64,000 nt of DNA from SAR86 cluster bacterium. GTDB lineage: Bacteria; Pseudomonadota; Gammaproteobacteria; Magnimaribacterales; AG-339-G14. A program made the translations under genes and the position numbers. The stretch covers positions 21,288 to 85,287 of the forward strand of contig CP097974.1 of the NCBI GenBank assembly GCA_023703675.1, given 5' to 3'. The notes beneath the pieces are model-generated. The model did no database searches, had not been told where the DNA came from, and was given only the letters and a program-made list of their open reading frames with translations. Every line of letters begins with the position of its first letter. The first letter of the stretch is position 1. Positions 1 to 64,000 of this stretch are shown one piece after another.

Positions 1-455
1 ATATTGTCATCGGTGGTTTGGCAGGAGCGATGCCGCCCTTGCTTGGCTGGGTAGCGGTCATGGGGTCTATTGATATTCTTCCACTTCTTTTAGTAATGAT
101 AATTTTTGTTTGGACACCACCACATTTTTGGGCTTTGGCCATTGATAGAAAGTCAGATTATGAGGAAGCTGGAATACCAATGATGCCGGTCGTCAGAGGA
201 ATCGAATACACTAAAATTCAAATCGTACTTTACTCGTTTTTGCTGCTAGCGGTCTCTTGGCTTCCGTTCGCGACGGGATATTTAGGAACCTTTTATTTAA
301 TTGTTTCATCGTCTTTAGGCGCAGTTTTCATCTACTTCGCATTTGCTTTAAATTTTGACAAAGAAAATAAAAAAGCCATTCCATTTTTCTTTTATTCAAT
401 TTTGTATTTAACGGTATTGTTTATTTCGATGCCTTTGGATAGGATTCTTTTTTAA
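1..455 (+). CDS. ctaB: Protoheme IX farnesyltransferase (heme O synthase), C-terminal part; gene continues past the left window edge
   Basis: The frame stays open from position 3 (IVIGGLAGAMPPLLGW...). It carries the UbiA-family motif PPHFWALA and multiple TM segments. SCO1 follows 2 nt downstream. Confidence 0.85.
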   Translation, partial: IVIGGLAGAMPPLLGWVAVMGSIDILPLLLVMIIFVWTPPHFWALAIDRKSDYEEAGIPMMPVVRGIEYTKIQIVLYSFLLLAVSWLPFATGYLGTFYLIVSSSLGAVFIYFAFALNFDKENKKAIPFFFYSILYLTVLFISMPLDRILF

Positions 456-457
456 TA

Positions 458-1108
458 ATGAGTCAGTCGAATAATATTAAATACACAGTCATTTCCTGTT
501 TAGCCATTATCTCAATGGTAATTGGCTTGTTTGTTTATGACACAGTCACTGAAAAAGAATTGACCGCAGATCAGTATAAGTTATTAAAATTTTATAAGTT
601 AAATACGGAAAGACAGTTGAGCGATTTTGCGTTGGCTACTGGACCTAACGAATTCACCAATAAAAATCTAGAAGGGAAGTGGAGCTTAATTTTTATGGGT
701 TTTGCTTCTTGCCCCGACATGTGCCCCATGACAATGAAACAAATGGCTAAAGCTTCGGAGTTTCTAGAATTAGAAATGCCTGACGCAAAAGAAAAAATTT
801 CTTTCACAATTGTTTCAGTTGATCCTGATCGAGACACTCCAGAAGCTATATTGGAATATGCTCAAGCTTTTGATCCAAACTTTATTGGTGTTTCAGGCGC
901 GATTGATCAAATATACACACTGGCTACTAATTTAACTCTACCATTCGTACCGGTGCTTAATTCGGAATCAATCGACTACGACATGGATCACAGCATGAAT
1001 CTTGCATTAATCAGTCCTGAAGGTAAGTATTTTGGGTTTTTCAAAAGCCCACACAATCCAGAAAATATAGCCAAAGCTTTAAAAAGTCTCATAACGTTCG
1101 CCAAATAG
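458..1108 (+). CDS. SCO1/SenC family copper chaperone / thiol-disulfide oxidoreductase
   Basis: N-terminal TM anchor, CxxxC motif (SCPDMCP) and a downstream conserved His (DMDHS). Positioned after heme O synthase, as in aa3-oxidase assembly clusters. Confidence 0.85.
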   Translation: MSQSNNIKYTVISCLAIISMVIGLFVYDTVTEKELTADQYKLLKFYKLNTERQLSDFALATGPNEFTNKNLEGKWSLIFMGFASCPDMCPMTMKQMAKASEFLELEMPDAKEKISFTIVSVDPDRDTPEAILEYAQAFDPNFIGVSGAIDQIYTLATNLTLPFVPVLNSESIDYDMDHSMNLALISPEGKYFGFFKSPHNPENIAKALKSLITFAK

Positions 1109-1160
1109 TCACCTAATTTTTGTTGAAATTCTGCTCTTAGAAGATATATTAACTCTAATA

Positions 1161-1179
1161 GTTGAGATTAATTCTCAAC
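1161..1179. promoter_or_regulatory. 7-bp inverted repeat GTTGAGA-N5-TCTCAAC between SCO1 and the membrane-protein pair (weak terminator or operator)
   Basis: Read directly: gttgagattaattctcaac, followed by an AT-rich tract. Confidence 0.3.
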
Positions 1180-1211
1180 ATAATTTTTATTCATATATTA
1201 GGAGAGATGTT

Positions 1212-1622
1212 ATGAATTTAGAAAATATCGTTATGGCTTTCCAAGCTGGCAGAATGGTAGATGGATTGGCATTTATTGGGTCAATCCTCGCTATTTGGTT
1301 AGCTTTGAGAATAGCTAATATGACTGGAGAAAATCCAGATTCAAATATAGTTGCTAAAATTGTTTCAACAGGTTTTGGGGCTTGTGTAGTATTAGGAAGT
1401 TGGCAAGCATATACATTTGCGCAAAATACTTTTATTAACGCTGCTGCAAGAATAGAGATGTTCGGTGTGGATAACACTCCTGCTCCAGAAAGAACTCAAG
1501 GTTTTCTTGATTTCGTCGGAACAACTGAAGTCGCTGCAACGCCTACACCTTTGGGAATAGCTTTTTTAGCTATTGTATCGTTAATGATTGTCACCTTAAT
1601 CTGGGTGCCAAGAAATAACTAG
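1212..1622 (+). CDS. Hypothetical 3-TM membrane protein (paralog A)
   Basis: Strong SD (aggagag) 6 nt upstream of ATG and three hydrophobic segments. Clear similarity to the next ORF (FIGsIlaiWlalR ... CVV ... PLGIaF). Confidence 0.6.
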   Translation: MNLENIVMAFQAGRMVDGLAFIGSILAIWLALRIANMTGENPDSNIVAKIVSTGFGACVVLGSWQAYTFAQNTFINAAARIEMFGVDNTPAPERTQGFLDFVGTTEVAATPTPLGIAFLAIVSLMIVTLIWVPRNN

Positions 1623-1631
1623 GAGCGAAAG

Positions 1632-2066
1632 ATGGAAACTTCACAAATAGCTTTATTAAACGAGACCTACATTGCAGTCTTGCAAATGAATGGACTCTTT
1701 TTTATTGGAAATATTATTTTGCTTTGGATGATGTTTAGGGGAGTTACAAACGCAAACCTTTATGGAGCGAATACTTTTGGAAAAGTTTTGCACTCTATAA
1801 TTTCTTTGTGCGTTGTAGCTTTTAATGCAAATACTTATGGAATGATCACTTCAACTGTTAATAACTGGGCTTATGCTGCTTCTGAAACTGGAGAAGAGCT
1901 TACCGGTGGAATGCAACAGTTTGTTGATGGAATGGGAGCAACTGGTTACATAGGTGCTTCTTTAATTCCTTCCGATCCGTTGGGAATTATATTTTACGTT
2001 GCAATTCTTGTAGGTTTATTAGGCGGTATGTGGATGGCGCCAGGACCTAAGGAAGAAACAGCTTAA
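1632..2066 (+). CDS. Hypothetical 3-TM membrane protein (paralog B)
   Basis: SD aggagcg upstream of ATG, 9-nt gap to paralog A, same topology and shared motifs. Met-rich C-terminal part (GGMQQFVDGMG, GGMWMAPG). Confidence 0.6.
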   Translation: METSQIALLNETYIAVLQMNGLFFIGNIILLWMMFRGVTNANLYGANTFGKVLHSIISLCVVAFNANTYGMITSTVNNWAYAASETGEELTGGMQQFVDGMGATGYIGASLIPSDPLGIIFYVAILVGLLGGMWMAPGPKEETA

Positions 2067-2078
2067 AAAAAGTAAACT

Positions 2079-2110
2079 AAAAAAAAGGAGGCTTAAGCCT
2101 CCTTTTTTTT
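2079..2110. terminator. Bidirectional rho-independent terminator between convergent genes
   Basis: aaaaaaaaGGAGGCTTAAGCCTCCtttttttt: GC-rich perfect hairpin flanked by an A-tract and a T-tract. Confidence 0.75.
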
Positions 2111-2150
2111 ATTAAACTCTCTCACTCTTCTTTTTCAATTCTCACTAGTT

Positions 2151-3122
2151 TCAAATTTCTATAACTACTTTTCCTGTAGCGGTTCTATTTTCAAGCGACT
2201 CGATGGCTTCGACAGCCTCGTCTAAAGAATAACTTTTGGTGATTTCAGGTTTTATCTTGCCTTCTGCATGTAAGGCAAAAAGCTCTTCAAAATTCTTAGT
2301 ATTTTCTTCAGGCTCTCTGCCGGTAAAGCTTCCCCAAAAAACACCAACGATAGAACACCCTTTAAGAAGTGCAAGATTTGTCGGAACTTTCGGAATTCCG
2401 GCTGGAAAACCAATCACTAAAACTCTTCCTCCCCAATTTACACATCGCATGCATTGTAAAAAGATATCTCCTCCTACAGCATCGTAAATAACGTCTGCTC
2501 CCAGTCCCTCAGTAAGAGCTTTTACTTTTTCTTTTAATTCACCATCGCCGTAGTTCACAACTTCATCAGCTCCTAATCTTTTTGCAATGTCTAATTTTTC
2601 TTGATTGCTTGCAGCAGCTATAACTCTTGCGCCCATTGCCTTGCCAATTTCTATTGCCGTTGTTCCAACTCCTCCTCCAGCGCCAGTTACTAAGAGTGTC
2701 TCACCTTCTTTTAATTGACCTCTTTGTTTTAATGCATAGTAAGTTGTTCCATAATTAAGTGGGAAAGCTGCTCCATCTTTAAAATCCATGGTTTCAGGCA
2801 ATTTCATTAAAGTTCCAGCGAAAGCAGAAACTTTTTCCGCTATTCCACCATTTCCTATCATTGCAATGACTCTGTCACCAACTTTCCAATCGGCTACTCC
2901 ATCACCAACGTCTGAAATCATTCCAGCAACTTCTCCTCCTGGAGAAAAAGGAAAAGGGGGTTGAAATTGATATTTACCTTGAATAATCAAAACATCAGGA
3001 AAGCTCACTCCGGCTGCTTTTACATCAATGATAACCATTCCAGGCTCTGCTCTTGGATCTTCTATTTCTTCAACTTTATGAGAGTTAACGGGTCCAAACT
3101 CTCTACACACAAATGCTTTCAT
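2151..3122 (-). CDS. NADPH:quinone oxidoreductase / zinc-type alcohol dehydrogenase superfamily (MDR) protein
   Basis: GroES-like N-terminal domain plus Rossmann motif TGAGGGVGTTAIEIGKAMGARVIA; 323 aa, typical Qor length. Confidence 0.85.
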   Translation of the reverse strand: MKAFVCREFGPVNSHKVEEIEDPRAEPGMVIIDVKAAGVSFPDVLIIQGKYQFQPPFPFSPGGEVAGMISDVGDGVADWKVGDRVIAMIGNGGIAEKVSAFAGTLMKLPETMDFKDGAAFPLNYGTTYYALKQRGQLKEGETLLVTGAGGGVGTTAIEIGKAMGARVIAAASNQEKLDIAKRLGADEVVNYGDGELKEKVKALTEGLGADVIYDAVGGDIFLQCMRCVNWGGRVLVIGFPAGIPKVPTNLALLKGCSIVGVFWGSFTGREPEENTKNFEELFALHAEGKIKPEITKSYSLDEAVEAIESLENRTATGKVVIEI

Positions 3123-3134
3123 AACTCTCCTTGA

Positions 3135-4688
3135 TTAATTTAATGCATTTAAATAGTTTTTTAAAAAATCTGCAAATGGAATTTCTTCTTCTTGCTCTAT
3201 TTGATTAAATTTTTCTATAGAGCTTTTTGCTTCTTCATCTAGATAAGCAAGCTCATTATGAAGTTTTGAAAAATAGTTTTTATGCTGTTCAAAAAGCTCC
3301 ATATTAAATTCAGTCCACGTGCTGTTATTTTCTTTGATAGATTTTAAAATCTTTCCTGAGGGAGTGAGGCTAGAATCTTTCAATTTAGCCTTTTGAAGGT
3401 CGAGAGTATTTTGCAACTTTAATTTCAACTCACTGGGATCTTCAGAAAGAGCGTCTATAAATTTTTCCATTTTAATAAAAACATTCTCTGCTGCTAAGCC
3501 AATAGGAATTGCCTTTCCATTTTGAATAATTTTTAAATCTGGATTTCTTCCGTCTTTGACTACATTTTGCCAATTGGTTTGAATCTCGATGACTTCGTCT
3601 TTTTCAGTAACTTTATTTTCGTCGATAAAACAAATCATTAGATACATTTCTAAGAAATGGCTCGTCTCATGAGAAAGACTTAAAGGTTCAAAAGGGTCAT
3701 TGTCCATACACCTCACTTCGACGTATTCAATGCCTTTTTCTTTTAATACATTAATTGGTCTTTCTCCAGAGCCAATCACACGTTTTGGTCTGATGGAGCT
3801 GTAGTACTCGTTTTCAATTTGAATGATGGAGTCATTGATTTGAATAAAATCGCCATCTTTTTTAGTTCCTATTTCTGCATACCTTGGAAATTTTTTAGTA
3901 AGCGCAAACATTAAATTTTCTACATACTCGTCTAAATTATTGTAGGCAATGTAAAGATTGTCTTGAGCATTAGACATATATCCAAGTTCACTCATTCTAA
4001 GACAGGTTGCAAATTCTAAAAAACAATCTTCATCGTTTAGATCTTTTAGAAAATTCTCTCTTCCAGAGATAAACGATTTGGGAACAATTGGACTGGCACC
4101 AAAGAGGTATAACAACAGCCAAGCATTTCTTCTAAAATTTCTTACCAAACTCAAATAGGATTCATTTTTGAATTCTTGAAGTGATAAATTTTCTGGCTTT
4201 AACTTCGAAAAAAAATCATCATTCAAAGAGAAGTTGTAATGAATTCCAGACACGCATTGCATCATGCTTCCATATCTTTCACTGAGACCTTTTCTGTACA
4301 GGTTTTTTAATCTTCCGGAATTATTAGATCCGTACTCGGCGATCCTGATGTTTTTTTCATCACTGATTGTACAGGGTACGCTACTTGGCCAAATAGTGTC
4401 TTCACAATTCAAATAAACAAAATTAAGTATTTCTTCCAACTGTTTGAGTGAAGAATTTATTGTACTTTTTTTGTTAGTAATTAATTCAAGTAGCGCTTCA
4501 GAAAAATCAGTGGTAATGAATTGATTGGTTAGAGTTGATCCCAAAGAAGCAGGATGATCAGTAGTGGAAATTGTTTTATTTGAAACTCTAAGCGATTCTT
4601 TTTCAATACCTCTAAATGAATGCTTTGAAAAATCTTCAAGGTTTAAGTCTTTTAATAAGTCTAATGTCTCGTCAAAAGATTCAGACAT
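3135..4688 (-). CDS. gshA: Glutamate--cysteine ligase
   Basis: 517 aa and collinear with enterobacterial GshA. Shared stretches: RGIEKESLRV, TTDFSEALLE, SGIHYNFS, YLFGASP, IQIENEYYSSIRPKR, GIEYVEVRCMD. Confidence 0.9.
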   Translation of the reverse strand: MSESFDETLDLLKDLNLEDFSKHSFRGIEKESLRVSNKTISTTDHPASLGSTLTNQFITTDFSEALLELITNKKSTINSSLKQLEEILNFVYLNCEDTIWPSSVPCTISDEKNIRIAEYGSNNSGRLKNLYRKGLSERYGSMMQCVSGIHYNFSLNDDFFSKLKPENLSLQEFKNESYLSLVRNFRRNAWLLLYLFGASPIVPKSFISGRENFLKDLNDEDCFLEFATCLRMSELGYMSNAQDNLYIAYNNLDEYVENLMFALTKKFPRYAEIGTKKDGDFIQINDSIIQIENEYYSSIRPKRVIGSGERPINVLKEKGIEYVEVRCMDNDPFEPLSLSHETSHFLEMYLMICFIDENKVTEKDEVIEIQTNWQNVVKDGRNPDLKIIQNGKAIPIGLAAENVFIKMEKFIDALSEDPSELKLKLQNTLDLQKAKLKDSSLTPSGKILKSIKENNSTWTEFNMELFEQHKNYFSKLHNELAYLDEEAKSSIEKFNQIEQEEEIPFADFLKNYLNALN

Positions 4689-4699
4689 AATTTAGGAGT

Positions 4700-6223
4700 T
4701 TATAAAATTGGACCAGAATTTCTTATCTCTTCTGAAACTTCAAATTTTGAAATGTTTTCGTTGAACTTAGTTGCCAACTCCTCAGCAGCTTGATTGTACT
4801 GATCTGAATTTGACCATGTTTTTTGTGGATTTAATAGATTGGTTTCAACTCCGGGTAATTCAGTAGGAATCTCGACATTCATGATGTCGAGTTTATCTCT
4901 TGAGCTGTTTTCAATATCACCAGATTGAATAGCTTTTATAATGCTTCGAGTGGTAGGAATTTTAAATCTGGAGCCAGTTCCGTATGAACCACCAGTCCAA
5001 CCAGAGTTCACAATGTAAACTTTGCTTCCAAAACCTTCAATTCTTTTCATTAGGAGGTCTGCATAGACCTGAGCTTTTCTTGGAAAGAAAGGAGCGCCGT
5101 AGCAATTTGAAAAAGTTGAATCAATCGCTGAAGTAGAGCCTAATTCAGTAGAGCCGACTTTTGCGGTGTAGCCACTTAGGAAATGATATGCGGCTTGTTC
5201 TTTCGAGAGAATTGAAACTGGCGGCATTACTCCAGTCAAATCACAAGTTAGGAAAATAATTGCATTCGGCTCTCCGCCATAATTCTTTTCTAGATGCTGG
5301 TCTACATGACTTAAAGGATAGACACATCTTCCGTTTTCGGTGAGAGACGTATCTGTGTAATCTACTTGAAGTGAAGTGGGGTTAAAAACAACATTTTCGA
5401 TAATAGAACCGTGCTTAATAGCGTTCCAAATAACGGGTTCATTCTTTTCTGAAAGATCAATCGTTTTCGCATAACAACCGCCCTCAATATTGAAAACAAT
5501 GCCATCTCCCCAACCATGCTCATCGTCTCCTATTAACCATCGATCTGGATCTGCAGAGAGAGTTGTTTTCCCTGTCCCGGACAAACCAAAGAATAAAGAA
5601 ACATCACCATCCTTACCGGCATTAGCAGCACAGTGCATCGATAAAACGTCTTCTTCAGGCATTATAAAATTCATTATTCCAAACATAGATTTTTTCATTT
5701 CCCCAGCGTAGGCAATACCTAAAATTAATATTTGATGAGTGGTGAAATTTACCATCACCGTTCCATCGGAATTTGTGCCGTGTCTTTTGGGGTCGCATGT
5801 AAATCCTGGAGCACATCTTAATTGCCAAGGAGTTTTATTCTTAGGATTGAAAGATGGTGGTCTAATGAAAAGACTTTGACAAAACATGTTGTGCCAAGCC
5901 AATTCATTTTCGACTCTCACCGGTTGATAATGTTCTTCACTAGCTCCAACATGCAGGTCTGCTGTATAAACTGTTTTGTTTTTTAAATATTCTTCAGACT
6001 CGTCCCAAAGTTTTTCAAAAGTTTCCCTTTCGGTAGGCTGGTTGTTTTCCCCCCAATCGACTACGTGTTGCGTTTTTTCATCATTTACCAGAAACCTGTC
6101 AGCGGGACTTCTACCTGTTCTCTTGCCAGTAGTAACAACTAAAGCACCGTTATCAACAATGGTGCCTTCGCCGTTTTTAATAGCGATGTCTAGCAGAGAG
6201 TCTAGAGGTAAATTATGATTCAT
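4700..6223 (-). CDS. pckA: Phosphoenolpyruvate carboxykinase (ATP)
   Basis: Kinase-1a motif FFGLSGTGKTTLSADP, then LIGDDEHGW and a GGSYGTG region; 507 aa. Confidence 0.95.
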   Translation of the reverse strand: MNHNLPLDSLLDIAIKNGEGTIVDNGALVVTTGKRTGRSPADRFLVNDEKTQHVVDWGENNQPTERETFEKLWDESEEYLKNKTVYTADLHVGASEEHYQPVRVENELAWHNMFCQSLFIRPPSFNPKNKTPWQLRCAPGFTCDPKRHGTNSDGTVMVNFTTHQILILGIAYAGEMKKSMFGIMNFIMPEEDVLSMHCAANAGKDGDVSLFFGLSGTGKTTLSADPDRWLIGDDEHGWGDGIVFNIEGGCYAKTIDLSEKNEPVIWNAIKHGSIIENVVFNPTSLQVDYTDTSLTENGRCVYPLSHVDQHLEKNYGGEPNAIIFLTCDLTGVMPPVSILSKEQAAYHFLSGYTAKVGSTELGSTSAIDSTFSNCYGAPFFPRKAQVYADLLMKRIEGFGSKVYIVNSGWTGGSYGTGSRFKIPTTRSIIKAIQSGDIENSSRDKLDIMNVEIPTELPGVETNLLNPQKTWSNSDQYNQAAEELATKFNENISKFEVSEEIRNSGPIL

Positions 6224-6333
6224 ATTTCTCCCTTAAATCAAAATCGGGCCGATCTCAAAGGTCATTTATTATGCCAAATTTAGATGTCATATCATACTCA
6301 TAAATTGTAATATTTAAATCTCGGGAGTAATTT

Positions 6334-7275
6334 ATGAATGAAGATATAACTTTTAAAAAAGGAGAGTTTGGTTACGTAGAATATAAGTCATCGAACCCTT
6401 TTGAATTTCACCAAATCATAAACGATTTTGACAAGGCGCCCATTCAAGATCTTCAAGGGTGGTTATTATTTCCGGAAAAGTTTAGCGGCAAATTGTCTTG
6501 TATGGTATGTGTCCACCACAGTGGCGGCTGGGGCGGCGCTCAACATGAGTTTATGGTGCAATTATTGGAAGCTGGATATGCCGTTTTTAAAGTCGATAGT
6601 TTTGACGCTAGAGGAGTAACAAATACCGCTGAAGATCAAATTTCCGTTACCTACGCGATGTTGATGGCTGATGCTTACGAGGCTTTGAAATTTTTATCAA
6701 AACATCCGGACATTGATAATAAGAAAATTGGTATTACTGGTTGGAGTCTGGGTGGCACTTCTTCGCTTTATGCAGCTTGGCTGCCGCTTGCAGAGAAATT
6801 AGCTCCCAACGGCGAAAGATTTGCTTCGCATCTGAGTTATTACCCACTAGCAATGTATTGGCCCGAGGATATGCGTTGGTCAAAAGCACCCATGCTAAAT
6901 CTTTTAGGCGGCAAGGATGATTACACTCCGTTTTCACTGACCCAAAGATTAACTAAAGGAATATCTGACAGTGGAGGAAATTGTGAAGACATTCTTTACG
7001 AAGAAGGTTTGCATGGATTTGACGCAGTCCAACCAAAGACTTATTGGCCGGATTCTATAGCTCCCAATACAGAAAAATTTGCCAGAATAGATCTCAAGGG
7101 AGATATTTCTTTTGAAACGGATGATGGAGAAATATTGGCCGGAAATACGGTAGAAGATCGAATTAAACTTTTTGAAAAAGTCGCTAAGTTGGGTACCTGG
7201 ACTGGAGGTAATTGGGAAATACGTAGAAGAGCAAAAAAAGATGCTTTTAAATTTATTTCAAAGATATTCGATTAA
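6334..7275 (+). CDS. Alpha/beta hydrolase, dienelactone hydrolase-like
   Basis: Nucleophile elbow GITGWSLGG, later GGKDDYTP and GLHGFD (candidate Asp/His of the triad). Confidence 0.65.
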   Translation: MNEDITFKKGEFGYVEYKSSNPFEFHQIINDFDKAPIQDLQGWLLFPEKFSGKLSCMVCVHHSGGWGGAQHEFMVQLLEAGYAVFKVDSFDARGVTNTAEDQISVTYAMLMADAYEALKFLSKHPDIDNKKIGITGWSLGGTSSLYAAWLPLAEKLAPNGERFASHLSYYPLAMYWPEDMRWSKAPMLNLLGGKDDYTPFSLTQRLTKGISDSGGNCEDILYEEGLHGFDAVQPKTYWPDSIAPNTEKFARIDLKGDISFETDDGEILAGNTVEDRIKLFEKVAKLGTWTGGNWEIRRRAKKDAFKFISKIFD

Positions 7276-7658
7276 AAAATGAATTCTCTTCGGGTATATC
7301 GCCAATAAGCAATAGCAAAGACGATAAATTCATTTATAAAAATTGCCGCTGAAGTTCCATCAAAACTGGCATCTAATCCAAAACTTAAAAGTCTGCCAAT
7401 TAAAAAACTACCCATTAGAACAGTAAAAGTTAAATAAACCTTTTTTTGAAGGGTTGGTCTCATTAGACTTATAAAAGACATAAGGCCAAGAATCGTAAAA
7501 AAAGCGTAAAGAGCCCGGGTTTCGTTGAGATAAAGATTTGATTCCGAATAAGCTGTTACCCCAAGCATTCCGGCGATAATATCAGGAAAAAAAAGACCCA
7601 ATACCCCAAATCCAAACCATTCAAGGCCGAAAAGTGTGAGAAAAATTTTATCCAACAT
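7272..7658 (-). CDS. Small 4-TM membrane protein (DUF4345-like)
   Basis: 128 aa with four hydrophobic helices. The family assignment is from memory of DUF4345 topology only. Confidence 0.4.
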   Translation of the reverse strand: MLDKIFLTLFGLEWFGFGVLGLFFPDIIAGMLGVTAYSESNLYLNETRALYAFFTILGLMSFISLMRPTLQKKVYLTFTVLMGSFLIGRLLSFGLDASFDGTSAAIFINEFIVFAIAYWRYTRREFIF

Positions 7659-7721
7659 AAGTTCAGTAAAATTTTAATATATCATTAAATATATATTTGT
7701 TTGTAAACTATTAAAATCAAA

Positions 7722-8579
7722 ATGCCAGAACTCAAGTTGTATCACGCTCATTGGTCATTATGTAGCCAAATGGTAAGAGTGGCCCTCTATGAAAAGGGTC
7801 TAAGTTTTAAAAGCGAACGCATAAAATTATGTGACCATAGCGATGAAGCCGGAAATCTGACCAATGACTTTTTAAAAAATGTGAACCCCACTGGAGTTGT
7901 TCCAGTTTTAAAGTGGGACGAAGAAATCATTCGAGACAGCGCATACATTATCGAAAGAATTGATGAATTAAATGGAACCAACGATATTAATCTTTGGCCA
8001 AAAGATCCGGAAAAAAGAAAGGAATTAAAAAACTGGGTGCAAGATACCACTGTCACTGAAGGTGTGGCGTTGGGGAAAAGTTTGGGAACTATAATTCCTT
8101 TATTTTCCTTTGGATTGATCGAGGATTTAATTAAAAATTTAAAATTTAGTTCGATATTAAGAATTTTAATTAAGCATCCCCGACGCGAGCGTAAGAGCGC
8201 ATTTATAATGATGTATTTTTCTTCGCTTAAAAAAAGGATTGGGCCAATGGTTTATAAGGGATTCTCTAAAGAAATAGTGAATTTAGAAAAAAATCTCAGT
8301 CCAGATAGTTTTTTGTTAGGAGAGTTTAGTCACGCAGATATCAATTTAATGAGTTGTTTTCATAGATTAGAAGAAATGAAGTTAGGTCAAATTCTTCAGA
8401 TGCCAGAATTACCGAAAGTTTCAGATTACTGGCAAAAACTAAAGTCCAGAGAAAGTTATCAAAAAGGAATTTTAGATTATCCGGATCATGAAGAAATGCT
8501 AAATAAAATTTTCCAGAATGGACCCAATCCGCATCTAGAGCCTTTGAAGGAAAAAATTAGATCATTAATAAATCTTTAA
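7722..8579 (+). CDS. Glutathione S-transferase family protein (GDAP1-like long form)
   Basis: Thioredoxin-like GST N-domain (LYHAHWSLCSQMVRVALYEKGL ... VVPVL ... DSAYIIERI) followed by a helical C-domain. Confidence 0.6.
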   Translation: MPELKLYHAHWSLCSQMVRVALYEKGLSFKSERIKLCDHSDEAGNLTNDFLKNVNPTGVVPVLKWDEEIIRDSAYIIERIDELNGTNDINLWPKDPEKRKELKNWVQDTTVTEGVALGKSLGTIIPLFSFGLIEDLIKNLKFSSILRILIKHPRRERKSAFIMMYFSSLKKRIGPMVYKGFSKEIVNLEKNLSPDSFLLGEFSHADINLMSCFHRLEEMKLGQILQMPELPKVSDYWQKLKSRESYQKGILDYPDHEEMLNKIFQNGPNPHLEPLKEKIRSLINL

Positions 8580-8677
8580 ATTTTTCTTAGATTTCACTAT
8601 TCTTGCGTCGACTAACTTGATCGCAATCTTTTTTGGAGAGATACTAAATATTCATTAAATTTTAACGGAGAGTAAAA

Positions 8678-9487
8678 ATGAAAAATAAGTTATACATACT
8701 AACTTTGATCGCAACTCTAGCCATTTTTTCTGCATGCAGTTCTGAACCAGAAATGACCTACGCAGATCTTGGATCCGAAGAATATCCCCAGAAATTTTAT
8801 ATGGAATATGTTCCATGCACCTACGGCGAAAATTGGTCAGTAGAAAATTTTAACAGCGATATGCTTCCCGAGTGGCAAGACTTGTTGGTTGAAACTAATT
8901 CAACTTTAGTGGCGGCTTACGGAATTACCTTTGAAGGGGAAAAACCCGAAGATGCTCCTGGAGATGGTTTTTGGCAATTGGTTTGGAATTCAAAAGCCGA
9001 TGCTGAAGCTGGTTGGGAAACCTGGGAAAGTTATGACAAAACAGCCGAGTGGGCAGATTCTAACGCAGACATCTTAGCTTGTGGTTCGAAAGCAGATACT
9101 TTCTCTTTTGATGCTTATGTCAGAAGAGATGGAAATTCTTTAGGAACTTTTGATCCTACTGCCTTTTCTTCAGACTACCAACAATGCCTTTACAATGAAG
9201 GCCAAGGTGCAGAAGAGCTAATTGCTGTGATTGATCAATTTGAAGAATGGATAGAAGCTAGCGATAGTTCTATTTATGCTCCATACGGTTACGTTGTATT
9301 AGCGCCGGATTACGAGGACGAGGAAGTCGACTTATTCTGGGGTAATTTTAATCAAAACGCTGAATTAAGAGAGGCTGGAAACTCTTATTTTGCTGAGACT
9401 GGATCCGATATACAAGAAGCTTTCAATGAAGTGTTATCTTGCGAAGAGCCAGTGGATTACAATTCTGGAATAATTCCTTTAACGTAA
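8678..9487 (+). CDS. Acidic lipoprotein of unknown function with internal duplication
   Basis: Signal peptide with lipobox (IFSAC). The two halves share a pattern: FWQLVWNSKADAEAGWETW versus LFWGNFNQNAELREAGNSYF. Confidence 0.6.
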   Translation: MKNKLYILTLIATLAIFSACSSEPEMTYADLGSEEYPQKFYMEYVPCTYGENWSVENFNSDMLPEWQDLLVETNSTLVAAYGITFEGEKPEDAPGDGFWQLVWNSKADAEAGWETWESYDKTAEWADSNADILACGSKADTFSFDAYVRRDGNSLGTFDPTAFSSDYQQCLYNEGQGAEELIAVIDQFEEWIEASDSSIYAPYGYVVLAPDYEDEEVDLFWGNFNQNAELREAGNSYFAETGSDIQEAFNEVLSCEEPVDYNSGIIPLT

Positions 9488-9496
9488 AAAAATTTA

Positions 9497-9520
9497 AAAG
9501 GCTGCTTCGGCAGCCTTTTT
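9497..9520. terminator. Bidirectional rho-independent terminator
   Basis: aaaaGGCTGCttcgGCAGCCtttttt between the convergent lipoprotein and HupE genes. Confidence 0.75.
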
Positions 9521-10464
9521 TAAAAGATTCCCAAAACTCTCTCGATTAACCAAAAACTGCCCATTCCTCCAATCGCATAAGAAGAAAGTTTAGTAACAGA
9601 AAAATTAAACTTTATTTTTTGGAGTAGCCAAATTGAAATTAAAAATAAAGGAATCATAATTAATTGGCCAATTTCGATTCCAACATTAAAAAATAATAAA
9701 GAGAGCAACAATTGCTCATTCGCGATTCCTATTTCACTTAGTGCGCCTGCAAATCCAAATCCATGCAGCAAGCCAAATCCAAAAGCCATGAGCCAAGGAG
9801 TGCTTTTATTATTTTTCTCATCCTTTATTTCCAAAGCTAGATAAATAATGGTTAGCGCAATTAATGCTTCAATTGTTGCCGACGGTAAACTCACTATTTC
9901 CAACACAGATAGCCCTAATGTAATGCTGTGGGCCAAGGTGAAAGCAGTGATCGTCTTTATTAAATTCTGCCAACCAAAAACAATAAACAACAAACCAAAA
10001 ACAAATAACAAATGATCCGGCCCGCCAATTAAATGTTCCACGCCAAGCATAAAATATCCCGTTGGAAAGACTTGTAACTCTTGTGGGATAGTCAACTTTG
10101 AATCTTTAACACTTACGAGTCCTTCATATCTGTCGCCGTCTAAAAATTTTATCGTTACTAAAGCGTCGTTCAGAATCGAAAGACCTTTGATAAAAATATC
10201 TTTTCCCTTGATGGAATCGCTGCATTGCAGAGAGATTTTTTCAGACAAGTATTTGCTTTCCTGAAAAGTCTCAAGAGAGTTGGATTGACAGTCTTTAGGT
10301 AGAGTTAGATTGACTGGCCCTAGATTTCTGATTGGGTACATCCAAGTGACTTCATATTCAAAGTCCTCATCTTCTTCGATAATGAGATGCGCTGGACTAA
10401 ATTCGTGTGAAAACACTGGAGAAACCAGCACAATACAGATCAAACCCAAGAGCACTTTATTCAT
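9520..10464 (-). CDS. HupE/UreJ family metal (Ni/Co-type) transporter-like membrane protein with N-terminal periplasmic domain
   Basis: Signal peptide, ~130-aa soluble domain, then a TM core with GGPDHLLFVFGLL and LLHGFGFAGAL motifs typical of HupE/UreJ. Confidence 0.8.
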   Translation of the reverse strand: MNKVLLGLICIVLVSPVFSHEFSPAHLIIEEDEDFEYEVTWMYPIRNLGPVNLTLPKDCQSNSLETFQESKYLSEKISLQCSDSIKGKDIFIKGLSILNDALVTIKFLDGDRYEGLVSVKDSKLTIPQELQVFPTGYFMLGVEHLIGGPDHLLFVFGLLFIVFGWQNLIKTITAFTLAHSITLGLSVLEIVSLPSATIEALIALTIIYLALEIKDEKNNKSTPWLMAFGFGLLHGFGFAGALSEIGIANEQLLLSLLFFNVGIEIGQLIMIPLFLISIWLLQKIKFNFSVTKLSSYAIGGMGSFWLIERVLGIF

Positions 10465-11266
10465 TGTAAGTTTCTTGCAAACCGCGACTAATCACTACTT
10501 CATAATTTTCTTTTAGCTCTTGAATGTATTCTGATAGAGCTGAATCTTTTTTTTGTAAATTAAGATCGACTATTACTCTGGGTTTAATCTCTTCAAGTTT
10601 TGGCAGGCGCGCATCTCTAATACTGATTATTTTGATTAAATGACTTCCATAGGTTGACTTTATTGGCTTTGACCAAACATTTTGTTCAATAGTTTCAAAA
10701 GTCATTGAAAAATCTTTACCGAAATCTTTCCTCAATTCAATTGCACTCTTATTGGTGAAATTTTTTCCAAGAAAAAAAACATCGCCCTTTAAGTTTTCTG
10801 TTGTTTTAATTTCATCAAAGGCAATCTTAGCTCGCTGAGCTCCGTCGTTATCCTTTGCAAAGAAGATGTGAGTAAAATCGTACTGCTTTGGAATTAAATA
10901 TTTTTCTTTATTTTGGACGTAAAAATCTTGAAGCTCCTCATCTGTTATTTTTTCCCCCCTAGATTCTTGCTTTAGAAACATTAGCTTTTGCGCAAGTCGT
11001 CGCTTGATGATTTGATCGTTGGCGTCAAGGCCTAATCTTAAGGCTTCGCGATAGAGAATCTCTTCTTCAATAAGGTTGTCTATGACAGCCTTCGCTTCCT
11101 TAGGATTGGGGTTTCTTCCGACTTGAAGCGCCCAGGAGTTCATCAGGCTATAGACCTCTTCTTCTGAAATAAAAATCAATTTCTCATCTTTTAAGGTGGA
11201 ATATATAAGATCCAAGCCCAAGATGACCGCTCCTATTAAAAGAAAAATAAAAATTTTTCGAAACAT
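10457..11266 (-). CDS. Membrane-anchored PpiC/SurA-like peptidyl-prolyl isomerase/chaperone family protein
   Basis: N-terminal TM anchor, SurA_N-like helical region (EEILYREALRLGL) and a parvulin-like C-terminal part (FTHIFF ... STYGSHLIKI). Overlaps the HupE start by 8 nt. Confidence 0.65.
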   Translation of the reverse strand: MFRKIFIFLLIGAVILGLDLIYSTLKDEKLIFISEEEVYSLMNSWALQVGRNPNPKEAKAVIDNLIEEEILYREALRLGLDANDQIIKRRLAQKLMFLKQESRGEKITDEELQDFYVQNKEKYLIPKQYDFTHIFFAKDNDGAQRAKIAFDEIKTTENLKGDVFFLGKNFTNKSAIELRKDFGKDFSMTFETIEQNVWSKPIKSTYGSHLIKIISIRDARLPKLEEIKPRVIVDLNLQKKDSALSEYIQELKENYEVVISRGLQETYNE

Positions 11267-11282
11267 TGCTCTTTAAAGATAA

Positions 11283-13328
11283 TTAAAGTCTTTCAGCATT
11301 TATCCTTATGGGCGGAGGATTTTCAGCATCGTTTGGAGTGTACCAAATTGGCGAGCTCCAAGCTCGATCTTGAATAGTTTCGTGTAGATCTTCTCTAGGT
11401 TTAAAGCCTGCTCGAATTGCATCCCAAGTAGACCAGCGACAAGTTGGGTTTTCAAGTACTCTGATGTAATAGAAAGCGCTATCTTTTTTATCAAAATCTG
11501 GATCTGTCCAAATTACTTTTAACTCAGCTGAACCAGTGTTTTGAGATATGGCGCATGTCTCAATGTCAACTCGGGCACCATTGTCTGGACAACGATTTGT
11601 CGTTGGATCAACTTGCAAACCATTGGAGCAGGCAACATCGTAAACTTCTTCCGTTGGAGTTGAGTCCGCTCGACTGATAGAACCTTTGATTATTTGAACC
11701 CTCTGAAGCGGGGCTCCATTCACATCTCTCTGAGCCCAAATTAAAAAACTTGGCGCTTTATCGGTTTCTTTTTCAAGTAAGTCTCCTCCCATTGGCACAC
11801 CAACTTCGTATGCAGATTTAATTACGTTTTCATCACTAAAACTAAGTTGATCAATGTCATAACCACCAAAGAACCTAACCGATATTCTTGGCCCAGAAGT
11901 TGCAAAGGTCTCTTTTCTTCGAAAAGCATTAAAAATTGATTCTCTAGTGTTTTCTTCTGCCCAAGCTCCGGCTAAACCAGAAGCTCCCCAGTTTTCTAAA
12001 CCACCAATCACATAGCTTCCTTGTTCAAATTCTTGAAAGGAAACGCCTCCTCGGTTGGGAACAAGATCTCTATCTTCGTCTGCAACTGGAATAGAACCTC
12101 TTGCTCGAGGATCAGCATCTACTAACCCGATTTTGGACCAGTAATTTTCTTCTCTTAAACCGGCGCCAATTACATGAGTGTCACTGGCTCCGATCAGACC
12201 AAATTTGTAGGGGTTACCAGTCCCAAACTGATTTGACATCAACCCTCTTACGTAGGCATCCCTGACATAACTTCCCCCCGGAAAACTAAACGCAGGAGGA
12301 ATGCTTCCAATTCTTTGGTTCATGATTTCGAAATCTGCCCATTCATCGTTGGGAGATAGAAGTGGATGAGTATCGGACGTTCCTTTGACCTGAGTCATTT
12401 CCACGATCGGCTCATTTCTCATCCTTAAAGCTGCATATTCTTTCGATAATGGCTCGCCATAAAAAGTTTCCATTTCAAACATTTGCCCATTGGAGCCATT
12501 ACTGTTGTGAGGGAAAGCAATGCTATCAATACCTTGCTCTCTGATTTTGTCCATCCAATTCCATAAGTCTTCTGGATTAATAGAATCAATCCTCGTGTAA
12601 GGTCTTTCTGGCGCGCTCGACGATTTAAACATGACGTTTCGATGTAAGTTTTCATTAGCAACATCAGTTGAAGTTGTAAATTCGTACCCTATGAAAGTCG
12701 TGAAATTTCCCGGATCGTAAGCATCGTTTGCAGCTTTTACCACATCTGCCCAAGCCGAAAGGTGCACGTCGTGATCGTAAATTTTCAGACCTCGGGCCAA
12801 ATTATTTGTCAAGATTGCACGCCAAAGCTCTGGATCAAAATAAGATCTTGGGTTTAGAAAAAAAGTTCTTAATGTTGATGCGAAAGTGTTAAGTCTCGTA
12901 GCACCATTTTCAATGGTCAGGTTTTCTGGCGCATTCATGTCGTGAAACACTTCAGCTCCGGGACTCTTAGAAGCATCTGTTGATGTATCGGCGTAGGCTT
13001 CCATCATCCCCATAAAAAATCCGTGATCCGAAACCATGTAAAAATCTAATGGCTCTACTAATTTCATATCAAAACCGGCTGGGTGTTTAACTGTTTCGCC
13101 TCGCGCGTATCCGTAAGCATCAGCGGGAGAACCGGTAGTACCGAATAAGTATGCGTCAAAAGAATGCTTGGTATGCACATGAGTGTCACCGAAGTAAGCG
13201 TTCCTCAATTCGTTGTAGTCAGCGTTAGGGTCTTTAACTTTGCTGATGGGCGTTTCGATAATGTTCAAAGACTCATCGGTGCAGCTGACAAGCACGAATA
13301 TCGAAAGGAACAGAATTATTTTTTTCAT
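11283..13328 (-). CDS. DUF3604 family lipoprotein (PHP-like metal-dependent hydrolase fold)
   Basis: Lipobox LVSC; candidate metal ligand motifs GDTHVHTKHSFDAY, VSDHG, FPHNSNGSNG, GASDTHV. At 681 aa, the length and motif order fit DUF3604. Confidence 0.75.
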   Translation of the reverse strand: MKKIILFLSIFVLVSCTDESLNIIETPISKVKDPNADYNELRNAYFGDTHVHTKHSFDAYLFGTTGSPADAYGYARGETVKHPAGFDMKLVEPLDFYMVSDHGFFMGMMEAYADTSTDASKSPGAEVFHDMNAPENLTIENGATRLNTFASTLRTFFLNPRSYFDPELWRAILTNNLARGLKIYDHDVHLSAWADVVKAANDAYDPGNFTTFIGYEFTTSTDVANENLHRNVMFKSSSAPERPYTRIDSINPEDLWNWMDKIREQGIDSIAFPHNSNGSNGQMFEMETFYGEPLSKEYAALRMRNEPIVEMTQVKGTSDTHPLLSPNDEWADFEIMNQRIGSIPPAFSFPGGSYVRDAYVRGLMSNQFGTGNPYKFGLIGASDTHVIGAGLREENYWSKIGLVDADPRARGSIPVADEDRDLVPNRGGVSFQEFEQGSYVIGGLENWGASGLAGAWAEENTRESIFNAFRRKETFATSGPRISVRFFGGYDIDQLSFSDENVIKSAYEVGVPMGGDLLEKETDKAPSFLIWAQRDVNGAPLQRVQIIKGSISRADSTPTEEVYDVACSNGLQVDPTTNRCPDNGARVDIETCAISQNTGSAELKVIWTDPDFDKKDSAFYYIRVLENPTCRWSTWDAIRAGFKPREDLHETIQDRAWSSPIWYTPNDAENPPPIRINAERL

Positions 13329-13379
13329 TTCAACTCCCCAAGTTATTTGGCATTTCTAAGATAAATACTCGCATAGGGG

Positions 13380-14387
13380 TTAACCGATATCAATTGAAAT
13401 TTTCCCAAAGTGTTTGTTGTCAATTTGATGCTGAAAAGCGGCCGCTAAGTCTGCTAATTCAAAGCTGTCACTAATTTCAGGTTTAATTTCATTTTTTTCT
13501 AAATAATCCACCATCGCTATTTGTGAATCTTGATTCGCCATTGCAATGCCACTGAGTCTGATTTGTTTCAAAAAAATTCTCGGTAAAATAATTTCGCTCA
13601 CCGAAGGGCCGCTTAAAACACCAATCAAAGCGATATGTCCCGCAAGTTTAGTGCAACGAACGGACTCACTAAAAGTCCCAGCGCCACCTACTTCCACTAC
13701 ATGGTCTACGCCTTCATTATTAGTAAGCTTTAAGACTTCTTTGCCCCACTCTGGATGAGTCTTGTAGTTGATCAAATGATCAGCTCCTAAGGCTTTTAAT
13801 TTTTCCAATTTTTCCTCACTGGACGAAGTAGCAATAACGGTTGCACCGTAAGTTTTTGCTAATTGCAAAGCGAAGACAGAGACTCCTCCTGTTCCTTGAA
13901 CTAAAACAGATTCACCCGCTTTTAATTTACCTTCGTCAACTAATGCTCTCCAAGCCGTCAGTCCGGCACAAGGCAGGGTAGCTGCTTCTTTAAGATTAAG
14001 ATTGTTTGGAATCTTAGTTAAGGCTGTTTCAGGTATAGCGATGTATTCGGTAGCATAACCGTCTTGGTTATCGCCAATAAAACTCAAAAGTTCATATTTA
14101 GGAGCTCCAGAAACCCAATTTGGAAAACACATACTCATAACTTGATCGCCAGATTTCCATTTAGTGACTTCATTACCAATTTCGACGATTTCTCCTGCAG
14201 CGTCTGAAAGCGGTACTCTTTTATCTTCGGTAGGAATTAAGCCTAAAGCCACCATAAGATCGTGATAATTCAAACTACTCGCAGATACTTTTAATAAAAC
14301 CTCATCAGAATTTAAACTGGGATTATCGGTTTCAATTATCTTTAAATTGTCTAAACCACCTGGCTTGCTAAGTTGAATTTGTTTCAT
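13380..14387 (-). CDS. Zinc-type alcohol dehydrogenase / MDR superfamily NAD(P)-dependent oxidoreductase
   Basis: GroES-like domain plus VLVQGTGGVSVFALQLAKTYGATVIATSS Rossmann motif; SD aaggagga upstream. Confidence 0.8.
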   Translation of the reverse strand: MKQIQLSKPGGLDNLKIIETDNPSLNSDEVLLKVSASSLNYHDLMVALGLIPTEDKRVPLSDAAGEIVEIGNEVTKWKSGDQVMSMCFPNWVSGAPKYELLSFIGDNQDGYATEYIAIPETALTKIPNNLNLKEAATLPCAGLTAWRALVDEGKLKAGESVLVQGTGGVSVFALQLAKTYGATVIATSSSEEKLEKLKALGADHLINYKTHPEWGKEVLKLTNNEGVDHVVEVGGAGTFSESVRCTKLAGHIALIGVLSGPSVSEIILPRIFLKQIRLSGIAMANQDSQIAMVDYLEKNEIKPEISDSFELADLAAAFQHQIDNKHFGKISIDIG

Positions 14388-14711
14388 TTTCCTCCTTAAA
14401 AATTAAGAAAATTATCTTATCAGCTAATTAAAAGAAAACAGATAACAAAAAAATGCATAAAAAAAGTCATTTTTAATAACTTTTTGTGAAATCTATATAA
14501 AATATGTGAAATCTGAGCAAAATTGTTAAAGTTTGACTCGCTTGAAATCCTATTCTGAGTATACTTTCAGCGTAGTAGAGCAACTTTGGTAATAAAAAGA
14601 GCAATTTTGATAACTTTTAGATCATTTGATGTTTTTTTAAGTCCGATTTGCTAAATTTTTGGTAATACTGAGTTGTTTTACAATTACGACGTTCAAAAAC
14701 GGAGTTGTTAA

Positions 14712-14813
14712 ATGAACTATACAAAAGCACTGTTAGGTACCTTAGGTTATGTCTTATGTTTATCTACTGTAGTGTATGTAGGTAGCTTAGGAATTTTAAC
14801 TTTCGCTTCCTGA
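14712..14813 (+). CDS. Candidate 33-aa hydrophobic small membrane peptide (MNYTKALLGTLGYVLCLSTVVYVGSLGILTFAS)
   Basis: Hand-translated. GGAG sits 7 nt upstream of ATG, there is a single predicted TM helix, and a strong intrinsic terminator lies 40 nt downstream. Below the ORF-track size cutoff. Confidence 0.4.
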   Translation: MNYTKALLGTLGYVLCLSTVVYVGSLGILTFAS

Positions 14814-14852
14814 CGTTAATGGAGTAACCAAAAGTTTCTTCTCCCCCCTAGT

Positions 14853-14883
14853 TGCCCTGGTTTACCAGGGCAGCTTTTTTTTT
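14853..14883 (+). terminator. Rho-independent terminator downstream of the 33-aa mini-ORF
   Basis: TGCCCTGG-ttta-CCAGGGCA followed by gc + T9. Confidence 0.75.
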
Positions 14884-14910
14884 ACCCTCAAAATCTGTTA
14901 AATTTATTTT

Positions 14911-15033
14911 GTGAAAGACAAAAAACAATGCGAGGTTTGCAAAAAAGATCTGCCTTTTTCTTTTTTTGACAAAGACCGTTTTGGCTTAATGGGGTTACAA
15001 AGAGTTTGTCGAATCTGTAATAAACGTAGTTAA
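14911..15033 (+). CDS. Possible 40-aa zinc-ribbon mini-protein (VKDKKQCEVCKKDLPFSFFDKDRFGLMGLQRVCRICNKRS)
   Basis: Hand-translated. Two CxxC pairs 22 residues apart, in an otherwise Cys-poor AT-rich context. However it has a GTG start and no recognisable SD, and its stop overlaps the selO stop. Confidence 0.25.
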   Translation: MKDKKQCEVCKKDLPFSFFDKDRFGLMGLQRVCRICNKRS

Positions 15034-16448
15034 GACGAGCACGAGATTTCTAAATTCTTTCCCCAGTCCGGAGATTCTTTTGCATAATCTTCTAATTCTT
15101 TATGTTCTGAAAATGGAGACTTAAGAATGCCTAGTAGTTTTTCTACTTCGGTAAAATCTCCTTCTTCGGCTTTCTTTATCGCATTTTGTGCAAGATAATT
15201 TCTTAGAATAAATTTTGGGTTTTTAGCTTTAATTATTTCGATGCATTGTTCCTGTGAAATTTTCTCTTTCGCAAATCTTGCCAAGTAATCCTCCTTCCAA
15301 CTGAATTCGGTTTTGCCGAAAACGTACTCATCGAAGTTCCTAAAAAAATTTGTGTAATCCAGCTTTTCTTCTTTAAGCCAATCAAGAATTTTTTCTATCA
15401 ATTCAAAATCTTTTTTTTCTTTTTTTAACAAACCAATTTTTTGTCTGAAAAGTAAAATAAAGTGATTGTAAAAATACATTTGATAGTTCTGTAAGGATTT
15501 TTTTAAAGCCTCTTCACTTATTATTGGAGTCAAAGCTGCAGCCAGAGCCTGACAATTCCATAGACCAATGTTGGGTTGATTGTTAAACGCGTAACGCCCT
15601 TGGTAATCAGAATGATTGCAGATGTAATCAGGTTGATAATTCTCCAAGAAACCAAATGGACCAAAATCAAAAGTTTCGCCGAGTATCGACATGTTGTCAG
15701 TATTCATCACGCCGTGCGCAAACCCCACACACTGCCAGTGAGCAATGAGTTCGGCTGTCTTTCGTACCACCGATTCAAAAAATAATTCATTCTTATTTTC
15801 CAGATCTATGTACTCAGGAAAATATTCTTCAATGACGTGATTGATTAATTCGGGCAAAAGTTCTTTTTTGTCGTTGTGGCATAAGAATTCGAAATTGCCA
15901 AAGCGGACGTGAGTTTTGGCGGTTCTGACAATCATTGCGCCAGGTTCAGTGGTTTCCCTAAAAACTGGTTCCTCGCCGGTAAAGATAAGCAGGGATCTAG
16001 ACGAGGGAATGTTCAATCCATGCATGGCTTCGCCGCAAAGATATTCTCGAATCGACGAACGAAGCACAGCTCTGCCGTCTCCAAATCTAGAGTAAGGTGT
16101 TTTGCCGGCTCCTTTTATATGTAAATCCTGAAGTCCTGACTTAGTTTTGATTTGACCAAATAAGATGCCTCGGCCATCGCCTAGCTCAGGCACCCAGTTA
16201 CCAAATTGATGGCCCGCATAAGCCATGGCTAAGGGCTCGGATTTAGAAATTTTTACTTCACCATTGAAGATTTGCACCAAATCATCGGGATCTATTTTTT
16301 CTAAGCCCAATTCGTTTGCAAGATCTTTATTAAAACTCACTAATTTTGCCTTGGGTAACGAGCTCCAATCCTGCTTGTTATAGAAATCTGCACTTAATCT
16401 TGCGAATGGATTGCTAAAGTCTAATTGGTCTAATTTATTTTTATTCAT
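15030..16448 (-). CDS. selO: Protein adenylyltransferase SelO (YdiU/UPF0061 pseudokinase-fold AMPylase)
   Basis: 472 aa. Carries AYAGHQFG, LGDGRGILFG, GAGKTPYSR, GDGRAVLRSSIREYLCGEAMHGLNIP and HGVMNTDNMS. Confidence 0.9.
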   Translation of the reverse strand: MNKNKLDQLDFSNPFARLSADFYNKQDWSSLPKAKLVSFNKDLANELGLEKIDPDDLVQIFNGEVKISKSEPLAMAYAGHQFGNWVPELGDGRGILFGQIKTKSGLQDLHIKGAGKTPYSRFGDGRAVLRSSIREYLCGEAMHGLNIPSSRSLLIFTGEEPVFRETTEPGAMIVRTAKTHVRFGNFEFLCHNDKKELLPELINHVIEEYFPEYIDLENKNELFFESVVRKTAELIAHWQCVGFAHGVMNTDNMSILGETFDFGPFGFLENYQPDYICNHSDYQGRYAFNNQPNIGLWNCQALAAALTPIISEEALKKSLQNYQMYFYNHFILLFRQKIGLLKKEKKDFELIEKILDWLKEEKLDYTNFFRNFDEYVFGKTEFSWKEDYLARFAKEKISQEQCIEIIKAKNPKFILRNYLAQNAIKKAEEGDFTEVEKLLGILKSPFSEHKELEDYAKESPDWGKNLEISCSS

Positions 16449-16451
16449 TTG

Positions 16452-16913
16452 CTAATTGCTTCTTCTCCAAATCCAAGGTTTTACAGGATTTTGGCTCCTC
16501 CACAAACCTAATTTTTTCAAACGCGCACCGTTTTGAAAACTATAAATTGTTTTGTCGACGACGTATCGATCGTAAACCCATGCGCATCCTCGCTTTACCA
16601 TTTCATAATTTAAATTAATTTGATCGGCCATTAACCATCCCAAAGAGCGACCATAGCCATCTTGGCCATCAGACTTAAATTTTAAACCAGAGTTTTCACG
16701 AATCAATTCAGAAAGACATTTTTTTGAATTCGTTCCAAAAGGCTGACCCATTTCAGGTGCATCGATTTCAGAGAGTCTAATTTTTATTTGAGTTCCTCCT
16801 GATTCAGCCGATACTGTATCTCCATCGATAACTCTTAAAATTTTTATTTCGACTTCTGCAGATAGCAGCAGCGTAGAAAAAAAAATGGGAAAAATAATTA
16901 AAAATTTGTTCAC
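16452..16913 (-). CDS. Secreted thermonuclease (staphylococcal nuclease, SNase-like) family protein
   Basis: Signal peptide, VIDGDTV ... IRLSEIDAPEMGQPFG ... GRSLGW ... NYEMVKRGCAWVY. The selO start lies 3 nt downstream. Confidence 0.8.
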   Translation of the reverse strand: MNKFLIIFPIFFSTLLLSAEVEIKILRVIDGDTVSAESGGTQIKIRLSEIDAPEMGQPFGTNSKKCLSELIRENSGLKFKSDGQDGYGRSLGWLMADQINLNYEMVKRGCAWVYDRYVVDKTIYSFQNGARLKKLGLWRSQNPVKPWIWRRSN

Positions 16914-16955
16914 AAAATCTTCGAATAATTGTCGTTTTATTTTTCTTATTTTAGT

Positions 16956-16970
16956 GGATAATAATTATCC
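16956..16970. promoter_or_regulatory. Perfect 7-1-7 palindrome GGATAAT-A-ATTATCC (Fur-box-like) in a divergent promoter region
   Basis: Read directly. The core GATAAT-N-ATTATC equals the Fur 7-1-7 consensus tGATAATnATTATCa. It lies 31 nt upstream of the first paralog ATG and 43 nt upstream of the SNase ATG. Confidence 0.5.
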
Positions 16971-17000
16971 GTTTTTAATTTTTTCAAGGAGAGAACAAAA

Positions 17001-17687
17001 ATGAAAAAAACACTTTTAATTTTAACTTCATTTCTGGCAAGTTTTGTATTTGCAGCTCCAGCGATGAACGTTTTTACAATAAACACAGCAGACCCTATGG
17101 GATACATGGAGTGGGCTAGAGCAAGTGCTCCAATTACCAGTCCTCCCTCTAACACTGCTAGTGGTGGCGTTTGTTTGCCAAGCTTCGGTTCCGAAGAATT
17201 TGGCGACATGTATTTTTACAACGTATACGACAGTCACTCAGATTCACTAAGTGGAAATTATTACGATCCTGAGGTTGCAGCTGAAATTGCAAAAATAGCT
17301 GACAAAAGAACGGTTTCTACCGTTGATCATTACTCCGCTTTAACTCCCGTCGCGGCAGATGTTGAAGTAGGCTCGACGTTCGCAAATTACAACATCAACG
17401 TCTATACCACTACACCGCAAAGATACATTCAAGAACTTGCGACTTACCAAGGCATCGCTCAGGCGAACGGTTTTGAAGATGTTACCCTAGGCGCATTTCA
17501 AATAAATACTGGCGATTACACTGGACAACTTATGGTGACTATACAAGCTCCAACTACAGTTAGGTTAGGAGAGTTTCTTGATGCGAGAGACCAAGACTGG
17601 AATATGGCTGCGGTTGCAAAATTTCCAAAGTTAAGAAAACTTAAAAGAGGCTTCATGATGACTTGTGAAGTTGTCTACGTAAGATAA
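17001..17687 (+). CDS. Exported protein of unknown function, paralog 1 of 3 (tandem ferredoxin-like/NIPSNAP-ABM-like halves)
   Basis: Signal peptide and SD aaggagag. Shares GVC ... G(D/E)M(Y/F) ... LSGNY(Y)DP ... C-terminal Cys with paralog 2. Confidence 0.7.
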   Translation: MKKTLLILTSFLASFVFAAPAMNVFTINTADPMGYMEWARASAPITSPPSNTASGGVCLPSFGSEEFGDMYFYNVYDSHSDSLSGNYYDPEVAAEIAKIADKRTVSTVDHYSALTPVAADVEVGSTFANYNINVYTTTPQRYIQELATYQGIAQANGFEDVTLGAFQINTGDYTGQLMVTIQAPTTVRLGEFLDARDQDWNMAAVAKFPKLRKLKRGFMMTCEVVYVR

Positions 17688-17701
17688 TTTAAGGAGGAAA
17701 T

Positions 17702-18397
17702 ATGAAAAAAATATTAATTTTAGTTACATCGCTAGCAATATCATTTAGTGTGATAGCTCAGCAAGCACCTGAGGGAAGCTTCACTTCCTTTCATGTCAAA
17801 GCAAGTAACCCGACTGAATATACTGAATTCTTAAGAGCAAATGCAGAGCAAGTTTTTGGTTCCCAAGGATCATATGCTGCTGGTGTGTGTATAACCGCAT
17901 CAGGACATAGTTATCCAGGTGAAATGTTTGTATGGAGTGCGTTTTCAAGTTTTGAAGATCAGCTTTCTGGAAATTACGATCCTTACAACGTCCCAAAAAG
18001 ACTCGAGTCTTTGAGAGATCTTGTTTACAGTGCTAACTGGAAGCCACTTAAAGGATTTGAGTTAAGCCCTGGTTTTGAAAGAGCAACAAGAGTCGTTGTT
18101 GCTCCAGAAAATCTACCAGCCTATATAGCTGCAGGAGTTGAAATGGAATCCGCAATCCAAAATGCAGGTCATGATTTTAATCTTGCTATCATGCAATCCA
18201 TAGGTAGTGGGCCCAAAGAAGTTGGCACCTTAATGGTAAGAGGTATTTCTAAAGATGGAGCCGCGGTCGGTCAACTTGTCGATGAGTATTTCGCTGGAGC
18301 TGAATGGGGCAGAGCCTATGATGCTTTTGTAGCTTTACAAGATTCTGTCGTTGCAGACTCTTATGAGGTTTGTGAGCAACTTTATGCAGCTGAATAA
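17702..18397 (+). CDS. Exported protein of unknown function, paralog 2 of 3
   Basis: Signal peptide, SD aaggagga, 14-nt gap to paralog 1, conserved motifs as above. Confidence 0.7.
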   Translation: MKKILILVTSLAISFSVIAQQAPEGSFTSFHVKASNPTEYTEFLRANAEQVFGSQGSYAAGVCITASGHSYPGEMFVWSAFSSFEDQLSGNYDPYNVPKRLESLRDLVYSANWKPLKGFELSPGFERATRVVVAPENLPAYIAAGVEMESAIQNAGHDFNLAIMQSIGSGPKEVGTLMVRGISKDGAAVGQLVDEYFAGAEWGRAYDAFVALQDSVVADSYEVCEQLYAAE

Positions 18398-18414
18398 TTA
18401 ATAAGGAGATTAAA

Positions 18415-19119
18415 ATGAAAAAAATATTATTACTTTTACTACTGTCTAGTGGATTAGTTTTTGCTGACGATCATGGCATGGAAAAGGACACTTACTACGC
18501 TTTCTTTGGAATCGCTGCGAATAATCCTCCTGCGGTTGTTGCTGCAATGGATAAATTCAATGCGTCAGACTGTGGGCAAGCAAGTCCTTCTTCAGTGGCG
18601 TTAATGGGTGAGGCGTTCAATGGCAATGAGCCTTCAACGCACACTTTTGTCGTAACTTACGAAGGTGCTGAAGAAATAGATGAAACGCTATCGATTATAA
18701 ATGCCTGTCCTGAGTACGCTGAGTTTCTAACCGAAATGGCAGCCGTATCAGTACCTACTGAGCAAATTTTAAACAAAGTTGTTTATGAGGTTGGTGACTG
18801 GACTCAAGAGAGAGCCTTTGCAGTTTTTGAAATGAATGTCAGAAACGAAGCCTCTTATTTAGAAGCTTACAAAAAGTTCACTGACGCTTCTGTAGCTAGT
18901 GGACTGCTAACAGGTGCTTTTGGAATACAAAGAGCAATTGCAAGTTCAGAATACACGCACTTTGCTTTCATTGGCGCAGAAAACATGACTGAGCTCATGG
19001 GCTTCATGGACTCTTTAGACATGGACAATCCAGATTTTGCAGAATTTCAAAATTCTGTTCGAAGAAACAGATCTATTGTCAGAAGAGGCATAGTCGTTCC
19101 GATCAAAGGTTGGGACTAA
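18415..19119 (+). CDS. Exported protein of unknown function, paralog 3 of 3 (most divergent)
   Basis: Signal peptide and SD aaggaga. The two halves visibly align with each other: YYAFFGIAA/AFAVFEMNV, THTFVVTYEG/THFAFIGAEN, CPEYAEFL/NPDFAEFQ. Confidence 0.7.
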   Translation: MKKILLLLLLSSGLVFADDHGMEKDTYYAFFGIAANNPPAVVAAMDKFNASDCGQASPSSVALMGEAFNGNEPSTHTFVVTYEGAEEIDETLSIINACPEYAEFLTEMAAVSVPTEQILNKVVYEVGDWTQERAFAVFEMNVRNEASYLEAYKKFTDASVASGLLTGAFGIQRAIASSEYTHFAFIGAENMTELMGFMDSLDMDNPDFAEFQNSVRRNRSIVRRGIVVPIKGWD

Positions 19120-19131
19120 GAAAGCTTAACT

Positions 19132-19162
19132 AAAAAAAGGGAGCTATTAGCTCCCTTTTTTT
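19132..19162. terminator. Bidirectional rho-independent terminator
   Basis: aaaaaaaGGGAGCTattAGCTCCCttttttt between the convergent paralog operon and rmuC. Confidence 0.8.
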
Positions 19163-20048
19163 ATTCGTCTTTCAATTCTTCGGTTCCTTTATTAAGTTCT
19201 CTTCCTAGAACGTTTATGCGTGTTTGCAAGGCAGTTACTTCTTTTACGGAAGCGTCAAGTCTTTTTAAAACTCCATCTGTGCTTTTATCGAAACTATCAA
19301 ATTGAGATTTAATTCTTCGCACAACTTCAGCTACTTTCGCTGCAGTTTCGTTTAATTGTAAATAGTGATGCCCGATTCTAATGGTGTCTAAAAAAGCAGC
19401 TAACGTATTAGGACCTTGAATTAATACTTTTTTTTCTGACAAACAGTCCTGTCTTAAGTTTTCAATTTCATCGACAAGATCAATTAGTTTTTCAGAAGCA
19501 ATATAAAGCACAGCATAGTTCGTAGTTGAATTTTTACGCAGGTATTTGCTTGCAATGTCATCGGCGTCTCTTAAGATTGCTGTCCTCAAGTCTCTCAAAA
19601 CGTTGGCTCTCAGATTTGCTTGACCGGCTTCCTGGTATTGTTTGTACTGACCTGCGTAAAATTTCGAATCGATTGGGATGGTAATTCCGTCTGCAGTTTT
19701 TACTGCGCAATCTACTCTGTCCTGATTTTCTGGGTTGATGTTCTCTTGGAATGCGTAACTACCATCGGGCAATATTTCTTTCACGATGGATTCTAAACTC
19801 CATTCGCCTAGTCGTCCCGTCGTAACATTTCCACCTAAGAACCGATTTAATTCGTTAATTGGCGTTGTAACAGATGCAAGTTGGTTTTCGATATCGTTGA
19901 GATCTTTTGAAACCGAATCAATTTTATTTTCGAGTATTTCAGTTTGTCCTGAATCTTTTTGATCTTGATCTCTTAGACGAAGAAATATAAAAATCACCAC
20001 TCCAAGCGTAAACAAAGATAAAACAAGAGTTAGTAAAGAAAAGTCCAT
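19161..20048 (-). CDS. rmuC: DNA recombination protein RmuC (short form)
   Basis: N-terminal TM, short coiled coil, then an RmuC nuclease-like core (RVDCAVKTADGITIPIDSKF ... AVLYIASE). At 295 aa it is shorter than the ~475-aa enterobacterial protein. Confidence 0.75.
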   Translation of the reverse strand: MDFSLLTLVLSLFTLGVVIFIFLRLRDQDQKDSGQTEILENKIDSVSKDLNDIENQLASVTTPINELNRFLGGNVTTGRLGEWSLESIVKEILPDGSYAFQENINPENQDRVDCAVKTADGITIPIDSKFYAGQYKQYQEAGQANLRANVLRDLRTAILRDADDIASKYLRKNSTTNYAVLYIASEKLIDLVDEIENLRQDCLSEKKVLIQGPNTLAAFLDTIRIGHHYLQLNETAAKVAEVVRRIKSQFDSFDKSTDGVLKRLDASVKEVTALQTRINVLGRELNKGTEELKDE

Positions 20049-20596
20049 TAATTTTTTACTTTAAACACTAAAGCCGACATCAATAAAATCTGTATGCAAG
20101 CTATCAAAACCCAACCAGGTATTGAGATTCCTAAAAGACTCCAAACCACTTCGGCACAATTGCCATCGCCAATGAAGAGCATGCGTAAAGCGTCTTCAAA
20201 ATATGAAAATTTTATTAAGTAGGCCAAGTCAGGCCCACAAGTGGGAATTTGATCGGCGGGGAGCGATTGCAAGTATAGATGTCGCGTGGCTGAGGCCGCT
20301 CCTCCTAGTGTGATAAAAGTTATGAAACCAAAATACCAGTTCAAACCTTGGTTATGAACTATTGCGATTAATGCCAAAAGAGCCACTAGCGCGATGGCTA
20401 TTCTTTGAACGATACACATTGGACAAGGTTCTAAACCTAATTGGTATTCCATGAAGAAAGCAAAAGCGAGCAGATATACACAGGCTGAAAATATTGAACC
20501 AAGTATTCTTCTGCGCGTGCCAAAGAAAAAAAATGCAATCTGGGTTAGAACTTTTGACATAGGTCGAATAAACTTTAGTAAATTATAACGAATCAC
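20048..20596 (-). CDS. dsbB: Disulfide bond formation protein B
   Basis: 4 TM with a first-loop CPMC motif (LEPCPMCIVQR) and second-loop cysteines. The likely true start is the internal Met at 20560 (MSKVLTQ...). Its stop overlaps the rmuC start (TAATG). Confidence 0.85.
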   Translation of the reverse strand: MIRYNLLKFIRPMSKVLTQIAFFFFGTRRRILGSIFSACVYLLAFAFFMEYQLGLEPCPMCIVQRIAIALVALLALIAIVHNQGLNWYFGFITFITLGGAASATRHLYLQSLPADQIPTCGPDLAYLIKFSYFEDALRMLFIGDGNCAEVVWSLLGISIPGWVLIACIQILLMSALVFKVKN

Positions 20597-20611
20597 TTAT
20601 TAAAAGTATTT

Positions 20612-23353
20612 ATGGCGAAACCCGAGAGCATCACCGATAACGACTCAGTCATTTTAGTCGACGGTTCGTCTTACATTTATCGGGCTTACCATGCCTTGCC
20701 GCCACTCACCACTTCAACTGGTCAACCCACTGGAGCAGTTCGTGGCGTGACTACAATGGTGATGCGAATCTTAGAAGACCACCCTAACAGTCCAGTGGGC
20801 ATGATCTTTGATGCCAAGGGTGAGACTTTCCGAAACGAAATGTATAGCGAATACAAAGCCAATCGCCCACCAATGCCGGATGATTTGAGACCTCAAATTC
20901 AACCCATTCATGATATCTGCCGTGCTTTGGGGCTTAAACTTTTTATTGTCGATGGGGTAGAAGCCGATGACGTCATCGGTACGCTTGCAACCGAGGCAGA
21001 AAAAAAAGGCATCAAAACAGTAGTCTCTACCGGTGATAAAGATTTGGCACAACTAGTGACTAAAAACATTACCTTAGTTAATACGATGACCAATGAATTG
21101 TTGAACGAAGATAAAGTGATGAAAAAGTTTGGCGTCAGACCCGATCAAATTATCGATTATCTAGCTTTGGTAGGCGATACTTCAGACAACATTCCAGGAG
21201 TCAATAAAGTTGGTCCAAAAACCGCAGTAAATTGGCTCAGCAAATACGACACTGTGGAAAAGATTATTGAATCGGCAGAAGAAATTCCTGGAAAAGTTGG
21301 TGAATATCTAAGAGAAGGCATCGAGCAGCTTAAATTGTCTAAACAATTAACCACTATTAAAAAAGACGTTGCTCTGGATTTTGGTATTGAAGATCTTCAA
21401 GTTGAACCAAGAGATGAAGCTAAAATCCATGAATTGTTTACGGAATTAGAATTTAAAACGCTTATTAAAAGTAAGGTGGATAAATCGACCTCAAAGTCTA
21501 AACCTACGGAGCCACCCGATGTTTTAAAGAAAGAACCTCCAAAATTAAAAAACATCAACGCAAGTTACGAGTGCATTCTCAAGGAAACAGAATTGGATGC
21601 GCTTATTAAAAAATTGAGCAAAGCCAAGTTAATTGCGCTCGATACAGAAACCGATGGCTTGGATTTCACGACTGCAGAATTAGTTGGCATTTCACTTTCT
21701 GCCAAAGAAGGCGAAGGAGCCTACATCCCTATTAGTCACGATTATGATGAGGCGCCCCAGCAATTGAAAAAAGAATTGATATTAAAAAAGCTCAAGCCAT
21801 TATTAGAGAAAGTGCCAATTGTTGGCCAACATATTAAATTTGATCGTAACGTCCTCTCTCAACACGGCTTGGAATTAAACAATATTGAGAGCGATAGCAT
21901 GCTGATGTCTTATGTTTTGGATTCAACGGCGACGCGTCACAATCTAGATGCCATGGCTAAATTTTATTTGAATTACGAAGCCACTAGTTACGAAGAAGTT
22001 GCCGGCAAGGGTGTTAAACAAATAACTTTTAATAACGTTGAATTAGAAACTGCGACGCATTACGCCGCGGAAGATGCTGACATTACTTTGAGATGTCACA
22101 ACGTTTTGAAAGAAAAACTGAGTCAAACCAAATCTCTTCAAAAAGTATTAGCGGATATCGACTTACCTTTGATTCCGGTGTTATCTGACGTCGAACAAAA
22201 CGGAGCTTTAGTAAATGCCGATGAGTTGAAAATCCAGTCAAATAATCTAGGTCAACGTATCAATGGTCTTGAAGAGAAAGCTTTTAAAGAAGCTGGAAAA
22301 GAATTCAATTTAGCTTCCACGAAAGATTTAAGGGCTATCTTTTTTGATGAAATGGATCTGCCAGTCATCAAAAAAACTCCCGGCGGACAGCCATCGACCG
22401 ATGAATCGGTGTTGCAAGATTTGGCGCGAGATTATGAATTGCCAAAAATACTATTGGAGCACAGAACTTTGGCAAAATTAAAAAGTACCTACACAGATTC
22501 ACTGCCTGAACAAATCTCGCCAGTGACCGGCAGGGTTCATACTTCGTATCATCAGGCGGTTACTACCACTGGCAGACTGTCTTCGGCCGACCCAAATCTA
22601 CAAAACATTCCAATCAAAACCGAAGAAGGCCGCATGATTCGAACAGCCTTTGTTGCCCCCAAAGGGCATAAATTGTTAGCAATCGACTACTCTCAAATTG
22701 AACTGAGAATCATGGCTCATCTTTCAGGCGACAAAAATATGATTTCAGCATTCGAGAACGGAGAAGACATCCACTCTGCGACTGCAGCTGAGGTGTTTGC
22801 AGCACCCGGAAAAGAAGCCAGTGATGAGGACAGGCGCAGTGCTAAAGCCATCAACTTCGGACTCATTTATGGCATGTCGGCTTTCGGTTTGGGTAAGGCA
22901 CTTGGATTGCCAAGGACGGTAGCGCAAGATTACATTGATTCATATTTTGCTAAATATCCTGGAGTCAAACTTTACATGGAGCAAACCAAAGAACGAGCTC
23001 GCGAGAAAGGCTTTGTTGAAACAATTTTCGGTAGACGTTTGTACTTGCCTGGAATCTATAGTGGCCGTACGCGTCAAGGTGCAGAGAGGGCAGCGATTAA
23101 TGCGCCCATGCAAGGTACGGCTGCTGATATTATGAAACTCGCGATGATTTCAATTCATGAGTGGCTGCAAAAAGAAAAAGTTGCAGCCAAGATGATTCTT
23201 CAAGTTCATGACGAAGTAATTTTGGAAGTTCCAGAAACAGAAGTAGCCTCAGTAGAAGCCGAAGTCTCCAAATTGATGCAAAACGCCGCGTCCTTGAAAG
23301 TTCCATTGGAAGTAGAAAGTGGCATTGCCAATAATTGGGGCGAAGCTCATTAA
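20612..23353 (+). CDS. polA: DNA polymerase I
   Basis: 913 aa with a 5'-nuclease domain (VDGSSYIYRAYHA), a 3'-5' exo domain (LDTETDGL) and pol motifs DYSQIELRIMAHLS and QVHDE. Confidence 0.97.
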   Translation: MAKPESITDNDSVILVDGSSYIYRAYHALPPLTTSTGQPTGAVRGVTTMVMRILEDHPNSPVGMIFDAKGETFRNEMYSEYKANRPPMPDDLRPQIQPIHDICRALGLKLFIVDGVEADDVIGTLATEAEKKGIKTVVSTGDKDLAQLVTKNITLVNTMTNELLNEDKVMKKFGVRPDQIIDYLALVGDTSDNIPGVNKVGPKTAVNWLSKYDTVEKIIESAEEIPGKVGEYLREGIEQLKLSKQLTTIKKDVALDFGIEDLQVEPRDEAKIHELFTELEFKTLIKSKVDKSTSKSKPTEPPDVLKKEPPKLKNINASYECILKETELDALIKKLSKAKLIALDTETDGLDFTTAELVGISLSAKEGEGAYIPISHDYDEAPQQLKKELILKKLKPLLEKVPIVGQHIKFDRNVLSQHGLELNNIESDSMLMSYVLDSTATRHNLDAMAKFYLNYEATSYEEVAGKGVKQITFNNVELETATHYAAEDADITLRCHNVLKEKLSQTKSLQKVLADIDLPLIPVLSDVEQNGALVNADELKIQSNNLGQRINGLEEKAFKEAGKEFNLASTKDLRAIFFDEMDLPVIKKTPGGQPSTDESVLQDLARDYELPKILLEHRTLAKLKSTYTDSLPEQISPVTGRVHTSYHQAVTTTGRLSSADPNLQNIPIKTEEGRMIRTAFVAPKGHKLLAIDYSQIELRIMAHLSGDKNMISAFENGEDIHSATAAEVFAAPGKEASDEDRRSAKAINFGLIYGMSAFGLGKALGLPRTVAQDYIDSYFAKYPGVKLYMEQTKERAREKGFVETIFGRRLYLPGIYSGRTRQGAERAAINAPMQGTAADIMKLAMISIHEWLQKEKVAAKMILQVHDEVILEVPETEVASVEAEVSKLMQNAASLKVPLEVESGIANNWGEAH

Positions 23354-23424
23354 CTTCTGAACTTTTTTTTCAGTCTCTAGTCTAAAAAGCATTCTCCTAA
23401 GAAATAAGGAAACTCTCTCCTTAA

Positions 23425-23458
23425 GCCCATTGATCTCCCCCTTTTTAAATCAATGGGC
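23425..23458. repeat. 10-bp perfect inverted repeat GCCCATTGAT-N14-ATCAATGGGC between convergent polA and the hydrolase gene
   Basis: Read directly. No canonical T-tract on either side, so it is atypical for an intrinsic terminator. Confidence 0.4.
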
Positions 23459-23498
23459 GCTAAGAAGAGAAAGTTTTTTTTCAAATCAATCTTTTTAA

Positions 23499-25010
23499 TT
23501 ATTTTTTTGATTCTTCTACTAGATTAACAATCTTTTCGTGAATTATGGGCGCAGTATTTGGACCCAAAGACACAACTTCGCCATAAGTTTCTTCATCCTC
23601 TCCATAGATCCAAGGAGCATCATTGTCCCATTCACTTTTTGGGATAATGTACCCAATGGAATCATTCGCTAAATTCACCATCAAGTTAAGTTTGTTGGGA
23701 AAATGACTTCGCAAATGTGGAACTTCCTGAGGAGCCAAGTCGTAATCAGCGCCGTTAGGATTTTCAATGCCCCCAACAGCAATTTCTGGATAGAGTTCTC
23801 CAGGGACGCCGGTAATAGATGCGTCTCCTAATTGTATGAATGCCACTTCGCTGAGATAACGAATAAATGGAGGTATCAGACTAAATTTTAAATCAGAATC
23901 AATAACGCCAAGCAAGGTGCCTATTGAAAGCATGAAGTTTTCTATACCCAACTCTATCTCTATTGAGCGCACTGTAAGAGATGGATTTGGAGATGCCTCG
24001 AAATTGCCGGCATCAAAAGCTTCTATGACGCTACTTGCTAAGCTATATCCATATGCGCGTGCTTTGGCATGACTTGGTTTGGTGAGTGTTTTTTTCAAAA
24101 CAGGATCATAAATTGGATCGGTCGGTCCTGAAGTCATCAAGCCTCCAATATTTCCGGTAAGCCATAACGTGGTACCACCAAGCCCAGGTTTAATTAGCTG
24201 ATCGTCGTAATAAATACCTTCACTAATACCTCTTCTTAAGTAGCCTGCAACGTCAGAAGTTAATTCAAGATTTTTATCCCAAGTAAGTTCGACGTGAATT
24301 CCAAAATTAATCAACGAACCTATGATTGAACCATCGGGGCGATTGAACAAAATCGCTCTGATGTCATCGTCTATCACGATGGGTTTTCGTTTATCTTTAA
24401 TTGGTGTGAGAGGATTTGTTGATATTAAAGCTAGGCTCATTTGGGCGGGTTCCAAGTTATCTATAGCCATTTCCAATGCGCTTATGAAATTTTTTTTAAG
24501 CCGCTCCATATAAACATCGTCAACACCGCTTTTTAAAAATTTTGGACCCCAAAGACCTTGAGTGTCTGGGCCTTCGTGATTATGGGTTGCATGCACCATG
24601 ACGTAATCTAGGCCCCACTCTGCCGGGATTTCCTCACGGACACTAAGAACAAATTTTCGCATTAAACCGATTGTGTCAGCACTTATAATTCCTATCCGAG
24701 TTTGACCGTCATCAATCACCGCCGCTACCGCCATGAGATCATCTTTAACACCCTGGGCGGCTCGTTTATTTTGAAAACCTGCCATCCACACAGCGTCGAA
24801 TTGGTTATTACCGTTGACATCGGTCCACTTATCAATGTCTGGATCAAATTGAGCGTCGTTATTTACATCTTCCCATTCATCGATAATATTGGGCGTAATT
24901 GAGAGCTCAGCAAATCCGACTTGAAATTCGTTTGCATGAAGTTGAACAGATAAAACAATCCCAAACATCGTAAAAATGTAAAGTTTGTTTTTTAAGAAGC
25001 TAGAACTCAT
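23499..25010 (-). CDS. Secreted hydrolase resembling the neutral/alkaline ceramidase N-terminal domain family
   Basis: Signal peptide, AELSITPN near the N-terminus, and a VMVHATHNHEGPD motif analogous to ceramidase ATHTHSGP. The start lies 36 bp downstream of the giant gene's stop. Confidence 0.5.
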   Translation of the reverse strand: MSSSFLKNKLYIFTMFGIVLSVQLHANEFQVGFAELSITPNIIDEWEDVNNDAQFDPDIDKWTDVNGNNQFDAVWMAGFQNKRAAQGVKDDLMAVAAVIDDGQTRIGIISADTIGLMRKFVLSVREEIPAEWGLDYVMVHATHNHEGPDTQGLWGPKFLKSGVDDVYMERLKKNFISALEMAIDNLEPAQMSLALISTNPLTPIKDKRKPIVIDDDIRAILFNRPDGSIIGSLINFGIHVELTWDKNLELTSDVAGYLRRGISEGIYYDDQLIKPGLGGTTLWLTGNIGGLMTSGPTDPIYDPVLKKTLTKPSHAKARAYGYSLASSVIEAFDAGNFEASPNPSLTVRSIEIELGIENFMLSIGTLLGVIDSDLKFSLIPPFIRYLSEVAFIQLGDASITGVPGELYPEIAVGGIENPNGADYDLAPQEVPHLRSHFPNKLNLMVNLANDSIGYIIPKSEWDNDAPWIYGEDEETYGEVVSLGPNTAPIIHEKIVNLVEESKK

Positions 25011-25046
25011 GAAAATTATTCTCTATTTTTTGAATTCGTTCTTTCT

Positions 25047-28000
25047 TTATTGAAAGTTCCACAACAACTCAAGCGAACAAACTTCTGAGGACAAGAGATC
25101 ATCGTCAGAAATGTTCGAGAAGTCAGATTGGTAAGTAGACTTGCCTTGCCACCTACAACCTATATTAGTCGAGATGTTAGGGGAAATTTGAAGCATCAAA
25201 CCTAAATCAACTTCCCAATTATGAGTTTTCAATCCATCGTCCAGCTCCAATAGATAATTCACACTCGGCCCTTCTAAGTTGTAATACATATTCTGACTAG
25301 AAGTTTTCGAGTAATCAAAGCCATATTCTAGGGTCAAATATGGCATAGCGTTGTATTTTGATTCCGCAAAAAGATAGCTGATATCGGTTCCAATTGATGC
25401 TTTGGCATTTGATAGTGTTAGCTCATCAAATGTCAATGCAGCCTCACCCCCAGTTTCACTATATTTATCAAACTCGGTGTGTGAGCCATCAATTCTAAGA
25501 TAAGGAGAAACCAGCCAGTTGGTATTTTTACTGCTTAATGAACGAACGAAGGCGAGCGATCCAAATAGCTGATTCGCATCTCTTTCTCCTTTCAAGAGCT
25601 CTTTCCTATCTACTCGGTCTGAGCTAAATTCTAATTTACTAACTCCAAAAATAAATTGTAACGATCTATTTCTATTATCGAATTTGCCGTACGTTGAAAG
25701 GCTATAATTTTTGGACTCTACGTGAGAGTTATGGCTTCTGTCTTTTGGCTTGGTTTCTCCTAGGCCCAAGGCAAAACCAAACATATCGCCATCGTCACTA
25801 AATAACTTATCGATACCAATGTGAAAAGATTTTTCATCCAGAACTCTTGGGTTTGGCTTAGTTTTCCCAAGCGTCAATTCTCCAAAATCACCATCAATCC
25901 ATACCGACCAATCGCCAATCACTTCTTTTAGTTCTCCACCAGCCGTCACTTTCACCGGGTCTGATACAAATTCTTTGACGGCTGATTTAAATTGCTCTGT
26001 GTTTTGGAAGCCCTCAGCCGTTTCTTGGTCGTTGTACACATTCGAATTTTCAACATCAGGATTTGTGTCTTCAAAACCTGTGTTTTGATTGTAGCGTTGT
26101 GGTGCAACGATAGGTGCTGAGTAATTAGGATCATCAAAATCCGTTACGCAGAACTTACTGGCATTTGGATCTGTCCACGCTTCTAAATTGTCTGTCAGTG
26201 TATGGGTATAAACCAAATTGTTGCCTAGTAGTGAGTTAGAAGATTCTAAGAGGGTCACAATAACTTTCCTGTCTCCAGGATTGAAACCAAATTTGTCTTG
26301 CGAAATACCATCAACCATAATGAAGGCAGATTTGAGCCCAGCTTCTATATTTAATAAGCCTTCCCCAAGCGAGAAGCTCTCATTGTCTGAGGAGCCGGTA
26401 ATATTAAAATCCACAACGATATCTTCATCCGCAATTTTAGATAAATGCACTTTTATCCTCAGAGCTGAAGCAGTTTTAGGACCACTAGAATTGATCGTAC
26501 AAAACTCTACTATCGGCTCTTCAACAAAATTTATATCAAGTGGCTCCTCAACAAAATCAACATCTGGCTCTTCAACAAAATCACTTTCAGGCTCGCTTTC
26601 TCTTATAGTTTTAACTGAATCAATAATTTTATTTTCAAAGTTGACCCTAAACCCTTGTCGCGAAGATGCCATCATTCGTTTGGAAAGCACATTAACATTT
26701 TGATCCACCCAGCGTGTTGCGATCTGATTCATGGCTTTTGCATTATCAATTACTGGCTGCTTAAGAGTCGGATCAGTCAATTCAATACGAGTTTTAAAAT
26801 TAAATTTTGTTTTGTCACTGATGCCTTCATAAGAATTACCAAAAGCGTCCTCAAATGCAGTATTTTCAATTAGCACGTAATATTCTTTTTCATACTCAAG
26901 ATCCGTGGGAAGGTTAATTTTAATAATCTCTGCCCCACAACCAGTGACGATTTCACTAGATAAGTTGACAGTAAAAGAAAAAGAATTATCGGACGACTTA
27001 ATATCAATTGTGCCTGACTTACAATTTACAACTTTGTTAAACGTCAAAATAATGTCGCTATTTATAGGAACGCCAGTGCTGTTGTCTTGAGGGCTGGTGG
27101 TTGTCAAAATCGGGTTTGTATCATCACCATCTGCCAATATTGTGTGAGTATAAACATAGTCATCACCTAAGGTTGCATTAGTTGGATTAGATAAAGTAAC
27201 GATAATCGTTTCGTTTTCCTCTACGAGTCCATCATCAACAATACCAGTTATTGTAATAGTGCCACTTGTTGCGCCAGCACTAATAGTTAAGGTGCCATTG
27301 GCCATGGTATAATCGGTGCCAGAACCGGTGGCGGTGCCCGTCACAATATAATCAACCGTCACGTCTTGTCCTGAAGCTGCCGATAAATCGACCGTGAGAG
27401 CTTTGGAAGAAACCGATTCAGCTCCATTTGAACTAGTGGTATTGAAATCAACTATTGGCGCGTTGTCATTATCATTAATCGTAAAAGTATGAACAATATC
27501 GTTCCCAAGGGTTGCGTTAACTGGGTTAGACAAAGTGATAATTATTGTTTCATCAGCTTCGTCCGCCGAGTCGTCAATAATCGAAGGGATAAGTATTGTT
27601 CCACTTGTTGCCCCCTCCTCAATAAGCACGCTGCCAGATGACAATGTAAAGTCGATGCCCGATCCGGCAGTACCCCCGGTAACCGCATAATCAACGCCAA
27701 CCTGTTGTTCAGATGCAAAGGGAATAACAACAGTTAATGACCTTGAAACAACTGATTCGGAATCGGCAGAAGCCGTAGTAGAAAATTCTATTGCTGGAAT
27801 GCCGTCATTATCTTTGATGGTATAGGTGTGGACACTATCGCTTCCAAGTACGGCATTGCTTGGTCCCGATAAAGTTATGATCACCGTTTCATTTCCTTCT
27901 ATAGACTCGTCATCAACAATACCAGTTATTGTAATAGTGCCACTTGTTGCACCAGCATTTATGGTCAAGCTGCCATTGGCCAAAGTGTAATCAGTGCCCG

Positions 28001-31000
28001 AGCCTGTAGCTGTGCCTGTCACGGCATAATTCACGGTAACGTTATTACTCGAAGCTGCAGATAAATAAACGGTTAAGGCAACCGATGATACATCTTCAGC
28101 ACCAGATGAACTTGAATTACCAAAATCGATTGAAGGCAGACCATCATCATCTGTAATAGTATAAGTGTGCACGTCATTACTGCCCAGAGTTGCGTTACTA
28201 GGACTAGATAAAGTAACAATTACCGTCTCATCAGCTTCATCCGTGGTGTCATTAATAATATTTGCAATTGTGATAGTGCCTGTCGTTCTACCTGAAGGAA
28301 TGCTTAATGTTCCATTCCCCAAAGTGTAATCTGTACCAGATCCGGTGGCCGTTCCTGTGACTGCATAATCGACTGTTACGGTTTCGCCTGAAGGTCCAGA
28401 TAAATTTACCGTCAGAGCTTTTGAGGATACTGATTCAGCTCCACTTGAGCTGGTAGCATTAAAGTCAATGGTTGGGGTATTGTCATTATCATTAATGGTG
28501 TAAGTATAGATGCTGTCGCCACCCAAAATTGCATTACTTGGATTGGATAGTGTCAGTACAACCGTTTCATTGGCTTCGTCGAGAAAATCGTCAACAATAC
28601 TCGCAATAGTGATCGTTCCAGTTGTAGAACCTGCATTAATCGTAAGAGTCCCACTTCCAAGAGTGTAATCGGTACCAGAGCCAGTGGCAGTTCCGGTCAC
28701 CACATAATCAATCGTGACATCTTGTCCTGAGGCTGCTGATAGATCTACTGTAATGGTTTCGGAAGATGTAGATTCAGCTCCACTTGAACTGGTAGCATTA
28801 AAGTCAATGGTTGGGGTATTGTCGTTATCAGTGATCGTATAAGTATGAACGCTGTCACTTCCCAATGTTGCATTGCTAGGACTTGATAACGTAACAATCA
28901 CTGTTTCATTGGCTTCGTCCAAAGCATCATTGACAATGCTTGCAATGGTGATGGTGCCAGCTGTTGATCCAGCACTTATCGTTAGAGTACCATTGGCCAA
29001 AGTGTAATCGGTGCCCGATCCAGTTGCGGTTCCAGTGACCGCGTAACTAACGGTTACGTTTTGACTCGACTCAGCAGATAAGTCAACGGTTAAACCCGCA
29101 GATGAAACTGATTCAGCTCCGCTCGAACTGGTGGTATTGAAGTCAATGGTTGGGGTGTTTTCATCATCATTAATAGTATAAGTGTGAGCACTGTCACTAC
29201 CCAAGGTTGCATTGCTAGGATTTGACAAAGTAACAATGACCGTCTCATTTGGTTCATCTATGGAATCATCAATGATCCCTGCAATTGTAATAGTTCCAGT
29301 TGTTGCACCTGCACTTATAGTGAGAGTTCCATTGGCTAGTGTGTAATCGGTACCAGAGCCAGTGGCAGTTCCGGTCACGGTATAATCAACTGTCACGTCC
29401 TGACTTGAAGCAGCAGATAAATCAACAGCCAAATTGGCAGAAGAAACTGATTCGGCATCACTTGAACTCGTAGCATTGAAGTCAACTACTGGAGGATTGT
29501 CATCGTCATTAATAGTATAGGTATGAACGCTGTCACTGCCCAAAGTCGCATTGTTTGGATTCGACAAAGTGACAATGACTGTCTCATTGGCCTCGTCAGC
29601 CGCATCATCAATAATCCCTGCAATTGTAATAGTTCCAGTTGTTGCACCTGCACTGATGGTTAGGGTGCCATTGGCTAAAGTGTAATCGGTACCAGAGCCA
29701 GTGGCAGTCCCAGTCACTGCGTAATCAATGGTCACGTCTTGTCCTGAAGCTGCCGATAAATCGACTGTAAGAGGTTTGGAAGAAACTGATTCAGCCCCGC
29801 TCGAACTGGTTTCATTAAAATCAACCACTGGAGCATCGTCATTGTCAGTGATGGTGTAAGTATGAGCATCATCACTTCCCAAGGTTGCATTGTTAGGACT
29901 TGATAGAGTAACGATCACCGTCTCATTAGCTTCATCGATGGAGTCGTTAACAATGCTACCGATTGTAATAGTCCCGCTTGATGCACCTGCACTAATGGTT
30001 AAGGTGCCATTGGCCAAAGTGTAATCGGTACCGAAGCCAGTAGCAGTTCCAGTCACCGCGTAATTAACAGTGACGCTTTGCCCTGAAATTGCCGATAAAT
30101 CTACGGTCAAATCCGCAGAAGAAACTGATTCAGCTCCACTCGAACTGGTTGCATTAAAATCAATTACTGGAGGATTGTCATTGTCAGTAATGGTGTAAGT
30201 GTGAACGCTATCACTTCCTAAGGTTGCATTGCTTGGACTTGATAGAGTAACGATCACCGTCTCATTAGACTCATCGATTGAGTCATCGATAATGCTGGAT
30301 ATATCGATGGTTCCAGATGTTGCGCCCGCACTAATGGTTAAGGTGCCATTGGCTAGAGAGTAATCGGTCCCAGAGCCAGTGGCTGTCCCCGTCACCGCAT
30401 AATTAACGGTCACGTCTTGTCCCGAAGCTGCTGATAAATCTACTGTTAAAGATTTAGAAGAAACTGATTCTGCTCCGCTCGAACTAGTAGTATTGAAATC
30501 GACTACTGGCGGATTGTCGTTGTCATTGATCGTGTAAGTGTGAACAAGAATAGAGCCCGCATCCGCGTTTGATGGATTAGATAAGGTGATAACGACAGTT
30601 TCGTTCAACTCATCCAAAGAGTCATTGATAATACTGCCAATTGTAATTGTCGTTGATGTCGAGCCGGCTGCAATAGTAGCAGTACCATTGGCCAAAGTGT
30701 AATCGGTACCCGATCCAGTGGCTGTACCCGTCACCGCATAATTAACAGTTACATCTTGCCCCGAGGTTGCCGATAGATTGATCGCGATGGCTTTAGAAGA
30801 AGTAGATTCAGCTCCGCTTGAAGTGGCATCAGCAAAAGATATATTCCTGTCTCCTACTGGCTCCAAAATTGTGAACGTGTGAACATTATCACTGCCTAAC
30901 GTTGCATTACTGGGGCTTGATAGAGTAAGAATGACGGTCTCACTTCCTTCGGTAACTCCATCATCGACAATTCCAGCTATTGTAATAGTTCCTGTTGTCG

Positions 31001-34000
31001 ATCCTGCATTTATGGTGAGAGACGCATCGGCTAAAGTGTAATCGGTGCCTGATCCAGTTGCAGTTCCAGTTACCGCGTAATTAACGGTCACGTTTTGTGC
31101 TGAAACTGCGGATAAATTGACTGTAACAGCTTTGGTAGAAACGGATTCTGCCCCGCTTGAACTAGTCAACTCAAAATCAACCACTGGAGCATTGTCATTG
31201 TCTGTGATGGTATAAGTATGAGCATCATCACTGCCTAATGTGGCATTGTTAGGACTTGATAAAGTAACAATGATTGTCTCATTAGCTTCATCTAGAGAGT
31301 CATCAACAATACTGCCAATTGTAATTGTCGTTGATGTTGATCCGGCTGCGATAGTCGCAGTGCCATTAGCCAAAGTGTAATCAGTACCCGATCCAGTTGC
31401 TGTTCCAGTTACCGCATAATTAACGGTCACGGTTTGACTAGAAGCTGCCGATAAATCCACTGTAAGAGCTTTTGACGATACCGATTCAGTACCATTCGAA
31501 CTGGTTTCATTAAAATCAACTACTGGAGGATTGTCATCATCTGTGATGGTGTAAGTATGAGCATCATCACTGCCTAAAGTGGCATTGGTAGGACTTGATA
31601 GAGTAACGATTACCGTTTCATTGGCTTCGTCAAGAGAGTCGTTAACAATTCCTGCAATGGTGATCGTGCCAGACGTCGACCCAGCACTTATGGTTAAGGT
31701 GCCATTGGCCAAAGTATAATCTGTGCCAGAACCAGTGGCCGTTCCGGTCACCGCATAATCGACGGTCACGTCTTGTCCTGAAGCTGCCGATAAATCCACT
31801 GTAAGAGCTTTTGACGATACAGATTCATTTCCATTTGAACTGGTTTCATTAAAATCAACCACTGGCGGATTGTCATTGTCAGTAATGGTGTAAGTGTGAA
31901 CATCGTCACTGCCCAAAGTCGCATTGCTTGGATTCGACAAAGTAACGACTACAGTTTCATTGGCTTCATCCAAAGCATCATTAATAATGCTCGCAATTGT
32001 AATAGTGCCAGATGTTGCGCCTGCGCTAATGGTTAGGGTGTTATTGGCCAAAGTGTAATCAGTACCCGAACCAGTGGCAGTTCCGGTCACGGCAAAATCA
32101 ACAGTCACGGTTTGACTGGATGCTGCTGATAAATCTACTGTAAGAGCTTTGGAAGAAACTGATTCAGCTCCGGTCGAGCTAGTAATGTTGAAGTCAACTA
32201 CTGGCGGATTGTCATTGTCAGTAATTGTGTAAGTATGAACGCTGTCACTTCCTAACGTGGCATTGCTTGGATTCGATAAAGTAACGATGACTGTCTCATT
32301 CAATTCGTCTAGACCATCATCGACAATCCCTGCAATTGTAATAGTTCCAGATGTCGCGCCTGCACTTATGGTAAGAGTGTCATCGGCTAGTGTGTAATCA
32401 GTACCAGAGCCGCTTGCAGTTCCTGTCACTACATAATCAACAGTAACGTTTTGAATGGATGAAGCAGATAAATCTACCGTAATGGCTTTGGATGATACTG
32501 ATTCAGCTCCACTGGAACTCGTGGTATTGAAATCAACTACTGGCGGATTGTCATTGTCAGTAATCGTGTATGTATGAGCATCATCACTGCCTAAAGTGGC
32601 GTTGATAGGGCTCGATAAGGTAACGATCACCGTTTCATTAGCCTCATCAATTGAGTCATCGACAATCCCTGCAATTGTTATAGTTCCTGATGTTGCGCCA
32701 GCACTAATAGTAAGCGTTCCGTTCGCCAAAGTGTAATCGGTGCCAGAGCCTGTAGCCGTTCCGGTCACAGCATAATCAACGGTTACGTCTTGTCCTGAGG
32801 CTGCCGACAAATCGACCGTAAGAGGTTTAGAAGATACCGATTCGGCTCCACTCGAACTAGTAGTGTTGAAGTCAACCACCGGCGGATTGTCATTGTCAGT
32901 AATGGTGTAGGTATGAACGCTGTTGCTACCCAAAGTCGCATTGCTAGGGCTTGATAAAGTTAGAATGACGGTTTCATTGGTTTCGTCTAAAGAGTCATTG
33001 ACAATGCTAGCAATAGTAATCGTCGTTGATGTAGAACCAGCTGTAATAGTTGCAGTGCCATTAGCAAGAGTGTAATCGGTACCAGAGCCAGTCGCGGTTC
33101 CGGTCACGGCATAATTTACTGTCACGTTTACGTTCGATGCAGCAGATAAATCTACCGTGATGGCCTTAGAAGCAACAGTCTCAGCTCCATTCGAGCTGAT
33201 AGTGTTGAAGTCAACTACTGGCGGATTGTCATTGTCATTTATTGTGTAAGTATGAACGCTATCATTTCCCAAAGTGGCATTGCTAGGATTCGATAAAGTA
33301 ACGATGACCGTCTCATTGGCTTCATCAAAAGAATCGTTAACAATACTGCCAATCGTAATAGTCCCACTTGTTGCGCCAGCGTTTATCGTTAAGGTGCCAT
33401 TGGCTAGGGTGTAATCGGTGCCGGAGCCAGTGGCAGTTCCGGTCACCACGTAATCGACGGTCACGTTCTGGCTTGACGCAAATGATAAATCCACAGTTAA
33501 TGCTGCAGAGGAAACCGATTCGGCTCCATTAGAGCTAGTAATGTTAAAATCAATAGTTGGATTGGCTGCTCTAGTTATAACTCGGATAAAGTCACCTGGC
33601 TTACCGTTTTTTGCACCAAACCTTAATGTTCTCTTGTCAGAGCCAATAGAGACCCAATCACCAGATGTAGTTGAGGCTGTTGTACTGCTGCCATAATGAA
33701 CATGGTTTTCTGTCTGTCTTGCACTGAAACCACTATTGCCCGAGTTTGGATAGACTGCATTATCTTTATCGACTTCGGGAAAGGCGACAGTCATCGAAGG
33801 GTCTGTCCAGTAGCCCAATATTTCGTTTTCAAATACTATCTGACCAATCTTTGAGGTTCGATCGGTGCCACTGTTGTGATCGTCGTTGATAAAAACTAGG
33901 TAAGAATTAGCTGGGGTATTCCCAAAATGAATCGAAGTTGCACTTCCAGTTGGCACGTAACCAAGACCACTAAAGTTATAGGTAGTGGTGCATTGAGAGA

Positions 34001-34247
34001 CAGTTTGGCCTTGTTGACAAATATTTGTTCTCTCAGGAACAATTATAAAGTCTTCTCCCGAAGAAGATCTTTGGCTGCCGTTTTTGTCTTGTTTTCTAGC
34101 CTTTAAATTAGTGGCACCAGGAATAATTTCTACATATGAATTAACGCTCGCAATACCATTTGCGTTGGCTTGTGTAGATAAAAATCCAGCAAATACTAAA
34201 ATTACTCCAATAAAGACGCACTTAAATAAATCCTGTCTTACTTTCAT
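25047..34247 (-). CDS. Giant (3066 aa) surface protein. Order: signal peptide, unknown N-domain, 19 tandem Calx-beta-like units, Ig-like (SbsA_Ig-type) domain, acidic DFVEEP microrepeat, one degenerate Calx-beta unit, C-terminal autotransporter-type beta-barrel
   Basis: Repeats carry VT(V)DYAVTGTATGSGTDYTL ... GTITI..IVDDS.DE.NETV.VTLS.P.NATLG. The C-terminal ~300 aa has alternating beta-strand patterns (GFALGLG, YSLSTYGKF, PYLTLEYGF) and ends in LELLWNF. Confidence 0.85.
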   Translation of the reverse strand: MKVRQDLFKCVFIGVILVFAGFLSTQANANGIASVNSYVEIIPGATNLKARKQDKNGSQRSSSGEDFIIVPERTNICQQGQTVSQCTTTYNFSGLGYVPTGSATSIHFGNTPANSYLVFINDDHNSGTDRTSKIGQIVFENEILGYWTDPSMTVAFPEVDKDNAVYPNSGNSGFSARQTENHVHYGSSTTASTTSGDWVSIGSDKRTLRFGAKNGKPGDFIRVITRAANPTIDFNITSSNGAESVSSAALTVDLSFASSQNVTVDYVVTGTATGSGTDYTLANGTLTINAGATSGTITIGSIVNDSFDEANETVIVTLSNPSNATLGNDSVHTYTINDNDNPPVVDFNTISSNGAETVASKAITVDLSAASNVNVTVNYAVTGTATGSGTDYTLANGTATITAGSTSTTITIASIVNDSLDETNETVILTLSSPSNATLGSNSVHTYTITDNDNPPVVDFNTTSSSGAESVSSKPLTVDLSAASGQDVTVDYAVTGTATGSGTDYTLANGTLTISAGATSGTITIAGIVDDSIDEANETVIVTLSSPINATLGSDDAHTYTITDNDNPPVVDFNTTSSSGAESVSSKAITVDLSASSIQNVTVDYVVTGTASGSGTDYTLADDTLTISAGATSGTITIAGIVDDGLDELNETVIVTLSNPSNATLGSDSVHTYTITDNDNPPVVDFNITSSTGAESVSSKALTVDLSAASSQTVTVDFAVTGTATGSGTDYTLANNTLTISAGATSGTITIASIINDALDEANETVVVTLSNPSNATLGSDDVHTYTITDNDNPPVVDFNETSSNGNESVSSKALTVDLSAASGQDVTVDYAVTGTATGSGTDYTLANGTLTISAGSTSGTITIAGIVNDSLDEANETVIVTLSSPTNATLGSDDAHTYTITDDDNPPVVDFNETSSNGTESVSSKALTVDLSAASSQTVTVNYAVTGTATGSGTDYTLANGTATIAAGSTSTTITIGSIVDDSLDEANETIIVTLSSPNNATLGSDDAHTYTITDNDNAPVVDFELTSSSGAESVSTKAVTVNLSAVSAQNVTVNYAVTGTATGSGTDYTLADASLTINAGSTTGTITIAGIVDDGVTEGSETVILTLSSPSNATLGSDNVHTFTILEPVGDRNISFADATSSGAESTSSKAIAINLSATSGQDVTVNYAVTGTATGSGTDYTLANGTATIAAGSTSTTITIGSIINDSLDELNETVVITLSNPSNADAGSILVHTYTINDNDNPPVVDFNTTSSSGAESVSSKSLTVDLSAASGQDVTVNYAVTGTATGSGTDYSLANGTLTISAGATSGTIDISSIIDDSIDESNETVIVTLSSPSNATLGSDSVHTYTITDNDNPPVIDFNATSSSGAESVSSADLTVDLSAISGQSVTVNYAVTGTATGFGTDYTLANGTLTISAGASSGTITIGSIVNDSIDEANETVIVTLSSPNNATLGSDDAHTYTITDNDDAPVVDFNETSSSGAESVSSKPLTVDLSAASGQDVTIDYAVTGTATGSGTDYTLANGTLTISAGATTGTITIAGIIDDAADEANETVIVTLSNPNNATLGSDSVHTYTINDDDNPPVVDFNATSSSDAESVSSANLAVDLSAASSQDVTVDYTVTGTATGSGTDYTLANGTLTISAGATTGTITIAGIIDDSIDEPNETVIVTLSNPSNATLGSDSAHTYTINDDENTPTIDFNTTSSSGAESVSSAGLTVDLSAESSQNVTVSYAVTGTATGSGTDYTLANGTLTISAGSTAGTITIASIVNDALDEANETVIVTLSSPSNATLGSDSVHTYTITDNDNTPTIDFNATSSSGAESTSSETITVDLSAASGQDVTIDYVVTGTATGSGTDYTLGSGTLTINAGSTTGTITIASIVDDFLDEANETVVLTLSNPSNAILGGDSIYTYTINDNDNTPTIDFNATSSSGAESVSSKALTVNLSGPSGETVTVDYAVTGTATGSGTDYTLGNGTLSIPSGRTTGTITIANIINDTTDEADETVIVTLSSPSNATLGSNDVHTYTITDDDGLPSIDFGNSSSSGAEDVSSVALTVYLSAASSNNVTVNYAVTGTATGSGTDYTLANGSLTINAGATSGTITITGIVDDESIEGNETVIITLSGPSNAVLGSDSVHTYTIKDNDGIPAIEFSTTASADSESVVSRSLTVVIPFASEQQVGVDYAVTGGTAGSGIDFTLSSGSVLIEEGATSGTILIPSIIDDSADEADETIIITLSNPVNATLGNDIVHTFTINDNDNAPIVDFNTTSSNGAESVSSKALTVDLSAASGQDVTVDYIVTGTATGSGTDYTMANGTLTISAGATSGTITITGIVDDGLVEENETIIVTLSNPTNATLGDDYVYTHTILADGDDTNPILTTTSPQDNSTGVPINSDIILTFNKVVNCKSGTIDIKSSDNSFSFTVNLSSEIVTGCGAEIIKINLPTDLEYEKEYYVLIENTAFEDAFGNSYEGISDKTKFNFKTRIELTDPTLKQPVIDNAKAMNQIATRWVDQNVNVLSKRMMASSRQGFRVNFENKIIDSVKTIRESEPESDFVEEPDVDFVEEPLDINFVEEPIVEFCTINSSGPKTASALRIKVHLSKIADEDIVVDFNITGSSDNESFSLGEGLLNIEAGLKSAFIMVDGISQDKFGFNPGDRKVIVTLLESSNSLLGNNLVYTHTLTDNLEAWTDPNASKFCVTDFDDPNYSAPIVAPQRYNQNTGFEDTNPDVENSNVYNDQETAEGFQNTEQFKSAVKEFVSDPVKVTAGGELKEVIGDWSVWIDGDFGELTLGKTKPNPRVLDEKSFHIGIDKLFSDDGDMFGFALGLGETKPKDRSHNSHVESKNYSLSTYGKFDNRNRSLQFIFGVSKLEFSSDRVDRKELLKGERDANQLFGSLAFVRSLSSKNTNWLVSPYLRIDGSHTEFDKYSETGGEAALTFDELTLSNAKASIGTDISYLFAESKYNAMPYLTLEYGFDYSKTSSQNMYYNLEGPSVNYLLELDDGLKTHNWEVDLGLMLQISPNISTNIGCRWQGKSTYQSDFSNISDDDLLSSEVCSLELLWNFQ
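27120..33563 (-). repeat. Coding tandem repeat array: 19 units of 339 nt (113 aa), Calx-beta-like
   Basis: Period counted from the translated sequence. The first unit starts at about aa 229 (NPTIDFN) and the last ends at about aa 2376 (ILADGDD). Long near-identical DNA stretches recur, e.g. gtgccattggccaaagtgtaatcggt. Confidence 0.85.
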
Positions 34248-34358
34248 TTTTTAATAACTTATCCCCCAAGAAAGTCAGAGCCGAATTTTATAAGAATAAT
34301 GACTATCCATCATCATTTCAGCTGTAATTTAAATAATTATTTTTAAAGAATTAAATCT

Positions 34359-34964
34359 TTAGTCCTGAATGAAAATTTGAAACAAATTTAAGATTATTTT
34401 TGACAATTCTTCAACCCCGAAAGCAGTTTTAGCAGAAAGAAGCATTGGCTCACCAAGTAATAAATTTTGAGAAGTTTGTTTCGTACACTTTAATAGTTCC
34501 TGAGAAGCTTTGCTCTTTGAAAGCTTGTCCGATTTGTTCAAAAGAATTTGTATCGGCAAATCATATTTTTCACACCAAGCAATAAAATTTAAATCGCTTT
34601 CTTGTAAAGGATGTCTGACATCCATAATTAGAATAATGCCTCTGAGACTTTTGCGAGTAGCCATGTATTTGGTGATTTGTTGTCCCCATTCTTTTTGCAT
34701 TTTTTTTGAGGCTTTTGCATAGCCATAACCCGGGAGGTCTACTAATTTTTTTGTGGGATCATCATTGAGGTTGAAAAAGTTAATGGATTGAGTTCGACCA
34801 GGTGTGTTGGAAGTTTTCGCTAACTTTTTACGGTTGGCTAGTATGTTCAAGACGCTCGATTTTCCAGAATTGGAGCGACCACAAATGGCTAGCTCAATTC
34901 CCAGATCATCAGGAAAAAACTGCTCTGCAGGACAAGATCTATCAAAGTTAATCTTTAGGAACAT
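34359..34964 (-). CDS. engB: Ribosome biogenesis GTP-binding protein YsxC/EngB
   Basis: G1 motif GRSNSGKSS, G3 DLPGYGY, G4 NKSDK; ~200 aa. Divergent from cytochrome c4, as in many Gammaproteobacteria. Confidence 0.9.
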   Translation of the reverse strand: MFLKINFDRSCPAEQFFPDDLGIELAICGRSNSGKSSVLNILANRKKLAKTSNTPGRTQSINFFNLNDDPTKKLVDLPGYGYAKASKKMQKEWGQQITKYMATRKSLRGIILIMDVRHPLQESDLNFIAWCEKYDLPIQILLNKSDKLSKSKASQELLKCTKQTSQNLLLGEPMLLSAKTAFGVEELSKIILNLFQIFIQD

Positions 34965-35048
34965 ACTTTTTCAGACATATTGTTATAAAGGAAAATTTAC
35001 CTTCAATAGTATATAATTCTGCTCACTTAGCCCACAAAAGAATAAATA

Positions 35049-35687
35049 ATGTACAGAAACTTCTTTTTAATAAGCCTTATTTTATTGTCGTCCAACCTTA
35101 TTTACTCAGCGAGTGAAGAAGTAGAGGTCAAAGCAGTAAAAAGAGGCGACCCCATGGCTGGTTCTGAACTAGTTGCAACTTGTACCGGTTGTCACGGCGC
35201 GGATGGAAATAGTGTTGTGGGTCAGTGGCCAACACTTGCCGGACAAAGAGAAAGTTATACTTTGGCACAATTGATTCATGTACAAAAAGGCGAGCGCATG
35301 ATCGAATCAATGATGGGACTTCTTGATAATTACTCAGAGGATCAACTAAGAGATATTGCAGCATATTATGCTGCGCAAGATACTAAAGTTGGTCAGGCCG
35401 ATAGTACCAACTTTGAATTGGGGCAAAGAATCTATCGAGCTGGAAATTTATCTGGAGGAGTGCCTGCCTGTACAGGATGTCACGGACCTCAAGGAAAAGG
35501 GGTGGAATCAGCTGGGTATCCTAAATTGAGTGGCCAAAAAGCTGAATACGTGGTCACAAGTTTAGTGGCTTATAAAACTGGGGAGCGAGTGCACAGTAGC
35601 AATGCAAAAATTATGCAGGGAATTGCTGCCCGATTAACTACTGAGGAAATCAGAGCGGTGGCAAATTATGTATCCGGACTTTATTAA
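35049..35687 (+). CDS. Cytochrome c4 (diheme)
   Basis: Signal peptide and two CxxCH motifs (CTGCHG twice), each with a distal Met region. Confidence 0.9.
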   Translation: MYRNFFLISLILLSSNLIYSASEEVEVKAVKRGDPMAGSELVATCTGCHGADGNSVVGQWPTLAGQRESYTLAQLIHVQKGERMIESMMGLLDNYSEDQLRDIAAYYAAQDTKVGQADSTNFELGQRIYRAGNLSGGVPACTGCHGPQGKGVESAGYPKLSGQKAEYVVTSLVAYKTGERVHSSNAKIMQGIAARLTTEEIRAVANYVSGLY

Positions 35688-36291
35688 AAAAACTTCTTTA
35701 ATTATATTTATAACCTTATTTGCCTCTCTGGGGTTTACCGAAGACTATCAAGAAGGCAGACACTACCAACTAATTGAGCCACTGCCAACAAGGGATTCGG
35801 AGAAAATTGAGGTAATAGAATTCTTTTGGTTTGGATGCGGTCATTGTTTTAGTCTTGAAGCATTGCTCGGTGATTGGAAGTCAGAAGCAAGCCAAGACGT
35901 AGATTTTTTTAGACTCCCAGTTGTATGGAATTCACAAACCAAAACTCACGCTAAATTATTTTTCGCCGCAGAAACTTTAGAAGTTCCAGAAGCAATAGGT
36001 GGAATTTTCGGAGCAATTCACTACAGTAGAAAAATGATGACTTCTGACAAAGAAGTAATACCTTTTTTTCAAGGATATGGGGTTGATGAGGAGCAATACT
36101 TGGCTGTGACTAACTCATTTGGATTGAAAAATAATTTAAGAAAAGCCGAGTTATTTGCCTTTAAATACGGTATAAAGGGCGTCCCTGCATTTATTGTGAA
36201 CGGGAAGTACAAGGTTTCTGCGACTAGAGAACTTGGTACGGAAGAGCTTTTAGATGTAGTGGATTATTTAATCGCTAAAGAAAGAAGTTAG
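35668..36291 (+). CDS. dsbA: Thiol:disulfide interchange protein DsbA
   Basis: Signal peptide, FWFGCGHCFSLE active site (CxxC) and a GVPAFIVNGKY cis-Pro loop region. Confidence 0.9.
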   Translation: MYPDFIKKTSLIIFITLFASLGFTEDYQEGRHYQLIEPLPTRDSEKIEVIEFFWFGCGHCFSLEALLGDWKSEASQDVDFFRLPVVWNSQTKTHAKLFFAAETLEVPEAIGGIFGAIHYSRKMMTSDKEVIPFFQGYGVDEEQYLAVTNSFGLKNNLRKAELFAFKYGIKGVPAFIVNGKYKVSATRELGTEELLDVVDYLIAKERS

Positions 36292-36293
36292 TA

Positions 36294-37118
36294 ATGAGTA
36301 ATTTTAGATCCAACCTGTTTATTCCAGGGCATACCTTAGACCGTCTAGAAAGAGGGCAAAAAAGCAATGCAGACGCGATCATTGTGGATTTGGAGGATGG
36401 TTGTCCAGAAGCAGAAAAACTTGTTGCTAGAGAAACTTTAATCGAGTTGCTCAAAGAAAATACTTTTACCAAGCCTTTATTCGTTCGCGTAAATGATGCG
36501 ATGGAATCAATCGGGAGAGAGGATATAGATTCTATTTCTCCATATCAAGAACAAATCGAGGCAATTATTTTGCCTAAAACTCAAAGTTTCGATTTTCTAG
36601 CCACACTTGCTCCAATGATAGATTTCAAAAATAAATTAGTGCCTTTGATAGAGACTTCTAGAGCTATAGAAACCGTTACTCAAATTGCCGCCTTTAAAGA
36701 CGTAGTGGGATTATTTTTTGGAGCTGCGGACGCCTCTGCTAGTTTGGGTTGCAAATTAGCATGGGAACCACTGTTGTATGCAAGACAAAGAGTTGTGCTT
36801 GCGGCATCGATGTTTAATCTTTTCACGATAGACGCACCATATTTCTACATTGATAAAATGGCCGGCTTGAAAGAAGAGGCAGAGAAAGTAAAAAATTTAG
36901 GTTTCACTGGTAAAGCCGCTATTCATCCAGATCAAATCGATCACATTAATGAAGCTTTTTCTCCTTCTGCAGAAGAAAAAGAAGAAGCAAAAAAAGTTTT
37001 AGAGGAATATCAAAAATCAGGTGGTGGCGCCATTAAAGTGGATGGCCAGATGATCGACGAGCCAATCGCTGAAGCAATGCGTTTGAAAATTACTCTTGGA
37101 GAAGAAGAGAAGGACTAA
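36294..37118 (+). CDS. HpcH/HpaI aldolase - citrate lyase beta (CitE)-like acyl-CoA lyase (citramalyl-/malyl-CoA lyase type)
   Basis: RSNLFIPG, IIVDLEDG, PLIETSRAIE, GAADASASLG, GKAAIHPDQI and a C-terminal G.MIDEP region; 274 aa. Confidence 0.8.
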   Translation: MSNFRSNLFIPGHTLDRLERGQKSNADAIIVDLEDGCPEAEKLVARETLIELLKENTFTKPLFVRVNDAMESIGREDIDSISPYQEQIEAIILPKTQSFDFLATLAPMIDFKNKLVPLIETSRAIETVTQIAAFKDVVGLFFGAADASASLGCKLAWEPLLYARQRVVLAASMFNLFTIDAPYFYIDKMAGLKEEAEKVKNLGFTGKAAIHPDQIDHINEAFSPSAEEKEEAKKVLEEYQKSGGGAIKVDGQMIDEPIAEAMRLKITLGEEEKD

Positions 37119-37120
37119 AA

Positions 37121-37636
37121 ATGGCTGGGACAAAAGATCTAGGTGACGGAAGATTCAGAGAATCTCACGGCCGATATTTTGAAGATTTTGAGGTTGGGCA
37201 CGTTTATGAACATCGGCCTGGTAGAACCATCACACAGTCAGATAATACTTGGTTCACTTTACTTACCATGAATACCCATCCGCTTCATTTCGACGAGGAA
37301 TATGGGAAGGCAACTGAATTTGGTCAGACTTTAGTCAATAGTACTTTTACGGTTGCTACGATGGTTGGCATGAGTGTTAGCGACGTTAGTCAAAAGGCCA
37401 TTGCGAATTTGGGTTGGACTGACATCGTTTTACCCAAACCCTTATTTGTGGGCGATACGCTTTATGCTGAATCCGAAGTGGTAGAAAAGAGACTTTCAGA
37501 ATCAAGGGAAAACTGTGGGATAGTAACCGTGAAAACTACCGGCAAGAATCAGAATGGCGAGATCGTTGCTACTTTTCTAAGATCCGCGTTAATTCCTACT
37601 CGAGGAAATGCGGTAGACGATAAAATTAATTACTAA
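37121..37636 (+). CDS. MaoC-like (single hot-dog) enoyl-CoA hydratase
   Basis: 171 aa. Carries HPLHFDEEYGKATEFGQTLVNSTF, and the C-terminal strands are typical of MaoC dehydratases. Confidence 0.8.
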   Translation: MAGTKDLGDGRFRESHGRYFEDFEVGHVYEHRPGRTITQSDNTWFTLLTMNTHPLHFDEEYGKATEFGQTLVNSTFTVATMVGMSVSDVSQKAIANLGWTDIVLPKPLFVGDTLYAESEVVEKRLSESRENCGIVTVKTTGKNQNGEIVATFLRSALIPTRGNAVDDKINY

Positions 37637-37639
37637 TTT

Positions 37640-38830
37640 ATGTCAGCGCCTCTAAAGGACATTAAAGTTTTAGACTTGACCCACATGCTTGCAGGGCCTT
37701 ATGCGAGTATGATCATGGCTGATTTGGGAGCTGAAGTTGTAAAAGTTGAGCCACCTGGGAAGGGAGAAATAACCAGAGGACTCTACAAAGACGATCCAGA
37801 TTATTCATTGGATGGAGTCAGTCCATATCACATCACTCTGGCAAGAAATAAAAAGAGTCTTACATTGGATTTAAAACAGCAAAAAGGAAAAGATATTTTT
37901 TATGAATTAGTAAAAAAATTTGATGTCGTTTTGGATAATTTCAGTTCCGGGGTAACCGAACGACTGGGGATAGATTTTGATCAGCTAAAAATTCACAATT
38001 CAAAAATAATCACTTGTTCGATCAGCGGTTTTGGAAAAGGCGAAGCGGATCGACCCGCTTACGACCAAATCCTACAAGCTTATGGAGGGGGCATGTCCAT
38101 CACAGGTGAAAATGAAGATCATCCGGTCAGAGCCGGTGTTCCAATTGCAGATCTGTCATCCGGTATGTTCAGTATCATTGGAATTTTAAGCGCTTTGCAA
38201 AAAAGAGATCGAGAAGGTGTTGGAGATCATATCGACATCTCCATGTTGGATTGCCAGGTAAGCTTACTTACTTACATGGCTACTATGAACAAAATCTCTG
38301 GAATTGAACCTAAGCCAATTGGCAATCAACATTTTTTACACGTCCCTTACAATTCTTATAAAACTTCAGATGGGTTTATTATTATCACCGTAGTGCATGA
38401 AGATTTTTGGCCTAATTTAGTTGAGGCCCTTGATTTAGAAGAATTTTCAGGAGAGCAATACAAAACAGTCCAAGGCAGACTTGCAGCAAGAGCTGAGATT
38501 GATCAAGCAATTGCAGTGAGGCTTTTAGAAAAACCAAGCAAGTTCTGGTTAGAACTTTTGGCAAAGCATAGAGTTCCATCTGGACCCATCAATTCGATGA
38601 GTGACGCTCTGGAAGATCCTTTGATTAAAAAAAGAAACATGGTCGTCGACTTAAAACAGCCTTCTGGATCAATCGCTAAGGTTCCTGGAAATCCAATTAA
38701 ATTAGATAGTTTTGAGGAAGATTACAAACCGGCTCCCGAGTTAGGAAATAATACCGACGAAGTTTTATTAAATTATTTAGAGTTGGATGCAAAACAACTG
38801 GAACAGCTAAAAAAAGAAAAAATTATTTAA
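37640..38830 (+). CDS. Family III CoA-transferase (CaiB/BaiF-type)
   Basis: IKVLDLTHMLAGPYASMIMADLGAEVVKVEPP N-terminus and a conserved Asp region (VPIADLSSG); 396 aa. Confidence 0.85.
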   Translation: MSAPLKDIKVLDLTHMLAGPYASMIMADLGAEVVKVEPPGKGEITRGLYKDDPDYSLDGVSPYHITLARNKKSLTLDLKQQKGKDIFYELVKKFDVVLDNFSSGVTERLGIDFDQLKIHNSKIITCSISGFGKGEADRPAYDQILQAYGGGMSITGENEDHPVRAGVPIADLSSGMFSIIGILSALQKRDREGVGDHIDISMLDCQVSLLTYMATMNKISGIEPKPIGNQHFLHVPYNSYKTSDGFIIITVVHEDFWPNLVEALDLEEFSGEQYKTVQGRLAARAEIDQAIAVRLLEKPSKFWLELLAKHRVPSGPINSMSDALEDPLIKKRNMVVDLKQPSGSIAKVPGNPIKLDSFEEDYKPAPELGNNTDEVLLNYLELDAKQLEQLKKEKII

Positions 38831-38921
38831 TTTTTTTCCAAAAATTCCCTTTTTCGACTTTAAATCATTCTTATTATGATTTACTGTATTTTCATAAGAA
38901 AAAAATACTAAGGAGAGTCTT

Positions 38922-39995
38922 ATGGAAGAACAAACTACTGTAAATCATGACAAATTAATGGCACTTTTTGGCAGCGTTTTTAACGACGTTGCAGGATCGG
39001 TCGCAATTATGATGTCGTATATCGGCGATCAAACCGGTGTCTATCGTGCCATGGACAAACTAGGACCATCGTCTGTAGCTTCAATTGCTGAAGAGGCAAA
39101 AGTCGATGAACGCTATCTTAAAGAATGGTTGGCTTCAAATGCGGCGAGAGGATATGTACATTTTAATGCCGAATCAGAGGAATTCAGCTTAACTCCTGAG
39201 CAAGCAGCAGTCTTCGCACGAGAGAGCGAACCAACTTGTATCCAAGGATTGATTCAAGGGGTAGTGGGTCAATTTGTTAAAGAAGATATTGCCATCGACG
39301 TTTTCAAAACTGGTAGAGGCAGACCATGGGGCGAGCATCACGAGTGTTGTTTTTGTGGAACAGAGAGATTTTTCCGACCTGCTTATGCAAGTCATTTACT
39401 CGAAGAATGGATTCCTGCGTTAGAAGGAGTTGAAGATAAATTAAAAATGGGAGCAAAGGTTGCAGACATTGGCTGTGGACTTGGAACCTCCTCAATTCTA
39501 ATGGCTGAAAAATATCCTAATTCAACCATTCATGCGTTTGACTTCCACGGTCCATCAATTGAAGAAGCCAAAAAAAGAGCAGCAGAAAAAGGTTTAGCTA
39601 ATTTAGAATTCTTTGTTTCAGATGCTGCAGAAATTCCAAAAAATGATTATGACTTGGCATGTATCTTTGATGCTTGGCATGACATGGGTGATCCAGTTGG
39701 AATTGCTTCTGGAATAAAGGATGTTTTGTCCAGTGACGGAACCTTTATGGTAGTCGAGCCCATGGCCCTAGATGGAATGGCCAACAATATTGCCAACAAT
39801 CCGGCTTCTGGAATGATGTATGGGTTTGGTACTTTAGTCTGTGTACCTGCTTCCAGAGCTCAAGACGTTGGCTTGGGTTTAGGTCCACAAGCAGGACCAA
39901 ATAAATTGATGGAGCTTTTGTCGGAGGCTGGCTTTGGAACAGTAAACTTGGCTGCTAAAACTACCAATAATTTAGTTTTGCAAGCAAGAGCTTAA
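38922..39995 (+). CDS. Class I SAM-dependent methyltransferase with N-terminal winged-helix-like domain
   Basis: Motif I VADIGCGLGTSS, post-I acidic residue (AFDFH), motif II (CIFDAWHDM); 357 aa. Confidence 0.75.
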   Translation: MEEQTTVNHDKLMALFGSVFNDVAGSVAIMMSYIGDQTGVYRAMDKLGPSSVASIAEEAKVDERYLKEWLASNAARGYVHFNAESEEFSLTPEQAAVFARESEPTCIQGLIQGVVGQFVKEDIAIDVFKTGRGRPWGEHHECCFCGTERFFRPAYASHLLEEWIPALEGVEDKLKMGAKVADIGCGLGTSSILMAEKYPNSTIHAFDFHGPSIEEAKKRAAEKGLANLEFFVSDAAEIPKNDYDLACIFDAWHDMGDPVGIASGIKDVLSSDGTFMVVEPMALDGMANNIANNPASGMMYGFGTLVCVPASRAQDVGLGLGPQAGPNKLMELLSEAGFGTVNLAAKTTNNLVLQARA

Positions 39996-40040
39996 TTTCC
40001 AACTAGCCTTTTGCATATCTAAATATCCTTTGTATCTAAG

Positions 40041-40074
40041 CCATTTGAAAAGTTTTTATTTCAGATGGTTTTAG
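40041..40074 (+). terminator. Probable intrinsic terminator after the methyltransferase gene
   Basis: CCATTTGAAA-agttttta-TTTCAGATGG (one G-U pair) followed by ttttag. Confidence 0.45.
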
Positions 40075-40092
40075 ATATACTCCAGTCGAAAT

Positions 40093-40704
40093 ATGTTGAA
40101 ATTTAATGCATTAATCTTAACTTTAATCCTTAGCACAGGACTTCTTTCTCAGGGAATAGACATGAGAGACGAAGCAATTGAAGCGAGAATTAAGCCGTTA
40201 GCCAACGTTTGCATGCAAGACGATGACTGTGGCATAGCTTCCTCAGGCCCTGGGTATAAAGTTTCATTGATTAAAACTAGCACATCTGCCGAACCCGCTG
40301 CTAGTGGAAGCGACAATGAACACATTGTTCAAATGCTTAATGCAGGTTCAGACGGTGTAATGGTTTTTGAACCAGCCGCATTAAAGATCAAAAAAGGCGA
40401 TACCGTAGTTTTCAAATCAGTCGATCCAGGTCACAACACTGCGTCTGCGCCAAATTTAATTCCAGCAGGTGCCTCTTCATGGGAAAGTACCCAAGGGCAA
40501 GATTTCTCAATTACTTTTGATACCGAAGGAGTTTACGTCTACCAATGCACGCCTCATTTAGTGATGGCAATGGTAGGTTTAATTCAGGTCGGCGAAGCAA
40601 CCAACATGGCTGAAATCAAGGCTAATTTGGGTGGCTTTGAAGCGTTGATTGCTTTAAATCAAGATAGATTGGGCAAGTATTTTTCTCAATTAGAAAGCTT
40701 ATAA
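40093..40704 (+). CDS. Pseudoazurin-type blue copper protein (cupredoxin) with ~55-aa N-terminal extension
   Basis: Signal peptide. Candidate Cu ligands are DPGHN (His) and QCTPHLVMAM (Cys, His, Met with pseudoazurin spacing C+3 H, C+8 M), followed by C-terminal helices. Confidence 0.75.
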   Translation: MLKFNALILTLILSTGLLSQGIDMRDEAIEARIKPLANVCMQDDDCGIASSGPGYKVSLIKTSTSAEPAASGSDNEHIVQMLNAGSDGVMVFEPAALKIKKGDTVVFKSVDPGHNTASAPNLIPAGASSWESTQGQDFSITFDTEGVYVYQCTPHLVMAMVGLIQVGEATNMAEIKANLGGFEALIALNQDRLGKYFSQLESL

Positions 40705-41397
40705 ACTGAGAAATCTTTCTTCTAATTCCTTCCAATTTTTAACTTCTGGGACCTTTAAAGTCTCTTTATGCTCCCAATCTTTTTCGAGAGCATTCATCCA
40801 GATGGCTTGCATGCCAGCTTCTACAGCACCTTCGACGTCATTTACTGGATGATCTCCAATGTGACAGATTTCCTCTGGCAGTACCCCAGCTAATTTAACC
40901 GCTTCATCAAAAATTTTTCTTCCCGGTTTACTCTCATTCACCATTTCTGCATTGACATAAAAATCAAAAAGGTGATCAATTTTTAAAGTTTTAATATCTG
41001 CATTGCCATTAGTTATCACACCAAGAATGTAACGATCCTTTAATTTTTCAAGAGCACTGAGGACACCATCGAAGTAGACGACCTTGTGCCTCTCATCCAA
41101 GAAGATTTCAAAAGACTTTTCCGCAAGTTTTTTTGCTTCATTTGAATCAACGTTGTTTTCCACCAATAGTTCGTAGATTACTTTTTTTCTTAATTCGGAT
41201 AGACGATTAGCTAAATTAGGCTCTGCTTGAACTAATTTTTTCCACATTTTTCTCTCTTCGCTTGAAAACAATACGCTCTGCATTTGCGGATGCTTAGCAA
41301 TCAAATAATCGTTAGAAGTTTTATGCGCATGCATAATGACGTCAAACAACGGCCAAAGTGTGTCGTCCAAATCAAAGGTAATGGCTTTTATTTTCAT
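40699..41397 (-). CDS. yigB: HAD-superfamily phosphatase (YigB-like)
   Basis: DxD motif ITFDLDDTLW and GDHPVNDVEGA motif IV. Positioned downstream of xerC, as in the enterobacterial dapF-yigA-xerC-yigB operon. Confidence 0.7.
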   Translation of the reverse strand: MKIKAITFDLDDTLWPLFDVIMHAHKTSNDYLIAKHPQMQSVLFSSEERKMWKKLVQAEPNLANRLSELRKKVIYELLVENNVDSNEAKKLAEKSFEIFLDERHKVVYFDGVLSALEKLKDRYILGVITNGNADIKTLKIDHLFDFYVNAEMVNESKPGRKIFDEAVKLAGVLPEEICHIGDHPVNDVEGAVEAGMQAIWMNALEKDWEHKETLKVPEVKNWKELEERFLSL

Positions 41398-41400
41398 CGG

Positions 41401-42285
41401 TTAATCTCCTTTGGCGTGTGGATGACTTTGATCATAGACTTTGGCTAGGTGTTGAAAGTCTAATTTGGTATATATTTGAGTCGTTGAAAGATTTTCGTGT
41501 CCGAGTAGCTCTTGCACTGCTCTGAGGTCTCCGCTCGACTCGAGAATATGTGATGCAAATGAGTGTCTAAGCATGTGTGGATTCACGTATGGAACTCCCA
41601 TTTTTTCGCTCATCTTTTTTAAGATGTTTTGCACCGATCTTGCGCTGATTCTACTTCCGGATTTATTGATAAAAACCGCTTGCTCTGAAGTTTTAAGCTT
41701 TTCTATTCTTTGCGTGTACCAATCTTTCAAAGCATTAATGGCTAAACTTCCAACCGGAACCTCTCTTTCTTTTTGACCCTTACCTAAAACACGGCAGATT
41801 CTATTTTCTAAAGAGATGTCGGCCATATCCAATTGGCACAGTTCAGATAGTCTCAAACCTGACGAGTATAATAATTCAGCAATGGCTTTGTCTCGAAAGT
41901 CACCCCACGAGTTAGGTTTGAAATCTAGTAATCTATTGACCATGTCTGCATCCATCGCTTTGGGTAAAAGCGAGCTTAGCTTGGGTGCGTTTATTCCGGC
42001 GGTGGGATCATTTGTGGTGAGCCCTTCGTTTCTTAGAAATTTGTAAAAACTTCTCAGAGAGGATAACAATCTAGCCAAACTCCTTGGACTTGTACCATTT
42101 CGCCTCACTTGACTGATGAAATCCCTAACGTCGTGTTGGGTCAGATCAGACCAACTTTTAAAATTCTTTTGCTGACAAAAGATTTTAAATTTTCTCAAAT
42201 CAGCCGAATAATTTTTGACTGTGTGCTCAGAATAATTCCTCACTTGTCCTAAGAAATTTACAAACAATTTTAATTCTTTATCCAT
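41401..42285 (-). CDS. xerC: Tyrosine recombinase XerC
   Basis: Catalytic signature ARSV ... HMLRHSFASH ... LGHENLSTTQIYT; conserved synteny. Confidence 0.9.
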   Translation of the reverse strand: MDKELKLFVNFLGQVRNYSEHTVKNYSADLRKFKIFCQQKNFKSWSDLTQHDVRDFISQVRRNGTSPRSLARLLSSLRSFYKFLRNEGLTTNDPTAGINAPKLSSLLPKAMDADMVNRLLDFKPNSWGDFRDKAIAELLYSSGLRLSELCQLDMADISLENRICRVLGKGQKEREVPVGSLAINALKDWYTQRIEKLKTSEQAVFINKSGSRISARSVQNILKKMSEKMGVPYVNPHMLRHSFASHILESSGDLRAVQELLGHENLSTTQIYTKLDFQHLAKVYDQSHPHAKGD

Positions 42286-42964
42286 CGGTGGCAGGGAGAA
42301 TTTTATCGATTTGATTACTGAATACAGATATCACAAATTCCAAAAATAGAGTTTCACTATCTTTTGGGAATTTACCTAGTTCACTACTTCCCAAAGCTAA
42401 AGTTCCTGCAATTTTTGAGGACTTTAATTTTCCGATAGCCGCTTCTTTGATATTTGCCTTGGCTCCAAAAACTATTCCAGACACCTCGTTCGTTACTCCG
42501 CCAAGCGCTATGTCATTTTCTTTGAAAAGGTCTGAAAAAATTGAAGTCGCTATTTCCGGCGTAACTATTTTCTCTGAATCAAGTCCGTAAGAACCGTCAG
42601 GTGTAAAAAAATAAATCTTGCAGATTTCCGTTTTCAATTCTTCGTGAAAGAAGACTTCTACTGCAGTAGCTAAACTATTGAGAGAGGTTTCGGAAATCAT
42701 TTGCAACACAAGGTTTTGAATTTTAATGAAGAGATTTTGGTTGTGTTCAGCATTTTCTAAAAATTGACTCAACTTACTGCTCACGTCAAGATTTTTAGTT
42801 TTGATGATTTCTACTTGCTTTTCTATCAATGAGGTTGCTTCGCCACTGGCATGTTTTATTTCTAAAATTTCCAGGATCTCAGGATGAGAAATAAAAAAAT
42901 TTGGGTTCTTCTCTAAGAAATCAAGTACATCAGAATCGGTAATTTTTTTCTTGAAGATGCTCAC
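42278..42964 (-). CDS. yigA: DUF484 family protein (YigA)
   Basis: N-terminus VLDFLEKNPNFFISHPEILEIL, typical of DUF484, and a GAF-like C-terminal part. Lies between dapF and xerC. Confidence 0.75.
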   Translation of the reverse strand: MSIFKKKITDSDVLDFLEKNPNFFISHPEILEILEIKHASGEATSLIEKQVEIIKTKNLDVSSKLSQFLENAEHNQNLFIKIQNLVLQMISETSLNSLATAVEVFFHEELKTEICKIYFFTPDGSYGLDSEKIVTPEIATSIFSDLFKENDIALGGVTNEVSGIVFGAKANIKEAAIGKLKSSKIAGTLALGSSELGKFPKDSETLFLEFVISVFSNQIDKILPATDG

Positions 42965-43776
42965 AAACTTATTTTAATACTTTTTTCTTTGTAAGTTGCT
43001 CCGCCCGTGAGCTTGAAACTATTTTCTTCCAGATAGACATCCACGAGCAAGTGACCTTTATTAAAATTCACTTTGGTTGGGGAATTAAGAAGACCATTTT
43101 TTACCCCGCACAATGCCGCAGCACAGGCGCCACTGCCGCAAGCTAGAGTTTCACCAACTCCTCTTTCAACCACTCTCAAATCAATTTCGTTAGACTCAAC
43201 CACAGAGACGAAACCAACGTTTACTCCTTTTTGATAGATGTCTGATTCTTGGAGAGCAGCACCAATTTCTGGAATTTTTTCAGAATCAACTTCTTGAAAA
43301 ATTACCGCATGAGGATTACCAACGGCTACTGGTTCAAAACAAATAGTCTTTCCCTCAAAATCAAATTCTAACTTAGATGTGTCAGCAATATCGCAACTAG
43401 CTTTTGCAAAGCTGAAATCTTTCATTTCCACAGAAAAAAGTGCATCGTCAGTTTTAGTAATTTTTGCAAGACTTTTTTCTAATTGCAGAAGCAAATGATT
43501 TTCTGAAACTAAATTTTCATCGAATGCGTAAAGAGCGACGGCACGAACTCCGTTGATACAATTCTCAGCCAAGCTTCCATCAACGTTATAAATTTTTAAT
43601 TTTAAGTCGGCGCTTTTATCTGTCGGTGGCTCAATCAATAAGAGTTGATCAAAATTAAATTGTTCCAAGCACTTTTTAATAATATTAGGCTCTTCATCTG
43701 GATTAACACTTTGTGAGACGGCATCGACAACGATGAAGTCATTGCCTAGAGCTTCCATTGTCTGGATTTCCAGCAT
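42961..43776 (-). CDS. dapF: Diaminopimelate epimerase
   Basis: GNDFIVVD, catalytic Cys regions (ENCINGVR, ETLACGSGACAA) and NPHAV. Confidence 0.9.
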   Translation of the reverse strand: MLEIQTMEALGNDFIVVDAVSQSVNPDEEPNIIKKCLEQFNFDQLLLIEPPTDKSADLKLKIYNVDGSLAENCINGVRAVALYAFDENLVSENHLLLQLEKSLAKITKTDDALFSVEMKDFSFAKASCDIADTSKLEFDFEGKTICFEPVAVGNPHAVIFQEVDSEKIPEIGAALQESDIYQKGVNVGFVSVVESNEIDLRVVERGVGETLACGSGACAAALCGVKNGLLNSPTKVNFNKGHLLVDVYLEENSFKLTGGATYKEKSIKISL

Positions 43777-44997
43777 TTAAATTTCCTCGAGTCTGATTAA
43801 GTCCTCGAAGGATTCAGCTTTTCTGATGACTTTAAAAGAATCTTTCGAAACTAAGATCTCGGCAGGTTTGGGTCGAGAATTATAATTCGACCCCATGCTT
43901 GAGCCATAGGCTCCAGTAGAATAAATAATTAATTGCTCACCAGTTTTCGCATTCAAATTGTGATTTTGACCAAAACTGTCAGCGGTTTCACAAACCGGAC
44001 CGACCACTTCATAATTTTTAGACTCTGCATTACTGTCTTGAACTTCTTCAATTGTGTGTCTGGCGCTGTAGAGAGCAGGGCGCATTAAATCATTCATTCC
44101 AACATCAACGACGAGGAAATCTCTTTGTCCGTTAGTCTTTTCGGTGATTACGGAAGTGACAACTGCTCCAGATTGAGCAACAATGGAGCGACCAGGTTCC
44201 ATTAGTAAATCGTAGCCTGTGATTTTTTCCTTAAGTTCTTTTACTAACTGAGCAGGATCGTATTGATTCTCTAATTGATAATCAATGGCAAGTCCGCCAC
44301 CGACGTCAATGTGGTCGACGCTATGACCCAATTTTTTTATTTGTTCAGCAAGTATTTGTAGTTTTTCTGCCAATTCAAAAAATAATTGCGTATCTGTTAT
44401 TTGCGAACCGATGTGAGCTGAAATTCCTACCAAATTTATTTCTGAAGAAGAATAAGTCTCGGCAATTTCTAACGCTTCAGTTTCTGAAATCCCAAATTTG
44501 CAATCAGATTTTCCTGTTTCAATGTAAGGATGAGTATTGGCGGCCATGTTAGGATTAATTCGCAAAGAAATCCTTGGCGATTCTTTTAAGTTTTTAATCA
44601 GTTCAACTTCATGCGCCGATTCAATATTGATCGAATAAATGCCTTGTTCAGCAGCAAATTTTAAGTCGCTTTCAGATTTACCAACTCCAGAGAATACAAT
44701 TTTTTTTGCTTCGGCTCCTGCTTTTAAAGCTCGTTTCAATTCGCCAACAGACACGACATCAAAACCCATGCCTAAATTAGCTAGAACTTTGAGTAAATTT
44801 ATATTCCCATTGGCTTTGACCGAATAGCAAATCAAATCGTTAGCGTTAGAATTTTGCAAATAAGCGCTAGCAGTCTCGACTAGACTGGCTTTGGAGTATA
44901 CGTAAAAGGGTGTCGGTATTTTTTCGCAGACTTCTTGTAAAGCCAACTCCTCAATTTTTAGACCCATCGAGTCTTTGGAGAAATTATTCGGACGCAT
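43777..44997 (-). CDS. lysA: Diaminopimelate decarboxylase
   Basis: PLP-Lys region CYSVKANGN, then DVGGGLAIDY, EPGRSIV and CETAD; 406 aa. Confidence 0.92.
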   Translation of the reverse strand: MRPNNFSKDSMGLKIEELALQEVCEKIPTPFYVYSKASLVETASAYLQNSNANDLICYSVKANGNINLLKVLANLGMGFDVVSVGELKRALKAGAEAKKIVFSGVGKSESDLKFAAEQGIYSINIESAHEVELIKNLKESPRISLRINPNMAANTHPYIETGKSDCKFGISETEALEIAETYSSSEINLVGISAHIGSQITDTQLFFELAEKLQILAEQIKKLGHSVDHIDVGGGLAIDYQLENQYDPAQLVKELKEKITGYDLLMEPGRSIVAQSGAVVTSVITEKTNGQRDFLVVDVGMNDLMRPALYSARHTIEEVQDSNAESKNYEVVGPVCETADSFGQNHNLNAKTGEQLIIYSTGAYGSSMGSNYNSRPKPAEILVSKDSFKVIRKAESFEDLIRLEEI

Positions 44998-45100
44998 TCT
45001 CGGTTCCGTTTTCGTCGGGCAAGGTCAAAGGGCCCTTGATTCCGCAAGCAGAAAAAGTTGAAAGACAAAGAATTACTAAAATCAAACCTATCGATTTCAT
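44984..45100 (-). CDS. lptM: Small lipoprotein LptM (YifL), 38 aa: MKSIGLILVILCLSTFSACGIKGPLTLPDENGTENASE
   Basis: Hand-translated and below the ORF-track cutoff. Lipobox FSAC followed by G-x-KGPL-x-LP, the LptM/YifL signature. It sits upstream of lysA/dapF and overlaps the lysA start by 14 nt. Confidence 0.65.
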   Translation of the reverse strand: MKSIGLILVILCLSTFSACGIKGPLTLPDENGTENASE

Positions 45101-45166
45101 CGAGTCATTATACTGTACTAAAGTGAAAGAATTTTAGACTAGAAAAAATAGAAATGGTTTAAGCGT

Positions 45167-46261
45167 TTAAAAATAAACTTCTCGAGCGTATTTTTTTTCG
45201 AAAGGAATAATCTCTTCAAAATCTCCAGCTTTAACTTTTTTCACCCACTCTGGATCAGATAACAAAGCTCTCCCGATTGCTACCATGTCGAATTCATCGG
45301 CTTCCATTCGCTTCACTAAATCGTCAATTGACTGTGACTCCACAGCATCTTCTCCAGCATAAAGTCCGATAAAATCAGATTTTAAACCGACACTGCCAAC
45401 AGTAATCGTAGGCAGACCAGTTAATTTTTTCGTCCAACCAGCTAAATTAAGATTTGAGCCTTCGAATTCAGGTTCCCAGTACCTTCTATTACTAGCGTGG
45501 AACATATCAATACCTGCTTCCACCAAAGGCATTAAAAAAGTCTTAAGATCTTCTTCGGTATAAGCCAATTTTGCATCAAAGTCTTGTTGTTTCCATTGAG
45601 AAAATCTAATTGCCATTGGGAAATCGGAGCCAACTTTCGCTCTTGCTCTTTTAACTATTTCACAAGCAAAAGCTGTTCGCTTGTCGATGGAGCCACCAAA
45701 GTTGTCGGCTCTTTGATTCGTGCCTTCCCAGAAAAAATTATCAATTAAATAACCATGTGCTCCATGGAGTTCAACGCCATCAAATCCTAATTCTTGAATT
45801 TTTACAATATCGCCGACAAAACATTCGATTAGCATTTCGACATCTTCTGCAGTCATCTCGTGTGCAGCTTTTTTGTCAGCATTGACCAAACCCGAAGGGG
45901 TGTAACCGGGCACATCTGGATCTGGAGCCATGCCTATTTTACGAAAGGCACCGACGTGCCACAACTGTGGAAAAATTTTAGATCCTTCTTGATGCACGGC
46001 TTCGACAATTTTTTTCCAACCCTCGTCTGCCTTGTCTCTAAAACCGGGAACGTCTGGATAGCCACTAGAAGATGGGTGACTGACTTCCACTCCTTCAGTA
46101 ATGATTAGACCAACTTCACCAGCGGCTCGACGTTGATAATAATCTCTTACGTTATCGCCTGGTATGCCATTAGGAGATTTGCTTCGTGTCATTGGAGCCA
46201 TGGCAAAACGATTCGGAATTGTGAGTTTGTTTACGGAAATTGGTTTAAAAAATGCGTCCAT
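45167..46261 (-). CDS. NADH:flavin oxidoreductase, Old Yellow Enzyme family
   Basis: RFAMAPMTR, QLWHVG, VELHGAHGYLIDNFFW, and a TIM-barrel C-terminal GRALLSDPEW. Confidence 0.85.
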   Translation of the reverse strand: MDAFFKPISVNKLTIPNRFAMAPMTRSKSPNGIPGDNVRDYYQRRAAGEVGLIITEGVEVSHPSSSGYPDVPGFRDKADEGWKKIVEAVHQEGSKIFPQLWHVGAFRKIGMAPDPDVPGYTPSGLVNADKKAAHEMTAEDVEMLIECFVGDIVKIQELGFDGVELHGAHGYLIDNFFWEGTNQRADNFGGSIDKRTAFACEIVKRARAKVGSDFPMAIRFSQWKQQDFDAKLAYTEEDLKTFLMPLVEAGIDMFHASNRRYWEPEFEGSNLNLAGWTKKLTGLPTITVGSVGLKSDFIGLYAGEDAVESQSIDDLVKRMEADEFDMVAIGRALLSDPEWVKKVKAGDFEEIIPFEKKYAREVYF

Positions 46262-46263
46262 GA

Positions 46264-47649
46264 TTAAATTTTTAAAGTTATTTTAGCCTTATCGATTTGT
46301 TTTTTCACCTGTGAAGGTGCAGTTCCGCCAATACTTGATTTAGCTGCAATCGAAGACATAGGATCTAAATACTTATAAACGTCTTTTTCAATTTTCGGGG
46401 ACAATTTTTTAAACTCCTCTAAAGATAATTCTTCAAGCAGTGCGTCTTTTTTCTCTGCCAACTGAACCGCTTTGCCAGTAATGGCATGAGCCGATCGAAA
46501 CGGAATTCCCTTAAGAACTAAATATTCTGCCAGATCGGTAGAACAAATATGTCCGTCGTAAACATCGTTTAACATTTCATCGGAGTTGAATTTAGCTCCC
46601 GCTACCATGGCAGAAGTAATATCAATGGCTTGCAGAATATAGTCGATGGATTGAAAAAGCGGCTTTTTATCCTCTTGGTTGTCACGGTTGTAAGCTAGCG
46701 GTTGATTTTTCACCAAACTTAAAAGCGCCATAAGATTTCCAATGGTTTGCGCCGCGCCGCCACGAACTAATTCAGCCATGTCTGGATTTCTTTTTTGTGG
46801 CATGATTGAAGAGCCCGTGCAAAGCTCTTCTGGTAATTTCAAATAATTGAATTGAGTCGAAGACCAGATAATAAATTCTTCAGAAATTCTCGATAGATGC
46901 ACCGCTGTAAGACTAATGTTGAATAACATTTCTGCGATAAAATCTCTGTCACTCACCGCATCGATTGAATTTTGTGTAATTTCTTTAAATCCTAAATCGC
47001 GAGCCATTTTTTTTCGGTCCAATTTGAATCGGTTTCCTGCTAGCGCACCTGAGCCAAGCGGTGAGGTACTCAGGCTAGTTTCAGAATTTTGAAAACGGCT
47101 CAAGTCTCTTTGAAACATTTCGTAGTAAGCCATTAAGTGATGAGCCAAAGTGATTGGTTGGGCAACTTGTAAATGCGTAAAACCAGGCATCAACGTTTCA
47201 ACTTCAGGCTCTGCTTTCTGAACCAAAGACTTTAGCAGTTCTATTAAAGCAGCTTTGATGGCTGCCGATTTTTTTAACATGTAAAGCTTAATGTCGGTGA
47301 CTACTTGGTCGTTTCTTGATCTACCGGTGTGAATTTTTTTAGCCGTCTCTCCAATACTTTTCTCCAGAGCTGCTTCAATATTCATGTGAACGTCTTCAAG
47401 GACTTCACTCCATTTGAACTGATTAGTTTCAATCTTTTTTTTGATTTGATTGAGACCAGATTTAATTTTACTGAATTCAGTTTTCGTTAAAATTTTAGCT
47501 TTTAATAAAGCTTCGGCATAAGCTAAAGAACCTTCAATATCCTCAAGATAAAAAGTTTTGTCTACTGCTATGGAGTTGGAAAAATTGAGTGCGTTTTTTG
47601 CTGTTTCTTGTTTGAATCTTCCGCCCCAAGTGCGATTTTTTTTGACCAT
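46264..47649 (-). CDS. argH: Argininosuccinate lyase
   Basis: TGRSRNDQV, HLQVAQP and the signature GSSIMPQKRNPD; 461 aa. Confidence 0.95.
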   Translation of the reverse strand: MVKKNRTWGGRFKQETAKNALNFSNSIAVDKTFYLEDIEGSLAYAEALLKAKILTKTEFSKIKSGLNQIKKKIETNQFKWSEVLEDVHMNIEAALEKSIGETAKKIHTGRSRNDQVVTDIKLYMLKKSAAIKAALIELLKSLVQKAEPEVETLMPGFTHLQVAQPITLAHHLMAYYEMFQRDLSRFQNSETSLSTSPLGSGALAGNRFKLDRKKMARDLGFKEITQNSIDAVSDRDFIAEMLFNISLTAVHLSRISEEFIIWSSTQFNYLKLPEELCTGSSIMPQKRNPDMAELVRGGAAQTIGNLMALLSLVKNQPLAYNRDNQEDKKPLFQSIDYILQAIDITSAMVAGAKFNSDEMLNDVYDGHICSTDLAEYLVLKGIPFRSAHAITGKAVQLAEKKDALLEELSLEEFKKLSPKIEKDVYKYLDPMSSIAAKSSIGGTAPSQVKKQIDKAKITLKI

Positions 47650-49028
47650 TAATATTTGTAACTTTCTGGCTTGTAGGGGCCTTTAACGTCAACGTTGATA
47701 TAGTCGGCTTGGTCTTTGGTGAGTTTGGTTACAACTCCACCAAATCCTTCGACCATGTATTGGGCCACTTCTTCGTCGAGCTCCATTGGCAGTACCTCTA
47801 CTTTTAGAAGCTCTTTTTTCTTCTCTTCGTCGTTGATGGTGGCAAAGGCTTGCTTGTAAAGAAACATTTGCGCCAAGACTTGGTTGGCAAAGGAGCCGTC
47901 CATAATTCTAGAAGGGTGTCCAGTTGCGTTACCGAGATTAACTAAGCGGCCTTCGGCTAAAAGAACAATGTAATTTTTATCATTGGCTTCTTTGGTTTTT
48001 GAGATCTTGTGCACTTGAGGTTTAATTTCTTCCCAATGCCAATGATCGCGCATGTATTGGGTATCAATTTCGTTGTCAAAATGGCCAATGTTGCAAACCA
48101 TGGTCCCGGATTTGAGATTATCGAGGATGAAGCGATCGCATACATTCACGTTTCCAGTTGCTGTAACTATGACGTCGGTATCTGCTAATAACGCTTTATT
48201 GATGCAGTCGTCGCTATTATTGTTTACTCCATCGATGTAGGGTGAAACAACTTCGTAACCGTCCATGCAAGCTTGCATCGCGCAGATTGGATCAATTTCT
48301 GAAATTCTAACCACCATGCCTTCTTGTCTTAAACTCATGGCAGAGCCTTTTCCAACATCTCCATAACCAAAAACCAAAGCTTTCCTTCCAGCCAAGAGCA
48401 TGTCCGTGCCTCTTTTAATGGCGTCATTCAAACTGTGGCGGCAGCCGTATTTATTGTCGTTTTTTGATTTAGTGACCGAATCGTTCACATTAATGGCAGG
48501 GACTTTTAATTCTCCTTTTTCAAGCATCTCCCAAAGTCGATGAACTCCTGTAGTTGTTTCCTCAGAAATTCCATGAATGTTGTTCAACATGTCCGGATAT
48601 TTTTCATGAACCATTGCAGTTAAATCTCCTCCATCGTCAAGGATCATGTTCGCGTCCCAAGGTTTACCGTCTTCCAAAATAGTTTGCTCGATGCACCAAT
48701 CAAACTCTTCTTCATTCATGCCCTTCCAGGCAAAAACTGGAATTTCAGAAGCTGCGATTGCTGCTGCTGCATGGTCTTGTGTCGAGAATATATTGCATGA
48801 CGACCATCTTACTGAGGCACCCAAAGCCACAAGAGTTTCTATTAAAACGGCAGTTTGTATGGTCATATGGATACAGCCCATAATCTTGGCACCAGCTAAA
48901 GGTTTTGAATCTCCGTATTTTTCACGAAGTTTCATCAAAGCTGGCATTTCTGCCTCGGCTAAAGCAATTTCTTTACGGCCAAAATCAGCAAGATTTAGGT
49001 CAGCTACTTTGTAATCTTTAAAACTCAT
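47649..49028 (-). CDS. ahcY: Adenosylhomocysteinase
   Basis: [46 protein letters not shown]; 459 aa. Confidence 0.95.
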
Positions 49029-49033
49029 AATTA

Positions 49034-50188
49034 TTATTTAATTTTGTCAGCTTTAGCGGTCGATTCCCATGAAAAATCTTCGTCTTCACGACCAAAATGA
49101 CCATAAGCTGCGGTTTTTTGATAAATCGGTTTCTTTAGATCCAACATTTGGATCAATTCTTTGGGTTTAAGTTCGAAGTTGTTGGCAACAAGTTGAGCAA
49201 TTTCTGCTTCTGGAATGGTATTGGAACCAAAAGTATTAATACTTATTGAAGTGGGTTCTGCAATGCCAATGGCATAGGAAACTTGAATCTCACATTTCTC
49301 TGCCAGTCCTGCAGAGACAATGTTTTTTGCTACGTATCTGCCAGCATAAGCAGCTGATCGGTCAACTTTTGATGGGTCTTTGCCAGAAAATGCTCCACCA
49401 CCATGTCTTGCCATACCACCGTAAGTGTCAACAATAATTTTTCTGCCAGTTAAGCCACAGTCTCCAACAGGTCCACCAATAACGAATCTCCCCGTGGGAT
49501 TAATATAAATTTTAGTTTCAGATGAGATCCAATTTGAAGGGATAACTTGCTTGATAATTTCTTCTCTAACGCCTTCTTCTAAATCTTCAGGAGTTACATC
49601 TTCGTCATGTTGAGTTGATAAAACTACGGCAGATAGATGAGAAGGTTTTCCAGAATCGTCGTAAACAAAACTTAATTGACTTTTTGCATCCGGTCGGAGC
49701 CATGGAAGAATCTTTGCTTTCCTTACCTCGGCTTGTTTTTTAACTAACAGGTGCGAAAAAGTAATCGGTGCCGGCATTAATACCTCAGTTTCATTAGTTG
49801 CATAACCGAACATCAGGCCTTGATCGCCTGCGCCTTGATCGGTATCGGTGCCAGTACCTTCATTCACACCTTGAGCGATGTCATTGGATTGCATGCCAAT
49901 GGCGTTGATGATTTCAACGGTCGAACCATTAAAACCTAGATCGTCATTGTCGTATCCAACTTCATTGATAACCTTTCTGACAACTTTTTCAAGATCGGGT
50001 TTTGCGTTGGATGTAATTTCTCCAGCAATAACTACCAAGTCGGTTTTCACTAAAGTTTCGCAGGCAACTCTCGATTCCGAATCATCTGAGAGAAAAGCAT
50101 CCAAGATGGCGTCAGATATTTGATCGGCTAATTTGTCTGGGTGACCTTCAGAGACAGATTCAGAAGTGAATGTTTTGTATTCGGACAT
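49034..50188 (-). CDS. metK: S-adenosylmethionine synthetase
   Basis: [42 protein letters not shown]; 384 aa. Confidence 0.97.
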
Positions 50189-50258
50189 TTAATTTAAAAG
50201 TGAATCAGGATTCTACTATGATATTCTCTTTTTTTAATAGAAAATACGACTTTGATTC

Positions 50259-52238
50259 ATGTCCGATAAAGTAAATTTAGCCAATGCCGTTAGGGCACTT
50301 TCAATGGACGCTGTCCAAGCTGCGAAATGTGGACATCCCGGGATGCCAATGGGTATGGCTGAAATCGCATTGGTCTTATGGACCAAACATTTAAAGCACA
50401 ATCCAAAAAATCCCGATTGGTTTAACAGAGACCGATTTGTTCTTTCAAACGGCCACGGTTCAATGTTGCTTTATTCTTTGTTGCATTTAACTGGATACGA
50501 TTTACCTATAGAAGAATTAAAAAACTTTAGAAAATTAGGCTCAAAAACTCCAGGGCACCCTGAGTGCGATGTAACTCCCGGAGTCGAAACTACTACTGGA
50601 CCGCTTGGTCAAGGGCTTGCGAACGCAGTAGGCATGGCATTAGCGGAAAAAATTCTTGCTCACAAGTTTAATAAACCAGACCTTCAGTTGGTCAATCATC
50701 ACACTTACGTCTTTTGTGGCGATGGCGATCTGATGGAAGGAATTTCACACGAAGCCTGTTCTTATGCTGGCACTCATAAATTAGAAAAGTTGATTGTTTT
50801 ATACGACGACAACGACATCAGTATTGACGGAGAGGTTTCAGGGTGGTTCACGGACGACACTGCTAAGAGATTTGAAAGTTACGGTTGGCATGTCATCTCT
50901 AAAGTAGATGGACACAATGAAGGAGAAATTGATGCTGCAATTGAAGAGGCTAAGCAAATAGATAAACCCAGCCTAATCTGTTGCAAGACAATCATTGGCA
51001 AAGGTTCGCCAAACAAAGCCGGTACCTCTGGTGTTCATGGCGCAGCTTTGGGCGAAGAAGAAGTTCTTCTCACCAGAAAAAATATTAATTGGAATCATGA
51101 ACCTTTTGAAATTCCTGAGGAAGCCTATAAAGGTTGGAATCAAGAAGACGCAGGAAAAAAATATGAAAGCGATTGGGATCTTTTAGTTGAAGCTTATAGA
51201 GAAAAATTCACTGAAGAATTTGAGACTTTTAATCGTTTGGTCAAAGGAGACCTTCCCAAGGAGTTAGATTCCGTTTTAGAAAATCTTATAAAAGAATTCG
51301 AAGCTGATGGGACCAGTCACGCAAGCCGAAAATGCTCTGGCATGTGTCTCGACGCTCTTGGTCCGATTTTGCCAGAATTGGTTGGAGGTTCAGCCGATTT
51401 GTCACCGTCAAATAACACGGAATGGAAAGGCTCTAAAGTTCTAACTCCAGATTCAGGAGGTAACTACTTGAATTATGGGGTTCGAGAATTTGGAATGTCA
51501 GCCATAATGAATGGCATGATATTGCATGGGGCAATAAGGCCATACGGCGGTACTTTTTTAACTTTTCTTGATTACGCAAGAAACGCAGTCAGGATGTCTG
51601 CTTTGATGAAGCTGCCTGTGATTTATGTTTATACACATGATTCAATTGGAGTTGGTGAAGACGGTCCAACTCACCAACCGATAGAACACATTACTATGTT
51701 GAGAGCTACCCCTGGAGTTTTTACTTGGAGGCCTTGTGATGGAGTGGAAACTACCTACGCATGGCAACATGCACTGAAATCTAAAACCAATCCGCATGCG
51801 CTAATTTTGTCTCGTCAAAATTTGCCACCTCAAACTAGAAACGATGTTGGGGCTATTGCAAAAGGAGGGTATGTTTTGAAAGAGGCAGATCAAGAAGATT
51901 TAACCATTATCGCAAGTGGCTCAGAAGTAGGGTTAGCAGTCGATGCAGCGGAAATCTTAGCGGAAGATAGTTTATCGATAAAAGTTGTTTCTATTCCTTG
52001 CACGGAATTATTTGATTTACAGAGCGACGAATACAAATTTGAAGTCTTAGGAGATGGTCCTAAATTGGCAATTGAAGCCGGGCAGGCTGATTTCTGGCAT
52101 AAATACCTTAATCAGGGAGACTTAGTTTTAGGCATGGAGACTTATGGCGAATCTGCTCCATTGGAAGATCTTTTAGAGCATTTTGGATTCACAATTTCAA
52201 ATGTTGTCAGCAAAGCAAAAGAACTTTTAAAAAAATGA
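50259..52238 (+). CDS. tkt: Transketolase
   Basis: GHPG, the GDGDLMEG ThDP motif and THDSIGVGEDGPTHQP; 659 aa. Confidence 0.95.
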   Translation: MSDKVNLANAVRALSMDAVQAAKCGHPGMPMGMAEIALVLWTKHLKHNPKNPDWFNRDRFVLSNGHGSMLLYSLLHLTGYDLPIEELKNFRKLGSKTPGHPECDVTPGVETTTGPLGQGLANAVGMALAEKILAHKFNKPDLQLVNHHTYVFCGDGDLMEGISHEACSYAGTHKLEKLIVLYDDNDISIDGEVSGWFTDDTAKRFESYGWHVISKVDGHNEGEIDAAIEEAKQIDKPSLICCKTIIGKGSPNKAGTSGVHGAALGEEEVLLTRKNINWNHEPFEIPEEAYKGWNQEDAGKKYESDWDLLVEAYREKFTEEFETFNRLVKGDLPKELDSVLENLIKEFEADGTSHASRKCSGMCLDALGPILPELVGGSADLSPSNNTEWKGSKVLTPDSGGNYLNYGVREFGMSAIMNGMILHGAIRPYGGTFLTFLDYARNAVRMSALMKLPVIYVYTHDSIGVGEDGPTHQPIEHITMLRATPGVFTWRPCDGVETTYAWQHALKSKTNPHALILSRQNLPPQTRNDVGAIAKGGYVLKEADQEDLTIIASGSEVGLAVDAAEILAEDSLSIKVVSIPCTELFDLQSDEYKFEVLGDGPKLAIEAGQADFWHKYLNQGDLVLGMETYGESAPLEDLLEHFGFTISNVVSKAKELLKK

Positions 52239-53392
52239 ACTTTGAGAAAAGTCTTCTTTCTTCAAAAAATTTAGAAAATAAAGCCGTTGTATTACGAGTT
52301 GATTACAACGTGCCACTAGAAGGAGAAACTTTACTAGACGACGAACGGCTAGTCAGAACTATTCCGACAATCGAGCATATTTTATCTAAAACCAATAATT
52401 TAAAGATTATTTCTCATCTAGGCAGGCCAGAGGAAGGAGAAGCTATTGCAAGTGAGTTTTCTCTAGCGCCAATTGCAAAGAGACTTAGCAAACTTCTGGA
52501 TAAAGAAGTGACACTTGTAAAATCGCTAGAAGAATTGAAAGAATCTAAAAATTTATGCATGCTTGAAAATATTAGATCTTTTGAGGGCGAAAAAAATAAC
52601 GAGGATGAATTATCAGTCGCATTAAGTCAATTAGGAGACATTTTTATCATGGATGCATTTGGAACGGCGCATCGAAAACAGGCTTCAACATTTGGAATAG
52701 TCAATTACATTGATGAAGCATGTTTTGGATTGTTGATTGAGAAAGAGATAGATGCTTTAAAAAAAATTGTTATTTCTCCAGAAAAGCCTCTTTTGGGAAT
52801 AATTGGCGGATCTAAAATTTCTACTAAAATCAATGTGATTGAGTCACTTACTAATCATTGCGATTGGTTGATTATAGGAGGGGCTCTAGCAAATACTTGT
52901 TACGCAGCACAAGGAAAAAATATTGGCAAATCTCTCTTCGAACCAAGTTACTTGGAAGTAGCAAAAAAAATTATCGAACACCCTCAAATTGTTATTCCTA
53001 CTTTTGTTGTTACTAGTAATGGTTCTGAAGCTAGAGAAAAAAGTGTGAATGAGTTATCCGATGAAGATGTGATTTTAGACGTGGGACAACAATCTGTTGA
53101 AGCTTTTAGTCAGTACATTGACGAAGCCAATACGATTGTTTGGAATGGTCCGTTGGGTAAATTTGAGGACGATCGTTTTTCAAAAGGAACTGAAGGCATA
53201 GCAAAAAAAGTTGCTGAATCTAATGCGATGACAATAATCGGGGGCGGAGAAACATTGGCAGCATTTTCAAAAATTAAAATGATGGACTCAGTGGATTATG
53301 CCTCTACAGGAGGCGGTGCTTTTTTGGAATACATTGAGCTTGGCTCACTTCCCAGTTTAGAAATAATTAATCAAAAAAATTTAGGGGCATGA
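52235..53392 (+). CDS. pgk: Phosphoglycerate kinase
   Basis: RVDYNVP, SHLGRP, AHR..AS, GGGETLAA, STGGGAFLE. The ATGA overlap with tkt suggests translational coupling. Confidence 0.93.
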   Translation: MNFEKSLLSSKNLENKAVVLRVDYNVPLEGETLLDDERLVRTIPTIEHILSKTNNLKIISHLGRPEEGEAIASEFSLAPIAKRLSKLLDKEVTLVKSLEELKESKNLCMLENIRSFEGEKNNEDELSVALSQLGDIFIMDAFGTAHRKQASTFGIVNYIDEACFGLLIEKEIDALKKIVISPEKPLLGIIGGSKISTKINVIESLTNHCDWLIIGGALANTCYAAQGKNIGKSLFEPSYLEVAKKIIEHPQIVIPTFVVTSNGSEAREKSVNELSDEDVILDVGQQSVEAFSQYIDEANTIVWNGPLGKFEDDRFSKGTEGIAKKVAESNAMTIIGGGETLAAFSKIKMMDSVDYASTGGGAFLEYIELGSLPSLEIINQKNLGA

Positions 53393-53393
53393 T

Positions 53394-54404
53394 ATGAATT
53401 TTACAAACATAGAAGAAATTGCAAATTATTTAGTAGCTGATGGCAAAGGATTTTTAGCGGCCGACGAAAGCACTCCTACCATCGGTAAACGTTTTGATGC
53501 CATCAATACGGAATCTACTGAAAATTCCAGACGCGATTACCGAGAATTATTGTTTCGTGCTTCTGGCATGAATGAAAATATTAGCGGAGTAATATTATTT
53601 GATGAAACTCTAAGGCAGTCTGCTGCAGATGGGACTTTTTTGAAAGAAATAATTTTAAAAACGGGAGCCCTGCCTGGAATAAAAGTAGATAAAGGAGTTT
53701 CTCCAATCAACGATTCAGAAGAAGTTTTGACCAGTGGATTAGATGGTTTAGAAGAGCGATGTTCTGAATACGAAGATCTTGGCGCGAAGTTTACAAAGTG
53801 GCGAGCGGTAATAAAAATCGGTAACGACATGCCTAGTCAGGAATGCATTGATGCCAATATGCAAGCCTTGGCTAGCTATGCAAAGATAGTTCAAGATCAT
53901 AATATGGTTCCCATCGTCGAACCAGAGGTGTTAATGGACGGTGAACATTCAGCAGAATCCTGTTATGACGCAACTTCAAAATGCTTAAATTCTCTTTTTT
54001 CAAATCTAAGCACTAATGGGGTAAATATCAAAGGGACAATTTTAAAACCCAACATGATCCTCGCTGGTCAAGATTCACCCGTGCAACTGTCACACTCTGA
54101 GGTAGCTGAACTTACCATGAAGTGTCTTCTTGAAAATGTTCCACCAGAACTTCCAGGGATAGCTTTTTTATCTGGAGGTCAATCGGATATAGATGCTACA
54201 GCGAATTTAGACGCGCTTAATAAGAAAGGAGGAAATCCTTGGAAACTTACTTTTTCTTACGGGCGCGCTTTACAGCAAGCCGCTTTGAAAGCTTGGTTGG
54301 GTTCTAATGAAAATACCTTAGCAGCTCAAGAAGCTTTTTCTCATCGCGCAGAAATGAACAAATTAGCTGCACTTGGAGAGTGGACTAAAGATTTAGAAAG
54401 GTAA
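53394..54404 (+). CDS. fba: Fructose-bisphosphate aldolase, class I
   Basis: LAADESTPTIGKRF, the Schiff-base Lys region ILKPNM, and FLSGGQS ... SYGRALQ. Confidence 0.9.
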   Translation: MNFTNIEEIANYLVADGKGFLAADESTPTIGKRFDAINTESTENSRRDYRELLFRASGMNENISGVILFDETLRQSAADGTFLKEIILKTGALPGIKVDKGVSPINDSEEVLTSGLDGLEERCSEYEDLGAKFTKWRAVIKIGNDMPSQECIDANMQALASYAKIVQDHNMVPIVEPEVLMDGEHSAESCYDATSKCLNSLFSNLSTNGVNIKGTILKPNMILAGQDSPVQLSHSEVAELTMKCLLENVPPELPGIAFLSGGQSDIDATANLDALNKKGGNPWKLTFSYGRALQQAALKAWLGSNENTLAAQEAFSHRAEMNKLAALGEWTKDLER

Positions 54405-54635
54405 AAAACCTCGAATGGTATTTATCAAAGGCAAAAGCCTTTGCAGAAATCCTGATAGATTGATACCTAAGCGAGGCAGAAGCCAAATTGCAAATCCTGC
54501 AATCGCTACAACAACCAGTATCGCTAATAAATAACTTAAAATCTTTGATCCATTTTGGTTTCTGTTCGATAAAATGTTACCAATTATCAAAAACGTGATT
54601 AAGGCTAAGGCCGCAAAAAGTATAATTCTTATCAT
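54393..54635 (-). CDS. Hypothetical 2-TM small membrane protein
   Basis: 80 aa with two hydrophobic helices and a 2-nt gap to the upstream DUF3429-like gene. Its 3' end overlaps the fba 3' end by 12 nt. Confidence 0.4.
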   Translation of the reverse strand: MIRIILFAALALITFLIIGNILSNRNQNGSKILSYLLAILVVVAIAGFAIWLLPRLGINLSGFLQRLLPLINTIRGFLPF

Positions 54636-54637
54636 TC

Positions 54638-55057
54638 TTATAAAGTGGTTATAAAACTAAGCAAAAAACATCCTGAAACTGCAGAAGTTAAATTTCTTCT
54701 TAATTTTAAGTAAGATTCATCGCTCATAAATTCATTGGCCTGTTTTTCAAAAATATAGAATAACGGAAAAGTAATTGCAAAAATTATTAAAGCTATATTT
54801 AAAAAGAAGTAACCAATAATAATTGTAAAAAACCCAATCAACGAAAACAAAATTCCAATAAATAGATTTTTCTGACTAGAGATATTCCATCCCCAACTCA
54901 TACCTGCTAAAAATGAAATAATGATCGCGCCATAGACAATTAGTAAGAAGTAAGCTTGATTGGTAAAGGATTCGCCGATAATCCAAGGAGAGATAGTAAG
55001 CAAGCCAAAAGGAAGAAATCCTAGATAGCCCAGAAACATTCTTGAATCATTATTCAT
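54638..55057 (-). CDS. DUF3429-like 4-TM membrane protein
   Basis: N-terminal LGYLGFLPF motif as remembered for DUF3429. Overlaps the tatC stop by 4 nt. Confidence 0.5.
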   Translation of the reverse strand: MNNDSRMFLGYLGFLPFGLLTISPWIIGESFTNQAYFLLIVYGAIIISFLAGMSWGWNISSQKNLFIGILFSLIGFFTIIIGYFFLNIALIIFAITFPLFYIFEKQANEFMSDESYLKLRRNLTSAVSGCFLLSFITTL

Positions 55058-55788
55058 TTCTTTATAAATCTAGAAATGAATAAACCTAATTCGAATAAAA
55101 GCCAGGTGGGAATTGCTAAAAGAGTTTGACTAATGACATCTGGTGGAGTGAGCAACATTCCAATAACAAAACATCCGATAATCACGTATGGGCGGGCTGA
55201 AGCCAAGCTTTCTCTGGAGGATACTCCTCCCCAAATTAAGGCGATAATAAGTATTGGCATCTCAAAAGCAAATCCGAAAGCCAATAACAAAGTGATGACA
55301 AAATCTAGATATTGAGAAATATCTGTCATGACTGCTACATCAGCAGGAGCCGATTGAATAAAAAAAGAAAAAATGAGTGGAAATACTAGATAAAAAGCAA
55401 ATGCCATGCCGGTATAAAATAAAATTATGCTAAAGGCGCTCAAAGAAACTGATAAGACTCTTTCGTTTCGATAAAGACCAGGAGAAATAAAATTCCAAAG
55501 TTCTACAATCAGATAAGGCATTGCTAAAAATAAAGCAGCGTAAAAACTTAGTTTTAATGGTGTTATGAAAGGTGAGGCAACGCCAGTTGCAATCATTGAA
55601 GAATTCTCAGGTAAAAATTGCATCAAGGGGTCTGCGATAAATACATAAATTGAATCTTGATAGAAAGTGAGTGCGACAAAGAAAATCGCGAGCATACCAA
55701 AAGCTCTCAAGAAAAGGTTCCGCAGTAAACCTAATTGGAAGAGTATTGAATTACTTTCCTTGGTCATCGTCTTTGTTTTGGTCGTCAA
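55054..55788 (-). CDS. tatC: Sec-independent protein translocase TatC
   Basis: 6-TM TatC pattern (LRNLFLRAFG ..., SPFITPLKLSF, PGLYRNER, LLTPPDVISQ). The start may be the downstream Met at 55767. Confidence 0.9.
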   Translation of the reverse strand: MTTKTKTMTKESNSILFQLGLLRNLFLRAFGMLAIFFVALTFYQDSIYVFIADPLMQFLPENSSMIATGVASPFITPLKLSFYAALFLAMPYLIVELWNFISPGLYRNERVLSVSLSAFSIILFYTGMAFAFYLVFPLIFSFFIQSAPADVAVMTDISQYLDFVITLLLAFGFAFEMPILIIALIWGGVSSRESLASARPYVIIGCFVIGMLLTPPDVISQTLLAIPTWLLFELGLFISRFIKK

Positions 55789-55951
55789 AGCCTTCAGAGT
55801 ACAGTTCTTGCTTTAGTTTTCTCAAGCCGCTTTTTGTTTTCAGGTAAAGCTCCTCAAGGGAGGTAAGAAAGCTTGGAAGTCTTTTGGGCCCTAGAATAAT
55901 TAAGGAAATAAGACAGATAATTAATATCTCAAAGAAACCAATGTCGAACAT
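55751..55951 (-). CDS. tatB: Sec-independent translocase TatB (minimal 66-aa form)
   Basis: MFDIGFFEILIICLISLIILGPKRLP, the TatA/B N-terminal TM plus hinge. Much shorter than the 171-aa E. coli TatB. Confidence 0.75.
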   Translation of the reverse strand: MFDIGFFEILIICLISLIILGPKRLPSFLTSLEELYLKTKSGLRKLKQELYSEGFDDQNKDDDQGK

Positions 55952-56131
55952 TTACTGAGAATCGTCTTCTTTTTGTTCCTCTTTAGGCTCTTCTTTGACA
56001 GCTTTTCTAAAATTTTTAAAGGCCGAACCCAAATCTCCGCCCATATTTCTAAATCTTTTGGTTCCAAAGATAAGAATAATAATTGCTAAAATTATTAAAA
56101 GTTGCCAAATGCTTATTCCACCAAATCCCAT
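55952..56131 (-). CDS. tatA: Sec-independent translocase TatA (59 aa): [59 protein letters not shown]
   Basis: Hand-translated and just below the ORF-track cutoff. Near-canonical TatA N-terminus ([11 protein letters not shown] ... FGTK). Sits between hisE and tatB. Confidence 0.85.
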
Positions 56132-56133
56132 TT

Positions 56134-56451
56134 CTACCTCTTAGATTTTTCTTCTATACCTGATACGCCTTCTCTTTTTTCTAATTCTCTTAAAATATCA
56201 CTCGGGTCGATATCTTTAAAGGCTAATAATACCATGACGTGAAAGACGAGGTCTGCAGCTTCATGAATTATTGCTTCTTTATCAGAGGTGCTTGCTTCAA
56301 TTAATTCTTCTGATTCTTCTTTAATTTTGGCAATTATCCTTTCAATACCTTCCTTATAGAGTTGACCAGTGTAAGAATTATCCTTAGATGTCTCTTTCCT
56401 CGATATTAAAATTTTACTCAATCGTTCGAAGATATTATCTTGGTCGCTCAT
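56134..56451 (-). CDS. hisE: Phosphoribosyl-ATP pyrophosphatase
   Basis: 105 aa with a MazG-like helical core: [10 protein letters not shown] ... [12 protein letters not shown] ... [15 protein letters not shown]. Confidence 0.85.
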
Positions 56452-57992
56452 AAACTTAAAGAAATTGATATTACCGAAATAATTATCACAGCTGAAGCTA
56501 TAAGTATGTAATTCATAGAATTTTTCTGCGTATTGATTTCTTTTCTAAGACTCTTCATTTCGTCATTAAATTCATCTAAATTTGAAATATTTTCAAAAAT
56601 AGTTTCTAGTTTTTCAGGAAATTCGTAAGCCTTTTCTAGCAAACCTGGGACATCTTCCTTAAATTTTTTAAATAAATTTGTCGGATTGTATTTTTTATTT
56701 ATCCATTGTTGGATGAAAGGCTTGGCAGTGGTCCAAAGATCTAAGTCAGGATAAATTTGACGACCTAAGCCCTCAATATTTAAAAGAGTTTTGTGCAATA
56801 ACAATAGTGAAGCAGGCAAGGACAAGTTATATATTCTCGTTTCTTCAAAAAGATACAACAACATTTCACCAAATTTTATCTCGCTAAAAGGTTTCTCAAA
56901 TATCGGTTCAAGAGCCGTCCTGATTGTTGCTTCCAATTCAACTGGTTTCGTTTTTGAGTCTACCCAGCCAGCTGACATCATAGTTTTTGCCACTGCTGAA
57001 TAATTTTTACTAAACATATCTGAAAGCATCTTTCCTATCAGTAACTGTTCCTTTTCAGAGAGACTGCCACATATTGCATAATCAACAGCTACGTAAGAAG
57101 GAGATTCTGAGTCTGAAGCATCAACAAAAATATTTCCCGGATGCATGTCTGCATGAAAAAAGTTATCTTCAAAAAGTTGTTTAAAAAAAATACTTACTCC
57201 CCTTTCCGATAATTTTTTTAAATTTACTTTTTTATTTTTTAATTTGTCTAAATCGGTTACGGGTATACCTTCCACTCTTTCTAAAGTTAACACCTTCGAT
57301 CCAGAAAATTCTGGATAAGTTTTTGGAACGTATAGAAGTTCGTTGTCTTTAAAAAAATTAGCGGTCTGAATCGTGTTGCCTGCTTCTTTTTTAAGATCAA
57401 CTTCAGCATTTATGACGAAATCGTATTCATTGATCATTTCTTTCAATTTTAAGCGTCGCGCATCTGCTTTAAATTTTGAAGCTAAAAATCCAAGTGCTTT
57501 CAAAAGCGCTAAATCCTTTTTGATTTGAGTTTTTAAGCCAGGTCTTACAACTTTGACGACCACTTTTTCGCCAGTTTTTAATTCGGCTTCATGAACTTGA
57601 GCAATGGAGGCAGCTGCAAGAGGCTCGTCCTTAAATTTTTTAAACATTTTTGGAATAGATTGGTTCAAATCCTTCTCTATGATCTGTTTAGCTACCTTAG
57701 AGTCGAAGGGCTTGAGATTGTTCTGGAATTTTTTTAACTCTGAAATGATTTCATCATTTATCAGATCAGGACGAGTGGATAGAATTTGACCAAATTTTAC
57801 AAAAACTGGTCCAGCTTTTTCCAGTGCTTCAGAAAGTCGCTCTCCTGAATTTTTACTATTTTTGTTTAGTCGAAAAGGATTCAGTTTGAAGAATAAGAAT
57901 AACCAAGCTGGAATAAAGTTCTTCGGAATTAGTTCATCTAGACGATATTTAAAAAAAAGATATACGATCCAAAAAAAACGCACAAAAGCCAT
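56448..57992 (-). CDS. ubiB: Ubiquinone biosynthesis regulatory protein kinase UbiB (ABC1/AarF family)
   Basis: GPVFVKFGQILSTRPDL, AAASIAQVH, VVKVVRPG, FFHADMHPGNIFV and C-terminal TM helices; 514 aa. Confidence 0.92.
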   Translation of the reverse strand: MAFVRFFWIVYLFFKYRLDELIPKNFIPAWLFLFFKLNPFRLNKNSKNSGERLSEALEKAGPVFVKFGQILSTRPDLINDEIISELKKFQNNLKPFDSKVAKQIIEKDLNQSIPKMFKKFKDEPLAAASIAQVHEAELKTGEKVVVKVVRPGLKTQIKKDLALLKALGFLASKFKADARRLKLKEMINEYDFVINAEVDLKKEAGNTIQTANFFKDNELLYVPKTYPEFSGSKVLTLERVEGIPVTDLDKLKNKKVNLKKLSERGVSIFFKQLFEDNFFHADMHPGNIFVDASDSESPSYVAVDYAICGSLSEKEQLLIGKMLSDMFSKNYSAVAKTMMSAGWVDSKTKPVELEATIRTALEPIFEKPFSEIKFGEMLLYLFEETRIYNLSLPASLLLLHKTLLNIEGLGRQIYPDLDLWTTAKPFIQQWINKKYNPTNLFKKFKEDVPGLLEKAYEFPEKLETIFENISNLDEFNDEMKSLRKEINTQKNSMNYILIASAVIIISVISISLSL

Positions 57993-57994
57993 GA

Positions 57995-58747
57995 TTATTT
58001 TTTTTCACCAATGTGAAGTGCGACTATACCGCCAGTCATGTTTTGATATTCTGTATTTACAAATCCTGCAGTGTTCATCATTTCTAAAAAAACTTCTTGA
58101 TTGGGATGCATTCTTATCGATTCTGCTAAATATTCATAGCTTTTACTATCGCCAACAATCCACTCACCTAATTTGGGTAATAGATTGAAGGAGTAAAGAT
58201 CGTATAGTTCAGAAAGCCAGTTGTGTTCTGGATTAGAAAACTCTAAGACTAACAATCTACCTTCTGGTTTCAGGCATCTATAAAATTCTTTTAAAGCTTT
58301 TTCTTTATTAGTTACATTTCTGATTCCAAAAGCAATGGAAATACAATCAAACTCTTCATCTTGAAAGGGTAAATCTTCTGCATCTGCAACTAGGTTTTTA
58401 ATATTGTTGCAACCCGAATCAATTACCCTGTCTCTTCCCACTTCTAGCATCTTTTCGTTGATATCAGATAAATACACCTTTCCCGAATCGCCAACTAACT
58501 CTGAAAATAAAATGGCTAGATCACCTGTTCCACCCGCTACGTCTAGAACCTTATCGCCTTTTTTTAAATTACTCATTTGGATGGTCGCTTTTTTCCACAA
58601 CCTATGAATACCCAATGACATTAAGTCATTCATTAGGTCGTATTTATTTGATACAGAATCAAAAACTTCTTTAACCAAATCAGGTTTTTCTTTAGAGTTA
58701 ACGTTTTTGTAACCAAAATGAGTTTTGTTGTTCTTTTCGTCGGTCAT
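57995..58747 (-). CDS. ubiE: Ubiquinone/menaquinone biosynthesis C-methyltransferase UbiE
   Basis: [51 protein letters not shown]. Confidence 0.95.
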
Positions 58748-58784
58748 GAATTCACTTATTTTGTTACTATTGTAGAGTAATCGT

Positions 58785-59330
58785 ATGGAAAAAAAATTAA
58801 TCTGGTTAGATTTAGAGATGACGGGGCTAGACCCAAATGCTGAGAGAATTATTGAAATTTTTTCTGCAGTAACTAATGAAGATCTTACTGAAATAATTGA
58901 TGGTCCAAATATAGTTGTCTCGCAACCTAAAGAATATATAGACGCAATGGATGATTGGAATCAAAGTCATCACGGTGAGTCTGGATTAATTGAGGATGTT
59001 CTCAATAGCAAGATCAATCAAGAAGAGGCAGAGCAGGAGACTTTAAGGTTTCTGAGAGAGCATGTGGAAAAAAATGCCTCTCCTTTATGCGGAAATACAG
59101 TTTGGCATGACCGAAAATTTTTAAGTTTATACATGCCAGAACTAGAAGATCATTTTCACTATCGCTGTATTGATGTCAGTTCTGTTAAAGAGCTAACTAA
59201 GCGTTGGAGGCCAGAAATTTCAATGCAACATTCCACAAAAAAAGCTGCGCATCGAGCCCAAGCAGACGTTTACGAATCGATCAATGAATTGAGATTTTAT
59301 CGGGATACAATTTTTGCCAAATCTAATTAA
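58785..59330 (+). CDS. orn: Oligoribonuclease
   Basis: [13 protein letters not shown] (DEDDh exo I), [23 protein letters not shown]; 181 aa. Confidence 0.93.
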
Positions 59331-59336
59331 CTTGTC

Positions 59337-60659
59337 ATGAAAAAGGTTTTTATTAAAACTCATGGTTGCCAGATGAATGAATACGATTCGGCAAAAATGC
59401 TTGATCTTCTATCGGAAAAAGAGGAGTTCACAGCAACCGATACTCCCGAAGATGCCGATCTACTCGTCCTAAACACTTGCTCCATTAGAGAGAAAGCTCA
59501 AGAGAGAGTTTTTCACCAAATTGGAAGGTGGAAAAAATTAAAAGACAAGAATCCAAACCTCAAAATCGCAATTGGCGGATGTGTCGCTAGCCAAGAAGGA
59601 AAAAAATTATCACAACGAGCACCCGCGGTTGATATTGTTTTCGGACCGCAAACTTTGCATAGACTTCCCAACTTATATAAAGAGGCGTCAGATACTGAAA
59701 AAAAACAACTAGATATAAGTTTTCCAAAAATTGAAAAGTTTGATTACTTGCCCCAATCATCATCTGATTCGGTCACAGCATTTGTATCAATCACAGAAGG
59801 CTGTAACAAGTATTGTTCTTTTTGCGTTGTTCCACATACGCGCGGGCACGAGGTAAGTAGGCCAGTAGAAGATATTTTAGTCGAAATAGAAGGGTTAGCT
59901 TCTAGGGGCGTAAGAGAAGTAAATCTTCTTGGGCAAAACGTAAATAATTTCAAGGGATCATTTGAGGGAGAAAAAAAATCTCTTGCATTTCTTATCGAAA
60001 AAGTTTCTAAGGTAAACGGAATTGATAGGATTCGCTATACCACCAGTCATCCTTTCGAATTTAAAGATGACTTAGTCGATTTATATAAAGACACTCCAGA
60101 GCTTGTAAGTCATGTGCATCTTCCAGTGCAAAGCGGATCGGATAGAATTCTTAAGTTAATGCGAAGGAGATATTCATCTGCTAGTTACTTAGAGCTAATT
60201 TCTCGAATAAGAGAAAATAGACCAGGAATAAGTTTTTCTTCAGATTTTATAGTTGGCTTTCCCGGAGAGACTGATAAAGATTTTCAAGATACTTTAGATA
60301 TTGTAGAAAAAGTAGGATTTGATGAATCTTTTAGTTTTATTTATAGCCCAAGACCAAATACACCTGCTGCGGGAATGGAAGATAATGTTTCTAAGGATAT
60401 AAAGAAAGAAAGATTAACAATACTGCAACACAAACTTAATGAACTTTCGTCTAAAATATCCAGAAAGATGGTCGGTAGCTTAGAAAGATGTTTAGTCTTA
60501 GGAGTCTCAAAAAAGAATCCTGGAGAACTGCAAGCTAGAACTGAAAATAACAGAGTTGTAAATTTTGCAACTGATGCAAATGTTGTCGGAAAATTCGTCA
60601 ACCTAAAAATAGTAGATCAATTGACAAACTCACTAAGAGGTAAATTAGAAAGATTCTAA
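59337..60659 (+). CDS. miaB: tRNA-2-methylthio-N6-dimethylallyladenosine synthase
   Basis: UPF0004 N-domain ([21 protein letters not shown]), radical-SAM [11 protein letters not shown] and a TRAM C-terminus. Confidence 0.95.
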
Positions 60660-60662
60660 TCT

Positions 60663-61634
60663 ATGCCGAAATTAAAATTTAAACTTCCCGAAATAGAGAC
60701 ACAGAATCTCTCTCTTATTTGCGGGCCTGTAAATTCAAACATAGAACAAATTGAAAATTCTCTTGCGATAAAGATTAAGAGTAGAGGAAATAGTTTTTCT
60801 ATTTCTGGTGAAAAAAATAACGTAGTTAAAGCAAGGATGATTCTTGAAGATTTAGCCTCTCTCGCAGAGACGAGTGATTCTGTTTCTCCCGATGAGGTTC
60901 ACTTTTCAATTTGTAGAGCGTTAAATGGTACAGCTTCAGATTCGAACGGGACGATTTTTGAGTTAGAGACTGAACAAGATTTCACTATTCAAACGCCAAA
61001 ACTTTACGTAACTCCAAGAAATAAAGCTCAAGAAAAATTTGTCCAGTCAATTTTAGATCACGACATAGCATTTGGAGTGGGGCCAGCTGGAACAGGTAAA
61101 ACTTATATTGCTGTTGCCGCTGCGGTCAACATGTTTGTTGAAGAAAAAGTTAATAAAATTATTCTGACTAGACCAGCCGTTGAAGCTGGCGAGCATCTTG
61201 GATTTTTGCCAGGCGATCTTTCACAAAAAGTAGATCCATATCTAAGACCTCTTTATGACGCTTTATTCGATATGATGGGTCCAGAAAAAGTTGGCAGACT
61301 TATTGAAAATGGAAAAATTGAAGTTGCGCCCTTGGCATACATGCGAGGCAGGACTTTAAACGATTCATTTTTAATTTTGGATGAAGCGCAAAATTGTACT
61401 CCTGCTCAAATGAAAATGTTTTTAACGAGAATTGGTTTTGGCTCAACCGCGGTTGTTACCGGAGATATTACCCAGACAGATTTGCCTAAAGGAACTCCTT
61501 CAGGACTTGCTGATGCAATTAAAATATTAGACTCTCAAAAGGATATAGCTTTTCATTACTTTCATCCCGATGATGTTGTGAGACACAATTTAGTGCAAAA
61601 AATTATTGAAGCTTATGAGCGTAAGAATAATTAA
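60663..61634 (+). CDS. ybeZ: PhoH-like ATPase (YbeZ)
   Basis: Walker A GPAGTGKTY, then LTRPAVEAGE.LGFLPGD and ILDEAQN. Confidence 0.9.
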   Translation: MPKLKFKLPEIETQNLSLICGPVNSNIEQIENSLAIKIKSRGNSFSISGEKNNVVKARMILEDLASLAETSDSVSPDEVHFSICRALNGTASDSNGTIFELETEQDFTIQTPKLYVTPRNKAQEKFVQSILDHDIAFGVGPAGTGKTYIAVAAAVNMFVEEKVNKIILTRPAVEAGEHLGFLPGDLSQKVDPYLRPLYDALFDMMGPEKVGRLIENGKIEVAPLAYMRGRTLNDSFLILDEAQNCTPAQMKMFLTRIGFGSTAVVTGDITQTDLPKGTPSGLADAIKILDSQKDIAFHYFHPDDVVRHNLVQKIIEAYERKNN

Positions 61635-62095
61635 TGGATTTAACTTTAAATAATTTAAAATCAACAAAATTCACTAAATTATCAAAATCAGAAATTTTAG
61701 AAATCGTTCTTGAAGTGTTCAACACGGTCGGGTATCAATTCACTGACCAGCACCAATTAAATTTAAATTTTGTCAGTCAAGAAGAAATGAAAGTTCTAAA
61801 TAAGACATATCGTAATCAAGACAAATCAACTAATGTTTTGTCTTTCGAATTACCAAAAAATTTTCCAACTGGAGATAAAAAGACTTTAATAGGAGAAATA
61901 GCTCTTTGCGAAGAAATAATTGAACAAGAGGCAAAAAAATATAAAAAAATCTTTGAAAATAGATTAAAACATATGATAATCCACGGCCTTCTTCATCTGT
62001 TAGGGTTTGATCACATGAAAAAATTAGATCAAAATGAAATGGAGAAGATTGAAAAGAAAATAATGAAAAATATATCTGCAGGAGATCCTTATTAG
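61634..62095 (+). CDS. ybeY: Endoribonuclease YbeY (rRNA maturation factor)
   Basis: Zinc motif [11 protein letters not shown]. The ATG overlaps the ybeZ stop. Confidence 0.9.
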
Positions 62096-62096
62096 G

Positions 62097-62984
62097 ATGA
62101 AAGAAGAACCTCCAAGTACTGAGGCTCAGTTGGAAACCAATCTGGGCTTATTCAAAAGAACAAGAAATTACGTTAGAGAGATTTATAGAAAACTCTCATT
62201 CAAGCCCGTGAATCAAAACGAATTGGCTTCGGTTTTAAAGGAAGCTGAAGAAAATAACATCATTGATAAAGACGTCTTGGAAATGATGGAAGAAACCATT
62301 GAATTTGCCTCTATTCCCGTAAGAGACGTAATGGTTCCAAGATCGCAAATGATTTCAATAAATGAACAAGACAATATTGATCAACTTATTAAGAAAGTTG
62401 TGCAATCTTCGCATTCAAGGTTCCCCGTTTTTAATGAAGATGAATCTAAAATAATCGGAATTTTATTGGCCAAGGACCTTTTAAAATTTGCACCAGGATT
62501 AATAGAGGAAAGGCTAGACATAAATAGTTTTGACTTCCAAGAAATAGTAAGACCTGTAAATCATATTCCAGAAAGTAAGAAGATAAATGTTCTCTTGGAT
62601 GAATTTAAATCCAATAGAAGTCATATGGCTCTGGTTGTAGACGAATTCGGGGAAGTCAGTGGATTGGTTACCATTGAAGATGTTCTAGAGGAAATAGTTG
62701 GCGAGATAGAAGATGAAACAGATATCGATGAAGAGACAAGAATTATTCAAAAATCCAATAAAGAATTTAATGTTCAAGCAATTACTGAAATTGAGCAATT
62801 CAACTCAAAATTCAATACGGATTTCTCCGATGAGGATTTCGATACGATTGGCGGGTTTGTTACGAATAAATTTGGTAGATTTCCAAAAACAGGGGAATCG
62901 ATAAAGTTAGAAAATTTAAAATTTTCTATATTGTCATCAAATAAAAGACAAATTAAAAAGATTAAAGTCGAAATTCAAGATTAA
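62097..62984 (+). CDS. corC: Magnesium/cobalt efflux protein CorC (CBS pair + CorC_HlyC domain)
   Basis: [11 protein letters not shown], two CBS repeats, [32 protein letters not shown]. Conserved miaB-ybeZ-ybeY-corC order. Confidence 0.88.
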
Positions 62985-63892
62985 CTTACTTTGATATTTT
63001 TATGATCTTTTAGCTCTTTGGTGAATAAGTGGATTAATTTATCTATGTCTCTTTCTCCTGAATAATTCATTCTTGAAACAAGGGCAATTTCTCTGTGAGG
63101 TCCTTTTTCGTCTAATTCCGTTTTTGCCAATTCTGGATTAGCAGAAAGTAATTTATTTACTGCCATCTCTGGAACAAGAGTTGTTCCTATACCTCCTTTC
63201 ACAAGCTCTATCGAAGTACTAAGAGTAGAAGCATTGAAAGTAATTTTTGAGGTATTCTTTATTTTGCAAGCGTTTAAGATATGATCTTTTAGACAATTTC
63301 CTTCTTCAAGCATAATCAGTTCGTCTAGATCAAGCTCTTTAGCTTTGATAGATTTTTTTTTAGATCTTGGATCTTCTTTCTTGCTGATCCAAAAAAAATT
63401 TTCAATCCAAAATTTATGTACATTAAATCCTGAAGTTTCAAAAGGCAGAGCTAAAATAGCTAATTCGATTTCACCAGAAGAAATTTTTCTCAGCAGGACA
63501 TCTGTTTGGGCCTCTACGATATTTAAAGTTAAGTTAGGAAAATCTTCTTTAATTTTCGGCAGAAGTACGGGCAATAAAAAAGGACCAATGGTTGGAATTA
63601 TTCCTAGTGAAATTTTGCTTGAAAGGGGCTCTGAATTTAATTCACAAATTTTATTGATATCATCGATATCAGTCTTAATTCCCTGAGCTTTTTCAATTAC
63701 CAAAGATCCTAATTTTGTAATTATTACGTTCTTGTTGTTTCTTTCAAATATCTGTACTCCAAGTCGTGCCTCCATTTCAGTAATGGCATTGCTGAGGGTA
63801 GATGGTGAAACAAAACATTTCTCAGCGGCTTTTTTGAAGTGCAGTGTTTCTGCAACAGCAAGAGCATAGTTTATTTGTTTAATGGTGATCAT
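62981..63892 (-). CDS. oxyR: LysR-family hydrogen peroxide-inducible regulator OxyR
   Basis: HTH region [18 protein letters not shown]. The redox cysteine pair has the exact OxyR spacing and context: [15 protein letters not shown] versus E. coli LEDGHCLRDQAMGFC. Confidence 0.82.
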
Positions 63893-63898
63893 TACATG

Positions 63899-63960
63899 TT
63901 CGATTTTATCGAATTATTTATTGGAAAAATATATATTTATCAATACTATTTTTAATAGTA
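63899..63960. promoter_or_regulatory. Two inverted repeats (TTCGAT-TTT-ATCGAA at 63899-63913; TACTATT-TTT-AATAGTA at 63944-63960) in the oxyR divergent promoter region
   Basis: Read directly. They lie between the oxyR start (63892) and a divergent gene whose SD (agaggg) and ATG are at 63998-64000, at the window edge. Candidate LysR/OxyR operator sites. Confidence 0.3.
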
Positions 63961-64000
63961 CATTAATATAAGTTTTTCTTATAAATTAGAGGGTAATATG

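Follow-up and report, generated by a model that had tools for sequence, protein, structure and literature searches.

The three consecutive genes P1, P2, and P3 of a SAR86 gammaproteobacterium (Table 1) very probably form a tandem array of diverged exported paralogs, each of which is a single-chain "dimeric alpha+beta barrel" (DABB), and this array has been reshaped by duplication and recombination. They represent a real exported ABM-like family, with no characterized member to date, and they are not a three-component system. We propose that P1, P2, and P3 are exported by the Sec pathway and would reside in the periplasm as proteins of ∼210 aa once the signal peptide is removed, each being built from two fused ferredoxin-like beta-alpha-beta-beta-alpha(alpha)-beta halves with probably one disulfide. 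They would belong to a broad superfamily of exported proteins and lipoproteins of marine bacteria, in which the only solved relative is 2PGC. The array would have gained and lost members by duplication and by recombination between near-identical gene starts, which would explain why the number of members ranges from one to three among SAR86 lineages. As for the function, we infer, only tentatively, that the proteins work independently of one another, either as periplasmic binders of small hydrophobic or aromatic organic compounds imported by SAR86 or as cofactor-independent ABM-like enzymes (of the oxygenase, isomerase, or cyclase type) acting on them, with specificities that differ between the paralogs. 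When identity, evolution, and function are taken together, we regard the explanation as evenly poised between right and wrong.

The window, i.e., the whole stretch of DNA analyzed here, has a length of 64 kb. The three ORFs of the array are codirectional, with gaps of 14 nt between P1 and P2 and of 17 nt between P2 and P3, and Shine-Dalgarno sites are located 7 to 9 nt ahead of each ATG (AAGGAGAG, AAGGAGG, and AAGGAGA for P1, P2, and P3, respectively). The signal peptides are typical of Sec substrates, with MKK, a hydrophobic stretch, and an A-x-A-like site. One terminator closes the array, and the convergent rmuC gene ends at 19161. A preliminary description of this DNA had listed the Shine-Dalgarno sites, the gaps, the signal peptides, and the terminator, and we see each of them in the sequence; from the gene spacing, we infer that P1-P2-P3 are cotranscribed as an operon. 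An Rfam scan of the window yielded no RNA family and hence no known riboswitch at the locus. No Cys is present in the signal peptides of P1, P2, and P3, and we rejected a lipoprotein reading for the three proteins on this ground. Some distant relatives in the family do carry lipoboxes.

TABLE 1 Features of the array and of its flanks, in positions of the window (dot, no strand)
Feature	Position	Strand	Description
Perfect palindrome GGATAATAATTATCC	16956-16970	.	Within the intergenic region (87 bp) between divergent genes; 31 nt ahead of the P1 ATG
Shine-Dalgarno site of P1, AAGGAGAG	16986-16993	+	Read from the sequence; conserved in orthologous loci
P1	17001-17687	+	ORF, 228 aa, exported (predicted)
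P2	17702-18397	+	ORF, 231 aa, exported (predicted)
P3	18415-19119	+	ORF, 234 aa, exported (predicted)
D18-D19-H20 codons	18466-18474	+	Predicted mature P3 N terminus Asp-Asp-His; candidate ATCUN-type Cu(II)/Ni(II) site
Stem-loop flanked by runs of A and T	19131-19163	.	Bidirectional, intrinsic-terminator-like; common to the array and the convergent rmuC

Comparison of P1 and P2 by BLASTP gave 33% identity over the N-terminal 95 aa (E value of 7e-13), and profile comparison with hhalign revealed homology over the full length (99.2%, E value of 3.6e-19). The region aligned by BLASTP includes the motifs GVC, G(D/E)M(Y/F), and LSGNY(Y)DP, which had been noted earlier together with two conserved Cys; the latter are invariant in each family (C58/C222 in P1 and C63/C224 in P2; 34 sequences). 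C63 and C224 are found in beta2 and beta4', respectively, of the P2 model, and C53 and C98 of P3 are invariant within its close family. One disulfide would probably stabilize each array protein. Cleavage is predicted after A18 in P1, giving a mature protein that starts with APAMNVFTIN, and after A19 in P2.

P3 is internally duplicated. Its N half (residues 24 to 128; 18484-18798) and C half (residues 129 to 234; 18799-19116) matched each other by BLASTP with an E value of 0.002, and hhalign aligned their profiles over 101 columns (99.7%, E value of 3.4e-25), recovering exactly the register in which the halves had previously been aligned by eye. A TH motif is conserved where beta3 starts in both halves (H76 and H182), and the P3 family as a whole has TH/NG motifs that are symmetric between the halves, including two near-invariant His. 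The relationship of P3 to P1/P2 reached only 22 to 24% with shallow profiles and 93.9% (E value of 1.6e-7, 186 in-register columns) with signal peptides removed and a P3 profile of 97 sequences. P3, described at first as a more distant paralog, is thus a remote homolog of P1 and P2.

We then analyzed the predicted structures of the proteins. AlphaFold2 models of P2 (pLDDT of 88.7 and pTM of 0.82) and P3 (pLDDT of 84.5 and pTM of 0.80), which were based on shallow alignments (16 sequences in one case and 34 in the other), each contain two beta-alpha-beta-beta-alpha(alpha)-beta units. The best Foldseek match of both models was 2pgc, with TM scores of 0.68/0.75 for P2 and 0.70/0.78 for P3. Following it were the tandem ABM-like "putative monooxygenases" 3f44 and 3mcs, the anthrone-oxidase-like 5f9p, PenE, SOR, and Cld/ChdC. 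More than 80 PDB entries matched at an E value of ≤1e-3, and all among the matches listed have the DABB fold; in a viral structure library, the best match was an ABM monooxygenase, and nothing beyond this ABM-like match was found. These results place the P2 and P3 models in the DABB superfamily, and P1, whose fold would be that of P2, is included by homology to P2. Fused ferredoxin-like halves and a barrel of the ABM/NIPSNAP type, as the preliminary description had proposed, are therefore borne out by structure prediction, Foldseek, and profile comparisons, and none of these gave an unrelated fold without internal duplication.

The closest structure, 2PGC, is the structural-genomics (JCSG) structure of a marine metagenome protein from the Global Ocean Sampling (GOS) survey (jcvi_pep_1096685590403). 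It resembles the array proteins in its equal size, its single-chain two-domain barrel, and its marine origin, and it superimposes on the P2 and P3 models over ∼215 columns with TM scores of 0.67 to 0.70 (query) and 0.74 to 0.78 (target) and an rmsd of 3.3 to 3.7 Å. Unlike the P3 family, 2PGC lacks the TH histidines, and the sequence identity is ∼10%. Searches of the PDB with close-family sequence profiles returned noise only, and the extended P3-family profile retrieved 2pgc alone (E value of 0.0011, 21.9 bits), in register over 167 residues. On the basis of this profile match and of the closest structure, the array proteins belong to a 2PGC-like marine family, as remote members at ∼10% identity. 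2PGC was among five representatives of novel GOS families that were solved (PMC2557142). No function is known for 2PGC that could be transferred to the array proteins, and the literature searched on 2PGC, DUF6854, periplasmic or marine ATCUN, and SAR86 barrel proteins or metaproteomes contained no functional information.

The family comprises 269 representatives at 50% identity; almost all of them have a length of 220 to 250 aa and a signal peptide, and lipoboxes occur in a few. The related loci were gathered with the close-family alignment A1. A 5,347-aa match from the deep search (P0205) was treated as spurious, as the extended HMM did not recover it. Scans of P1, P2, and P3 against Pfam and NCBIfam gave nothing above threshold. 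The only Pfam signal was DUF6854 (PF21614), a single-domain model of 96 positions that matches only the N half of P3 (residues 36 to 108 against profile positions 14 to 84; E value of 2.3e-4) and whose score of 21.9 bits is below the gathering cutoff of 27, so that P3 is not assigned to it. DUF6854 gave no match to P1 or P2 at an E value of ≤10, matched 7 of 50 diverse P3-family members at an E value of <0.01, is precomputed for two close homologs, and was not mentioned in the literature searched. The earlier statement that the proteins fall into no named family was hence nearly right, apart from this subthreshold match of P3. The ABM and NIPSNAP profiles of Pfam matched none of the three proteins at an E value of ≤10, and none is assigned to these families; NIPSNAP weakly matched 1 of 50 distant P3 relatives (4e-4). 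The resemblance of the array proteins to ABM and NIPSNAP is structural only.

Ranking next after 2PGC, the tandem ABM-type proteins 3F44, 3MCS, 5F9P (anthrone oxidase-like), and 9KDP (PenE) also consist of two fused ferredoxin-like halves, with a similar length, and they match the P2 and P3 models with TM scores of 0.52 to 0.67 and an rmsd of 4.5 to 6 Å. The known ABM enzymes act in the cytoplasm, where they tailor secondary metabolites; the array proteins, in contrast, are exported by Sec, have putative disulfides, and occur as arrayed paralogs. The cofactor-free chemistry of the ABM type is compatible with a periplasmic location; the periplasm contains neither NAD(P)H nor ATP, which for a barrel of this fold favors such chemistry or simple binding. 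SOR (2CB2, 3BXV, and 6QPA) likewise combines two ferredoxin-like halves in a barrel and gave TM scores of 0.62 to 0.70 by query and ∼0.5 by target, with no sequence similarity. SOR has functionally important Cys and His. It differs from the array proteins in having ∼308 aa, a cytoplasmic location, 24-mer cages, and a 2-His-1-carboxylate iron site.

Stress-responsive Dabb proteins also have a dimeric alpha+beta barrel fold, and the array proteins could accordingly be noncatalytic envelope proteins with a stress-related or structural role, similar to the plant SP1/Dabb "stress-responsive" barrels and without a specific ligand. Their abundance in metagenomes, where the clusters have 100 to 186 members, and their variable copy number agree with such a role. 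However, the P2 family has many invariant polar or aromatic residues (Y40, D93, R105, K114, K117, E126, E149, H157, R180, D194, and Y228) that persist across 38 to 100% identity; they argue, as do the symmetric TH/NG motifs of the P3 family, that the proteins have a specific site and are not just a scaffold. Moreover, the Dabb profile of Pfam did not match P1, P2, or P3 even at an E value of 10. We consider this role highly improbable and tentatively favor periplasmic binders or ABM-like enzymes.

The preliminary description had also noted a Fur-like operator ahead of the array and suggested a periplasmic iron- or heme-related role. The palindrome is real: GGATAATAATTATCC, with its core GATAATAATTATC at 16957 to 16969, is perfect, and GATAATNATTATC is the sole exact copy in the window. 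It resembles a Fur site of the 7-1-7 type (12/14) and agrees at 14/19 positions with the 19-bp E. coli Fur consensus, which may not be that of SAR86; this score is the best in the window but is tied with six other sites. The next-best 7-1-7-like site in the window lies near tatC. The left arm, GGATAAT, which probably serves as the −10 box, is conserved among close relatives. The right arm differs in the close relatives L007 and L009 to L012; it is degraded in L007, L009, L010, and L012, and L011 has a second perfect version of the palindrome, GGATAATGATTATCC. The motif is lacking in other SAR86 lineages that have the same array. The palindrome thus stood as a sequence feature, and its reading as a Fur operator was weakened by the variable right arm, by the absence from other lineages, and by the tied consensus score.

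A Fur-repressed operon of periplasmic proteins for heme or iron handling (by binding, by degradation, or as Cld/DyP-like enzymes), induced under iron limitation, would be consistent with a perfect palindrome, unique in the window, that overlaps the likely −10 box and recurs as a second perfect version in L011. It would also be consistent with the two near-invariant His of the P3 family and with the presence of Cld/ChdC/HemQ among the Foldseek matches. Cld, ChdC, and DyP, like the array proteins, carry two ferredoxin-like domains on a single chain of ∼230 to 250 aa, and some Clds are periplasmic. The proximal heme His of Cld/ChdC is located in the C-terminal domain, on one of its helices, and Cld also has a distal Arg. 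By contrast, H76 and H182 of P3 are at the starts of beta3 and beta3', and the alignment of P1 with P2 contains no invariant His in common. Cld/ChdC gave many Foldseek matches, but with TM scores of only ∼0.5, an rmsd of 5 to 7 Å, and no sequence similarity. We therefore do not assign the array proteins to Cld/ChdC/DyP, and the similarity seen with the models is generic fold likeness only. IsdG-type heme oxygenases, which are characterized by an Asn/Trp/His catalytic triad and by heme held between the sheet and the helices, had no sequence match and were absent from the top 50 Foldseek matches. In none of the contexts examined were family members adjoined by iron, heme, or TonB genes, and export proceeds via Sec and not via Tat. 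With the unconserved palindrome, the neighborhoods, and the lack of an invariant His in P1/P2, the iron or heme role finds no specific support, and we consider a Fur-repressed heme or iron operon quite unlikely.

We then looked into the composition of the array in other genomes. In SAR86 chromosomes, the array occupies a fixed slot between an SNase gene and RmuC-DsbB-PolA, and we found in this slot P1-P2-P3, P1-P3, P2-P3'-P3, P2-P2'-P3, P3'-P3, P2-P3, or P3 alone; each array seen includes the P3 type. In L008, a close relative, the P2 gene is cleanly missing, and the P2 and P3 genes have an identical 15-nt start. Outside SAR86, family genes are mostly solitary, including 39 loci in which a solitary P2-type gene has at least 1 kb on both sides. 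Conservation of the triplet as a unit, whose absence the preliminary description had named as speaking against its reading, was thus not found: one to three genes of differing types are present at the same locus. This distribution also bears on the possibility that P1, P2, and P3 are subunits of one hetero-oligomeric periplasmic assembly, such as a Cld-like ring or a SOR-like cage, and are tightly coexpressed for this reason. The short gaps with one shared terminator, the repeated succession of a P2-type and a P3-type gene in several SAR86 lineages, and the deposition of 2PGC with five chains would fit such an assembly, as would the oligomeric nature of the relatives SOR and Cld. However, the absence of P2 from L008, the lineages with P3 alone or with two P3-type genes, and the 39 solitary P2-type genes argue against it, and we find a hetero-oligomer very doubtful compared with independently acting paralogs.

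The neighbors of the solitary genes are varied and often encode oxygenases or hydrolases (PhyH, 2OG oxygenase, FMO, alpha/beta hydrolases, ceramidase, amidohydrolase, and acyl-CoA dehydrogenases), a theme that may reflect only the general gene content of these genomes. Clustering of 330 neighboring ORFs from 80 metagenomic loci revealed no conserved neighbor, only lineage-level synteny blocks. The 178-aa and 197-aa proteins encoded downstream of P2 homologs (L003 and L024) are related neither to each other nor to the family, and the 197-aa neighbor, which is His rich, had no match in Pfam, NCBIfam, or the PDB.

If cleaved after A17, as predicted, P3 starts with D-D-H. An ATCUN (amino-terminal Cu(II)/Ni(II)-binding) motif consists of a free N-terminal amine and a His at mature position 3, with no Pro at position 2. 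Residues 1 to 22 of P3 have a pLDDT of <50 in the model, and the N-terminal tail is probably disordered. Cleavage sites were predicted with a crude rule, which rewards polar residues after the cut; with it, His was found at +3 in 30/91 P3-family representatives, with at most one at each of positions +4 to +8, and position 2 was D, G, H, or N but never Pro in the cases listed. Most of the distant P2-type members share the X-X-His start, which also occurs on several unrelated exported proteins nearby and may thus be a general trait of the exported proteins of these organisms rather than a family-specific one. It is conceivable, though we would not count on it, that the Asp-Asp-His tail of P3, if cut as predicted, would bind Cu(II)/Ni(II) in the ATCUN manner.

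Capture or buffering of Cu(II)/Ni(II) in the periplasm could even be the primary role of the proteins, in which case the X-X-His tail would be the site of function, with the barrel serving as a carrier or sensor. The His at exactly +3 in P3-family and distant P2-type proteins points in this direction, as do 12 metagenomic loci in which a P2-type gene is followed by a gene for an exported His-rich protein starting with SSHSHSHDDSDHKH. Yet P1, P2, and many other members, including the P3 orthologs P0012 to P0015, do not have the motif, which is therefore dispensable. In addition, the well-conserved residues are in the barrel and not in the tail, no copper or nickel resistance or transport genes are adjacent, and unrelated exported proteins have the same type of N terminus. 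We consider a primary role in Cu(II)/Ni(II) capture unlikely. We would likewise not expect that the proteins form a class, not recognized before, of periplasmic metalloenzymes or carriers of abundant ocean bacteria, i.e., ABM-like double barrels that recruit Cu(II)/Ni(II) via X-X-His, possibly with the TH histidines, and oxidize or otherwise transform imported organic compounds outside the cytoplasm, the paralogs providing a strain-variable substrate range.

SAR86 is among the most abundant uncultured bacterial groups of the surface ocean, and it makes use of dissolved organic matter through the proteins that it exports. At 50% identity, the present superfamily falls into at least 269 clusters, with multiple paralogs per genome and a strain-variable copy number at a fixed locus. 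If its members are ordinary ABM-like binders, the finding will mainly provide better annotation. The recurrent X-X-His mature N terminus offers a hypothesis on the handling of trace metals in the periplasm of oligotrophic marine bacteria. Assignment of a ligand or a reaction to any member would allow the annotation of hundreds of protein clusters from ocean metagenomes and would provide the orphan structure 2PGC with a function.

P1, P2, and P3, three adjacent genes for exported proteins, have Shine-Dalgarno-like sequences (AAGGAGAG, AAGGAGG, and AAGGAGA, respectively) 7 to 9 nt upstream of their start codons and are separated by gaps of 14 and 17 nt, as read directly from the DNA. All three proteins open with MKK and continue with a hydrophobic segment and then an A-x-A-like site, and inspection of the signal region of each revealed no lipobox cysteine. 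The GC content of the array (0.39 to 0.40) is like that of its surroundings. ORF calling and DNA reading bore out every descriptive point of the preliminary description (ORFs, Shine-Dalgarno sequences, gaps, signal peptides, and terminator), and we infer that the three genes are co-transcribed.

Coordinates of the array and its flanking signals in the window
Feature	Position	Strand	Description
Palindrome GGATAATAATTATCC	16956-16970		Sole copy in the window
P1	17001-17687	+	ORF, 228 aa
P2	17702-18397	+	ORF, 231 aa
P3	18415-19119	+	ORF, 234 aa
Stem-loop and T-run	19131-19163		Downstream of P3; also terminates convergent rmuC

We then compared the three proteins. P1 and P2 show 33% identity by BLASTP across their first 95 residues (E 7e-13), which cover GVC, G(D/E)M(Y/F), and LSGNY(Y)DP, and the profiles of their families can be aligned from end to end (hhalign, 99.2%, E 3.6e-19). 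BLASTP of P3 against P1 and P2 found nothing, and shallow profiles gave just 22 to 24%. Once signal peptides were cut off and a 97-sequence P3-family profile was built from the deep-search hits, an in-register alignment of P3 to the P1 and P2 family was obtained across 186 columns (93.9%, E 1.6e-7), and the P3-family HMM, run over all ORFs of the window, had P1 and P2 as its next-best matches. Based on these profile alignments, on the HMM ranking, and on the best PDB neighbor common to the P2 and P3 models (see below), we accept the three proteins as homologs, P3 being very distant. The cysteines already pointed out as conserved form pairs that are invariant across 34 sequences in P1 (C58/C222) and P2 (C63/C224); C53/C98 of P3 is invariant in the closer P3 family, and C53 is not kept in the wider superfamily.

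The N- and C-terminal halves of P3 match each other by BLASTP (E 0.002) and as profiles (99.7%, E 3.4e-25, 101 columns), the latter alignment reproducing the pairing first made by eye (YYAFFGIAANNPPAVVAAMDKF/AFAVFEMNVRNEASYLEAYKKF, THTFVV/THFAFIG, and CPEYAEFL/NPDFAEFQ). The N-half of the profile, moreover, hit the C-half of relatives P0179, P0207, P0231, P0260, and P0261 in the deep search. In P1 and P2, duplication is weakly evident from sequence (31.6%) and is visible in the structural model. AlphaFold2 with family alignments yielded models of P2 (pLDDT 88.7, pTM 0.82) and P3 (pLDDT 84.5, pTM 0.80) that consist, after a signal peptide and tail modeled with low confidence, of two beta-alpha-beta-beta-alpha-alpha-beta units. 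Foldseek ranked 2PGC first in the PDB for both models (TM 0.67 to 0.70 by query and 0.74 to 0.78 by target, rmsd 3.3 to 3.7 A), followed by the tandem ABM-like "putative monooxygenases" 3F44 and 3MCS, the anthrone-oxidase-like 5F9P, and PenE; sulfur oxygenase reductases and, at a TM of about 0.5, chlorite dismutase/coproheme decarboxylase (Cld/ChdC) came further down. The best match in a viral structure library was an ABM monooxygenase. A wider P3-family profile (50 sequences) had exactly one match among PDB sequences, again 2PGC (E 0.0011). JCSG solved five structures from novel Global Ocean Sampling families, and 2PGC, a protein without an assigned function, is among them (PMC2557142). The pseudo-dimeric alpha+beta barrel proposed earlier is therefore confirmed at the level of prediction, by the P2 and P3 models and the Foldseek matches.

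The proteins had been said to belong to no named family, which agrees with the lack of Pfam matches for P1 and P2 and of anything meaningful in NCBIfam for all three, but P3 does carry a DUF6854 match (21.9 bits), below the Pfam cut-off of 27. All homologs are unnamed metagenomic proteins. An exhaustive profile search gathered 269 cluster representatives (50% identity, E <= 1e-3); almost all span 220 to 250 aa and have signal peptides, and a few have lipoboxes. Of 50 diverse P3-family members, DUF6854 matched 7 and NIPSNAP matched 1. The giant repetitive protein P0205 (5347 aa) had nine stretches matching the C-terminal portion of the P3 profile, which the extended family HMM did not reproduce and which are probably a compositional artifact. 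The family is already in databases as hypothetical proteins, with a remote orphan structure, a partly overlapping DUF, and a well-known fold. The novelty lies in delimiting an ABM-like superfamily of exported, internally duplicated, and probably disulfide-bearing proteins, with variable paralog arrays in SAR86 and a recurrent ATCUN-like N terminus.

In SAR86 genomes, to which the window belongs, the array occupies a fixed slot (ADH-SelO-SNase, array, RmuC-DsbB-PolA) with differing content.

Gene content of the array slot
Content	Loci
P1-P2-P3	Window, L007, L009-L012, five metagenomic loci
P1-P3	L008
P2-P3'-P3	L017, L018, L033, L047
P2-P2'-P3	L059-L061
P3'-P3	L013, L015, L016, L019
P2-P3	L001, L026, L028, L034, L035
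P3 alone	L014

The triplet is therefore not a co-conserved unit, since the slot holds one to three genes of differing types and P2-type genes are solitary elsewhere (39 such genes beyond the SAR86 array lineage, at loci with at least 1 kb on each side). Clustering of 330 neighboring ORFs found no partner gene beyond lineage-level synteny. We consider an obligate hetero-complex of the three proteins very improbable. In the close relative L008, P2 is precisely absent (L008:7960-8045 versus window 17660-17740 and 18370-18455), the P1-P2 spacer leading directly into the P3 body, and the first 15 nt of P2 and P3 of the window are identical (ATGAAAAAAATATTA); this junction and the shared start suggest that paralogs may be gained or lost by recombination between gene starts. 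Single-cell genome AG-904-A06 encodes a P3 with 100% identity to the one in the window, while the surrounding DNA is just 95.6% identical. Members also lie a few kb apart in some genomes: on the 670-kb metagenomic contig L025, a further P3-superfamily member (L025:11326-12063, 140 bits with the extended HMM) lies 3.6 kb from a P1-type gene, and in L086, L089, and L093 a P3-type gene lies about 4.2 kb from a P2-type gene. Arrays and dispersed paralogs thus both occur.

A membrane ceramidase-family gene (PF05875) adjoins P2-type genes in two lineages (L005:4966-5916 and L049:5825-6772), lying upstream of the P2-type gene in one lineage and downstream of it in the second, and PhyH dioxygenase genes recur near family members (L023/L064 and L025); both could reflect chance in lipid-catabolic genomes. 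Elsewhere in the window (23499-34247, minus strand), genes for two proteins, one of 503 aa that weakly matches neutral ceramidase and one of 3066 aa that contains 19 Calx-beta stretches, sit between polA and a downstream small GTPase gene. In L001, a syntenic SAR86 locus, polA and the GTPase gene are adjacent, so that the segment resembles an insertion of about 10.9 kb, with higher GC (0.44 versus about 0.38).

The palindrome upstream of P1 had been read as a Fur-like operator. It is real and unique in the window and matches a 7-1-7 motif at 12/14 positions, but its 14/19 match to the Fur 19-mer, an E. coli consensus that may not be that of SAR86, is equaled by six other window sites. In close relatives the left arm and the upstream TATTTTAGTG are invariant and the right arm varies (ATTATC, AATATC, GATGTC, or AATACC), and in more distant SAR86 arrays another AT-rich -10-like element (ACATATTA) lies equally far from the Shine-Dalgarno sequence. 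For the conserved part, the promoter -10 region is the best explanation, and a Fur or other operator may exist in the subclade of the window. As a control for the Fur argument, the second-best palindrome match (GATAATTAATATC, one mismatch, window 55916-55928) lies on the upstream side of tatC, in the intergenic region that separates it from a PRA-PH gene. No Rfam family reached gathering score anywhere in the 64-kb window. The suggested link to iron or heme found no specific support: no iron, heme, or TonB genes adjoin any family member examined, P1 and P2 have no invariant His in common, and the P3 family has its two near-invariant His, one per half, where beta3 starts, which is not where the Cld/ChdC proximal ligand sits. 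Control of the array by Fur, with a role in heme, is in our view rather improbable.

X-X-His is the sequence definition of the ATCUN Cu(II)/Ni(II) site, and albumin starts with DAH. The predicted cut of P3 (VFA|DDHG) would leave Asp-Asp-His at the mature start, on the low-confidence tail. His occurs at +3 in 30/91 P3-superfamily representatives and in at most one at each of +4 to +8, by a crude cleavage rule that favors polar residues after the cut; typical starts are DDH, DGH, DHH, DNH, and GHH, and distant P2-type proteins mostly start with DHH or DGH. The motif is absent from P1 and P2 of the window and from several P3 orthologs, and it also starts neighboring exported ORFs (small control set, 31 ORFs), namely, a His-rich 197-aa protein, a SnoaL-like protein, and one other. 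A primary role in Cu/Ni buffering is unlikely, and ATCUN-like N termini may be a broader trait of the proteins that these marine bacteria export, judging from sequence. Pfam, NCBIfam, and the PDB gave no match to the 197-aa protein (SSHSHSHDDSDHKH, X-X-His), whose gene immediately follows a P2-type gene at 12 metagenomic loci (L046:6764-7357; L039-L045, L055, L072, L092, and L095); in that lineage, it could act as a partner that binds metal. The other two control-set proteins with X-X-His after the predicted cut (L071:3112-3639 and L012:13089-13571) are unrelated to the family and encoded near its members, one starting with AHHEAGEKHA and having a weak SnoaL_2 hit and the other starting with GGHK.

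Export, the tandem dimeric alpha+beta barrel fold, the conserved Cys pairs, the conserved polar site residues, and paralog turnover at the locus are either observed or strongly predicted, and we hold the account of identity and evolution with high confidence. The polar residues lie at a specific site in P1 and P2 (Y40, D93, R105, D194, and Y228) and, in P3, comprise the helix 1 N-cap and, in both halves, NG...TH; a non-catalytic stress protein is the least probable of the roles that we weighed. We tentatively propose, as a possible role, that P1, P2, and P3 would act as independent periplasmic binders or cofactor-free ABM-like enzymes for small organic molecules, because their nearest characterized structural relatives are ABM-type enzymes, because the periplasm has no nucleotide cofactors, because members often adjoin lipid- or xenobiotic-catabolic oxygenases and hydrolases (a weak argument), and because genes that set substrate range typically vary in copy number between strains. 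The paralogs would then differ in specificity.

What the first reader, a model, noticed from the sequence alone, without database searches (positions are those of the whole stretch)
25047..34247. 3066-aa Calx-beta repeat protein that appears to be exported as a classical (type Va) autotransporter
Seen directly: a cleavable-looking signal peptide, a ~225-aa N-domain I cannot place, and 19 tandem 113-aa units. The units carry the Calx-beta hallmarks (VTGTATGSGTDY ... acidic IVDDS.DE.NETV Ca-binding-like segment ... VTLS.P.NATLG). After them come an Ig-like SbsA-type segment (PILTTTSPQDNSTGVPINSDIILTFNK), an acidic microrepeat and one degenerate Calx-beta unit. The last ~300 aa show alternating-hydrophobic strands (GFALGLG, YSLSTYGKF, LFGSLAFV, PYLTLEYGF, WEVDLGLMLQ) and end in L-W-N-F, the aromatic terminus typical of autotransporter/OMP barrels. 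From established knowledge, type Va passengers are normally beta-helical and far shorter. Giant Calx-beta/Ig-repeat adhesins are normally type I secretion substrates with C-terminal RTX signals. A ~2700-aa beta-sandwich passenger fused to an autotransporter barrel would therefore be an unusual secretion architecture. Inference: extracellular Ca-dependent folding of the repeats could act as the ratchet for translocation.
Basis: partly seen in the sequence, partly recalled or inferred. Interest (0 to 1): 0.72.

Follow-up and report, generated by a model that had tools for sequence, protein, structure and literature searches.

The report
Giant Calx-beta autotransporter of SAR86
A 3,066-residue surface protein of the abundant ocean bacterium SAR86 joins 20 calcium-binding-type beta-sandwich repeats to an autotransporter barrel; reviews tie this export design to beta-helical cargo, but it is widespread and unstudied in sequence databases.

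Summary
ORF 25047..34247 (-) encodes 3,066 aa: a Sec-type signal peptide, an unplaced 197-aa N-domain, exactly 19 Calx-beta units at a strict 113-aa period, a Big_5 (SbsA-type) Ig domain, an acidic microrepeat and a 20th degenerate unit. It ends in a C-terminal domain that passes Pfam Autotransporter (98 bits, cutoff 26). That domain folds (AF2, pLDDT 79.6) into 12 long strands. Its best structural matches are all type Va barrels (EstA, AaaA, EspP, NalP, BrkA). There are no RTX repeats, and no T1SS genes among the 32 window ORFs scanned, which include every one of 313 aa or more. The identical protein occurs in independent SAR86 single-cell assemblies, and orthologues carry 12-19 units.

The type Va reading is supported, but its rarity is overstated. 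The 52 barrel relatives outside SAR86 that I scanned, up to 3,018 aa and including cultured Dyella, Stenotrophomonas and Janthinobacterium, almost all carry tandem Ig-like, cadherin or Calx-beta passengers. None matched a beta-helix passenger family. Size is not unprecedented either (Fap2, ~400 kDa). I found no paper describing this class.

Two points remain open. The pore-spanning helix is unresolved. A Ca2+ gradient ratchet is doubtful because the periplasm equilibrates with seawater Ca2+.

The parts
34161..34247 (-). Sec-type signal peptide, aa 1-29 (MKVRQDLFKCVFIGVILVFAGFLSTQANA|NG)
   Evidence: Read directly from the translation. The equivalent N-terminus is conserved in homologues. No dedicated predictor was run.
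33570..34160 (-). N-terminal, membrane-distal domain of unknown fold, aa 30-226, with a close Cys pair (C77/C86)
   Evidence: No Pfam, NCBIfam or PDB match. 82 marine homologues have this domain followed by Calx-beta or cadherin repeats.
27129..33569 (-). 19 tandem Calx-beta units of exactly 113 aa each, aa 227-2373
   Evidence: Pfam PF03160, E=6e-203, 19 stretches. Strict 113-aa spacing. 339-bp TRF period. The Ca2+-ligand positions of NCX1 CBD1 align with GTDY, DDSxDExNE and DNDN.
26790..27125 (-). Big_5 (SbsA-type) bacterial Ig-like domain, aa ~2375-2486, with Cys pair C2409/C2437
   Evidence: Pfam PF13205, 48 bits, E=2e-12, full-length profile match.
26613..26753 (-). Conserved helix-like module, aa ~2499-2545 (PVIDNAKAMNQIATRWVDQNVNVLSKRM)
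   Evidence: Same residue pattern as the pre-barrel motif of P0035 and of the Ig-passenger autotransporter clade consensus. Helical character is inferred, not modelled.
26499..26594 (-). Acidic microrepeat (DFVEEP-type, 8 aa x ~3)
   Evidence: TRF 24-bp period, 3.2 copies; translation.
26187..26519 (-). 20th, degenerate Calx-beta unit, aa 2577-2687. The Ca2+-ligand motifs are lost and conserved C2583/C2700 bracket it.
   Evidence: 61.8 bits, E=6e-21 against an HMM of the 19 units. Not detected by Pfam. Cysteines conserved in P0002 and P0012.
25911..26186 (-). Acidic 92-aa linker, aa 2688-2779. It includes the conserved segment EQFKSAVKEFVSDPVKVTAGGELKEVIGD directly before strand 1, which is the candidate pore-traversing segment.
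   Evidence: pI 4.05, GRAVY -0.82. Conserved across SAR86 homologues. AF2 gives a short helix at aa 2750-2761, but pLDDT is below 50.
25050..25910 (-). 12-stranded type Va autotransporter beta-barrel, aa 2780-3066, ending LELLWNFQ. Family-specific Cys at C3031 (strand 11) and C3057 (strand 12).
   Evidence: PF03797 98.1 bits, profile 27-252 of 255. TIGR01414 49.5 bits. AF2 pLDDT 79.6, pTM 0.75, 12 long strands. Foldseek top hits are EstA (E=4e-22), AaaA, EspP, NalP and BrkA (TM 0.79).
23499..25010 (-). Downstream 503-aa gene of unknown function with a signal-peptide-like N-terminus; possibly co-transcribed
   Evidence: 36-bp gap, same strand, no terminator-like site between the genes. The same neighbour (83-89% identity) follows the AT gene in L001, L003, L004 and L005. 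Only a sub-threshold ceramidase hit; no PDB or NCBIfam match.

Best explanation
This is a classical (type Va) autotransporter of a SAR86-cluster gammaproteobacterium. Its passenger is not a beta-helix but a string of about 21 beta-sandwich domains.

Proposed steps:
1. **Export (inferred).** The Sec system exports the precursor and the signal peptide is cut after Ala29.
2. **Barrel insertion (the fold is predicted here; the BAM step is inferred from the family).** The C-terminal 287 residues are inserted by BAM as a 12-stranded barrel.
3. **Translocation (inferred).** The passenger is threaded outward as a hairpin, C-terminal end first. The first domain to emerge would be the Ca2+-ligand-less, Cys-bracketed degenerate Calx unit. 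It could act as a folding nucleus in place of a beta-helical autochaperone. Domain-by-domain folding outside would then prevent back-sliding, as shown for the Ig-like domains of intimin.
4. **Finished product (inferred).** Seawater Ca2+ bound at the conserved acidic sites between units stiffens the 19 Calx-beta domains into a fibre of roughly 85-95 nm. The fibre stays anchored by its barrel and presents the conserved N-terminal domain at its tip.

Most likely role: an adhesin or ligand-capturing fibre (particles, phytoplankton surfaces or polymers) for a small, streamlined planktonic cell. The gene takes up about 0.7% of a 1.3-Mb SAR86 genome.
For: **Barrel identity**
- PF03797 98.1 bits against a cutoff of 26, and TIGR01414 49.5 bits against 16.
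- The AF2 model built on a diverse alignment has pLDDT 79.6, pTM 0.75 and 12 long strands.
- The ten best Foldseek PDB hits are all type Va barrels: EstA, AaaA, EspP, NalP, BrkA.

**Topology and sequence features**
- Only 6 Cys in the 2,750-aa passenger. Two pairs are local (77/86 and 2409/2437), as is typical of T5SS cargo (PMC8151025).
- No GGxGxD RTX motifs.
- No ABC, MFP or TolC genes among the 32 ORFs scanned, which include every window ORF of 313 aa or more.
- Ca2+-ligand residues of NCX1 CBD1 are conserved in the units. The passenger has pI 4.05.

**The gene is real and conserved**
- The identical protein is on 5 contigs.
- Orthologues with the same domain order occur in 20 genome loci, 18 labelled SAR86, with 12-19 units in the full-length copies.
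- Odd units 8, 9 and 18 have positional orthologues in other genomes.

**Precedent for the design**
- Of the 52 non-SAR86 barrel relatives scanned, 50 match PF03797. Almost all carry Big_9, He_PIG, cadherin, TIG, fn3 or Calx-beta passengers. No beta-helix passenger family appears in the match lists, which show all 24 matched families for A6 and 25 of 26 for A7.
- Folding of Ig-like domains energises intimin secretion (PMC6555100).
Against: - Nothing here shows surface exposure or expression.
- The pore-spanning alpha-helix expected in type Va is not resolved: aa 2740-2778 have pLDDT below 50, and only 12 residues are helical.
- The protein ends in Q after the usual terminal F. One orthologue subgroup ends in L or I.
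- The barrel is translated last, so about 20 independently foldable domains must wait in a periplasm whose Ca2+ should equal that of seawater. How they stay unfolded is unexplained.
- The conserved pair C2583/C2700 is 117 residues apart. If oxidised in the periplasm, it would form a large loop.
- The adhesin role is inferred from architecture only. The N-domain has no recognisable fold or ligand.
- One complete SAR86 genome (L014) lacks the 5' part of the gene.
Confidence: 0.78

Rival explanations
1. Same export route, different job. The fibre is not an adhesin. It is a dense, acidic, Ca2+-stiffened surface coat or spacer that keeps phages, grazers' receptors or other cells at a distance. Repeat number would vary under diversifying selection.
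For: Repeat number differs among strains: 12, 18, 19 and 19 units in the full-length orthologues. The passenger is extremely acidic and rich in Thr and Ser. The N-domain matches no known binding fold.
Against: The N-terminal tip domain is well conserved (64-93% identity among SAR86-type homologues, with 36 invariant columns in the alignment). That suggests a specific function rather than mere bulk. Idiosyncratic units are positionally conserved between genomes, so the array is not turning over fast.
Confidence: 0.2
2. The barrel only anchors the protein in the outer membrane. The repeat region is not threaded through it: it either stays periplasmic or reaches the surface by another machine (T2SS, TAM-dependent or unknown).
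For: No confident in-pore helix. The conserved pre-barrel helical module lies 240 aa upstream of strand 1, with a folded domain in between. Independently folding beta-sandwich domains are awkward cargo for C-to-N hairpin export.
Against: A 2,750-aa, roughly 90-nm passenger does not fit a periplasm about 25 nm wide (my own knowledge). The barrel is a full type Va translocator by sequence and predicted fold. A whole clade couples this barrel type to Ig-like passengers, which argues for co-adapted export. Inverse autotransporters export Ig-like repeats through the same kind of barrel (PMC6555100).
Confidence: 0.06
3. It is a type I secretion (RTX/LapA/SiiE-like) giant adhesin, and the C-terminal similarity to autotransporters is misleading.
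For: Giant Calx-beta and Ig-repeat adhesins characterised so far are T1SS substrates (PMC7616799, PMC12153261).
Against: An N-terminal Sec signal peptide is present. There are no GGxGxD repeats. The C-terminus is a 12-strand barrel, not a T1SS signal. No ABC, MFP or TolC gene was found among the 32 ORFs scanned in 64 kb.
Confidence: 0.02
4. It is an assembly chimera or pseudogene, with the repeat array mis-joined to an unrelated barrel gene.
For: Most homologues in metagenomes are fragments cut at contig ends. The complete genome L014 has a 5'-truncated copy.
Against: The identical 3,066-aa ORF is on 5 contigs, including 506-kb and 142-kb contigs of separate assemblies. Four other genomes have the same domain order in uninterrupted frames. 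Units are only about 74% identical, so they are easy to assemble.
Confidence: 0.01

Closest known systems
EstA of Pseudomonas aeruginosa (PDB 3kvn), type Va autotransporter
   Same: Closest solved barrel by sequence (E=1.4e-3) and by predicted fold (Foldseek E=4e-22). It is also a type Va protein whose passenger is not a beta-helix and is not cleaved off (PMC6555100).
   Different: EstA carries a single GDSL lipase domain and is 632 aa long. Here the passenger is 2,750 aa of tandem beta-sandwich domains. The EstA linker helix is resolved; here the equivalent segment is not.
Fap2 of Fusobacterium nucleatum, giant type Va adhesin
   Same: A type Va adhesin of comparable size (~400 kDa). It forms a long rod with the binding site at the membrane-distal tip and has a long linker (about 200 residues) before the barrel (PMC12397386).
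   Different: The Fap2 rod is a 47-nm beta-helix. Here the rod would be about 21 separate beta-sandwich domains, probably stiffened by Ca2+ and about twice as long for fewer residues.
Intimin/invasin family, type Ve (inverse) autotransporters
   Same: A 12-stranded barrel with a passenger made of tandem Ig-like domains and a distal binding domain. Sequential folding of the domains drives export (PMC6555100, PMC8151025).
   Different: The domain order is inverted: in Ve the barrel is N-terminal and made first, and the passenger exits N-to-C. Here the barrel is C-terminal and belongs to PF03797, so the passenger is fully made before its translocator.
RTX giant adhesins secreted by T1SS (LapA, SiiE, Marinomonas ice-binding adhesin)
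   Same: Giant proteins with Ca2+-binding beta-sandwich extender repeats, Calx-beta among them, that project a binding module from the cell (PMC7616799, PMC12153261).
   Different: Those have no Sec signal. They have C-terminal RTX repeats and a dedicated ABC/MFP/TolC system, and they are retained by an N-terminal plug. None of these features is found here.
BapP of Pseudoalteromonas tunicata
   Same: A marine gammaproteobacterial adhesin with a predicted Sec signal, an N-terminal domain of about 226 aa, then tandem Calx-beta/Big_9 repeats. Biofilm formation depends on Ca2+ (PMC12153261).
   Different: BapP has no autotransporter barrel and lies next to a putative T1SS. Its N-domain is a predicted 5-bladed propeller.
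Uncharacterised 'putative Ig domain-containing / autotransporter domain-containing' proteins of Dyella, Luteibacter, Stenotrophomonas rhizophila (WP_051598844.1), Janthinobacterium and Jeongeupia
   Same: Nearest barrel relatives outside SAR86. They share the overall plan of tandem beta-sandwich passengers (up to 21 He_PIG domains and 3,018 aa; 5 of 22 giants include Calx-beta), a conserved helical pre-barrel motif and a PF03797 barrel.
   Different: Barrel identity is only about 25-35% among the distant relatives for which identity was reported. Their passengers are mostly He_PIG/Big_9 rather than a uniform Calx-beta array. They lack the SAR86 N-domain and the inserted degenerate unit before the barrel. 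None appears to have been studied experimentally.

Membership tests
Type Va (classical) autotransporter | C-terminal translocator matching the Autotransporter beta-domain profile above the curated threshold | tested here: met
   PF03797 98.1 bits (cutoff 26), profile 27-252 of 255. TIGR01414 49.5 bits (cutoff 16).
Type Va (classical) autotransporter | Monomeric 12-stranded beta-barrel | tested here: met
   The AF2 model (pLDDT 79.6, pTM 0.75) has 12 long strands at aa 2780-3065. The ten best Foldseek PDB matches are all type Va barrels, with TM up to 0.79. This is a prediction, not an experimental structure.
Type Va (classical) autotransporter | N-terminal Sec signal peptide, with the passenger N-terminal to the barrel in one polypeptide | tested here: met
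   The n-, h- and c-regions with A-N-A at residue 29 are read from the sequence. The domain order is confirmed by Pfam. No dedicated predictor was run.
Type Va (classical) autotransporter | Alpha-helical linker filling the barrel pore directly before strand 1 | tested here: inconclusive
   A conserved 32-residue segment precedes strand 1. AF2 gives only a 12-residue helix (aa 2750-2761) with pLDDT below 50.
Type Va (classical) autotransporter | C-terminal beta-signal ending in an aromatic residue | tested here: inconclusive
   The protein ends L-E-L-L-W-N-F-Q, so F is penultimate. Close relatives end in F, and one subgroup ends in L or I.
Type Va (classical) autotransporter | Absence of POTRA domains (types Vb/Vd), of an N-terminal barrel (Ve) and of a 4-strand trimeric anchor (Vc) | tested here: met
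   No POTRA or other subtype profile was reported in the whole-protein or regional scans. The barrel is C-terminal and complete.
Type Va (classical) autotransporter | Beta-helical passenger with a C-terminal autochaperone (typical of the family, not strictly defining) | tested here: not met
   The passenger is Calx-beta x19, Big_5 and a degenerate Calx unit, with no beta-helix or autochaperone family hit. Exceptions such as EstA are accepted family members (PMC6555100, PMC5767081).
Type Va (classical) autotransporter | BAM-dependent translocation of the passenger to the cell surface | not testable with these tools
   This needs expression, protease shaving and BamA depletion.
Calx-beta domain (PF03160) | Profile match above threshold, and conservation of the acidic Ca2+-coordinating segments | tested here: met
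   E=6e-203 with 19 stretches. The alignment to NCX1 CBD1 places GTDY, DDSxDExNE and DNDN on the GSDY, DDDIFEEDE and DDD ligand segments. Ca2+ binding itself was not tested.
T1SS RTX giant adhesin (LapA/SiiE type) | C-terminal RTX nonapeptide repeats or a T1SS signal, and no Sec signal peptide | tested here: not met
   Zero GGxGxD motifs. A Sec-type signal peptide is present. The C-terminus is a barrel.
T1SS RTX giant adhesin (LapA/SiiE type) | Dedicated ABC transporter, membrane fusion protein and TolC encoded nearby | tested here: not met
   All 32 ORFs scanned are housekeeping, metabolic or of unknown function; they include every window ORF of 313 aa or more. The rest of the genome could not be searched.
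Type Ve inverse autotransporter (intimin/invasin) | N-terminal barrel followed by a C-terminal Ig-like passenger | tested here: not met
   The barrel is at the C-terminus and belongs to PF03797.

The most novel reading that the evidence does not exclude
SAR86 is one of the most abundant and most genome-streamlined bacteria of the surface ocean and is usually regarded as free-living. In this reading it keeps a conserved, roughly 90-nm Ca2+-stiffened surface fibre and spends about 0.7% of its genome on it. The fibre is exported by a distinct, widespread and unstudied subclass of type Va autotransporters whose barrels are specialised for tandem beta-sandwich cargo. These would work by a domain-by-domain C-to-N folding ratchet started by a Ca2+-independent membrane-proximal domain, without a beta-helix or a classical autochaperone. 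They would need some special way to keep Ig-like domains unfolded in a Ca2+-replete periplasm.
Probability: 0.3. Interest if true: 0.7.

Novelty: new variant of a known kind. Interest (0 to 1): 0.5.

Why it matters
**For secretion biology.** Type Va export models rest on beta-helical passengers that fold vectorially from a C-terminal autochaperone. Here, and in the database clade uncovered around it, the cargo is up to about 25 independently folding beta-sandwich domains attached to a barrel that is made last. This raises testable questions. How is periplasmic folding prevented? What replaces the autochaperone? What sits in the pore? The reviews and the passenger survey I could read do not list Ig-like passengers for type Va (PMC6555100, PMC5767081).

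**For marine microbiology.** A conserved giant surface fibre in SAR86 suggests attachment or ligand capture in a lineage thought of as planktonic. It also gives a concrete target for metaproteomics and cryo-ET.

**Practical point.** Such genes break short-read assemblies. Most homologues are fragments, two contigs carrying this gene sit in non-SAR86 MAG bins, and one 'complete' genome has a truncated copy.

Tried and rejected
- **First AF2 run.** The alignment (A1) held only SAR86-type homologues at 64-78% identity plus two distant ones. The model was poor (pLDDT 49.5). A second run with distant Ig-passenger relatives added (A3) reached 79.6.
- **N-domain.** A PDB profile search with the N-domain alignment hit only the Calx-beta part. 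Pfam and NCBIfam gave nothing.
- **Spurious Pfam hits.** The whole-protein hits to bPH_4, DUF4929 and DUF2057 lie inside the repeats with 0-1 stretches. I treat them as spurious.
- **Promoter and terminator scans** around both gene ends were no better than shuffles.
- **Literature searches** found no description of this protein or class: Calx-beta + autotransporter, SAR86 + autotransporter, SAR86 + Calx-beta, SAR86 + adhesin, PF03797 + cadherin, He_PIG + autotransporter.
- **T1SS reading** rejected.
- **Assembly-artefact reading** rejected.
- **orf503** gave no PDB or NCBIfam match.
- **Horizontal transfer.** I considered whether the higher GC of the repeat region (0.44 against about 0.38-0.40 nearby) marks transfer. 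It is explained more simply by the Thr/Ser/Gly/Ala/Asp-rich composition. The gene also sits among core genes (polA, engB, dsbA, dsbB).
Full report
**1. What is in the sequence**

The minus-strand ORF 25047..34247 is real and encodes 3,066 aa. It reads in this order:
- **aa 1-29.** A Sec-type signal peptide, MKVRQDLFKCVFIGVILVFAGFLSTQANA|NG. This is my direct reading; no predictor was available.
- **aa 30-226.** A domain with no Pfam, NCBIfam or PDB relative. It is nonetheless conserved in 82 marine metagenome proteins, where Calx-beta or cadherin repeats follow it.
- **aa 227-2373.** Exactly 19 Calx-beta units. Every anchor motif is 113 aa from the next. The DNA period is 339 bp. Pfam PF03160 gives E=6e-203 with 19 stretches.
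- **aa ~2375-2486.** A Big_5 Ig-like domain (48 bits).
- **aa ~2499-2545.** A conserved helix-like module.
- **Window 26499..26580.** An 8-aa acidic microrepeat.
- **aa 2577-2687.** A 20th unit that Pfam misses but that scores 61.8 bits against an HMM of the other 19. Its Ca2+-ligand motifs are gone.
- **aa 2688-2779.** A 92-aa acidic linker.
- **aa 2780-3066.** The C-terminal barrel domain.

The units average 74% pairwise identity. The atypical units 8, 9 and 18 have positional counterparts in other genomes, so the array is old and stable. When one unit is aligned to the Ca2+-binding domain CBD1 of the Na+/Ca2+ exchanger, GTDY, DDSxDExNE and DNDN fall on the exchanger's ligand segments.

**2. 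Is the C-terminus an autotransporter barrel?**

Yes, as far as computation can tell.
- PF03797 scores 98.1 bits (cutoff 26) over profile positions 27-252 of 255. TIGR01414 scores 49.5 bits (cutoff 16).
- By sequence, the only solved relative is EstA.
- A first AF2 model from a shallow alignment was poor (pLDDT 49.5).
- After a profile search recruited distant relatives, a second model reached pLDDT 79.6 and pTM 0.75. It has 12 long strands between aa 2780 and 3065.
- The ten best Foldseek PDB matches are all type Va barrels: EstA (E=4e-22), AaaA, EspP, NalP and BrkA (TM 0.79 on the target). Hbp and AIDA-I follow further down, while 14-strand and other barrels such as OmpG score lower TM.

The expected pore-filling helix is not resolved. 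The 40 residues before strand 1 have pLDDT below 50, and only aa 2750-2761 are helical. The segment SDPVKVTAxGELKExIGDW directly before strand 1 is nevertheless conserved.

**3. Alternatives to type V**

- There are no GGxGxD RTX motifs, and the passenger has only 6 cysteines in 2,750 residues. T5SS proteins are generally Cys-poor, with close pairs where cysteines occur (PMC8151025).
- The 32 ORFs I scanned include every window ORF of 313 aa or more. They encode housekeeping or metabolic proteins (polA, dsbB, rmuC, an EngB-like GTPase, cytochrome c, DsbA, PEPCK, transketolase and others) or proteins of unknown function. No ABC exporter, membrane fusion protein or TolC was found.
- The rest of the genome could not be searched.

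**4. Provenance and conservation**

- The barrel profile found 20 genome loci. Eighteen are labelled SAR86 single-cell or metagenome-assembled genomes, with 63-75% identity.
- The identical 3,066-aa protein is called on 5 contigs, including 506-kb and 142-kb contigs of two NCBI assemblies with the same neighbours. The ORF is therefore not an assembly artefact.
- Full-length orthologues have the same domain order with 12, 18, 19 and 19 units.
- Most database homologues are fragments cut at contig ends.
- A 503-aa gene of unknown function follows the AT gene in the window and in its four closest relatives.

**5. How unusual is it?**

Against the literature it is unusual.
- Reviews describe type Va passengers as usually beta-helical, with EstA-like exceptions. 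They assign Ig-like repeat passengers to the inverse (Ve) class (PMC6555100, PMC8151025).
- A survey of T5aSS passengers lists beta-helical and alpha-helical classes only (PMC5767081).
- My searches found no paper on Calx-beta or Ig-like type Va passengers, or on a SAR86 autotransporter.

Against the sequence databases it is not unusual.
- An exhaustive profile search with the barrel found 6,163 cluster representatives at E<=1e-3.
- Among the 30 best non-SAR86 hits, all 30 have PF03797, 27 have Big_9, 25 He_PIG, 18 Cadherin_5, 9 TIG and 8 fn3. No beta-helix passenger family appears.
- Among 22 giant relatives (1,597-3,018 aa), 21 have He_PIG (up to 21 copies in one protein) and 5 have Calx-beta.
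- These proteins come from cultured Dyella, Luteibacter, Stenotrophomonas rhizophila, Janthinobacterium and Jeongeupia. They are auto-annotated as 'putative Ig domain-containing' or 'autotransporter domain-containing' proteins.
- Size is not exceptional either: Fap2 is a type Va adhesin of about 400 kDa (PMC12397386).

**6. Mechanism**

*Shown by computation:* the signal peptide, the beta-sandwich passenger with conserved Ca2+-ligand positions, and the 12-strand type Va barrel.

*Inferred from the family:* Sec export, BAM-assisted barrel insertion, and hairpin export of the passenger C-terminal end first.

*My inferences:*
- The degenerate, Ca2+-ligand-less unit bracketed by conserved C2583/C2700 emerges first and may nucleate folding, taking the place of a beta-helical autochaperone.
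- Successive folding of the units outside then rectifies movement, as shown for intimin's Ig-like domains (PMC6555100).
- With about 4-4.5 nm per domain (my own knowledge), 21 domains give a fibre of about 85-95 nm with the conserved N-domain at the tip. That suggests adhesion or ligand capture.

Unlike the cytosol-to-outside step in T1SS, the periplasm equilibrates with external Ca2+ through porins (my own knowledge). How about 20 foldable domains stay export-competent while the C-terminal barrel is still being translated is therefore a real unknown. It applies to the whole clade.

A second oddity concerns the conserved helical motif. In the Ig-passenger clade it lies about 70-100 aa before strand 1. 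Here it lies 240 aa upstream, with the microrepeat, the degenerate unit and the acidic linker inserted between it and the barrel.

**7. Verdict**

- It is best filed as a new variant of a known kind: a Calx-beta-array member of a large, uncharacterised subclass of type Va autotransporters with beta-sandwich passengers.
- Interest is moderate (0.5). The protein's identity is clear and pipelines already label relatives as autotransporters. What is open is the export mechanics of this subclass and the role of a giant surface fibre in SAR86, and both are directly testable.

Noticed in passing
window 23499..25010 (-): A 503-aa ORF with a signal-peptide-like N-terminus lies 36 bp downstream of the autotransporter gene on the same strand. 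The same gene (83-89% identity) follows the AT gene in L001, L003, L004 and L005. It has only a sub-threshold ceramidase N-terminal hit (22 bits against a cutoff of 32) and no PDB or NCBIfam match. It may be a functional partner.
   Followed up: partly
L001 (CAXGZX010000043.1) and L007 (PAEG01000098.1): Contigs carrying a SAR86-type autotransporter gene (L001 also carries the orf503 neighbour) are filed under a 'Candidatus Poseidoniales archaeon' MAG and an 'Acidimicrobiaceae' MAG. An outer-membrane autotransporter in those bins most likely reflects mis-binned contigs.
   Followed up: no
L014 5033..11137 (CP097973.1, complete SAR86 genome): The orthologous ORF starts inside a Calx-beta unit (GTG start, 2,008 aa) and has no signal peptide or N-domain upstream. 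An aquaporin-like gene precedes it. This is either a truncated gene or a collapsed repeat assembly.
   Followed up: partly
window 25050..25160 (aa 3031 and 3057) and aa 2583/2700: There are SAR86-family-specific conserved cysteine pairs. One pair sits on adjacent predicted barrel strands 11 and 12 and could form an intra-barrel disulfide. The other brackets the degenerate Calx unit, 117 residues apart. DsbA and DsbB genes lie nearby in the window (35668..36291 and 20048..20596).
   Followed up: no
window 25047..25055: The protein ends WNFQ-stop (TTT CAA TAA). The close relatives whose C-terminus was read end at the Phe (for example L001-L006). A more distant SAR86 subgroup ends ...LELMLSL or ...LELMLSI, with no terminal aromatic residue.
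   Followed up: partly
window 36294..38830 (+): A three-gene cluster: an HpcH/HpaI aldolase-citrate lyase family protein, a MaoC-type mesaconyl-CoA hydratase and a family III CoA-transferase. This suggests a C4/C5-dicarboxylate (itaconate, mesaconate or malyl-CoA type) pathway.
   Followed up: no
window 11283..13328 (-): A 681-aa protein gives a very strong full-length DUF3604 match (720 bits). Its function is unknown.
   Followed up: no
window 26613..26753 (aa 2499-2545): The helix-like motif PVIDNAKAMNQIATRWVDQNVNVLSKRM matches a conserved pre-barrel motif of the Ig-passenger autotransporter clade (consensus DPSxDxEVxGLxxAQxxAxRRFAxxQIxNFxxRLExLH). Here it lies 240 aa from the barrel instead of about 70-100 aa.
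   Followed up: partly
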